Assembly (NCBI GenBank): GCA_002773945.1
Contig: PEZT01000012.1
Span: 1-59,653, forward strand
Length of the DNA stretch: 59,653 nucleotides
Source of the DNA: Candidatus Beckwithbacteria bacterium CG10_big_fil_rev_8_21_14_0_10_34_10
GTDB lineage: Bacteria > Patescibacteriota > Microgenomatia > UBA1400
Direction: 5' to 3'
Positions 1 through 59,653 of the stretch are shown one piece after another. How positions within the stretch are numbered: position 1 is the first letter of the stretch; every line of letters starts with the position of its first letter. The notes under the pieces are model-generated. The model was not told the DNA's origin and did no database searches. It saw only the letters and a program-made list of their open reading frames with translations. Both the position numbers and the translations under genes were made by a program.

Positions 1-10614: not shown

Positions 10615-12111
10615 CTAATTATTAACTATTTTTTTATAAATTATTGCTTCACCAATTTGATTAACCTTAAAATAATGTAAGGCAAGATGAGTTCTAAGTT
10701 CAGGAAAGTCCTTTTTAGCTGAGTCTAAAAGAACAATAAACTTAGGTTTTTTCTCTTTAATAGCCCCTAGAGTTTCACTGTAACCATTAAAATCATAAAT
10801 ATGGTAATTGACCGTGTATCTGCCTGGAGGCAACCTTTCTGATAAAGCATAAATACAGGCCCCATCTCCCCAAACAAAAAGATTGTCTTGCTTTTGACTT
10901 CTAATTTTTAAATACTTAGCCACCCTATAATCATTTAAAGTTTTTTCTCCAAAAAAGCGGAAAAAATCATCTTTCTGACTAATTTTTAGGCCAAATTTAA
11001 TAAAATTTTTATAATAAGGTAGATTAGGATACCACCAATATTTATAGTTAAAAACTCCAAAAATAGTTAGAAGAAATAAAACAAGGCTTAAAAGGATCTC
11101 TTTTTTGTTTTTATCCTTTAAGACTTGAACTAAAAGTAAAGCTAACCAAGGGGCAATTTCAATTAGATAATGAGGATAGGGTCTTTCTGATAAAAAAACG
11201 CCAAAAAGACCATAAAGAGTCATTAAAAAAAGAAGACAAAAAACAAAGCTTAGTTTTTGTCGCCATCTAAACAGAAAAACAGTTAAAATTAAAATCAGCA
11301 AGGCCCTAATATATAAACCGATATTAGAACCTCCCCAAGAAGATAAATAGCCGATATTTTGAAGGAGGGCCGATCTAAAATACGGAACAAAAGCGCCTTT
11401 AAGAGTGTAATAAAAAATACTTAAGACAATTGGTAAGCTAAAGCCAAAAATGGCCAAATAAAGTGGTTTTTCCTTAAAGCTAGAGAGAATATTTTTTGGC
11501 TTTTTCTTAAGGAAAACAAAAAATCCCAGGATTAAACCAATAAAATCAAAAGCTATAGGAACTTTAAATAAAAAAGCCAGGCTAAAGAAAAAACCGGTTA
11601 AAAACCAATAAATGTTTTTCTTTTTTTCCGGGACTATTTTTTTAACTCTTGTTTTAAAATCAGTGGCTTTCAGGCTAAAATATAGCCCCAAAGAGGCGGG
11701 TAAAACCATAAAAATTTCACCGTTGGCAATCCTGCCTTCGGGAAGGAAGGTGAAAATAAAGAAAAGAAACGCTCCTAAAAGACCAGGCTCTTTTTTTTTA
11801 AATAGTTTTTTTCCTAATTTGTAAATAAGAATTATATTAAGACTATTCCAAATAATTGTAATTAATCTAAGCCAAAAGAGTTTTCCCCCAGCAAGGGCGG
11901 CCATAAAATATAAAAAAGGGGGCTTATTATCGTGAATATCGCGGTAAAAAGAAAATCCCTTATTAAAAGCTTGACCCAGAGTTAAATAAATACACTCATC
12001 GCCATAGGAAACCGGATCAAAAAGAGAGGGAGTTCTCAAAATAAGATTGAGAATAATAATTCCAAGAAGAATTAGTTTAATGTTTCTTATTTTTTTTGCT
12101 GATTGTCTCAC
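10615..12111 (-). CDS. GT-C fold glycosyltransferase (ArnT/PMT_2-like)
   Basis: DECIY acidic loop, DIHDNKPP, multi-TM core, soluble C-terminal domain; GTG start. Confidence 0.75.
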   Translation of the reverse strand: MRQSAKKIRNIKLILLGIIILNLILRTPSLFDPVSYGDECIYLTLGQAFNKGFSFYRDIHDNKPPFLYFMAALAGGKLFWLRLITIIWNSLNIILIYKLGKKLFKKKEPGLLGAFLFFIFTFLPEGRIANGEIFMVLPASLGLYFSLKATDFKTRVKKIVPEKKKNIYWFLTGFFFSLAFLFKVPIAFDFIGLILGFFVFLKKKPKNILSSFKEKPLYLAIFGFSLPIVLSIFYYTLKGAFVPYFRSALLQNIGYLSSWGGSNIGLYIRALLILILTVFLFRWRQKLSFVFCLLFLMTLYGLFGVFLSERPYPHYLIEIAPWLALLLVQVLKDKNKKEILLSLVLFLLTIFGVFNYKYWWYPNLPYYKNFIKFGLKISQKDDFFRFFGEKTLNDYRVAKYLKIRSQKQDNLFVWGDGACIYALSERLPPGRYTVNYHIYDFNGYSETLGAIKEKKPKFIVLLDSAKKDFPELRTHLALHYFKVNQIGEAIIYKKIVNN

Positions 12112-12142
12112 AACAATTATTATATAAGAAAATTAATTTCTT

Positions 12143-13630
12143 TTACACCTTTTCTGTTACCTTATACTCAATGTATTTTCCCAGCATTAATCGAGTGTGA
12201 GCGTCTAAGCCTGGAAGAGCGGAGAAAAAGAAGCCAACTATGGGTAAGAGAAAATACTCAAAAGGAATAATAGCTTTACGCCAAAAAGGTATTTCTTTCA
12301 TTTTTGGTCTTTGTTTAAAGTCAATGTATAAAGCTAGAATAAGAAAGATTAAGGAAAAGCTTAAGATTATTGAAGCTGTTTGGGGCAGTCTTTTACCAAT
12401 AATGGTTCTGGCAAAATCTTCGTTAAGCAAAGGTGGTAAAGTAGCCCCTAAGGTAATCGCAAACCAGTTAACCGGCCATAAGAAATGGTCTTCAATTACT
12501 TTTAGAGCTCTCATTGTTTTTTCCCAAAAAGGCAGTCCAGGAATAGTTAGCCATTTTTTAATAATATAAACATCATCAGAAACACCCCAGGCCCAGCGTT
12601 TTACTTGTTCGTATTGGTTTTTCATGGATTTCCAAAATGAAGATGATAAAGCAGCGTCAGCGTAAACTGGTAAAAATATTGGTTCAACTTCCAGCTTCCC
12701 CTTTAAAGCATAAAAAGCCTTAAAGAAGAGGCGATAGTCTTCGGGAATAACATCAACATCCCAGTAACCAATTTGGTCAACCATTTTTAAGCTGGTGGAA
12801 TAAGTAGAAAAATTAATTAAGCGATCCCGCCGGCTTAAAAGACCTATTTGGACTAAACTACTGGTACTGGAAAAAACTCGAATCGGAGCTGGAGCTTCCC
12901 AGATATTGTTGTAATACATAATCGCTGGCTGAAATATTAAGTTATAACGGTTTGGTTTATCCAGGAATTTGTAAGTTAGACAAGCTAAATGTTTTTCATG
13001 GAGACAGGCATCTGCATCAGCAGAAGTGATTAAAGTAAAATTAATGTCTTTTTTTTGCTTATCAATAATTTCTTTTTTAGCAAATTTGGCTCCATAAGCC
13101 ATGTTAGAGGATTTGCCTTTAACCTCTCCAGGTAGATCAGGGTGAAGAGTGATAAAAAGATTGGCAAAACTTTTACTAAACTCTTTTTTTAAAATATTGG
13201 ATTTTTTCGAAGCTGCCTCACCTTCTCTTTCTTCAAAAGCTAAAACACAAGAAATCTTTCTATTGGGAAAGGTTTGTTTTTTTAAAGCACTCAAAGTTCG
13301 GCGAAGAATATATAAAGGCTCTTTATAAGTAGGAATAATAATAATATGATGAATTTTTTTCCAATCACCAAAACCCTTAACGTCTCTCATCCAATCATAT
13401 TTTTGATAAGCCTTAATTTTAAAAAAAGAGATAAAAGCAAAAATTGTCATTGAGCCTGAGCGATAGAGCCAATAAACATCAAAAGCAAGAATGTAATAGG
13501 CGACTAAAGTAGGGACTAAAAAAGAACCCCAAAAAGGAAAAAGAATTAAAGACCAGGAAACAAAACCAGGAAAGATTTCTAAAAAGCGGTGAACTTTTCG
13601 ATCGTGTTTTTTCAAAAGATTTCTAATCAT
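12143..13630 (-). CDS. Membrane GT2 family glycosyltransferase with processive-type motifs
   Basis: IPTYKE, GKSSN, DAD, PEDY, QVKRW (QxxRW); TM segments at both ends. Confidence 0.8.
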   Translation of the reverse strand: MIRNLLKKHDRKVHRFLEIFPGFVSWSLILFPFWGSFLVPTLVAYYILAFDVYWLYRSGSMTIFAFISFFKIKAYQKYDWMRDVKGFGDWKKIHHIIIIPTYKEPLYILRRTLSALKKQTFPNRKISCVLAFEEREGEAASKKSNILKKEFSKSFANLFITLHPDLPGEVKGKSSNMAYGAKFAKKEIIDKQKKDINFTLITSADADACLHEKHLACLTYKFLDKPNRYNLIFQPAIMYYNNIWEAPAPIRVFSSTSSLVQIGLLSRRDRLINFSTYSTSLKMVDQIGYWDVDVIPEDYRLFFKAFYALKGKLEVEPIFLPVYADAALSSSFWKSMKNQYEQVKRWAWGVSDDVYIIKKWLTIPGLPFWEKTMRALKVIEDHFLWPVNWFAITLGATLPPLLNEDFARTIIGKRLPQTASIILSFSLIFLILALYIDFKQRPKMKEIPFWRKAIIPFEYFLLPIVGFFFSALPGLDAHTRLMLGKYIEYKVTEKV

Positions 13631-14453
13631 GATTTAATTTAAATAATTGAACTGCGTTTTTACTAGTTTGTTGGGCTATTCTTAAAAAAGAATCGCCTTT
13701 TATATTAGCGATCCTTTGAGCTATTATTTTAACATTTTCTGGTGTATTTGGCCATTTTTTTTGGTTTTTAACAGGTCTAGGCATTAAAAAAGGAGAATCT
13801 GTTTCTAAAACTAAATTATTCAAAGAAACCTTTTTACAAACTGACTCGATGTTTTTACTAAAAGTGACAATTCCATTTATGCCAATAAAAAAACCATTTT
13901 TCAAAGCCCAAGCTAATAGTTTAGAACTGCCCTGGAAAGAGTGAAAAACACCTTTTAATCTATTTCCGCTGTCTTTGTTTTTTTTAGAAACAATTTCTAG
14001 AAGATTTAAGGAAGATTCTCGATTATGAATAATTAAAGGCAAGTTTAATTTTAAAGCTAAGTCTATTTGCAAGGAAAAGATTTTCTTTTGGATCTTTTTA
14101 AAACCCATATCAATTTTATATTTTTGGTATTTGGTTTTTTGATAATGATAATAATCAAGGCCACATTCACCAATGGCCACGACTTTTTTATTTTTAGATA
14201 ATTTTTCCAAAGAGGATAGTAGATTTGAAGTTAACAATTTTTTAGTTTCTAAAGCATGATGAGGATGAATACCAACGCTAGCATAAACTTTCCTATATCT
14301 TGAAGCTAGTTCAACTGCTTTCTGGCTGCTTTCTAAATCAGTACCCGGAACAATTATTTTATTAATTCCCGCTTTTTTAGCTTCTTGAATTGTTTTTTTA
14401 ACCATTCCCTTAAAGGTTTTGAAGTTTAAGTGGCAGTGAGTGTCAATAAGCAT
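13623..14453 (-). CDS. tatD: TatD family hydrolase/DNase
   Basis: DTHCH, GIHPH, IGECGLDY, IIHNR, LETDSP. Confidence 0.93.
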   Translation of the reverse strand: MLIDTHCHLNFKTFKGMVKKTIQEAKKAGINKIIVPGTDLESSQKAVELASRYRKVYASVGIHPHHALETKKLLTSNLLSSLEKLSKNKKVVAIGECGLDYYHYQKTKYQKYKIDMGFKKIQKKIFSLQIDLALKLNLPLIIHNRESSLNLLEIVSKKNKDSGNRLKGVFHSFQGSSKLLAWALKNGFFIGINGIVTFSKNIESVCKKVSLNNLVLETDSPFLMPRPVKNQKKWPNTPENVKIIAQRIANIKGDSFLRIAQQTSKNAVQLFKLNHD

Positions 14454-14473
14454 AGGTTTTAAAAAGAAATTTT

Positions 14474-16018
14474 CTAAACTCGTGGGAAAAGAGGTTTAGT
14501 TGGTATTTTTATTTTTGTTCCGGGCTTTATATTAATCCAACTGTTTTTACTATTAGGATTTTTAACTAGTAATTCTTTTATCTGGAGAGTTTTAGCAATT
14601 TTTAAAGATGTGTCTGGTAAAAATGGATAAAGCATCCAGGCTAATTGATGAAGACTATCTAAAAGACCATAAAGAATATAGTTTAATTTGTTTTTGTCTT
14701 TTTTAGCCAGCTCCCAAGGCTTATTTTCGTCAATATATTTATCAGCGGTCGTAATATACTTCCATATAGAAATTAAAGCCTCATTAAATTTATAATTTTT
14801 CAAAGCCTTATCTCTGTTTTTATAAGCATTTTTCCAATTGTAAATTTTAGTGCTTATTCTAAGAGGGTGTTTTTCAGGGTCAGAATCAATTTTTGGTATT
14901 TGGGAATGACAATATTTTTTAACCATGGCTAATATCCGAGAAACTAAATTTCCCAAACCATTAGCTAAATCAGCATTATATACTTCCTCAAAATGTTTAA
15001 TATTAAAATCACCGTCTTTAGTGGGAGGAATTTCTTTTAATAAGTAGTATCTTAAAGCATCAGTTCCATATTTTTTGACTAGTTTTATAGGATTAACAAT
15101 ATTTCCCAGAGATTTAGACATTTTTTGGCCCTCAGAAGTAAGATAGCCATGAACTAATTCTTGACTGGGTAAAGGTAAATTGGCGGAAAGGAGCATGGCT
15201 GGCCAGTAAACAGCGTGAAAACGAATAATGCCCTTGCCAATACAATGAAGAATATTTTTGTTTTTTAGCCAGAATTCTTGAAATAATTCTTTATTATTAG
15301 CATAGCCAAGAGCGGTGATATAGTTAATTAGAGCGTCAAACCAAACATAAATTATCTGCGAAGAATCATTAGGAACAGGAATACCCCAGCCTTTAGCTCT
15401 TTTAATTGAGCGGGAAATTGAAAAATCTTTTAGGCCGCTTTTAATAAAACTCAAAACTTCATTTTTTCTTTCCTGGGGGGTAATTTTTAACCTATCATTT
15501 TTAATTAACTGATAAAGTTTATCTTGATATTGAGAAAGCTTAAAAAAATAGTTTTCTTCTTTAACTAGTTCTAATTTTCTATTGGGATGCTCAGGGCATT
15601 TTCCTTTTTCAAGGTCTTTTTTTGTTTTAAATTCCTCACAGCCGACACAGTACCAACCTTGATAATTTTTTTTATAAATATCTTTTTTGCAAGCGAGCCA
15701 AAGTTTCTGAGCCCCTTTAATATGTCTTTTTTCAGTTGTTCTAATAAAATCATCAAATGCAAGATTAAGAGCTTCTTTTAAGGCCTTGAACTGAATTGCA
15801 TATTTATTAACTAATTTTTCAGTTTTAATTCCTTCTGCTTCTGCGGCTTGGACGTTTTTAAGGGCATTTTCGTCTGTTCCCGTCAAAAAATAAACCTTTT
15901 TTCCTAGAAGTCGGTAGTAACGGGCTATAAGGTCAGCCTGAATAATTTCCAGGGCAAAACCAGCATGAGGACTAGCATTAACATAAGGAATAGCGGTGGT
16001 AATATAAAACTTTTCCAT
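14474..16018 (-). CDS. metG: Methionyl-tRNA synthetase (short form)
   Basis: FYITTAIPYVN, HAGF (HIGH variant), YVWFDAL, KMSKSLGN. Confidence 0.96.
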   Translation of the reverse strand: MEKFYITTAIPYVNASPHAGFALEIIQADLIARYYRLLGKKVYFLTGTDENALKNVQAAEAEGIKTEKLVNKYAIQFKALKEALNLAFDDFIRTTEKRHIKGAQKLWLACKKDIYKKNYQGWYCVGCEEFKTKKDLEKGKCPEHPNRKLELVKEENYFFKLSQYQDKLYQLIKNDRLKITPQERKNEVLSFIKSGLKDFSISRSIKRAKGWGIPVPNDSSQIIYVWFDALINYITALGYANNKELFQEFWLKNKNILHCIGKGIIRFHAVYWPAMLLSANLPLPSQELVHGYLTSEGQKMSKSLGNIVNPIKLVKKYGTDALRYYLLKEIPPTKDGDFNIKHFEEVYNADLANGLGNLVSRILAMVKKYCHSQIPKIDSDPEKHPLRISTKIYNWKNAYKNRDKALKNYKFNEALISIWKYITTADKYIDENKPWELAKKDKNKLNYILYGLLDSLHQLAWMLYPFLPDTSLKIAKTLQIKELLVKNPNSKNSWINIKPGTKIKIPTKPLFPRV

Positions 16019-16075
16019 AACAAGAATATTTTATCTTAGAAAAGTTACTTATAAAAGGGGTATTAAAAAAGCTTT

Positions 16076-16432
16076 TTATTTAAAAAAATTAGTCACTTTT
16101 TTAGCCAGTTTTCCAGCCCATTCTTCAGCTTCAATTCTTCTTAGGGCTAAAATAAAGCCCTCGCTGCTTTTATTCATCATTTTATCAACATTAGCAATCG
16201 TGGCTGAAGAAACCTTTAGAGCTTCTTTTATTTGTTCATAAGAACGTCCTTTTTCTAAGTACATGGCGACGGCTAAGCGCTTTACAAGAACTGATTGTTC
16301 AGTCGGAGTAAAAAAGTCTCTAATAAAAATTTTAACATCTTCTTTTCTTTTTAAATCAGCCAGAGTCTGGAAAAAAATTTCATAAATTTGTTTTTCTACT
16401 TGTTTATTGAGTTTGTTTTTGGAGACCTGCAT
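16076..16432 (-). CDS. TrpR-like YerC/YecD family protein
   Basis: FFTPTEQSVLVKRLAVAMYL...SYEQIKEALKVSSATI HTH pattern. Confidence 0.8.
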   Translation of the reverse strand: MQVSKNKLNKQVEKQIYEIFFQTLADLKRKEDVKIFIRDFFTPTEQSVLVKRLAVAMYLEKGRSYEQIKEALKVSSATIANVDKMMNKSSEGFILALRRIEAEEWAGKLAKKVTNFFK

Positions 16433-16489
16433 GGTTATTTTCCTTTGGGCAGAAGCTGGAATTTAATTAATTGAATCATTAATATCATA

Positions 16490-16825
16490 CTAGGGGTGGT
16501 GTGTAAAGTAGTAGTTAAAAGCAAGTAAAAGGCCCAATATTAGAAAAACATTAAGAACATTACCTAAGCCAAAAAGTCTTAGAATAAAAAAACAAATAAT
16601 ACCTAGGCTAAAAATTAACCCCTTTTTAGTATTTATAAAAATAATAGAGAGGGTAAAAAAAAGAGCCAAAAAAAGACTAACAAAAAAAGGCAGATAAAAA
16701 TTGGGAATTAAGATATCTTTAATGGTTTCTGGATCAAGGAAAAAAACCATTAGAATTAAGGTTGTCCAGAAAAAAAAGATTAGAATTAAAGTGGGAAAAA
16801 AGTTTTTCCGTCTTCTTTTTGGCAT
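16490..16825 (-). CDS. Small multi-pass membrane protein
   Basis: Four hydrophobic segments after a basic N-terminus; -10 element 7 nt before the ATG. Confidence 0.65.
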   Translation of the reverse strand: MPKRRRKNFFPTLILIFFFWTTLILMVFFLDPETIKDILIPNFYLPFFVSLFLALFFTLSIIFINTKKGLIFSLGIICFFILRLFGLGNVLNVFLILGLLLAFNYYFTHHP

Positions 16826-16849
16826 CAGCTTAATTGTATAATAATTGTT
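16826..16849. promoter_or_regulatory. 24-bp bidirectional leaderless promoter
   Basis: Plus strand TG-TATAAT (16837-16842)-N7-ATG 16850; minus strand TACAAT (16838-16833)-N7-ATG 16825. Confidence 0.7.
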
Positions 16850-17887
16850 ATGGCAAGTGAAATCTATCTTTTAGCCGCCTTAATTATTGGAGGCTTGGGT
16901 TTAATAGGTTTTTATATAAACTATAAGCTTAGTAAGTTAAGTAAAAATACTAAAGTAGATGAAAACCTTTTAAAAGTAATTGAAACTTTACAAAAAGGAA
17001 CTTCAGATTTACAGCAGGGGCTTCAGAACCAATCCAAAAGCATTGCTGACACCCTTCATAAATCAACCAAGACTTTAAATGAAAGACTAGATAATGCGGC
17101 TCATTTTATTGCTCAAGTGAGTAAAGAAGTAGGCCAGATGAGTGAAATTGGCCGGTCAATGAAAGACTTACAGGAATTTTTAAAAAGCCCAAAACTTAGA
17201 GGGAATATTGGTGAAGAAGTTCTAAAAGATTTGATTTCCCAGATGTTTCCTAAAAATAGCTTTCATTTACAATACAGTTTTAAAAGCGGAGAAAAAGTTG
17301 ATGCCGCTTTAAAAACTGATGGGGGGATTTTGCCGATTGATTCAAAATTTCCAATGGAAAATTTTCAGCGGTTAGTTAAAGCAGAAACAAAAAGAGACAG
17401 AGATAAGGCCAGAAGAGCCCTTACGATTGATGTTAAAAAACACATCAGAGATATTTCTAAAAAATATATTTTACCCGAAGAAGGAACAATGGATTTTGCT
17501 CTCATGTATGTTCCTTCCGAACCAGTTTATTATGAGGTGGCCAATATTGTTGATTTAACTGAATATGCGAGAAAGCATCGGGTTTATCCGGTTTCACCAA
17601 CCACGCTTTATGCTCATTTACAAATGATTCTTTTATCATTTGAAGGCAAGAAAATTGAAGTTCGATCTCGGGAAGTATTCCGCCTCTTAAGGGCCACCCA
17701 GAAAGATTATGAGAAAACAGAGTCTGTTTTACATGTTTTAGGGAAACATATTAATAATACCTATAATCAATTTTCAAATGCTTTGCAAAGCTTTTCTCTT
17801 TTAGGTCAAAAAATTAATTCTACCCAAACCCTAGCTGACCCGGAAGAAACAGAAGAGATTGAGGCAAATTCTGATGAATCAGAATGA
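16850..17887 (+). CDS. rmuC: DNA recombination protein RmuC
   Basis: N-terminal TM, coiled coil, KLRGNIGE, LPIDSKFP, DFALMYVPSE. Confidence 0.92.
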   Translation: MASEIYLLAALIIGGLGLIGFYINYKLSKLSKNTKVDENLLKVIETLQKGTSDLQQGLQNQSKSIADTLHKSTKTLNERLDNAAHFIAQVSKEVGQMSEIGRSMKDLQEFLKSPKLRGNIGEEVLKDLISQMFPKNSFHLQYSFKSGEKVDAALKTDGGILPIDSKFPMENFQRLVKAETKRDRDKARRALTIDVKKHIRDISKKYILPEEGTMDFALMYVPSEPVYYEVANIVDLTEYARKHRVYPVSPTTLYAHLQMILLSFEGKKIEVRSREVFRLLRATQKDYEKTESVLHVLGKHINNTYNQFSNALQSFSLLGQKINSTQTLADPEETEEIEANSDESE

Positions 17888-18512
17888 AAAGATAGTTTTT
17901 AAAGTTAAAATCTTCGTTAGAAAAAAATTAAAACATAAATCCTCTGGCCATGGTTATTGGCATGCTTATAGAGTGGCTCAAATGGCTATATTTATTGGTC
18001 AAAAGGAAAAAGCTGATCTTAAGGTTTTGGAACTAGCTGGTTTTCTTCATGACATTGGTAATGATAAAGATAATGATCATGAAATAAAAGGAGCAAAAAT
18101 TTCCCAGGGTTTTTTAACTAAGCTTAAAGTCAATGAAAGAATAATAAAACAAGTCACCTATTGTGTTAAAAATCACCGTTTTAGTAAAGGAGTGATTCCT
18201 AAGACTTTGGAAGCAAAAATCATTCAGGATGCAGATAAACTAGATGCTTTGGGGGCAATCGAAATTGTCCGGGTTTTTTCAGTTTCAGCGGCAAAAAAGA
18301 GGAAAACTTATGATCCTAATGTAAAGCCGGATTTTAATTATTATTTAAAACATGGAGTAAGTAGAACTGCTATTAATCATTTTTATGAAAAGCTTTTTAA
18401 ATTGAAAAACCTTATGTATACTAAGACAGCTAAAAAAATAGCCATTAATAGAGAAAAATTCATGAAAGCCTTTTTAAAAAGATTTTTTCAAGAATGGAGT
18501 GGAGAAAAATAA
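17874..18512 (+). CDS. HD-domain phosphohydrolase (start likely ATG 17874)
   Basis: GHGYWHAYRV, LHDIG, HRF, QDADKLDALGA. Confidence 0.85.
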   Translation: MNQNEKIVFKVKIFVRKKLKHKSSGHGYWHAYRVAQMAIFIGQKEKADLKVLELAGFLHDIGNDKDNDHEIKGAKISQGFLTKLKVNERIIKQVTYCVKNHRFSKGVIPKTLEAKIIQDADKLDALGAIEIVRVFSVSAAKKRKTYDPNVKPDFNYYLKHGVSRTAINHFYEKLFKLKNLMYTKTAKKIAINREKFMKAFLKRFFQEWSGEK

Positions 18513-18516
18513 CCAA

Positions 18517-21405
18517 ATGATTAAAGACAAAAAAATCCTAAATAAAGAACAACTAGCAGCAATTAAATATGGAAAGGGACCACTTTTAATAATTGCTGGG
18601 GCAGGTACTGGCAAGACAACGGTTATAACCGAAAGAATAAAACATTTAATTCTTTCTAAAAAGGCCAAATCCTCAGAAATATTAGCTTTAACTTTTACGG
18701 AAAAAGCCTCTTTAGAAATGGAAGAAAGAGTGGATGAAATTATGCCTTTAGGTTTTTTTCAAATGTGGATTTCTACTTTTCATTCATTTTGCGACCGGGT
18801 TTTAAGAGATGAAGCTTTACAGATTGGTCTTAATCCCGACTATATTTTGATGACTGAGGCAGAAAGCCTCCTTTTTTTAAGAAAACACTTATTTGAATTT
18901 AAACTAGACTATTTTCGGCCGGCCGGCAATCCAGAAAAGTTTTTACATGGTCTTTTAAGTCACTTTAGCCGTCTTAAAGATGAAGATATTGGTCCCCTAG
19001 ACTATCTTGTCTGGGTTAAAAAACAAAACCATAAAAAAACAAAAGATAAAGAAGAGCTTAAAAAAAATTTAGAGCCAGCCTTAGCTTTTCAAAAATATGA
19101 AGAGTTAAAAGTTAAAGAAGGAAAGATGGATTTTGCTGATTTAATTAGTAAGACTTTGGAGCTTTTAAAAAAAAGAAAAAATGTTTTGGAAAAATATCAC
19201 CAATTTTTTAAATATATTTTAGTGGATGAGTATCAGGATACTAATTTAGCTCAGAATAAATTAGTGATGCTTTTGGCGGGAAAAAAATCTAATTTGAATG
19301 TTGTGGCTGATGATGATCAATCAATTTACCGCTGGCGGGGAGCGGCCATTAGCAATGTTTTACAATTTAAAAAAGCTTATCCTCGGGCTAAACTTATTAC
19401 TCTAACTAAAAATTACCGTTCAACTCAAGAAATCCTTAATCGGGCCTATGATTTAATTCAGTTTAATAATCCTGATAGGCTAGAAGTTAAAGAAAAAATT
19501 AATAAAAAGCTAATTTCTGTAGAAAAGAAATTGGGAGATAAAATTGAATTTTTTCAAGCTAACCGGGTTGAAAATGAGGTTGAAATGGTGGCCAAGGAAA
19601 TTAAAAAGCTAGTTAAAGAAAAAAAATCTAAATTTAATTATGGTGATATTGCAGTTTTAGTTAGGGCTAATAATCATGCTGATTCTCTAGTGAGAACTTT
19701 TGTTCGTTTAAATATTCCTTTTCAGTTTTTAGGACCAGGTAAACTTTTTCGCCAAGAAGAAGTTAAGGATCTAATTGCCTATTTAAAAGTTTTATACAAT
19801 TTTGAAGATGATATTGCTTTTTTTAGAGTCCTTTCTTTGGGATATTTTTCTTTAACTGGAAGGGAAATTGCGGCCATTAGAAATAGGGCTAAAAAATATA
19901 ATCTTTCTCTTTTTGAAGCCGCTGAAAAGACAAAGGAGCTTCGATTATCTTTAAAAAGCAAGGAGAAAATAGAAAGAATTATTAAAATGATTCACCGCCA
20001 TTTAGATTTAATTTCTAAAGAAAGCGCTGGTCAGATCCTTTACTATTTTTTAGAAGAAACAGGAATTTTAAAGACAATGGTTGATTTTAAAACGGAGAAG
20101 CAAGAAAAAGAAGCTAATAACATTGCTAATTTTTTTGATAAATTAAAAACTTATGAGTCCCAACATGAAGATATTGGGATAGAAGCAGTAGTAGAGTGGC
20201 TGAATTTAAAAATGGAAATGGGAGAATCACCCTTGGCTTCAGATACTGACTGGAATAAAGAGAATAAGGTAAATATTTTGACTGTTCATAGTGCTAAGGG
20301 TTTAGAATTTCCGGTTGTCTTTTTAATTAACTTAGTTAGTCAGCGTTTTCCCACCCAAAGAAGAAGAGAACCAATTCCTATTCCTGATGAATTAGTGAAA
20401 GAAATCTTGCCTGAGGGAGATTTTCACGAACAAGAAGAAAGACGGTTGTTTTATGTAGGCATGACAAGAGCTAAAGAAAAGCTTTATTTTACGGCGGCCA
20501 AATTTTATGGCGAAGGAAAAAGAATTAAAAAAATTTCTCCTTTTGTTTTTGAAGCCTTGGGAGAAAAATTCCCAATCCTAGAACAAAAAATCCATAAAGA
20601 CCAATTGGCAATATTTGATTTCAAAAAACCCAAAGAAGAAGCAGCCTGTTTTTTCAAAACAACCCCTAACTTAGTTACTTATTTATCTTATTCCCAGCTA
20701 GAATGTTTTAAGCGTTGTCCTTTACAATATAAATTCAAATACATTGTTAAAATTCCTACCCCAGCTTTTGCGGCTGCCTCTTTTGGAACTTCAATTCACA
20801 AAACTCTAAATGATTTTTATTATGAAATATTAAAAGGTGGAAAACCCAGCCAAAAAAGGATTTTAGAAATCTTAAAGCAAACTTGGATAAAGGAGGGTTA
20901 TAGTTCAAAGAAGCATGAAGAAAAAATGAAAAACAGAGCTAAAAGATTTATTAAAGACTACTATCAAAAAGGTTTTAAGAAAGAAGATAAACCAATTGCT
21001 TTAGAGCAGAGTTTTGTGATAAAAATTACTCCTCAGTTAAAAATTGGCGGTCGGATAGATAGAGTTGATAAGCTTAAAAATGGCCAGATAGAAATTATTG
21101 ATTATAAGACCGGTAAAGTACCTTCGGAAAAAGAGATTGTTAAAGACTTTCAAATGAATTTTTATGCCTTAGGAGTAACAGATCCGGAAATGTATAATAA
21201 GCCTCCCCAGAATATTATTCTATCTTTTTACTTTTTAGAAACTCAGAAGAAAATATCATCTCAAAGAACAAAAGAGGATTTGGAAAAGAGTAAAAAAGAC
21301 ATCATTAAAAAAGTCAAAGAAATGGAAGCCTCCAAATATTTACCTAAACCAAGCTTTTTTTGTAACTTTTGTGAATACAAACTTTTGTGTTCGGCTTGGC
21401 AATAA
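18517..21405 (+). CDS. UvrD-family helicase fused to a C-terminal PD-(D/E)xK nuclease with Fe-S-type cysteines (start likely ATG 18517)
   Basis: AGAGTGKT, DEYQD, TVHSAKGLEF, EERRLFYVGMTRAK; then KRCP, GRIDRVD, IIDYKTG, CNFCEYKLLC. Confidence 0.88.
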   Translation: MIKDKKILNKEQLAAIKYGKGPLLIIAGAGTGKTTVITERIKHLILSKKAKSSEILALTFTEKASLEMEERVDEIMPLGFFQMWISTFHSFCDRVLRDEALQIGLNPDYILMTEAESLLFLRKHLFEFKLDYFRPAGNPEKFLHGLLSHFSRLKDEDIGPLDYLVWVKKQNHKKTKDKEELKKNLEPALAFQKYEELKVKEGKMDFADLISKTLELLKKRKNVLEKYHQFFKYILVDEYQDTNLAQNKLVMLLAGKKSNLNVVADDDQSIYRWRGAAISNVLQFKKAYPRAKLITLTKNYRSTQEILNRAYDLIQFNNPDRLEVKEKINKKLISVEKKLGDKIEFFQANRVENEVEMVAKEIKKLVKEKKSKFNYGDIAVLVRANNHADSLVRTFVRLNIPFQFLGPGKLFRQEEVKDLIAYLKVLYNFEDDIAFFRVLSLGYFSLTGREIAAIRNRAKKYNLSLFEAAEKTKELRLSLKSKEKIERIIKMIHRHLDLISKESAGQILYYFLEETGILKTMVDFKTEKQEKEANNIANFFDKLKTYESQHEDIGIEAVVEWLNLKMEMGESPLASDTDWNKENKVNILTVHSAKGLEFPVVFLINLVSQRFPTQRRREPIPIPDELVKEILPEGDFHEQEERRLFYVGMTRAKEKLYFTAAKFYGEGKRIKKISPFVFEALGEKFPILEQKIHKDQLAIFDFKKPKEEAACFFKTTPNLVTYLSYSQLECFKRCPLQYKFKYIVKIPTPAFAAASFGTSIHKTLNDFYYEILKGGKPSQKRILEILKQTWIKEGYSSKKHEEKMKNRAKRFIKDYYQKGFKKEDKPIALEQSFVIKITPQLKIGGRIDRVDKLKNGQIEIIDYKTGKVPSEKEIVKDFQMNFYALGVTDPEMYNKPPQNIILSFYFLETQKKISSQRTKEDLEKSKKDIIKKVKEMEASKYLPKPSFFCNFCEYKLLCSAWQ

Positions 21406-21406
21406 C

Positions 21407-22270
21407 TTAAGTAAATATGGTTGTTGCTATTGGTTTAGCTAGTTGAATTTCAATTCCTCCAAAACCCTTTTTAAATTTAGAAAATCCCTGCCAGTTTTTT
21501 TGGGCTTTGGGAAAACGCTTATCATAAATACCTTCAAAATCAAAGACTTGAAAATTTCTTTTTTTAGAAAACTTAATTGCTTCCCATAAAATATAAGGTT
21601 TGGCTAAAAGTTTTCTTCCTTTTTTAGAATTGGCTCCCCACCAGTCAAAGGCCATATTTTCAGAGAAAAGAATTAGAACCACGCTAATAATTTCTGAATT
21701 GTTTATTCCAAAGATAAAGAAACAATTATTTTTAAAACTAAGAGTAAGGTTTTTAAATTCCTTAAAACTGGGTTTAAAAAGAAAGTTATAAGGTTTGTTT
21801 TTTTTCCAAAGATTGTAAAAGCTTTTAAGTTCATTTTTGTTTATTTTTTTACCTAAAATAATTTTGGTCTTAACTTTATTTTTTTTAGCAGATCTTATAT
21901 TGGAGCGGGTTCTTTTTTCTAACTCTTTCCAAAGTTGTTTTTTTGTTTTTTTAAGATCAAGCCAGATAGTTTTAGTCGGAATTAAGGGATGAAGATCTGG
22001 TTTAACAAAATCAGTAAGTTCCTTTGGATTGGTTAAAGAAAAAATTTGAATTTTTAAAATGATAATCCGGTATTTTTTTTGAAGATTTTTTATTTTTTTT
22101 ATATTAATAGGTAGTTTAGCCCTTAAAATTTTACCAAGATAAAAAGGGGTTAAAGGAATTTTTTTAATAAAGAGCCTATTTTGCTTATCCAAAGAAATGA
22201 TTTGCCAGCCCATTTTTTCCATAAATTGACCGTAGTTTGAAGTTTGTCTAATGTCATTAAGACCCTTCAT
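21407..22270 (-). CDS. FemABX/MurM-like peptidoglycan bridge aminoacyltransferase (short)
   Basis: IWLDLKK..KQLWKELEKRTRSNIR, FDFEG, FKKGFGG. Confidence 0.75.
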   Translation of the reverse strand: MKGLNDIRQTSNYGQFMEKMGWQIISLDKQNRLFIKKIPLTPFYLGKILRAKLPINIKKIKNLQKKYRIIILKIQIFSLTNPKELTDFVKPDLHPLIPTKTIWLDLKKTKKQLWKELEKRTRSNIRSAKKNKVKTKIILGKKINKNELKSFYNLWKKNKPYNFLFKPSFKEFKNLTLSFKNNCFFIFGINNSEIISVVLILFSENMAFDWWGANSKKGRKLLAKPYILWEAIKFSKKRNFQVFDFEGIYDKRFPKAQKNWQGFSKFKKGFGGIEIQLAKPIATTIFT

Positions 22271-23268
22271 TTAAAAAGAGTGGCTTTTAGGTTTAAATAC
22301 TGCCAGCGAAAGTAATCAGCTAGCCGATAAAGTCGGTATAGGGGTTTGTTGAGAATTAGATCAAATGAACCAATAAATTCTATCAGCTTAGGATTGTAAC
22401 CTTTCTTAAAACGGTGAAACCCATACCAGGGGTTTTTAGGATTAGGATTTGGTCCTAAAGAACCCCAAAGATCAAAATAATGACAATTCATTTTTTGGCC
22501 AAAGCGAATTGCTTCCCACATCATTAAGTTTGAAGCCATAAGATCCCGATGCTCAGCTGAAGAGGCGCCGTAAGGATAGTACAGAACATTGTTAAAAACA
22601 AAAACAATCCAAGTAGCGAGAATTTTGTTTTTGAAACTGGCTTTTAAAAGATGAGCTATGCCAGAGGGTTGAAGAAACTGCCACATTAATTGGTGATATT
22701 TTTTGTCATGAGCATAAAATTTTTGTCTTTTAGTGGTTTCCAGAGTTAAATCTAAATATTCATTAAAAGCTTTTGAGGAGTTATCTTTTTCTACCTTAAC
22801 GCCTTTTTTTTGGGCTAACTTGAGGTTATATCTAGTTTTGGATTTAAAGCTTTGTAAAAGTTCTTTTTCACTTTTATTTAAGTTAATTTGAAATGTATAT
22901 AGGGTGAATATTGGTTTGCCCACAAGGCAATTATTTTTTAAAAGTAAATCTTCACCAGTAGTTGAATTAGGTTCAATTTTAATAAAAATAGCGTGATTTT
23001 TATTACCTATTTCTTTAAGAGCTTTAAAGACTTCCTTGTTGGGAAGGTGACTTTTAGGAACATAACCAATAGTTAATTTAGTTTTAGGAATTGGATGAAA
23101 CAATATTTGCCAGCCTTTTTTAAGGGTTTTTCCTTGGTACATACCAATTCTTAAAACCTGGGCTCCATTTTTTTCCTTAAATTCACCCCACTGCCAAGAT
23201 TGCAAAGGGTGGCTAACAGCTTTATTAAAAGCTTCTTTTTCATTTGGAGAAACTTTACGGATATTCAT
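22267..23268 (-). CDS. FemABX/MurM-like lipid II aminoacyltransferase (start moved to ATG 23268)
   Basis: HPLQSWQWGEFK, KSKTRYNLKLAQKKGV, YYPYGAS, FDLWG, GFHRFKKGY. Confidence 0.88.
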   Translation of the reverse strand: MNIRKVSPNEKEAFNKAVSHPLQSWQWGEFKEKNGAQVLRIGMYQGKTLKKGWQILFHPIPKTKLTIGYVPKSHLPNKEVFKALKEIGNKNHAIFIKIEPNSTTGEDLLLKNNCLVGKPIFTLYTFQINLNKSEKELLQSFKSKTRYNLKLAQKKGVKVEKDNSSKAFNEYLDLTLETTKRQKFYAHDKKYHQLMWQFLQPSGIAHLLKASFKNKILATWIVFVFNNVLYYPYGASSAEHRDLMASNLMMWEAIRFGQKMNCHYFDLWGSLGPNPNPKNPWYGFHRFKKGYNPKLIEFIGSFDLILNKPLYRLYRLADYFRWQYLNLKATLFK

Positions 23269-25084
23269 GATAAGTAAATTGTAACAAATTACTAGGAATT
23301 TCGGTAATAAAGCGAGAAACTTGGTTAGAAGAATACATTCCAAAATATAAACGTCTCTTGGCATAAGAAAGAAAAAGATTATTTTTGGCCCTGGTAATGG
23401 CCACATAAGCTAGTCTTCTTTCTTCTTCTAATTGTTCCTTATTTAAAAGGCTTTTGCTATGAGGAAACAGGCCTTCTTCCATTCCCACCATAAAAACAGT
23501 ATTAAATTCCAGTCCCTTAGCGGCATGAGCGGTCATGAAAGTAACCGCATTCTTCTTCTTTTTTTGATTTTTTTTGGTATTTTTAGGTAAATGATCTTGT
23601 TCTACCAAAGAAACATTTTCTAAAAACTCAACTAATTTAGGGAATTCTCTGGCGACAGAAGTTAGTTCTTTAATGTTTTCTAATCGAGTTAAGTCTGACT
23701 CGTTTTTAGGATCAAATTTTTCTAAATAGCGGGTGGCTTTTATAACCTTATTTAAAAGCTTAAAAGTGGAGTATTTATTAAGATTATTTTTTAAGTTAGA
23801 CTTTAACTTTAAGAATAATCTTAGTCTTCTTTTACCCAGTTTTTCGACCCTTTTGTAGCTTATTTTATCTTTTTCATTAAGTAAAAAACGTAAATAAGCT
23901 AAGCAGTCTTTTATTTCTTTTCTTTCATAAAAGCGGGTGCCACCAACTAGAATATAGGGGAGGCCAAGGTGAAGAAAAGATTCCTCTAGGACCCGGGATT
24001 GGGCATTAGTTCGATAAAGAACAGCAAAGTCAGAAAATTTGTCCTTACCTCCATTAACAAGAAGATTTTGGATTTGATTTATTATAAAAGAAACTTCATC
24101 TTTTTCCGATTGAGCTTCAAAGATTTTTATTTTTTCCCCTTTTTTATTTTTGGTCCAAAGTTTTAAAACCGGGTGACTGGTGTTATTGGAAATAAGACTG
24201 TGAGCGGCATCTAAAATTGTTTGTTTTGACCGATAATTTTGTTCAAGATTAATTGTTTTAAGTTGAGGAAAGTCATTTTCTAAGCGTAAAACATTTCTAA
24301 AGTTAGCTCCCCGCCAGCCATAGATTGATTGACTGGCATCACCCACAACAGTTAAGCTATTTGGTTTACTTAAAAGCTTGGTTAGCTCATATTGAGCCTG
24401 GTTGGTGTCTTGGTATTCATCAATTAGGATTTTTTGAAACCGATTTCTGTATTTATTTAGTATTTCTTTATTTTTCCAAAAAAGAAGAACAGTTTTAAAA
24501 ATTAAATCATCAAAATCTAACGCTTGATATTTTTTGAGTCTTTTTTGATACTCAGGATAAACTTTAGCGACTGTTTCTTGGAAATAACCTTGGCTAAAGC
24601 GGGGATATTCTTCTGGCCCAATTAGTTCATTTTTAGCGCCGGAGATGGCGTTTAAAACAGAATAGGGTTTGAAGCTTTTTTCCAAATCTAAATCTTTAAG
24701 AATTTCTTTTACTAATTCTGTTTGGTCTTTTTGGTCAAAAATAAGAAAGTTTACTGGAATTCCAAGTTCCTTACCTTCAATTCTTAAGAGTTTGGCGGTT
24801 AAGGAATGAAAAGTTCCGGCAAAAGGTAAGCGTTTTTTCTGCTGGTGAAAACTTAGTAGTTTTTCAATTCTTCCTTTCATTTCCAAAGCCGCTTTATTAG
24901 TAAAAGTGAGCAGGAGAATATTTTCCGGCTCAATTTTTTTTTCCAGAATAAAGTAAGCGGTTCGATAAGTTAAAACTCTTGTTTTACCAGAACCAGCGCC
25001 GGCTAAAATTAAAAGTGGCCCATTTAAAAAGGTGACTGCTTCTATTTGTTTCTGGTTTAAATCTTCTAAAAGAGATAAAGCCAT
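23255..25084 (-). CDS. pcrA: PcrA/UvrD ATP-dependent DNA helicase, compact form (start moved to ATG 25084)
   Basis: AGAGSGKT, TFTNKAA, DEYQD, NYRS, YRTNAQSR, TAHAAKGLEF, EERRLAYVAITRA. Confidence 0.93.
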   Translation of the reverse strand: MALSLLEDLNQKQIEAVTFLNGPLLILAGAGSGKTRVLTYRTAYFILEKKIEPENILLLTFTNKAALEMKGRIEKLLSFHQQKKRLPFAGTFHSLTAKLLRIEGKELGIPVNFLIFDQKDQTELVKEILKDLDLEKSFKPYSVLNAISGAKNELIGPEEYPRFSQGYFQETVAKVYPEYQKRLKKYQALDFDDLIFKTVLLFWKNKEILNKYRNRFQKILIDEYQDTNQAQYELTKLLSKPNSLTVVGDASQSIYGWRGANFRNVLRLENDFPQLKTINLEQNYRSKQTILDAAHSLISNNTSHPVLKLWTKNKKGEKIKIFEAQSEKDEVSFIINQIQNLLVNGGKDKFSDFAVLYRTNAQSRVLEESFLHLGLPYILVGGTRFYERKEIKDCLAYLRFLLNEKDKISYKRVEKLGKRRLRLFLKLKSNLKNNLNKYSTFKLLNKVIKATRYLEKFDPKNESDLTRLENIKELTSVAREFPKLVEFLENVSLVEQDHLPKNTKKNQKKKKNAVTFMTAHAAKGLEFNTVFMVGMEEGLFPHSKSLLNKEQLEEERRLAYVAITRAKNNLFLSYAKRRLYFGMYSSNQVSRFITEIPSNLLQFTYHEYP

Positions 25085-25107
25085 GTTAGAATCATAACCT
25101 AGAAACA
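25085..25107. promoter_or_regulatory. 23-bp bidirectional leaderless promoter (pcrA / LCP gene)
   Basis: Minus strand TATGAT (25096-25091)-N6-ATG 25084; plus strand TAACCT (25095-25100)-N7-ATG 25108. Confidence 0.55.
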
Positions 25108-26229
25108 ATGAAACAACAAGAAAAGAAAAATGAAGAACTGAAGGTTTATTTTTTCAGGTTTAAAAAGCGATTTTTATCTTTTTTTTTCAATCTAAAAATC
25201 CGACGAGTTTTAATTTTCCTAAGTATTTTTGTTATTATTTTTAGCTTCTTTTTTTCCCAAATTACTACTTTTTTTAAAAAAACCCTTATTGGTCCTAAAA
25301 CAGCTTTTTCTTTATTAACGGCTGATACCTCATCTTTAAATTCATCTAATGGTCGAATTAACCTTTTAGTTTTGGGTATTGGAGGTGAAAATCATGAAGC
25401 GATTGATTTAACAGATACTATTATTTTTGCCTCAATTGATAAAAACTCGGCCGATACAGTCATGCTTTCTGTTCCTAGAGATATTTGGGTTGATCCTCTA
25501 AAAACTAAAGTTAATGCTGTTTACCACTATGGTGAAGAAAGAGCGCCCGGTGAAGGATTTGTTTTAGCCAAAGATGCTATTCAAAAGGTTTTAAATCAAC
25601 CAGTTAATTATGCTATTTTAATTGATTTTGAAGGTTTTATTCGCTTAATTGATCTTCTTGAAGGAATTGAGGTTAAGGTTGATCGCTCTTTTGATGATTA
25701 TAAATATCCTATTCCTGGGAAGGAAAGAGATGAGTGTGATGGAGATTGGGAATTTAACTGTCGCTATGAACATATTCATTTTGAGGCAGGCTGGCAGCAT
25801 ATGGATGGAAAAAAATCTTTAAAATTTGTTCGTTCTCGTAATGCTAAGGGTGAGGAAGGAACTGATTTTGCCCGCTCCCAAAGACAGCAAAAATTAATTC
25901 TTGCTCTGGCTCAAAGGATTTTTTCTTACAAGACTATCTTCAGTCCCAATAAAATCAAAGCATTGAAAGAAAATTTTGGCGATCATGTTAAGTTTGATAC
26001 CCAGTTAAAAGAAGACCAGATTACTGCCTTTTTATCTTTATTTATCCGCTTTGTTAAAAATAAAAATGAGATTAGAACAATATCTTTAGATACAGGTTCT
26101 AAAGATAATCCTGGATTCTTATATAATCCACCAATAGAAGAATATGATCAATGGGTTTTAGTTCCCCGACTCAATGATTGGACTGAAGTTCATAAGTATA
26201 TTAGGGAGAAAATATATAAAGGTTATTAG
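25108..26229 (+). CDS. LytR-CpsA-Psr (LCP) family glycopolymer transferase
   Basis: N-terminal TM, NLLVLG, TDTIIF, SVPRD, FVRSR, DFARSQRQQ. Confidence 0.92.
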   Translation: MKQQEKKNEELKVYFFRFKKRFLSFFFNLKIRRVLIFLSIFVIIFSFFFSQITTFFKKTLIGPKTAFSLLTADTSSLNSSNGRINLLVLGIGGENHEAIDLTDTIIFASIDKNSADTVMLSVPRDIWVDPLKTKVNAVYHYGEERAPGEGFVLAKDAIQKVLNQPVNYAILIDFEGFIRLIDLLEGIEVKVDRSFDDYKYPIPGKERDECDGDWEFNCRYEHIHFEAGWQHMDGKKSLKFVRSRNAKGEEGTDFARSQRQQKLILALAQRIFSYKTIFSPNKIKALKENFGDHVKFDTQLKEDQITAFLSLFIRFVKNKNEIRTISLDTGSKDNPGFLYNPPIEEYDQWVLVPRLNDWTEVHKYIREKIYKGY

Positions 26230-26264
26230 TCGGGTTTTTAAATTACTGCTTATAAGAAATTTCA

Positions 26265-27509
26265 ATGTTTGAGTTTAAATTAATAATTAGAAATAAGAAG
26301 TGGTTTCTTATATTTTTTTTAGTTTTGGTTTGGTATTTACAGTCAAAAATTCCCCTTTGGAGAGGTCATTTAGAAATTGATGTTTGGGACTATTATAATA
26401 CCATCAGTCTTTTTCTAAAAAACCAATCATTTGCCAGCCTCAAAGGTAATGAAATCCTGCCTGGCGGATTATTATTTTTTCTTTTTCCCTTATTGCTTTC
26501 TATTAATAATTTTACTTATTTAAATTTTTTAAATTCATTTGTTGTCCTGAACTTGATTTTATTGCTTTTGCATTTTTTAGTTTATGAAAAAAATCTTAGT
26601 TATTTTAAGTTGTTTCCTTTTCTTTTGATTCTTTTAGTTTCTGGTCCAATTTTGTTATTTCGGTTTGAGCTTTTTGTTTCTTTAATTGTTATTTTAAGCA
26701 TTTTATTTTGGCAGAAAAAAAGGTTTTTTTTGTCAGTTTTATTATTGGGTATTGCCACTACAATTAAACTTTATCCAATTTTTTTTCTCCCTTATTTTTT
26801 ATATCTGGGTTTTATTAATTTTAAAAAAGAAAAGCAATTAACTTCCACATTTTTCTTATTGGTTTACTTCTTTTTAGGTGCTTTATTACCCCTTTTTATT
26901 TTTACAGTTTTTGGTGGTAGGATAGAACAATTCATTTATAGTTTGAGTTTTCATTCAGAAAAACCTCTTAGCATTGAGAGTATTTTTGGCTCTATTTTTA
27001 TTATTTTTAATTTGGCATTAAAAGGAATGCCCCCACCTCTTTTAGGAACCCATGGCCTTTGGGGGTTAAATTGGTCAAGTGTTAAGCCTCAGTGGTTAAA
27101 TCTTGTTTCTTTGTTTCCATTAGGTTTTTTATATTTCTATATATTTTTCAAGACTAAAATAAAAAGACAATTAAGCGGATCTATTCTTTTTCTCATTATT
27201 TTATTTTCTTTAGTTTTTTCTAAAAATCTTCACCCCCAGTATTTTTTTTGGTTTATTTTTCTAATGCCTTTTATAAAAACAAAAAAAGGGAGGGAGATAG
27301 AATTTTTCAAAATATCTTTCTTGGTTTTAATTACTATTTTACTAACCCAATGTTTATACCCACTTTTATATACCCAGTTGATTGAGGGATTTTTTAAAGA
27401 TGGTCGGGGAATAGAAATATTTTATTTGTTGCTGTTAAGAAATATTTCCTTTTTAACTTTAGTTATATTTAGTTTTCATCTGATTGGGGTTAAAAAAAAC
27501 TTGGAATAA
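26265..27509 (+). CDS. GT-C glycosyltransferase, GT87/DUF2029-like
   Basis: Multi-TM, IKLYP, HPQYFFW. Confidence 0.65.
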   Translation: MFEFKLIIRNKKWFLIFFLVLVWYLQSKIPLWRGHLEIDVWDYYNTISLFLKNQSFASLKGNEILPGGLLFFLFPLLLSINNFTYLNFLNSFVVLNLILLLLHFLVYEKNLSYFKLFPFLLILLVSGPILLFRFELFVSLIVILSILFWQKKRFFLSVLLLGIATTIKLYPIFFLPYFLYLGFINFKKEKQLTSTFFLLVYFFLGALLPLFIFTVFGGRIEQFIYSLSFHSEKPLSIESIFGSIFIIFNLALKGMPPPLLGTHGLWGLNWSSVKPQWLNLVSLFPLGFLYFYIFFKTKIKRQLSGSILFLIILFSLVFSKNLHPQYFFWFIFLMPFIKTKKGREIEFFKISFLVLITILLTQCLYPLLYTQLIEGFFKDGRGIEIFYLLLLRNISFLTLVIFSFHLIGVKKNLE

Positions 27510-27516
27510 AATACTA

Positions 27517-28773
27517 ATGAAGAAAGAGATAAAAACAGTAATTATTTTATTATTGGGGTTTTTAATAAGGTTAATACTCTCTAGTTTACCTGGTTTTAAA
27601 GCTGATACAAATGCTTGGTATGCTTGGGCTGATCGATTAGTTAATCTGCCTTTAAAAAAGTTTTATAGTTCTAATATTTGGACTCACTATACGCCAGGGT
27701 ATTTATATATTCTCTGGATTTTAGGAATAATTAAAAAAATATTCAATATTTCTGATCCAATTATTTTAAGACAATTATTTAGGTTGCCCAGCAATGTTAG
27801 TGATTTTTTAACGTCAATATTAATATTTAAAATATTTAAGAAAAAATCCTTTCCTTGGAAATATTTAGGGATCTTATATTTTTTTAATCCAGTCATAATT
27901 TTTAATTCTAGTGTTTGGGGCCAAGTAGATTCTGTATTAACTTTATTACTACTAGTATCTATTTATTTTCTTTTAAATAAAAAAATAGAATTTTCAGGTT
28001 TATTTTATGCTTTGGCTTTTTTAGTTAAACCACAAGCAGTTTTCCTAGCACCAGTATATTTTCTTTTTTTTCTAAAAAAAAAGATTTTTTCCTCTAATAA
28101 AATGCTTATAAAAACAGTTAATTTTTTATTGGTTTTTTTAATAGTAGGAATATTGATCTCCTGGCCATTTTTTCCTAAATCCAATGTTTTTGGCCTTTTT
28201 AAACTAATTAATCAAATGGGAAAAGACTATCCTTATTCTGGTTTGGGAGCTTTCAATTTATGGCAGCTTTTTGAGCCTTTTAAAAAAGACAATTTATTAG
28301 TTTATGGAGTTTCCAGATTTAATTGGGGACTTTTATTATACTCGTTTTTTACAATTATTATTAGTTTTATTCTTTGGTTTAGGAGGAAAACAAAGAATAA
28401 AGATTATTATTTAGCGGCGACCATATTCTTATTTATTTTTTTTCTTTTTCCCACTAGAATTCATGAGCGCTACTTGTTTTCCATTTTCCCTTTTTTACTG
28501 ATTAGTGCTGGTTTGTTAAAATCCCGCTTTCTAATTTTTAACTATTTAATTCTTTCTTTGTTCCACTTTTTAAACATGGTCTATATATATTGTTATTATT
28601 ATCCTAAAAATATAGAAAACCTTACTTTATCAATGAGTTCAGTTTCCCCCAAATTTATTAGTCTATTAACAATTTTTTCATTTTTTGGACTACTTTTATA
28701 TTTTTATAACCCTTTTTTATTTAAAAGGACTAAAATAAAAAAGGAGATAAAATTTTTAAAAACAAAACCATGA
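27517..28773 (+). CDS. GT-C mannosyltransferase-like membrane protein (start likely ATG 27517)
   Basis: DTNAWYAW, YTPGYLY, NSSVWGQVDS, KPQ, TRIHERY. Confidence 0.7.
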   Translation: MKKEIKTVIILLLGFLIRLILSSLPGFKADTNAWYAWADRLVNLPLKKFYSSNIWTHYTPGYLYILWILGIIKKIFNISDPIILRQLFRLPSNVSDFLTSILIFKIFKKKSFPWKYLGILYFFNPVIIFNSSVWGQVDSVLTLLLLVSIYFLLNKKIEFSGLFYALAFLVKPQAVFLAPVYFLFFLKKKIFSSNKMLIKTVNFLLVFLIVGILISWPFFPKSNVFGLFKLINQMGKDYPYSGLGAFNLWQLFEPFKKDNLLVYGVSRFNWGLLLYSFFTIIISFILWFRRKTKNKDYYLAATIFLFIFFLFPTRIHERYLFSIFPFLLISAGLLKSRFLIFNYLILSLFHFLNMVYIYCYYYPKNIENLTLSMSSVSPKFISLLTIFSFFGLLLYFYNPFLFKRTKIKKEIKFLKTKP

Positions 28774-30020
28774 AAAAGATTAAGCTAAAATTAAACAAAA
28801 CTACTATCTTGACCCTAATTTTGTTTTTGGCTTTTTTTACCAGGGTTTTTAGATTAGGACATCCAAAAGCTTATGTTTTTGATGAAGTTTATAATGCTTT
28901 TACTGCCCAAGAAATTGCCAAAGGAAATATTAAAGCTTGGGAGTGGTGGAATTCAGCGCCTCAGGGTTTAGCTTATGAATGGACTCACCCGCCTTTAGGG
29001 AAAATTATTATGGCTGGTGGTGTTTTTCTTTTTGGTGGTCAGCATTGGTGCTATCGTTTGCCAGCAGCTTTTTTTGGAACAGGAGTAATATTATTGATTT
29101 ACCTTTTGGGTAAACAATTATTTGAAGATGAAAAAATTGCTCTTTTAGCGGCTTTTTTGGCCAGCCTGGATGGACTTTTACTAGTTATGAGCAGGACAGG
29201 AATGTTGGATATTTTTTTTGTTTTCTTTCTCTTAACAACAATCCTTTTTTTTCTTAAAGGTAAGTATTTTTCTAGCGGAATTTTTTTAGGATTTTCCCTG
29301 GCTACAAAATGGATTGGTTTTTATCTTTATCCTGTTTTGGGAATTCTGATTTTAAAAGAGTTTATTTTTTTATGGAAAAACAAAAAACAAAAAACAGTTT
29401 TTAAATTATTTTTAACTTATTTATTATTTTTTGTAATCGTTCCGGGATTAATTTATTTTCTTTCTTACGGCTTTTTTTTCCAAACTGGTCATAGTTTAAG
29501 TCAATTTTGGGAATTGCAAAAACAAATGTGGGGATACCACACTAATTTAAAAGCCAGTCATGATTATCAATCTTTGGCTTTAACCTGGCCATTGATGTTT
29601 AGGCCAGTTTGGTTTTGGGTAAGATACAACAAAGACAAAATTGGTAATATCTATAATCTGGGTAATCCTTTAATCTGGTGGGCGGGCCTGACTGTTTTAC
29701 CCGTAAGCATTATTAAGGCCGCCAAAGATTTATTTAAAAGGAAAAAGTTTAAATATAGTTTTCTTATTTTCTGTTATTTTTCTTTTTGGCTGCCTTGGGC
29801 TTTTTCTCCTCGGATTATGTTTTTACATCACTATCTTTCGGCGATCCCCTTTTTGTGTTTAATTTTAGCCAATTTTTTGAGTGAGCAAAAAAAACAAATA
29901 ATTTTAACTTATTTGGTTTTGGTTGTTTTGGGGTTTATGTTTTTTTACCCCCTAAACACCGGTGTATTTATCCCTAAAGATTTAGTTAAGTTCTTTTTTT
30001 GGTTGCCTTCTTGGAAATAA
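28770..30020 (+). CDS. pmt: Polyprenyl-phosphate-mannose:protein O-mannosyltransferase (PMT, GT39)
   Basis: Loop-1 VFDEVY (DE motif), HPPLGK, SRTGMLD, HDYQS..TWPLMFRPVWF, GNPLIWW, MFLHHY. Confidence 0.85.
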   Translation: MKKIKLKLNKTTILTLILFLAFFTRVFRLGHPKAYVFDEVYNAFTAQEIAKGNIKAWEWWNSAPQGLAYEWTHPPLGKIIMAGGVFLFGGQHWCYRLPAAFFGTGVILLIYLLGKQLFEDEKIALLAAFLASLDGLLLVMSRTGMLDIFFVFFLLTTILFFLKGKYFSSGIFLGFSLATKWIGFYLYPVLGILILKEFIFLWKNKKQKTVFKLFLTYLLFFVIVPGLIYFLSYGFFFQTGHSLSQFWELQKQMWGYHTNLKASHDYQSLALTWPLMFRPVWFWVRYNKDKIGNIYNLGNPLIWWAGLTVLPVSIIKAAKDLFKRKKFKYSFLIFCYFSFWLPWAFSPRIMFLHHYLSAIPFLCLILANFLSEQKKQIILTYLVLVVLGFMFFYPLNTGVFIPKDLVKFFFWLPSWK

Positions 30021-30021
30021 A

Positions 30022-30528
30022 TTAAAGAAGAATTCCTAAAATAACCAGAATAATTCCCCCTAATCCTAAAGTAATAGTTGGGAGAGAAGTGCCAGCTTCT
30101 GGTAATTCTTCGGCGGGACTTGGTTCTTTAGGCGGTAGAGGAATAACTGGTGCTTCAGGAGATACAGCTATTGCTTGGAACTTAGGACTGGGGAGGGGAA
30201 TAATTATTGGTGATGGTAAAGGTGATGAATATACTATTGGTGAAGGTGTAGGCGTTGGTGAAGGTGTAGGCGTTGGTGAAGGTGTAGGCGTTGGTGAAGG
30301 TGTAGGCGTTGGTGAAGAAACAGTAAAACTAAGTTGGCAAGTATAATCAGTTTCTTCTAAAAACTGTTCTGGAGAAACTTCCTTTTTTGTTTTATCCAAA
30401 GATTTAGTTGTTTCTTCTGTGTTTGGGGTTTTGCTTGGCTTTTTTTTAAGAAAATAAAATATTCCTCCAATAGAAATGATGACTATTAATAAAAGAATAA
30501 CTATAGTAGTAATGTCTTTTTTTTCCAT
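30022..30528 (-). CDS. Pro/Ser/Thr-rich surface protein with N-terminal TM and C-terminal LPEAG + TM (start moved to ATG 30528)
   Basis: (SPTPTP)n tract; [11 protein letters not shown] followed by a hydrophobic C-terminus. Confidence 0.75.
30239..30317. repeat. Perfect 18-bp tandem repeat, about 4.4 copies
   Basis: GGTGAAGGTGTAGGCGTT x4 plus GGTGAAG; encodes SPTPTP on the minus strand. Confidence 0.97.
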
Positions 30529-30533
30529 TTTAT

Positions 30534-31421
30534 TTATGGGTTCCAGCCACCGGCTTGACCCCAATGAGTACAATTACTTTCATTTTCCGATGAACAAGTC
30601 CGGCACTCTATTTGATAATCACCAGTTTTCTCAATTCTATAAGCTGGAGTTGAGCCGGCAATGTTTTGCCAATTATCGGGATATTCCCAGGATTGATGAC
30701 TAATGTTTATCCGGTAATCATAATGGTGGAAATCAACATCTTTAGCTTCATAAGAACAAGTAAAAACAACTTCATCACCAAGAATTAAATTATCTGAAGG
30801 GCTTCGACTTAAATTTGAGCAAAGTAGACCTTGGTCTTTTGAAGGAACATAAAATTCGGCCTCACAATTACTACCGTCCCACCATTGACCGTAAGCATGG
30901 ATTTGAGCAATAACCACATTGTCTGATTCTTCGTCAAAGCTGTGGAAAATATAATATTCAGCCGTATCACTCTTATAATTATCACTTGGTGTAGTCACCC
31001 AATCACTGTTATTAATTTTAAAACGAGCCATATCCACTTCTTCTCCCCAGGCGCCAATTAAATAAACTTCCTCAGCTCTAATTTCATCTGGCGAAACCTT
31101 TACTCCGTCAAGGTAAAAACTTAATTGAAAACAAGAACTGGTTTCAGAGGGTGGAGCCGAAGGTGATGGGCTAGGGCTAGTTCCTGGAGAAGGTGAACTT
31201 TTTGGCTTAGGACTTTGTTTATCATCACTCCCAGGCGGAGCAGAGGGAGGAACATCAGGTGGAGGGACTTCATCTTGTTGATTATCTTGATTTTCATCAG
31301 AATAAGCATATCTAATCAGTCCATTTGATGGATTTGTTGATAAATATAAGTCTGTAATTAGAAAAGAAGAAAATATAATTAGGATTAATATTAAGCTAAC
31401 GATTTTAAATATTTTTTTCAT
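30534..31421 (-). CDS. Exported Pro-rich, Cys-containing beta-rich protein
   Basis: N-terminal TM, PPSAPP/SPSPSP linker, paired Cys in the C-terminal domains. Confidence 0.7.
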
Positions 31422-31429
31422 CTTATTTA

Positions 31430-31939
31430 TTATAATCTTTCACAGCTATTACTGGTATTAAGACAAGCACAATCTAATTTTTTAATTGTACAACCACCTT
31501 CTCCGGTACAGCTACCGTCACAACTGGCTTTTTCTAAACATTCAGTTCCATTACGGCAAGTAATACAACAAGGTCCGCCATTATAACTGTTGCCACTGAC
31601 CTGCGCTTTGGCTGTTACCCCAGTGGGAGCATTACAAGTATATTTGTAGGTTCCATTACAAATATAAAGACTACCACACATACCGGGGGTTAATGAAGGA
31701 GAGGGTGAGGGTTCGGGTAGACACATCCCGCCTCGACAATACCAATTTTCTCCGCAGCCAGCACAGTCTGATGAGCCACTGCATTCTTCCGGACATTCAT
31801 TCGGATAAGGCTCTTCATCTGGGTCTCCAATAACAAATATTTCTCCTAATTTTCCTGGATTAACAACTAAGAAATATCCTAATCCACTTAGGGTAAGGAC
31901 TAAAATTAAACCAAAAATTAAAACTAATTTGTTTTTCAT
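31430..31939 (-). CDS. Small membrane-anchored cysteine-rich protein
   Basis: N-terminal TM; 19 Cys in two clusters separated by PEPSPSP. Confidence 0.7.
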   Translation of the reverse strand: MKNKLVLIFGLILVLTLSGLGYFLVVNPGKLGEIFVIGDPDEEPYPNECPEECSGSSDCAGCGENWYCRGGMCLPEPSPSPSLTPGMCGSLYICNGTYKYTCNAPTGVTAKAQVSGNSYNGGPCCITCRNGTECLEKASCDGSCTGEGGCTIKKLDCACLNTSNSCERL

Positions 31940-33213
31940 AAGTTTGAAATAATCTCTGCTTTTTCTAATTCTTGATTAAGCCAAGCCTGAAAGTTTTCAA
32001 ATTCGCCTTTAAAAGCCTGTTCTATTTTAATAAAAGCATAACCATAATCAACCCAAAGATCTTTTTCTTCATCATTAGATTGCTTAATAATAAAGATCTC
32101 ACTTGTTTCTCCTGAATTTAGAGAAAAAAGAATTTGAGTAAATTGAGGATCTGAATGGGGTGGTTTTTTTTGAACTAGATCTTGGTAATACATTTCAAAA
32201 AGCGTTGCTTGGGGATTACCATTTATTTTTAAAAGTTCATTATCTTGCCAGGCATCATCAATTAGTCTTTTAATTCCTTCTTCATTTTTAGCCCTGTCGT
32301 GGTAGGGAGTAATTGTCCTGAGGGCTAATTGTTTTGGGTCAAGTTGTTCTTTAAAGGCTTGTTTTAAAACATCAGGACCAGCCATTTCAACTATCATTGA
32401 GCCGCCAGTTATCCAGGTTACTTTTTTCTCAATAATTTTTTCTTTTAAAGCTTGAGCTTTTAATATTTCTTGAACTTCTGGGTAAGTTTTAAGATCAGGA
32501 CTAATAGAAGTACCATAATAACTTTTTTCGGCTTTTTTTAGATCCTCAGGTGAAAAAGAAAGGTTTAATTCTTTGGCAGCTGATTTAATTATTAAACGTT
32601 CAATTAAATTTTGATTTAGAGATTCTCTAACATCATTTTTATTAACATTTGACCTTTCCAGGTAAAGCTGATAATCTAAAAAATCTTTATATTCTTCCCA
32701 ACTTAATTGTTCTTTATTAACAGAAAGAGCAAAATCACCTTTTTCTTCATAAATTGGTTCAGCTGGAAGCTGGACTGGAGTTTTTTTAAGTAAGGAAGGA
32801 GAGGTTTTAATTACAGGAGAGTCTTTTTGTTCCTCAGGAATAGATTCTTTTTTAGATGAATTAAATGATGAATAACTTATAAGTCCTAAAAAAAGAGCCA
32901 CTAAGGCTAAACCACCAAAAGTCGCAGGTTTGCTTATTTTTGTTTTTTTAGCTGGTTTTGAAAAACTAGTTTGTTCAACTGGTGGGCCAGTTGGATTTGA
33001 TGGTTCAATAATTGGGCCAAGAGTCGGTTTAGATGATTTTAAAGGTTGGTTTTTTAAGGTGGTTTTGGTTGGTTTGTTTTGGTTGGTTTCCATCCAGGGA
33101 GGTAAAGATAGTTCTTCTGGAGAAGAAGGGGAGTTATTGACCGGTGGTTTTACATTATTGTTGTTTAAATCAGACATGGTATTATTATTGTCTTTACTAG
33201 GGTTTTCTGTCAA
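31936..33213 (-). CDS. Membrane-anchored SurA/PrsA-like foldase with a low-complexity N-terminus
   Basis: TM near aa 100; LIERLIIKSAAKELNLSFS (SurA-N-like); QILFSLNSGETSEIF...YGYAFIKI (rotamase-like). Confidence 0.6.
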   Translation of the reverse strand: MTENPSKDNNNTMSDLNNNNVKPPVNNSPSSPEELSLPPWMETNQNKPTKTTLKNQPLKSSKPTLGPIIEPSNPTGPPVEQTSFSKPAKKTKISKPATFGGLALVALFLGLISYSSFNSSKKESIPEEQKDSPVIKTSPSLLKKTPVQLPAEPIYEEKGDFALSVNKEQLSWEEYKDFLDYQLYLERSNVNKNDVRESLNQNLIERLIIKSAAKELNLSFSPEDLKKAEKSYYGTSISPDLKTYPEVQEILKAQALKEKIIEKKVTWITGGSMIVEMAGPDVLKQAFKEQLDPKQLALRTITPYHDRAKNEEGIKRLIDDAWQDNELLKINGNPQATLFEMYYQDLVQKKPPHSDPQFTQILFSLNSGETSEIFIIKQSNDEEKDLWVDYGYAFIKIEQAFKGEFENFQAWLNQELEKAEIISNL

Positions 33214-34472
33214 GCTAAAATAGCCAAAACTATCAATAGAATTCCAGTTAAAGAAAATACTGTTGTTGGCCAGCTAATACCAGTTATTGGGACTCCTTCA
33301 TCAGTGGCGGGGATTGAGATTCGGGCGACTGAATTAGGACTGGATTTCAGAATTGGAGACGGGGAAGGAACCAATTCAGCTGAAGGACTGGAAGTAATAG
33401 CTGGTAATTCACTTTCACCAGCCGCTAAGACAAGAAAGTTTCTATTAATAGTTTCTTCTTTCCCAAGTTCATTTAAATAAGTTACTTGAATACTATGCTC
33501 TCCAGGAGTTAGTTTAAAAGGAGGAATTAAACTCCAATTGCCACTTTCATCCACAGTGGTTGAAGTGGAGTATGGTTCAGGGGATTGGATTTGAATTGTT
33601 ATAACTTTATTGGGTGGACCTTGTCCAAGAAAGTTTGGTTGCTGGCTATTGATTTTTTCTCCATCGGTAGTTGGATTATCAATGGTGATAATTGAGGAAT
33701 TTAAAGATGATTTAGAGGGTGAACTGGGCATTTGTTCAGCTTTATTTTCTTCTCTAAAATCATAATTTTGGTGGTCAAGGATTAAATCAGGAATTGCCGG
33801 AAAGGCATTTTTTGTTAGAATTACAGCTGATGTTTTTTTGTCTCCATTTTGGGCCTCAAATTTTAGAATAGAGGCGTCAACATCAAAACTAGCATATTCA
33901 GTTAAATCTTTTACCCGGGCTTGATTTATAAAGATGGTGAAGCGGCCGTTATTATCAGTTAAGGCAGAAAGAGAATTGATATTAGCCGAGGAGAGATAAA
34001 CAATTGTTCCTTTGGCTGGACTTTTGTCAGGGTTTAATATTTTTCCACTAATTGTTTTAGCTTCTTTTATTTTGGTTAGTTTCGGTCCGGTGCTAATACT
34101 TTTTTCCTCTCCATCGCCAATTTTAAAATAGTAGTTTTTTTGTGGGTTGAGATTTTTTAGATTAACATAGTGAGTTTGACGTTCTTCTGTTTTACCACTT
34201 TGTTGATCACGGCTGTCAGTTAAAGCTATCTCTGGAGGCGAACTTTCACCATAATAAACTATTCCTTTAGTTGGCTTCTGGGTTAACCAAGAAATTGTTA
34301 TTTGATCATCTTGGATATTAGTGTATCTAACCTCCAAGGGTAAATTAATTTCCTTTTTTTTAGAGCCCAAAAACCCCTCTTTATTAATTAGAAAAAACCC
34401 AATTAGTAATGCTATTCCTAAAAGTAAAAGAACAGCGATAGTGGGTAATTTTTTACTAAGAATTTTAGCCAT
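33210..34472 (-). CDS. Surface protein: FN3-like, carboxypeptidase-regulatory-like and Ig-like domains, C-terminal VPITG + TM
   Basis: ITISWLT...THYVNLKNLNPQKNYYF; GKILNPD; PNFLGQG...SGNWS...LTPGEHSI; GVPITGISWPT. Confidence 0.72.
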   Translation of the reverse strand: MAKILSKKLPTIAVLLLLGIALLIGFFLINKEGFLGSKKKEINLPLEVRYTNIQDDQITISWLTQKPTKGIVYYGESSPPEIALTDSRDQQSGKTEERQTHYVNLKNLNPQKNYYFKIGDGEEKSISTGPKLTKIKEAKTISGKILNPDKSPAKGTIVYLSSANINSLSALTDNNGRFTIFINQARVKDLTEYASFDVDASILKFEAQNGDKKTSAVILTKNAFPAIPDLILDHQNYDFREENKAEQMPSSPSKSSLNSSIITIDNPTTDGEKINSQQPNFLGQGPPNKVITIQIQSPEPYSTSTTVDESGNWSLIPPFKLTPGEHSIQVTYLNELGKEETINRNFLVLAAGESELPAITSSPSAELVPSPSPILKSSPNSVARISIPATDEGVPITGISWPTTVFSLTGILLIVLAILA

Positions 34473-34474
34473 TA

Positions 34475-34801
34475 TTAATTTTCCTTTTCGGAAATTTCTT
34501 TTTTAGAAACATTGTCAACTTCAGTTTCGGCAGTAGCTGTTTCTTCTTCAAACTCAAATTCAGTTATTTCTGGAACTGATTGGAGATCTTTTTCCTTAAT
34601 TTGTTTTCTTTCTTTTAAAGACTCAAGGGTTTTTAAATCAAAATTAGGATCTAGGGGTTCTATTTGTTTTTTAATATCAGCCGGAATTGATGATTTTTTG
34701 GAAGACCGGTAAATATCAAATCCAACCCAGGTTAAGAAAGCTAAAGTTGTTAAAACAACCAAGTTAAGTAAACCTTTTCCTTTATCTTTATTTTTTTTCA
34801 T
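34475..34801 (-). CDS. Bitopic membrane protein in the PilP position
   Basis: One TM, follows pilO; TWVGFDIY...IEPLDPNFD. Confidence 0.6.
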   Translation of the reverse strand: MKKNKDKGKGLLNLVVLTTLAFLTWVGFDIYRSSKKSSIPADIKKQIEPLDPNFDLKTLESLKERKQIKEKDLQSVPEITEFEFEEETATAETEVDNVSKKEISEKEN

Positions 34802-34804
34802 TAT

Positions 34805-35455
34805 TTAATTTTCTATTTTGTTTTCTAACCAAAAGGCCTGACAGTTTAAATTAAGAGTTAGTTCATTTTGACTGCTTTTGGGTGAAAAGCCAACAGATTT
34901 AATCTGAATTAACCTTTCTAGTTGCTCTAATTCTCCTAAAAATTTTCTAATATTGGTTAAAGAACCAGTAATGGTAAGATTGAACTCAAGGGAGTTAGCT
35001 GGTCCTTTGACTTGTTTTTTTTTGGTTATTTCAGTTAAGCCATCATCGATTAAGCTAAAACCTCCATAGGAAGCTGATAAAAGGGTTAATTTATTAGAAT
35101 AGGTTAGATAATTAATTTGGGCGGCTAATGTTTTAAAATCTGCTTGTTTGGGTAAGGCCATATCAATTAAATGGAGGTCTTCACTAATTTGACCATAAGT
35201 AGTTTTGGCCTTATTAAGATCAGTAATCTTTTTTTCTAAACTGTCTTTAACTCTTTGGTTTTCTTTTAAATCTTTTCTAAGATTGATAATTGTTTTTATG
35301 GTTGGTTTGACAGCAAAAAGAGCAAAAAAAGTAACCACCAAAAGGGTTAAACCGAGATTAAAAGAAGCTTTAAAAAGAGGCTTCTGGTAAAGCTCTTTTG
35401 ATTTATTTAAATAAAGTTGGTAATTTTTGCCTTCGGGCTTTAATTGTTTTTTCAT
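34805..35455 (-). CDS. pilO: Type IV pilus assembly protein PilO-like
   Basis: TM, coiled coil, MALP, LTITGSLTNIRKFLGELEQLERLIQI. Confidence 0.78.
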   Translation of the reverse strand: MKKQLKPEGKNYQLYLNKSKELYQKPLFKASFNLGLTLLVVTFFALFAVKPTIKTIINLRKDLKENQRVKDSLEKKITDLNKAKTTYGQISEDLHLIDMALPKQADFKTLAAQINYLTYSNKLTLLSASYGGFSLIDDGLTEITKKKQVKGPANSLEFNLTITGSLTNIRKFLGELEQLERLIQIKSVGFSPKSSQNELTLNLNCQAFWLENKIEN

Positions 35456-36000
35456 TTGGTTAAGCTGGCGGTAATTCTAAATTTTAAGCCTGGATCTTTT
35501 TCTCCACCAGAGGTAACACTTCCTAGATCAATTTTTTCAAAGGAATCATTTGATTTTAATCCACTCAAAAGAGTAGCTAGGCCAGCATTGGATAAGCTGG
35601 TGCCTGTAAAAGAAACACTGTTTTCATTTAAGTCTAAGTTGTCAAAAACCACTTCTAGGGGAGTGAGTTGGGTTAATTCATTAATAATTGAGGAGAATTC
35701 AGTTTCACCATTTTGAATAGAACTAACTGATTTTAGGCGTTTTTGGACAAAGCGGACTTCATTTTCTAGTTCAGCTGAAGCAATAACAATTGCCATTTTT
35801 TCCTCTATTTCTCCCCGAAGGTCATTAAGGTCTTGGTCGAGTTTAAATCTTAAGACAAAAATAATAATGACAATTAATTCAGTAAAAATAACAATGTAGC
35901 GGCCAATATTTAAAGACCACTTTAAAATTTTTCCAAAAGCGTTTTTTTCTAATTCGCTTTCTTTTAATAAGAAATTGATTGATTTTTTTTGGGCAGCCAC
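35452..36000 (-). CDS. pilN: Type IV pilus assembly protein PilN-like
   Basis: INFL motif, TM, coiled coil, LTPLEVVFDNL...VSFTG...FKI; GTG start 6 nt after TATACT. Confidence 0.78.
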   Translation of the reverse strand: MAAQKKSINFLLKESELEKNAFGKILKWSLNIGRYIVIFTELIVIIIFVLRFKLDQDLNDLRGEIEEKMAIVIASAELENEVRFVQKRLKSVSSIQNGETEFSSIINELTQLTPLEVVFDNLDLNENSVSFTGTSLSNAGLATLLSGLKSNDSFEKIDLGSVTSGGEKDPGLKFRITASLTK

Positions 36001-36052
36001 AGTTAAAGTATAAGATTTTAGTCAGGCAATTGTAAAGAGGAAGGAATAGTAA

Positions 36053-36292
36053 TTAGTCTTTTTTTATAAGTTTTCCCAACCTTGATTTTAAGCGGGAGGC
36101 CTTGTTTTTATGAATTAGATTTTTTTTTACTGCTCGATCCAGATAAGAATAAACCCTTTTTAAGGCTGTTAGACTTGGCTTCTGGCGCATTTCTTTTATG
36201 GCCGATCTATATTTTGTTCTATTAACCTTATTGACTTCTGTTCTTCTTTTATCTCTTTTTAAGGCTTTAGTAGCTGATTTTGTAATTGGCAT
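36053..36292 (-). CDS. rpsT: 30S ribosomal protein S20
   Basis: MPITKSATKALKRDKRR...LIHKNKASRLKSRL. Confidence 0.96.
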   Translation of the reverse strand: MPITKSATKALKRDKRRTEVNKVNRTKYRSAIKEMRQKPSLTALKRVYSYLDRAVKKNLIHKNKASRLKSRLGKLIKKD

Positions 36293-36386
36293 AATTGTTT
36301 TTTTTAATTAAAATTATGAATTAATAGTTTCTGATTATATTATTTTCCTCTTTAAAATACAAGTTAATTTCAATATACTATATCCC

Positions 36387-38066
36387 ATGAAGGCAAAAAA
36401 CAATATTTTAAGAAACGGTGCCTTAATTTTGTTGAGCCGGCAAACAAACATTCTTTCAGCGGCAACAGTAATTATGGTAAACGTGGCTGCTTCTAGAATA
36501 TTAGGTTTAATTAGAGACCGCCTTTTAGCTTCTTATTTTGGTTCTTCTGCCACTTTGGGAGTTTATTTTGCTGCTTTTCGCTTACCGGATATGATTTTTC
36601 AACTTCTAGTCATGGGAGCTTTGGCGACTGCTTTTATACCGGTGATGACTTCCTTGATTTCTAAAAAGAAAAAGGAGCTTGCTTGGCAGGTGGCCTCTTC
36701 GGTTTTAAATATAGGTTTGGTGGGGTTTTTTGTTTTGTCCATTTTTATTTGTTTTTATGCTAAAAAGTTATCTCAATTAATTGCCCCGGGTTTTAATCAG
36801 GAAGAGTTAGTGTTGATGGCTAATTTAACTAGGGTCATGATTGTAGCTCAGTTTTTCTTCATTTTGTCAAATTATTTAACAGGAATTTTACAATCTTTTA
36901 AGCGTTTTTTAATTCCTGCTTTAGCCCCAGTTCTTTATAATTTGGGGATTATTGTTGGGATTATTTTTCTATCGCCAAAATTAGGAATTTATGGCCCGGC
37001 TTTAGGAGTTATTATTGGAACTTTTCTTCACTTTATTATTCAGCTGCCTCAAGCAAAGAGCTTAGGATTAAAATATCGTCTGACTTTTAATTGGAGGCAG
37101 AAAGAGGTAAAAGAAATCGGTCGGTTGATGTTGCCTCGGACAATTGGCTTGGCTGTTTCTCAAATAGATTATACGGTTGATGTTGCTTTGGCTTCTTTGA
37201 TTTCTGCCAGTTCATTAATTTATCTTAATTTTGCTCAACATTTGCAATTATTGCCAGTTGGTCTTTTTGGAGCCACTATTGCTCAGGCTGCTTTGCCAAC
37301 CCTGGCAGAAGAGGGAGATAAAAAGGATTTGGGTAATTTTAAGAAAACTCTTTCCACTTCTTTTCAACAAATTATATTTTTAGTAATGCCCTTTTCGGTT
37401 TTGCTCATAATCTTGCGGGTTCCAGTAGTGAGATTGGTTTTTGGAGCGGCTCGTTTTGATTGGCAAGCAACCCTTTTAACTGGGCAGGTGCTGGCTTTTT
37501 TTAGTCTGTCTTTGTTTGCTCAGGCAGCGGTTCACATTTTAGCCAGGGCTTTTTACGCCCTTCGGGATACAAAAACCCCGGTTTTTATTGGTGCCTTGAG
37601 TGTTTTAACTAATGTTTTTACTAGTATTTACTTTATTTTAGTTTTAAAACTGCCAGTTTGGGGTTTGGGACTATCAACTTCAATTGCTAATATATTAAAC
37701 GCTTCCCTTTTACTTATTTTTTTAAATAAAAAAGTTAAGGGATTTAAAGAACAAAGACTTTTCCACTCCAGTTTAAAAATATTTATTGTTTCTTTTATTA
37801 CTGCTTTTGCCCTTTATATTCCGATGAAATTACTTGATCAATTGGTTTTTGATACTACTAGAGTGGGGGGGCTTTTATTGTTAACTATTATTGCTTCTTT
37901 GTTTGGATTTGCCGTTTATTTTTTCCTAAGTTGGCTTTTTAGAGTGGAAATATTTATGAGTTTTTCTAAACTTTTTGAAAGAGCAGAAGATTTCCAAAAA
38001 ATACTCCGCGGAAAAAGCTTAGAACCGATTGAGGTCCATGATGAATCCACTCAATTCCATTCGTAA
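36387..38066 (+). CDS. murJ: Lipid II flippase MurJ (MviN)
   Basis: SRILGLIRD, AAFRLPD, QLLPVGLFG, RAFYALRDTKTP. Confidence 0.93.
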   Translation: MKAKNNILRNGALILLSRQTNILSAATVIMVNVAASRILGLIRDRLLASYFGSSATLGVYFAAFRLPDMIFQLLVMGALATAFIPVMTSLISKKKKELAWQVASSVLNIGLVGFFVLSIFICFYAKKLSQLIAPGFNQEELVLMANLTRVMIVAQFFFILSNYLTGILQSFKRFLIPALAPVLYNLGIIVGIIFLSPKLGIYGPALGVIIGTFLHFIIQLPQAKSLGLKYRLTFNWRQKEVKEIGRLMLPRTIGLAVSQIDYTVDVALASLISASSLIYLNFAQHLQLLPVGLFGATIAQAALPTLAEEGDKKDLGNFKKTLSTSFQQIIFLVMPFSVLLIILRVPVVRLVFGAARFDWQATLLTGQVLAFFSLSLFAQAAVHILARAFYALRDTKTPVFIGALSVLTNVFTSIYFILVLKLPVWGLGLSTSIANILNASLLLIFLNKKVKGFKEQRLFHSSLKIFIVSFITAFALYIPMKLLDQLVFDTTRVGGLLLLTIIASLFGFAVYFFLSWLFRVEIFMSFSKLFERAEDFQKILRGKSLEPIEVHDESTQFHS

Positions 38067-39849
38067 CTTCTCAATTATTGCCCATATTGATCACGGTAAA
38101 ACCACCTTAACCGATCGGTTTTTAGAAAGAACTGGAACAGTGGCTAAGCGTTTAATGCATGAACGCTTTTTAGATTCTCACCCAATTGCTCAAAAAAGAG
38201 GAGTAACTATTAAGCTAGCGCCAGTAAGGATGAATTATAAAAACTATATTTTTAACCTTATTGATACGCCGGGACACATTGATTTTTCCTATGAGGTTTC
38301 AAGGTCGTTAGCTTGTTGTGAGGGAGCAATTCTTTTAGTTGATGCCAGTCAGGGAATTCAAGCTCAAACTTTGGTTAATTATCAGTTGGCAAAAAAGCTT
38401 GGTTTAAAGATAATTCCAGTGGTTAACAAAATTGATCTTTACAACGCTCAAGTTGAGAAAACAGCAGCTGAACTTTGTCAAAACTTCAATTTTAAAAAAG
38501 ATGAAGTAATTTTTGTTTCTGCCAAAGATGACGAAAATGTTAATCAAGTCTTGGAAGAAGTGATTAAAAAAATTCCTCCTCCTCAGGGTCAAAAAGAGAA
38601 GCCTTTAAAAGCCTTAGTTTTTGATTCTTTTTATGATTCTCACAAAGGAGTAATTGTTTATCTAAGGATATTTGACGGTTTTTTAGACTTAAATCAGAAA
38701 ACACCGCCTATTTTACAATTTTTGGCAAGCAAGTTAAAGTTTGAGCCTTTAGAAATTGGGTTTTTAACTCCTAAAATGACTCCAGTTGATAAAATTGGAC
38801 CCGGAGAAGTCGGTTATCTCGCCACTGGTTTAAAAGAGATTTCTCATTCTCATGTGGGAGATACTTTAACTAGTTTAAAAACTAAAAATGAAAAGATTGG
38901 AGTTAAGCCTTTACTAGGATACCAGGAGCCAAAACCAGTGGTTTTTTTTGATTTTTACCCGGTAGAAAATAAAGACTATATTATTTTAGATGATTCTTTA
39001 AAACAATTAAAATTAAATGACTTTTCTTTGGGTTTTAACCCGGTTTCTTCTCCAGCATTGGGTAAAGGTTTTCGGTTGGGCTTTTTAGGAATTTTTCACG
39101 CTCTAATTACTCAGGAAAAATTAGAAGAGGATTTCAATCTTTCCATTGTGATAACTAGTCCCAGCGTGGAATATTGGATTGTAAAAAAAGATAGCAGTTT
39201 ATTAAAAATCCATAGTGCTAGTGAGATAGATGATTTATCCCAAATAAAAGAAGTCCGAGAACCTTGGATTACCGCCTCAATTTTTACACCAATAAAATAT
39301 TTAGGACCAGTTTTTGAACTTTGTCAAAATAAAAGAGGTAGATTTGTTAATCAAGAATATTTTGGTGATTATATTAATTTAAAATACGAATTGCCTTTAA
39401 TTGAATTGGTTGGAGGGTTTTATGATCAACTAAAGTCTGTTTCTTCAGGTTTTGCCAGCTTTAATTATCAGCTAGCTGACTTTCGTCCTTTTAAGGCGGT
39501 TAAATTAGATGTTTTGATTCAAAGGGTAAAAGTAGAGGTTTTATCAATGATTGTTAATAAAGAAAAAGGCGAGAAGGTGGCCAAAAAACTGGCAAAAAAA
39601 CTTAAGGAGGTTATTCCTAAGCAGCTTTTTGAGGTTCCAATTCAGATTAGTCTAAATGGAAAAATTATTGCTCGAGAAACAGTTAAGGCTTATCGTAAAG
39701 ATGTGACGGCCAAACTTTATGGAGGTGATCAAACCAGGAAAGACAAACTTTTAAAAAAGCAAAAAAAAGGAAAGAAGAGAATGAAACAGATTGGGAGAAT
39801 TAATCTTCCTCAAGAAGCCTTTATGGCTGTTTTAGAGATAGAAAAATAA
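38041..39849 (+). CDS. lepA: Elongation factor 4 (start likely ATG 38041 or 38038)
   Basis: IRNFSIIAHIDHGKT, DTPGH, NKID, GFRLGFLG, RKDVTAKLYGGD. Confidence 0.95.
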   Translation: MNPLNSIRNFSIIAHIDHGKTTLTDRFLERTGTVAKRLMHERFLDSHPIAQKRGVTIKLAPVRMNYKNYIFNLIDTPGHIDFSYEVSRSLACCEGAILLVDASQGIQAQTLVNYQLAKKLGLKIIPVVNKIDLYNAQVEKTAAELCQNFNFKKDEVIFVSAKDDENVNQVLEEVIKKIPPPQGQKEKPLKALVFDSFYDSHKGVIVYLRIFDGFLDLNQKTPPILQFLASKLKFEPLEIGFLTPKMTPVDKIGPGEVGYLATGLKEISHSHVGDTLTSLKTKNEKIGVKPLLGYQEPKPVVFFDFYPVENKDYIILDDSLKQLKLNDFSLGFNPVSSPALGKGFRLGFLGIFHALITQEKLEEDFNLSIVITSPSVEYWIVKKDSSLLKIHSASEIDDLSQIKEVREPWITASIFTPIKYLGPVFELCQNKRGRFVNQEYFGDYINLKYELPLIELVGGFYDQLKSVSSGFASFNYQLADFRPFKAVKLDVLIQRVKVEVLSMIVNKEKGEKVAKKLAKKLKEVIPKQLFEVPIQISLNGKIIARETVKAYRKDVTAKLYGGDQTRKDKLLKKQKKGKKRMKQIGRINLPQEAFMAVLEIEK

Positions 39850-39864
39850 CTTCATTAAAGCCCC

Positions 39865-39901
39865 TTGACAATATTTAGCAGTCATGCTTTAATAGTGCTA
39901 A
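39865..39901 (+). promoter_or_regulatory. Promoter -35 plus CIRCE element of the hrcA-grpE-dnaK operon
   Basis: TTGACA 39865-39870; TTAGCAGTC-N9-TAGTGCTAA at 39875-39901. Confidence 0.88.
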
Positions 39902-39952
39902 TAATATTTTTTATATAGATTAGTTTTTATTCTTGTCCATGGAGATGAAATA

Positions 39953-40684
39953 ATGTTTGATTTAAATGATCGGCAAACTCAAATTTTAAAGTCAGTTATT
40001 GAAGAATATATAGAAACAGCTGGACCAGTTGGCTCAGAAACTTTGGATAAAAAATATAATTTAGGTGTTTCACCAGCCACTATTAGAAATGAAATGGTTA
40101 ATTTAACTAAGATGGGGTTACTTAAACAATCTCATGTTTCTTCAGGTAGAACCCCAACGCCAATCGCTCTTAAATATTATATTAATCAACTAATGGAAGA
40201 AAAAGAATTAGGGGTGACAGAAGAAGTCGCAGTTAAAGAAAGGGTTTGGGATAATCGAAATCAAGTAGACATTCTTCTTCAGGAGATTACCAGAAGTTTA
40301 GCAGAAAAAACCGGAGTTTTGGCTATTACTACCACCAATCAGGGTAAGATTTATCATTCTGGCTATGCCAATATTTTAGATATTCCTGAATTTTACGATA
40401 TTGACGTGACTAAAACAGTCCTTACTATTATTGAAGATTTTAAACGGATGGATGAGTTTTTTAGTCAGGATGACAGCGAAGAGATAGTTCATGCTTTAAT
40501 GGGAGATGATTTTGGTTTAGAATTGCTTGAACCCTGTAGTTTAGTTTTTACCAACTTTAATTTAAAAGATAAAATAAAGGGTTCTTTGGGAGTAATTGGT
40601 CCTTGCCGACTTAATTATTCTCATATTATTCCAACATTAAAGTACTTTGGTAGTTTATTAAATGAAATTTCTCAGTCTATATAA
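39953..40684 (+). CDS. hrcA: Heat-inducible transcription repressor HrcA (short form)
   Basis: RQTQILKSVIEEYI, PVGSETL, SPATIRNEM, HVSSGRTPT, GVIGPCRLNY. Confidence 0.93.
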   Translation: MFDLNDRQTQILKSVIEEYIETAGPVGSETLDKKYNLGVSPATIRNEMVNLTKMGLLKQSHVSSGRTPTPIALKYYINQLMEEKELGVTEEVAVKERVWDNRNQVDILLQEITRSLAEKTGVLAITTTNQGKIYHSGYANILDIPEFYDIDVTKTVLTIIEDFKRMDEFFSQDDSEEIVHALMGDDFGLELLEPCSLVFTNFNLKDKIKGSLGVIGPCRLNYSHIIPTLKYFGSLLNEISQSI

Positions 40685-40741
40685 ATAAATTTTTAAATAT
40701 TGAAAAATAATTATTAGTCCAAATAAAGTAAATAATAAAGA

Positions 40742-41191
40742 ATGAAGAATAAAAAGCCAATAACAGATAAAAAAGAGATAGCCAATTTGCAAATTCTAAT
40801 TAATGATTTAGAAGGAAAATGGAAAAGAGCTTTGGCAGACTATGCCAATTTAGAAAAAAGAATAGAGACAGATAAAAATAATTTTGTGAAGTTTTCTAAT
40901 GCTACTCTTTTAGATAAATTTTTAACTGTTTTAGATGATTTGGAAAGAGCAGAAAAACACCTTATGAATAAAGGACTTAATATAGCAATGGATCAATTCC
41001 GGGCTGTTTTTAAAAGTGAAGGGGTAGAAGAAATAAAAGTAATTAAAAAGTTTTTTGATCCAGAAAAAATGGATTGTGTGGAAATGATTAAAGGGAATAA
41101 TAATCAAGTTTTAGAAGTGGTTCAAAAAGGTTACTTGTTAAATAATAAAGTATTAAGGCCAGCTAAAGTAAAAGTTGGTAAAGGAGGTTAA
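40742..41191 (+). CDS. grpE: Nucleotide exchange factor GrpE
   Basis: [30 protein letters not shown]. Confidence 0.95.
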
Positions 41192-41195
41192 TAAA

Positions 41196-43106
41196 ATGAG
41201 TAAAATAATTGGTATTGACTTAGGAACAACCAATTCTTGTGTCGCTGTTATGGAGGGCGGTAAGCCTAAAGTAATCCCCAGTAGTGAAGGAGAGAATTTA
41301 ATTCCTTCAGTGGTTGAGCCGGTTAAGAATTTAGTCGGTCGGGTAGCTAAAAGGCAAATGATTCTTAATCCAGAAGACACAATTAACAGTATTAAGCGTT
41401 TAATGGGAAGAAAGATTGATGATCCTGAATCAGAAAAAGCCAAAAAAATGGTTCAATACAAAATTAAAGCTGGAAAAGATCAAATGGCAGTAGTAGAAAT
41501 AAAAGGTAAAGAATATACCCCTCAAGAAATTTCCGCCAAGATTTTACAAAAAGCCAAAAAAGATGCTGAAAGCTATTTGGGTACCAAAGTAGACGAAGCG
41601 GTCATTACTGTTCCTGCTTATTTTAATGATGCTCAGCGTCAAGCGACTAAGCAAGCAGGTGAGATCGCTGGTTTGAAAGTAAAAAGAATTATTAATGAGC
41701 CAACTGCTGCTTCTTTAGCTTATGGAATGGAAAGGAAAAAAACAGAAACAATCGCGGTTTATGATTTAGGTGGCGGGACTTTTGATATTTCAGTTTTAGA
41801 ACTTGGAGATGGTGTTTATGAGGTTAAAGCTACTAATGGTGACACTTTTTTGGGTGGTGATGATTTTGATCAAGAGATTATTGACTGGATTATTTCCGAG
41901 TTTAAAAAAGAGCAGGGAATTGATTTAAAAAAAGATAAGCAGGCACTTCAGCGAATTAAAGATGCAGCTGAAAAAGCTAAGATTGAACTTTCTTCTTCTA
42001 CAGAAACAGAAATTAATCAGCCCTTTATTACTCAGGGAAAATCAGGCCAGCCGCTTCATTTAACAATGAAGCTAAGTAGGGCTAAACTAGAAGAATTAGT
42101 TGATGATTTAATTGAAAAAACAATGAAACCAGTCGATGCCTGCTTGAAAGACGCCAAGTTAGATCCTAAAAAAGTTGATGAGGTGATTTTAGTTGGTGGC
42201 CAAACAAGGATGCCTAAAATTCAAGCCCTGGTAAAGAAATATTTTGGGAAAGAACCAAATAAATCAGTTAATCCCGATGAGGTAGTGGCTGTTGGGGCAG
42301 CAATTCAGGGTGGAGTCTTGGCGGGTGATGTTAAAGATATTCTACTTTTAGATGTTACTCCTTTAACCCTGGGTTTAGAAACTCTTGGCAGGGTTTCTAC
42401 CCCTTTAATTGAGAGGAATACAACTGTGCCTACTAGCAAATCTCAGGTTTTTTCAACAGCGGCTGACAATCAAACCCAGGTTGAGATTAATGTCCTTCAG
42501 GGGGAAAGGTCAATGGCCGCTGATAACAAATCTTTAGGAAGATTTGTTCTTGATGGGATTCCACCGGCTCCTAGAGGGGTGCCTCAAATTGAAGTAATCT
42601 TTGATATTGATGCTAATGGAATTTTAAATGTCACTGCTAAAGACAAAGCTACTAATAAAGAGCAAAGCATTACTATTAAAGGCTCAACTGGTCTTTCTGA
42701 GGAAGAAATTGACAAAATGACCAAAGAAGCAGAAAAACATGCTGAAGAAGATAAGCAGAAAAAAGAGCTGGTTGATGCTCGTAATCAAGCAGACACCCTA
42801 GTCTTTACCGCTGAAAAGACTCTTAAAGACGCTGGTGATAAGGTTAATAAAAAAGATAAAGAAGATGTTGAAGAGGAAATTAAGAAAGTCAAAGACTTAC
42901 TTAAAGAAGAAAGTTTGACTAAGGAAAAGATTGAAGAAGCAACCAAATCCTTATCTGAAAAACTACAGACAGTTGGGGCAGCTATGTATCAAGACAAGGA
43001 AAAACAAGGAGAAGATAAAAAGAAGGAAAAAGAAGAAGTAGACAAGAAAGAGTCAGATAAAGGAGACAAAGTTAAGGCTGAAGAGGGTGAAGTAGTTGAA
43101 GAATAA
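41196..43106 (+). CDS. dnaK: Chaperone DnaK (start moved to ATG 41196)
   Basis: [31 protein letters not shown]; SD AAGGAGG. Confidence 0.99.
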
Positions 43107-43133
43107 TTAGATCTAATGATTGGGAATATATAA

Positions 43134-43156
43134 GGGGCTCGCCTAGGGCGAGCCCC
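43134..43156. other. GC-rich 10-bp stem-loop between dnaK and dnaJ
   Basis: GGGGCTCGCC-TAG-GGCGAGCCCC perfect inverted repeat, no U tract. Confidence 0.85.
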
Positions 43157-43174
43157 CAATGATAGAATTAATTT

Positions 43175-44041
43175 ATGGTTTCAAAAAGAGATTATTACGA
43201 CATTCTTGGTGTTTCTAAGAATGTTTCAGAGGCTGAAATTAAAAAAGCCTACCGGGGTTTAGCCCTGAAATATCACCCTGATAAAAACAAAGAAAAAGGG
43301 GCAGCTGAGAAATTTAAAGAAATTAACGAAGCTTACGAAGTTTTATCTAATCCCAAAAAGAAACAAACTTATGACCAGTTTGGTCATGATGCTTTTGACC
43401 AAACAGCTGGCTTTGGAGGAACAGGCCCTGCTGGCAGAACCTATAAATCAGGACCCTTTACTTATACTTATACAACCAATAGTGGTGGGCAAACTGGTGG
43501 TGTTGACTTTGGCGGTTTTTCTGACCCTTTTGAAATATTTGAAGCTTTTTTTGGCGGAGGCTCACCTTTTAGGAGAGGGCCACAGTTACTAAGGTATAGC
43601 CTTAGTTTAGACTTTTTAGAGGCAGCCAAAGGAACTGAAAAAACAATTATTCATCAGGGAAAAGAATATAAAATCAAAGTTCCAGCAGGAGTAGATGATG
43701 GGATTAGAATTAAATTTAAAGATTTTATTGTTAGTTTTGACGTAAAACCAGATCCAGTTTTTAAAAGAGATGGAAGGGACATTTTTATAAACCACGAAAT
43801 CCCTTTTGTTTTGGCAACCCTAGGGGGAACGACTGAAATCCCGACCCTGGATAAGGAGATGAAAATAAAGATTAGGACAGGAACTCAACCAGGAACTATG
43901 ATCAGGCTAAGGGGCAAAGGTATTCCTAGTCCACAAGGTTTTGGAAAAGGAGATCAATATATCCGTTTAGTAGTCACTATTCCAGAAAAACTCACGAGAG
44001 AACAAAAAAGACTTTTACAAGAATTTGAAGAAATGAGTTAA
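43175..44041 (+). CDS. dnaJ: DnaJ family co-chaperone lacking the zinc finger
   Basis: J domain with HPD, G/F-rich region, C-terminal domain; no CxxCxGxG repeats. Confidence 0.9.
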
Positions 44042-44079
44042 TTTATAGGTTCGAGTTCTACTAGTAAGGAGAAAATAAT

Positions 44080-44577
44080 ATGGATATAAATTTTTTAGTC
44101 GAACAGGTTAAAAAGAACCTCCAGGTAAAAGGTTATGGTATTCAGGAAAATATTCAATATGGTGATTTCAAGTATCTAATGATTGGACATTTATCTAAGT
44201 TTGAATTTAGTAAATTTGGCATATCCGACTACTTTTTTACCGCAGGCTATTTAAAAGACGCTACTGTAGCAAATATTAAAGCCTTTTCAAATCAAAGTTT
44301 TGGGTAAACAGGGAGTAATCGTAGCAATAAATTACCACCTGGTTTATTTGGAGGATTTTGGGCTTTTTCAATTATTTTTGTTGACAAACTCCAAGACAGT
44401 GTACGTCAAGTAATAGAAAATGATTGTCCGCCAAAACACTGGTCTTCTTTTGAATTTCCAATAGTGGTTGAGTTGTCAACAGGGAAAGCGACTTATTTTC
44501 AAGGAACACCTATTTGGGGCATGGCTTATTATGCAGGCTTTAGACAGCTAGTTAGTGAAGTTGCATCTTTTAAGTAA
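44080..44577 (+). pseudogene. 165-codon gene interrupted by one in-frame TAA at 44305-44307
   Basis: The frame of the 75-aa ORF continues open for 89 more sense codons (LPPGLFGG...PPKHWSSFEFP...TPIWGMAYYAGFR) to TAA 44575-44577; SD AAGGAG at the start. Confidence 0.8.
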
Positions 44578-44845
44578 GGTTTTGTCATTTTCACTTTTTC
44601 TATTTCTTCCCTAATTTGCTGAACAAGCCTAAAGTCAGAGAAAGCCTTGATAATACAAGACAGTTGAGTGGTTATATTAAAGTTACGCTCTCCGAGCCAC
44701 CAATATTTTAATTAGAAAATTTGAAATTAGAAAATTTTTTATTAATAAGTGGCAGTTTTTCAGGAAGAGTTTGAAATTAGATTCTAAAATTATGGAAATT
44801 GTCGATTTTAATCAGAAGCCATTTTTGAGGATTGTCTTTAACTTC

Positions 44846-44874
44846 TTGACAAGAACTTCCTAAAATGATATAAA
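44846..44874 (+). promoter_or_regulatory. Putative rpoBC promoter
   Basis: TTGACA-N17-TATAAA with TGa extension. Confidence 0.65.
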
Positions 44875-44893
44875 CTATTTTAAGACTAAGGTT

Positions 44894-44919
44894 AGGCATA
44901 TTTTAGTATGTCTTTTTTT
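44894..44919 (+). terminator. Terminator-like hairpin in the rpoB leader
   Basis: AGGCAUA-UUUUAG-UAUGUCU followed by a U tract. Confidence 0.5.
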
Positions 44920-44975
44920 GCATTTATATTTGTAAAGAATTAAGAGTTATTCTTGAGAAAATTTTTATAAACATA

Positions 44976-45020
44976 CCAGTAAAATTGAATTCAGGCAAAA
45001 AAGCCTGAATTTTTTACTGG
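44976..45020 (+). promoter_or_regulatory. 18-bp bulged hairpin in the rpoB leader
   Basis: CCAGTAAAA(ttg)AATTCAGGC-AAAAAA-GCCTGAATTTTTTACTGG. Confidence 0.7.
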
Positions 45021-45040
45021 CCCTGCCTGCTTTGTATTAA

Positions 45041-55534: not shown

Positions 55535-56617
55535 TTAAGAAGTACTTTTAAAGATTTTTGGTTTAAACCAGTCAGGTGGTGGTTGATCGCCTTTAACAGA
55601 AGTTTTTTTATCTGAAATTGGTTTTTGAGTTAAGCTAATAGGTTCAGGGATTGTTGTTGGTTGACTTTGTTCTATAGGTGGAATTTGATTTATAGTCAGA
55701 TTTTTACCCTGGAATGGTGGTGGTGGGGTTAAGGTTTTAACCTGGGGAATATTGGGTTGAGGTATCGGCTGTGGTATAGGCTGAGGTATAGTCTGATATA
55801 AAGGGTTAGGCCTAGGGATACTAAGAGATGGGATAAAAGTTTTAGTTGCTGCTGGGCTTAAAGAAGCAATTTTCGGAACATGACCCTTTTTAGCCCCATT
55901 TTTTAAAAGCCAGGCAGCGGCTTCAAAACTAGTGGCTGAAGTAGTTAAAGATTGGAAATTGGAGGTATTAGCTTCAATTCCAGCTAGTAAATTAGTGGCC
56001 GTATCTTGGTCAATTGGGAGATTTAATTTTTTTATTAAGGTAACAATAATTTCTGAACAAGAACTGGCTAGGGGGTATAAAAGGTTAATTTGGGCAAATC
56101 GAGTATTGGTCTTTTTATAGTCAATATTAATTTTATTGGCTTTTTCAAAAACTTGTTTTTCCTTTTCATATAGGGGATTTAAATCTTCTAGTTTATTAGC
56201 GCCGACAACAATTAAAAGATCAGCCCCACTGCCAGAATAAGAATAGTTGATTTTTTGAGTGTCTAAGGGGGGGTAGCCGATTCTAGGCTCAACCACTAAA
56301 TTGAATTTATTTTCTTCAATATTATAGGAAACCTTTTCAATGGAGTCTTTTAAATATTCAAAAGAAATAATTAAATTTCGGTTACCAATCCTGTCAGTTA
56401 TTTTATTAACTCCAAAAAGGCGGTTAAAACCAACTGTTATTGGTGAGGGAGAAGCAATATTAACGGCCTTTTTTTGCTTTTCTAAAGTCAAATACAAAGC
56501 CAGAGCCCCAGCAATATGATCAAGGTTGGGGTTATTAGGAGTGAGAATTAAAATCTGGTTAGCTTTATCTAAAGCTTCTTGAACTGAATTAAAATCCAGT
56601 TGATTTTCAGTGTTCAT
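55535..56617 (-). CDS. DHH-family (NrnA-like) protein with degenerate catalytic motifs and a Pro-rich tail
   Basis: Overall DHH layout (ILILTPNNPNLDHIAG, INIDY, ASSCSE, ATNLLAGI) but no DHH triad. Confidence 0.7.
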   Translation of the reverse strand: MNTENQLDFNSVQEALDKANQILILTPNNPNLDHIAGALALYLTLEKQKKAVNIASPSPITVGFNRLFGVNKITDRIGNRNLIISFEYLKDSIEKVSYNIEENKFNLVVEPRIGYPPLDTQKINYSYSGSGADLLIVVGANKLEDLNPLYEKEKQVFEKANKINIDYKKTNTRFAQINLLYPLASSCSEIIVTLIKKLNLPIDQDTATNLLAGIEANTSNFQSLTTSATSFEAAAWLLKNGAKKGHVPKIASLSPAATKTFIPSLSIPRPNPLYQTIPQPIPQPIPQPNIPQVKTLTPPPPFQGKNLTINQIPPIEQSQPTTIPEPISLTQKPISDKKTSVKGDQPPPDWFKPKIFKSTS

Positions 56618-56622
56618 AAATG

Positions 56623-58143
56623 CTAAATTTTATCACTATAGGATATTATAGCATCACCAATATTAAAGTCAAGATCAGGGGAAAGGACAATTCCGGCATT
56701 GTTACCGGCCTTGATTTCAGTTACTTCTTCTTTTTCTTTTTGAAGGGATTTGACTCTTGAGTTGGCGATAATTTCATTTTTTCTTTTAAGGTGGATTTTA
56801 TCACCTTTAGAGATTTTGCCTTTTTTAATTTTTGTCCCAGCAATATGACTACCTTTAATAGTAAATTCAGCAATAATTTCTCCCTCAGCTAAGATTTCTT
56901 CGTCAATAGTTGGTTCCATGATTTTCAAGACTTTTTTTTCTAATTCTTCTAGGAGTTTATAGATTATCTGATAATTTTTTATTTCTACTCCTTCAGTTTG
57001 AGCCAGTTTTAAACTTTGTTTTGGAGTTTTAACATTAAAACCAATGATCTCTGCCTTACAGGAGAGAGCTAGTAAAATATCTGATTCAGTGATGTTGCCG
57101 ACTTGAGCCTCAACTATTTCTATTTCATCTGGCAGGCTGGCCTTAATGGCTTCTAAAGTGCCTAAGGTATCAGCTTTTAAAACCAATTTAATTTTTTCCT
57201 CTTTTTTTTCTAAAACCTCTTTTTCTTCTGGTTCTTCCTCTTCTTTTTTAGTTTTACCAGCCTTGGTTTTCAGCTTTGTTTTAGAATGAGGGATGATTGG
57301 GTCTTCTTTTTGAATTGGATCTTTTGGAGTAATCTCATTAGTTTTATTAACAATTGCTCCTACTGGTGGAGGGGTTTTAAAACCCAGCACTTCAACTGGT
57401 TGAGAAGGGTAAGCTTTTTTAATTTCTTTGCCCTGGTCATTTTTTAAAGCCTTAACTTTTACCTTACAGTTTTCGGCTATTAGGTTGTCACCTACCTTTA
57501 AAAATCCATTTTTTACTAGTAAAACTGCTACAGGGCCTTTTTTAGTGTCCAACCGGGACTCAATTACTAAAGCTTCAAAGTTTTTTTTAGGATCAGTGGT
57601 AAGTTCTTCCATTTGGGCCATTAAAAGGATCATTTCTAAAAGTTCTTTTAAGCCCTTTTTTTGTTTAGCTGATATTTCCAAACAAACTATTTTACCGCCA
57701 TACTCTTCAATTAAAACTTCTTGTTCAGCTAGTTGGCTTTTAACCATATCACAGGAAGCTTCGGGTAAATCAATCTTATTTATGGCGACTAAAAAGGGGA
57801 CTTTGGCTTTTTGGATGTGTTTTAAAGATTCTTTGGTTTGGGGTTTAACGCCGTCATTAGCAGCCACTACTAGAATTGCTAGGTCAGTGGCTTTAGCGCC
57901 TCTGGATCTCATTTTGGCAAAAGCTACATGGCCAGGAGTATCAATAAAAGTGATTTTCTTTCCTTGATATTTTAATTGATAAGCATCAATATGTTGAGTA
58001 ATGCCGCCATGTTCTTTTTTAGTTAAATCAGTTTGTTTTAGGGCCGAAAGAAGGGTAGTTTTACCATGGTCAACATGACCCATGATGGTGACTACTGGGG
58101 GCCGGGTGAATTTTTGTGATTTTGATTTCTTTTTTAAAGGCAT
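56623..58143 (-). CDS. infB: Translation initiation factor IF-2, minimal form without the N-terminal domain
   Basis: RPPVVTIMGHVDHGKT, GGITQHI, DTPGH, NKID, IIYKLLEE. Confidence 0.96.
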   Translation of the reverse strand: MPLKKKSKSQKFTRPPVVTIMGHVDHGKTTLLSALKQTDLTKKEHGGITQHIDAYQLKYQGKKITFIDTPGHVAFAKMRSRGAKATDLAILVVAANDGVKPQTKESLKHIQKAKVPFLVAINKIDLPEASCDMVKSQLAEQEVLIEEYGGKIVCLEISAKQKKGLKELLEMILLMAQMEELTTDPKKNFEALVIESRLDTKKGPVAVLLVKNGFLKVGDNLIAENCKVKVKALKNDQGKEIKKAYPSQPVEVLGFKTPPPVGAIVNKTNEITPKDPIQKEDPIIPHSKTKLKTKAGKTKKEEEEPEEKEVLEKKEEKIKLVLKADTLGTLEAIKASLPDEIEIVEAQVGNITESDILLALSCKAEIIGFNVKTPKQSLKLAQTEGVEIKNYQIIYKLLEELEKKVLKIMEPTIDEEILAEGEIIAEFTIKGSHIAGTKIKKGKISKGDKIHLKRKNEIIANSRVKSLQKEKEEVTEIKAGNNAGIVLSPDLDFNIGDAIISYSDKI

Positions 58144-58342
58144 GGTTAAAAGCTTTCTTGGCTATGGCTTTATTTAAACAACTAGATTTAATTTTGCCCT
58201 TTTCCTGGCAAAGATAAGTGCCCCTACCAGTGATTTTTCTCTGGGGATCAAGAGTGAGTTTTTTTCCCTCCCCTAGAGCAATTCTTACTAAATCTTTTTT
58301 TTCTTTTATGGCTTGACAGCCAAGGCAGGTCCGTTTAGGCAT
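58070..58342 (-). CDS. ylxR: YlxR/RnpM family RNA-binding protein
   Basis: PKRTCLGC, LVRI, GRGTYLC; located between nusA and infB. Confidence 0.88.
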   Translation of the reverse strand: MPKRTCLGCQAIKEKKDLVRIALGEGKKLTLDPQRKITGRGTYLCQEKGKIKSSCLNKAIAKKAFNHAFKKEIKITKIHPAPSSHHHGSC

Positions 58343-59507
58343 TTTTTTTGGTTTTGCCTGTTTTTTCCTTTAATTCTTTCTTTTTAGTTTCTTCTTTAGG
58401 TTTAGCTTCTTTTACTTTTATTACTTTAGTTTTAGGGGTTTTTTGGGGTTTAGTTTCTTTTTGCTCATTTTCTTTTTTGGTTTTTTTTTCCTTTTTAGTC
58501 TTGGCTTTTTTTTCAGGCTTGGATTTTTTCTTTTTATCTTCTAAGCCTTTAATATCAATTTTATAGCCGGTTAGTCTAGCCGCTAACCTAACATTTTGGC
58601 CGTCTCGGCCAATGGCCAGCGAAAGCTGTTCTTCTGGGGCGGTGACAACGGCCTCTTTTTTGGCTTCATTTATTTCTACTTTTAAGCTTTCGGCTGGAGC
58701 TAAGGAAGCGGTAATAAACTTTACTGGGTCATCTGAGTATTGGATAATATCAATTTTTTCGCCTTCCAATTCATCAATGACTGATTGAACCCTGACTCCT
58801 TTTTGACCGACACAGGAACCAACCGGATCTACTCCGGCTTGAGTGGAAATAACCGCTATTTTAACCCGGTTGCCTGGTTCCCGGGCAATTTTTTTAATTT
58901 CTACCGCCCCGGAATTTACTTCAGGAACCTCTCTTTTAAAAAGCAGGCTGACTAGCTCTGGAGCGGAGCGGGAAACAATAATTTGTTCACCCCTCATGGT
59001 TTCTCTAATATCACTAATGTAAAAAGTTAATCTTTTGTTTAAGCGGTAATTTTCTGCTTGGACTTGCTCCTGGGGAGGCATTCGGCCTTGACCCCGGCCA
59101 ATATCACAAACAACGTCTTTACCGTCAAACCTTAAAATCATGCCTGAGACTAATTGGTTGATCCGGTCTTTATATTCACCTAAAATAGCACTTTTTTCTT
59201 CTTCTCTGATTTTTTGTAAAATTACTTGTTTGGCTGTTTGAGCGGCAATCCTGCCAAAACCTGGGGGAGTAACTTCTTTTTTCTTTTTCTTTTCAATTAA
59301 AAAGACTTTAGCGGCCCCATTATCATGGTTAATTTCAACTTCATAGGTATCTTCTTCATCAATCCCAAAATCTTTCCTATAAGCGGCTAAAATAGCAGAT
59401 TTAATTGTTTCTAGAACTGACTGGGGGGTAATCCCCCTTTCAGTACAAATTTGATTTAAAGCGCTGGCAAATTCGGTTCTGGCAGTTAATAATCCTGTTA
59501 CAGCCAT
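58335..59507 (-). CDS. nusA: Transcription termination factor NusA with a Lys-rich tail
   Basis: FGRIAAQTAKQVI, FKREVPEV, AREPGNRVK, LAIGRDGQNVRLAARLTG. Confidence 0.97.
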   Translation of the reverse strand: MAVTGLLTARTEFASALNQICTERGITPQSVLETIKSAILAAYRKDFGIDEEDTYEVEINHDNGAAKVFLIEKKKKKEVTPPGFGRIAAQTAKQVILQKIREEEKSAILGEYKDRINQLVSGMILRFDGKDVVCDIGRGQGRMPPQEQVQAENYRLNKRLTFYISDIRETMRGEQIIVSRSAPELVSLLFKREVPEVNSGAVEIKKIAREPGNRVKIAVISTQAGVDPVGSCVGQKGVRVQSVIDELEGEKIDIIQYSDDPVKFITASLAPAESLKVEINEAKKEAVVTAPEEQLSLAIGRDGQNVRLAARLTGYKIDIKGLEDKKKKSKPEKKAKTKKEKKTKKENEQKETKPQKTPKTKVIKVKEAKPKEETKKKELKEKTGKTKKNA

Positions 59508-59515
59508 ATTTATTT

Positions 59516-59538
59516 AAAAAGGTGGGCCAACCCACCTT
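59516..59538 (-). terminator. Terminator-like hairpin immediately upstream of nusA
   Basis: Minus strand AAGGUGGG-UUGG-CCCACCUU followed by UUU; ends 8 nt before the ATG. Confidence 0.65.
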
Positions 59539-59653
59539 AATCTCCAAAAAACTTAACAACTTATATTTATTTTATTAAAAAACAGTGGGAAAGTCAATTA
59601 CTTGTACGAGTCACACACATATTGGACTCTATTTGGTTGTAAATTAAGTATTG

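Follow-up and report, generated by a model that had tools for sequence, protein, structure and literature searches.

A putative protein O-glycosylation module convergent with a pilN-pilO and surface-protein operon in an ultra-small Microgenomates-type bacterium

The GT39 domain pair PF02366 and PF16192 is, to our knowledge, known from protein O-mannosyltransferases only. LCP enzymes usually join glycopolymers to peptidoglycan (cf. NCBIfam TIGR00350). In Caldicellulosiruptor bescii, secreted enzymes that carry Thr/Pro linkers are no longer glycosylated once the GT39 gene Cbes_1864 is deleted, and Cbes_1864 is located near celA, the gene of its presumed acceptor (PMC6151902). In the LcpA-GspA-SrtA pathway of Actinomyces oris, an LCP enzyme glycosylates a sortase substrate to give a wall-anchored glycoprotein (PMC6381275).

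The window analyzed here is a DNA stretch of 59,653 nucleotides from an ultra-small CPR bacterium of the Microgenomates type, whose genome is roughly 1 Mb in size. Positions 25108–30020 of the plus strand encode an LCP protein, two GT-C-type glycosyltransferases and a GT39 homologue (PMT). The minus strand carries eight genes at positions 36000–30022, i.e. those of PilN, PilO, a small bitopic protein, an FN3/Ig protein and four exported proteins; these genes overlap or are at most 8 bp apart and thus form one tight operon. The PMT stop codon TAA is at 30018–30020, base 30021 is free, and TTA at 30022–30024 is the stop of the minus-strand gene. This bears out the sequence-only reading, in which the two operons meet tail-to-tail with a 1-bp gap; the gene content and geometry it gave are also confirmed, except for details corrected below. 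Since the operons are convergent in the window, plus- and minus-strand genes are not co-transcribed. Scans for promoters and terminators at the locus gave nothing above chance. On balance we favour the view that the plus-strand genes constitute an extracytoplasmic O-glycosylation module dependent on lipid-linked sugar, which would have the adjacent Pro/Ser/Thr-rich (PST-rich) stalk proteins as preferred, non-exclusive acceptors.

PMT (28770–30020, plus strand) matches PF02366 (E = 2e-20) and PF16192 (E = 1e-24) and has no MIR domain. No other gene of the genome matches PF16192, and PMT is the only GT39 gene among approximately 26 GT-C genes. The DE motif was described previously as intact, and this holds: D38-E39 (FDEVY) is invariant in 21 homologues, and FDEVY is aligned with VFDEVH of yeast Pmt1 (PDB 6p25), which PMT matches at E = 5e-13. 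The match to NF058602 (E = 1e-30) scores 107 bits, far below the equivalog cut-off of 800 bits, and the sugar and acceptor specificity of PMT are therefore putative.

The gene that overlaps the PMT start by 4 bp, GT87b (27484–28773, plus strand), encodes a GT-C-fold glycosyltransferase of the ALG6/PIG-M/PimE type (PF09594, E = 7e-7) with additional weak matches to PMT_2 and Alg6/8 in Pfam. Its true start is possibly the ATG at 27517. The AF2 model (pLDDT 89.6, pTM 0.90) has yeast ALG6 (6snh) as top Foldseek match (E = 6e-7, TM 0.69), followed by GPI-MT-I, ALG9, ALG3, ArnT and PimE. In structure, GT87b is thus closest to ALG6 rather than PimE. GT87a (26265–27509, plus strand) is a borderline GT87/PIG-M-like GT-C protein: PF09594 scores 27.9 bits against a cut-off of 25 (E = 2.4e-6), the PIG-M match is weak (E = 3e-4), and a sequence search of the PDB gave no match. 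Both proteins match GT87, in line with their earlier description as GT87-like and GT-C proteins, but they are mutually dissimilar (BLASTP E = 0.33).

GT87a was found by tblastn in just 12 of 80 related loci and is a clade-specific addition to the glycosylation module. GT87b adjoins PMT in 47 of the 80. The two are fused in one open reading frame of about 800–840 aa in 12 related loci, and across a sample of the whole class, open reading frames of at least 790 aa contain 23 of 91 GT39 genes. This comparative evidence supports GT87b and PMT as a functional unit in which GT87b would be the obligate partner. Fusion of GT87b to a protein-modifying GT39 enzyme also argues for a common acceptor.

That fusion speaks against a quite improbable alternative, namely that the LCP protein and the three GT-C enzymes synthesize and anchor a non-protein glycopolymer of the envelope (for instance a lipomannan-like lipoglycan or a wall polysaccharide), as in actinobacterial GT-C/LCP pathways, the protein operon being irrelevant. 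In its favour are the usual ligation function of LCP enzymes, the action of the GT87/ALG6-like GT-C enzymes known so far in extension of lipid-linked glycans, and the abundance of polysaccharide genes in the genome, i.e. 32 GT2 genes, the GT-C genes mentioned above and a decaprenyl-P phosphoribosyltransferase-like UbiA gene at 8230–9165. The PF02366 and PF16192 pair with its protein O-mannosyltransferase association was, however, found in the control genomes in Corynebacterium only. Moreover, an LCP enzyme can itself glycosylate a sortase substrate, as the A. oris LcpA-GspA case shows (PMC6381275).

The LCP gene (25108–26229, plus strand; PF03816, E = 8e-31; TIGR00350, E = 4e-26) is single copy in the genome by tblastn. 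Its convergent position facing the pilN-pilO-FN3 operon is kept also in relatives with GT87 and PMT genes at another site, Daviesbacteria included, and its linkage with PMT is absent outside this clade, which also weighs against the glycopolymer pathway. LCP had been taken as part of the PMT glycan system; judged by gene order, it consistently accompanies the pilus operon and is not a PMT partner. Its role may be wall-polymer ligation or LcpA-like protein glycosylation.

A source of donor sugar is plausible. Besides a ManC-like gene (TIGR01479, E = 2e-68), the genome carries two further mannose-1-P guanylyltransferase-like genes, and at least five GT2 genes of the Dpm1/AglJ/PpgS/GtrB type are candidates for the polyprenol-P-mannose synthase envisaged by the sequence-only reading; no ppm1 is adjacent to the locus. 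A route from GDP-mannose to a polyprenyl-P-sugar could thus be encoded.

The first minus-strand gene next to PMT (30022–30528) encodes an exported PT-repeat stalk protein of 168/183 aa. The product has a hydrophobic segment at the N-terminus, 48 of its residues fall in windows with a PST content of at least 70%, and its C-terminus has LPEAG followed by a TM helix without a basic tail. The gene contains a perfect 18-bp repeat (4.5 copies) that encodes TPTPSP, and an alternative TTG start is present at 30573. Positional equivalents in relatives end in LP(E/D/S/V)(A/T)G plus TM. The adjacent gene (30534–31421, minus strand) encodes a 295 aa exported protein with an N-terminal SP-rich stalk, 35 PST-tract residues, 7 Cys, a weak Big_15 match and a Cys-containing Ig-like C-terminal domain that ends with the QIECRTC region. 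Orthologues were found at 8 loci by tblastn, and 12 relatives share the C-terminal Cys motif. The third product (31430–31939, minus strand) is a small exported protein of 169 aa with a hydrophobic N-terminal segment and 19 Cys; it has no Pfam or NCBIfam match and no tblastn match in 80 loci. All three had been credited with SP/TP linkers. The first two have long PST tracts, but the 169 aa protein has only about 11 PST residues.

The fourth gene (31936–33213, minus strand) encodes a 425 aa bitopic membrane protein with a disordered P/S/N-rich N-terminus, one TM and an outer domain of about 300 aa. Its assignment as a SurA/PrsA-like foldase is unconfirmed and is not retained: the sole Pfam match, SurA_N_3 (E = 0.0047), is below the cut-off, and the AF2 model (pLDDT 46.9) is unusable. 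Three homologues were found among 5.8 billion proteins, all without a Pfam domain, and the product displays no similarity to same-position proteins in relatives.

At the start of the operon, the PilN (35452–36000, minus strand; PF05137, E = 2e-11) and PilO (34805–35455, minus strand; PF04350, E = 2e-10) assignments are sustained. PilO is single copy, and pilM, pilB and pilT are on other contigs (C11, C25). The 108 aa bitopic protein (34475–34801, minus strand), which has an acidic C-terminus, is kept 3′ of pilO in relatives, Daviesbacteria included. It gave no Pfam family match at E ≤ 0.1 and is thus not PilP by sequence, contrary to its earlier placement as a PilP-position protein. The FN3/Ig protein (33210–34472, minus strand) was correctly recognized and matches Pur_ac_phosph_N (E = 4e-11), Big_13 (E = 7e-9) and CarboxypepD_reg (E = 2e-6). 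It has a PS-rich linker, then VPITG and a TM, a sortase-type end; orthologues in relatives terminate in (V/I/M)Px(T/S/A)G, a TM and a basic tail. Throughout the class this protein belongs to the core of the pilN-pilO operon, and the Daviesbacteria form is shorter, without PST linker or anchor.

Two genes of the operon thus have sortase-type C-terminal signals, LPEAG and VPITG. The genome contains two sortase genes, one of which is followed by a gene for a protein ending in YPEAG, a TM and KKK. PST tracts before LPXTG-type sortase signals also serve as common wall-spanning spacers. This is the part given to the PST-rich proteins, as unglycosylated stalks, by a proposal we consider very improbable: that the GT39 enzyme serves the pilus and glycosylates type IV pilins or the PilN/PilO/FN3 platform. 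Such a target would account for the location of the GT39 gene beside pilN-pilO. Many other bacteria O-glycosylate their pilins, and the same is predicted only for Saccharibacteria pilins (PMC11623550); PST-rich exported open reading frames are also found near the pilM/pilB/pilT cluster on contig C11, and at four loci (L015, L038, L039 and L054) PMT directly adjoins the FN3 gene with no island of exported proteins between them. However, known pilin glycosylation proceeds via PglL/TfpO/TfpW-type enzymes and not GT39, no pilin gene is close to PMT in this genome, and in Daviesbacteria pilN-pilO and PMT are retained at separate sites.

Comparison with relatives makes the neighbouring surface proteins likely sugar acceptors. 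In the clade that has the window's architecture, a PST-rich exported protein is encoded within three genes of PMT at 24 of 30 loci, the remaining six being truncated; the rate of PST-rich exported products is 40 of 153 for near genes versus 13 of 259 for far genes, the compared loci being phylogenetically non-independent. PMT or GT-C genes remain beside PST-rich/Cys-rich genes in three different arrangements. Glycosyltransferase and surface-protein genes are convergent in the window type. In Amesbacteria (L036, L078 and L040) PMT is co-directional, 12–51 bp after an LPxAG gene and in line with pilN-pilO-FN3. In L076, GT87a and GT87b are overlap-coupled behind Cys-rich and LPVAG genes.

The main competing explanation, which we regard as unlikely, is that these are neighbours by descent only, in a slowly rearranging block, and that GT87b and PMT perform general secretome glycosylation or modify a few unrelated targets. 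The syntenic block takes in housekeeping genes (FemAB-UvrD-LCP-...-S20-MurJ-LepA-HrcA), and adjacency could therefore be inherited and not selected. The convergent orientation in the window fits descent as well, as does L125, where the island is present without an adjacent glycosyltransferase. Only two of the approximately 15 strongly PST-rich open reading frames of this genome adjoin PMT, the other 13 being elsewhere. Among Daviesbacteria, PMT is linked to the pilus/surface operon at 0 of about 45 loci; PMT and GT87b are elsewhere, without a PST-rich neighbour (2 of 50 loci lacking the window's architecture). About 8 of 14 sampled families, one of them in the window's own order, likewise have PMT and GT87b at another site with no PST-rich neighbour. 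Linkage of the two operons is thus kept through rearrangements in one clade but is missing in many relatives, and PMT therefore cannot be dedicated to this operon.

Against descent alone, the adjacency outlasts at least three local rearrangements, two of them with same-strand overlap or short-gap coupling, and Daviesbacteria have neither the island nor the glycosyltransferases at this slot, a pattern of joint gain or loss. The same pairing is found outside the CPR in L079 (60.6% GC), where PMT is convergent with the gene of a 545 aa anchored PST-rich protein. In addition, GT39-less relatives keep the operon with Cys-rich/PST and LPETG proteins, and other membrane modules of glycosylation type fill the PMT slot: an FAD oxidoreductase with a YYY/DUF2298 membrane protein in some, and a decaprenyl-P phosphoribosyltransferase-like UbiA with PMT_2 GT-C enzymes in others. 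DUF2298 has no function known to us, thus the argument from replacement carries no more weight than the UbiA/PMT_2 cases give it.

Under the favoured reading of an O-glycosylation module, a Dpm1/AglJ-like GT2 encoded elsewhere would transfer a hexose, probably mannose from GDP-mannose, to polyprenyl phosphate. After flipping, the GT39 enzyme would place the first sugar on Ser/Thr of unfolded Pro/Ser/Thr-rich tracts leaving the Sec channel, and the partner GT-C enzyme or enzymes would extend the glycan. Preferred acceptors may be the LPEAG PT-repeat protein, the SP-stalk/Cys-rich Ig-like protein and the PS linker of the FN3/Ig protein. One of the two sortases would probably attach the two with sortase-type signals to the wall. 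As the surface proteins come from the same operon as PilN-PilO, they would at a minimum share expression with the type IV pilus platform. The overall model of the sequence-only reading is partly supported: comparative evidence favours GT87b and PMT as a unit, the PST-rich neighbourhood and a plausible donor route, but not the dedicated PMT, the LCP partner, the foldase or PilP, and its pilus-associated glycoprotein coat for host attachment is hypothetical.

The module resembles the actinobacterial Pmt/GT39 system (M. tuberculosis Rv1002c, C. glutamicum Cg1014) in the MIR-less protein with a loop-1 DE motif and C-terminal 4-TM domain, in a lipid-phospho-sugar donor from a Dpm1-like GT2 (Ppm1 there, a putative equivalent here), in the expected acceptors, Ser/Thr residues within unstructured Pro-rich stretches of exported proteins, and in GT-C enzymes for extension (GT87-type mannosyltransferases such as PimE in Actinobacteria). 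It differs in that similarity is distant by the bit score given above, the host is a CPR bacterium with a small genome, ppm1 is not adjacent, the partner GT-C is structurally nearest ALG6 and fused to GT39 in many relatives, and the gene is beside a pilN-pilO operon and sortase-type substrates, with a putative sugar. As with Cbes_1864, a GT39 gene outside Actinobacteria is located near presumed-acceptor genes with alternating Thr/Pro linkers, and one GT39 enzyme is responsible for secretome glycosylation in C. bescii (PMC6151902). Unlike the present case, the C. bescii acceptors are secreted multidomain glycoside hydrolases and not sortase-anchored stalk proteins of a pilus-platform operon; Cbes_1864 has 556 aa with a carbohydrate-binding-like domain in loop 1 and no fused second GT-C.

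Like the A. oris pathway, the locus has an LCP gene constantly beside an operon of sortase-type substrates. The A. oris pathway however has no GT39/GT-C component and no pilN-pilO link, and action on proteins would be hypothetical for the LCP enzyme here. PilN and PilO are Pfam-level members of the monoderm PilM-PilN-PilO subcomplex, encoded by an overlapping gene pair, and pilM, pilB, pilT and pilC-type genes are present elsewhere in the genome. Unlike monoderm type IV pilus systems, pilM is outside the operon and pilO is followed by the conserved small bitopic protein and an FN3/Ig protein with a sortase-type anchor, with Cys-rich/PST-rich surface proteins after these in some lineages; we know of no described type IV pilus system that includes any of them. 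The eukaryotic Pmt1-Pmt2 heterodimer (PDB 6p25) shares the GT39 fold family, the catalytic DE motif and an obligate second multi-pass partner. In the present module, however, the partner belongs to a different GT-C family and is not a GT39 paralogue, MIR domains are absent, and a bacterial polyprenyl phosphate would take the place of dolichyl phosphate in the donor.

The minus-strand operon (36000–30022) displays one compact series of genes that overlap or are separated by gaps of 8 bp or less. It meets the PMT gene tail to tail across a 1-bp gap, as the sequence-only reading had described (PMT stop codon at 30018–30020, first minus-strand stop codon at 30022–30024), and every gene that reading listed is present where it was placed. 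A promoter and terminator scan of positions 24800–36500 gave counts equal to those of shuffled sequence, thus operon boundaries are unreadable from such a scan. The first gene encodes PilN (PF05137, 44.1 bits, cut-off 22.8) and the second PilO (PF04350, 41.4 bits, cut-off 22). These adjacent bitopic proteins are encoded with a 4-bp overlap and are the sole copies in the genome; pilM, pilB and pilT are on other contigs. The third gene encodes a 108 aa bitopic protein. Its position is PilP-like, as had been noted, but it displays no similarity to PilP (PF04351) or to any other Pfam or NCBIfam family at E ≤ 0.1. The fourth gene encodes an FN3/CarboxypepD_reg/Big_13 protein that ends with GVPITG and a helix.

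The fifth gene encodes a 425 aa bitopic protein that had been taken for a SurA/PrsA-like foldase. Its sole match is to SurA_N_3 below threshold (E-value = 0.0047, 17 bits, cut-off 27), Pfam shows no rotamase domain, and its three homologues are without Pfam domains; the foldase assignment is unconfirmed. An AF2 model from a four-sequence alignment is unusable (pLDDT 46.9). The last three minus-strand genes encode a 169 aa protein whose translation has 19 Cys residues, a 295 aa protein (30534–31421) whose stalk is SP-rich and whose Ig-like end contains Cys, and, at the gap, a PT-repeat protein (stop codon at 30022–30024) that ends with EELPEAG and a hydrophobic helix. Three exported proteins with SP/TP linkers had been proposed here; two proteins of the island, i.e. 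the Cys-rich and Pro/Ser/Thr-rich (PST-rich) exported-protein genes beyond the FN3 gene, have long PST tracts and the third does not.

Searches with the PT-repeat, 19-Cys and 425 aa proteins (tblastn, phmmer) gave no matches in 80 related loci or among the proteins at equivalent positions, thus what is conserved in these three is kind and position and not alignable sequence. The PT-repeat gene contains a perfect 18-bp tandem repeat at 30237–30317 (4.5 copies, 100% matches) that encodes its TPTPSP units. The identity of the copies suggests a recent expansion and possible copy-number variation. The family of the 30534–31421 protein is fast-evolving and Cys-rich, with orthologues for example at L001:12014-13222, L003:12756-13634 and L036:7241-8740. 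Its members have in common a C-terminal domain of ~100 aa that ends Y.VQC(R/K/Q)VC...CT.WG; Pfam gives only weak Big_15/CARDB matches, and the remainder differs widely in length and in Cys count (7–36).

PMT (28770–30020, plus strand) is predicted to encode a 416 aa GT39 homologue that displays both Pfam domains of the family, the N-terminal PF02366 (E-value = 2e-20) and the C-terminal four-TM domain PF16192 (E-value = 1e-24, 87.7 bits, cut-off 32.4). PMT is the only protein with PF16192 in its genome, and among the control genomes Corynebacterium alone has this domain. The DE motif is intact, as first noticed: the loop 1 motif F37-D38-E39-V40-Y41, with the acidic pair D38-E39, is invariant across 21 homologues, and FDEVY aligns with VFDEVH, the segment with the catalytic DE pair in yeast Pmt1. 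Pfam shows no match to the MIR domain, which is in loop 5 of eukaryotic PMTs, in the 416 aa sequence. The characterized bacterial Pmt enzymes are likewise not known to have MIR, thus its absence is no bar to membership in bacterial GT39. The score against the NCBIfam equivalog NF058602 is 107 bits, where the cut-off is 800, and sugar or acceptor specificity is therefore not inferable. By sequence, PMT is a distant member of GT39, the same family as in Actinobacteria. In a class-wide sample of 301 Microgenomatia genomes, GT39 is present in 91.

GT87a (26265–27509) and GT87b (27484–28773), both on the plus strand, encode GT-C-type proteins, and GT87b overlaps PMT by 4 bp. Their PF09594 scores are narrowly over the cut-off (27.9 and 29.6 bits respectively, cut-off 25), and neither gave a match in a PDB sequence search. 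The two "GT87-like" proteins are dissimilar to each other. Treatment of the two as paralogues was rejected, as BLASTP shows them to be mutually unrelated. A GT87b model built from 35 orthologues (AF2, pLDDT 89.6) displays a GT-C fold. The best Foldseek match is yeast ALG6 (TM 0.69), followed by GPI mannosyltransferase I, ALG9, ALG3, ArnT and PimE, the last at rank 14 (TM 0.50). These enzymes use lipid-phosphate-linked sugar donors at the outer membrane face. On this model the GT-C fold of GT87b is secure and its membership in the GT87 family is not; the fold is known by the AF2 and Foldseek route only, and the result covers GT87b and not GT87a.

GT87b and PMT are fused in 12 loci into a single open reading frame of ~800–840 aa, whose product carries GT87-like, PMT and PMT_4TMC domains by Pfam. 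Class-wide, 23 of the 91 GT39 genes are within open reading frames of ≥790 aa. The simplest reading of the fusion would be that of an initiator plus an extender.

The window is contig C15 of a genome of 1.03 Mb in 31 contigs, ~97% complete, with a G+C content of 31–38%. It encodes 32 GT2 proteins, ~26 GT-C proteins of the PMT_2 type and seven sugar-1-phosphate nucleotidyltransferases; the share of this tiny genome given to extracytoplasmic glycosylation is unusually large. Most of these genes are in one long same-strand array on contig C6 (~3–74 kb), with others on C4 and C1. A second envelope-glycan cluster is present in the window on the minus strand (8230–13630), with UbiA, GT4 (MraY/WecA-type), a 135 aa open reading frame, a PMT_2 GT-C and GT2. 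The UbiA scores 226.9 bits against the decaprenyl-phosphate phosphoribosyltransferase equivalog (cut-off 234), and the cluster resembles the sets of lipid-linked pentose donor and GT-C genes that are in the PMT position of some relatives (L123, L124).

With respect to donor supply, the genome has a ManC-like guanylyltransferase without the isomerase half (TIGR01479, E-value = 2e-68), two further mannose-1-phosphate guanylyltransferase-like genes and at least five GT2 genes similar to Dpm1, AglJ, PpgS or GtrB. The latter are mostly on C6, and none is near PMT. A route from GDP-mannose to polyprenyl-phosphate-mannose is plausible from this gene content, and candidates for the polyprenol-phosphate-mannose synthase sought on the earlier proposal do exist, but no single gene is assignable. 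No donor-pathway candidate reaches an equivalog cut-off, and the choice of one GT2 as the synthase was rejected, as at least five qualify, all below these cut-offs and none near PMT.

LCP (LytR-CpsA-Psr; 25108–26229, plus strand) is a single-copy gene whose translation displays a hydrophobic segment at the N-terminus (PF03816, E-value = 8e-31; TIGR00350, 92 bits, cut-off 62). It had been placed in the glycosylation module. In relatives, LCP adjoins the pilus-platform operon whether PMT is present or not, and since it is a constant neighbor of that operon it is considered to be outside the PMT module; its candidacy as a member was rejected. LCP may function in wall-polymer ligation or, by analogy, in glycosylation of a sortase substrate as does LcpA of Actinomyces oris (PMC6381275). 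That PMT and its partners form a pathway for a non-protein glycopolymer is an improbable reading, although the genome has many glycosyltransferases and LCP may have a wall-polymer role.

The PT-repeat protein ends with LPEAG and the FN3 protein with VPITG, each followed by a TM segment and, in the window, without a basic tail. Equivalents of the PT-repeat protein in relatives have LPEAG, LPETG or LPVAG, and FN3 orthologues have (V/I/M)PxTG and then a basic tail. The genome has two sortase genes (C8:676-1374 and C30:6782-7573). The one on C8 directly precedes a gene for a 217 aa exported protein that ends with TYPEAG, a TM segment and KKK (the two genes span C8:676-2125), an arrangement that favors xPEAG being a sorting signal here. 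Based on the C-terminal signals, the versions in relatives and the two sortases, the PT-repeat and FN3 proteins are probably sortase substrates. A few genes past these two on C8, proteins of the GT2 (448 aa) and GT-C (515 aa) types are encoded. A second small surface-protein cluster is on the minus strand at C1:49341-53796, with no GT39 near it. It encodes a 227 aa PST-rich protein that ends with IPVTG, a TM segment and KK, and two Cys-rich exported proteins (16 and 30 Cys) that contain PST tracts.

The nearest PMT homologues are 46%–55% identical; their MAGs carry the labels Patescibacteria UBA1400, Beckwithbacteria, Amesbacteria and Daviesbacteria, which places the organism in the Microgenomates group of the CPR. 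All window genes were mapped onto 80 loci around PMT homologues (L001–L080). Many of the close records bear the title "uncultured Pseudomonadales/Gammaproteobacteria bacterium", and one bears "Woesearchaeota"; these public names appear to be in error, since the genes and gene order of the records are clearly of the Microgenomates type. An entire block, FemAB-UvrD-LCP-(GT87)-PMT-[island]-FN3-small-PilO-PilN-S20-MurJ-LepA-HrcA, is common to ~20–30 of the 80 loci, thus general synteny is strong and includes the housekeeping flanks. The GT87b-PMT pair is found by itself, with no pilus genes, in ~45–50 loci, mostly of Daviesbacteria, and a PST-rich neighbor of PMT is present in two of 50 of these. 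In a broader set of 20 loci that represent 14 families, PMT is beside PST-rich exported proteins in ~6 families (f10, f48, f24, f63, f54 and the window's f1) and without such a neighbor in eight, including f2 of the window's order. The proposed co-occurrence of PMT with the operon proteins is therefore seen in a part of the relatives, and the two operons, which had been expected to stay linked, are unlinked in many. It follows that PMT cannot be dedicated to the minus-strand operon. Glycosylation of a pilin or of the pilus platform, to which the position of PMT against pilN and pilO might point, is very improbable beside the many pair-only loci.

A general-purpose PMT whose adjacency to the stalk genes is merely inherited is possible, if on the unlikely side. 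Strong synteny is consistent with it, as is the finding that the genome has ~15 strongly PST-rich open reading frames, of which two adjoin PMT. On the other side is the recurrence of the gene neighborhood. Among 30 loci with the window architecture, the gene that converges on PMT is of the same kind in 24 and the other six are truncated; this kind has a signal or anchor, a PST-rich tract, often many Cys residues, and then LPxAG and a TM segment. PST-rich exported proteins in that clade are 26% of the genes within three positions of PMT versus 5% of those further off. In Amesbacteria (L036, L078, L040, L042) PMT is on the same strand, 12–51 bp after an LPxAG gene and in line with pilN-pilO-FN3. 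The L076 locus has GT87a and GT87b coupled by overlap after Cys-rich and LPVAG genes, with PMT converging on them. Read from gene order, the neighborhood of PMT and PST proteins thus survives rearrangement. A locus outside the CPR (L079, DASWTW010000186.1, labelled Herpetosiphonaceae, 60.6% G+C) has a GT39 that is 38% identical and converges on a 545 aa anchored protein with ~200 PST-tract residues; here an enzyme-beside-substrate layout may have arisen independently.

The interval from LCP to pilN-pilO-FN3 (the slot) is filled differently in other relatives. In Daviesbacteria LCP converges directly on a short FN3 protein, which is followed by small-PilO-PilN-S20, thus the slot is here devoid of island and glycosyltransferase genes alike. 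This FN3 protein (L105–L116) is ~310 aa and is without Big_13, PST linker or anchor. A dockerin/EF-hand-like end (...DLNxDGxVDxKDLDLM) replaces the anchor and suggests a different attachment. Genomes without GT39 retain pilN-pilO-small-FN3-Cys-rich(PST)-LPETG, with one of two gene sets on the same strand: an FAD oxidoreductase with a TIGR03662/DUF2298 membrane protein (~650 aa, 9–13 TM segments), or an FAD oxidoreductase with a decaprenyl-phosphate phosphoribosyltransferase-like UbiA and two or three PMT_2 GT-Cs. In one genome (L125) the island is present but such a membrane-module neighbor is absent. In six genomes without GT39 (L117–L122; G121, G232, G296, G082, G057 and G219) the FAD protein is amine-oxidase/phytoene-desaturase-like (PRK07233, E-value = 5e-110) and forms with the TIGR03662/DUF2298 "YYY" protein a conserved, functionally uncharacterized pair at the PMT position.

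The gene content of the sequence-only reading is confirmed, and its interpretation is supported in part. The mechanism that we somewhat favor, from protein families, catalytic motif, fusion, gene order among relatives, sortase-type signals and candidate donor genes, is as follows. GT39 would transfer the first hexose, O-linked, to Ser or Thr within unfolded PST tracts on the outer face of the membrane, and the ALG6-like GT-C (GT87b), together with GT87a in the window's clade, would lengthen the glycan. The neighboring stalk proteins would be favored, non-exclusive acceptors. A sortase would then attach two of the proteins encoded by the stalk/FN3 operon to the wall, and co-transcription with PilN and PilO would couple these surface proteins to expression of the pilus platform.

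A broader reading, which we hold doubtful and offer tentatively, is that Microgenomatia would retain this slot as one dedicated to glycosylation, filled by interchangeable membrane modules for lipid-linked sugars. These would be the ALG6-like/GT39 two-active-site fusion, the FAD oxidoreductase with YYY/DUF2298, or a polyprenyl-phosphate-ribose synthase with PMT_2 GT-Cs, each decorating sortase-anchored Cys-rich/PST-stalk proteins as the outer part of a secretin-less type IV pilus machine. The decorated proteins and the FN3/Ig protein might then be the wall-spanning or adhesive part of that machine in these episymbiont-like bacteria.

GT39 in Microgenomatia is thus often fused to a second GT-C and, in several families, is beside a small and defined set of candidate acceptors. 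This offers an enzyme and candidate substrate pair open to heterologous testing, a predicted natural two-active-site O-glycosylation enzyme for structural work, and an entry to the surface biology of ultra-small bacteria, whose pili, sortase-anchored proteins and glycans presumably mediate host contact.

To our knowledge, protein O-mannosylation by GT39 has been studied in only a few Actinobacteria and one Firmicute, and no link of GT39/PMT with CPR/Patescibacteria was found in the searchable literature. New here are the fused two-GT-C enzyme, the recurrent but non-universal pairing of a fused or adjacent PMT with stalk proteins of the sortase type added on to pilN-pilO, and what looks like an exchange of membrane modules at a single slot. 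GT39 is reported from over 3,800 bacterial genomes, yet is "minimally examined" (PMC11727336), and pilin glycosylation in Saccharibacteria is predicted only (PMC11623550). Caldicellulosiruptor bescii provides a tested precedent for a GT39 gene beside the gene of its PT-linker substrate (PMC6151902).
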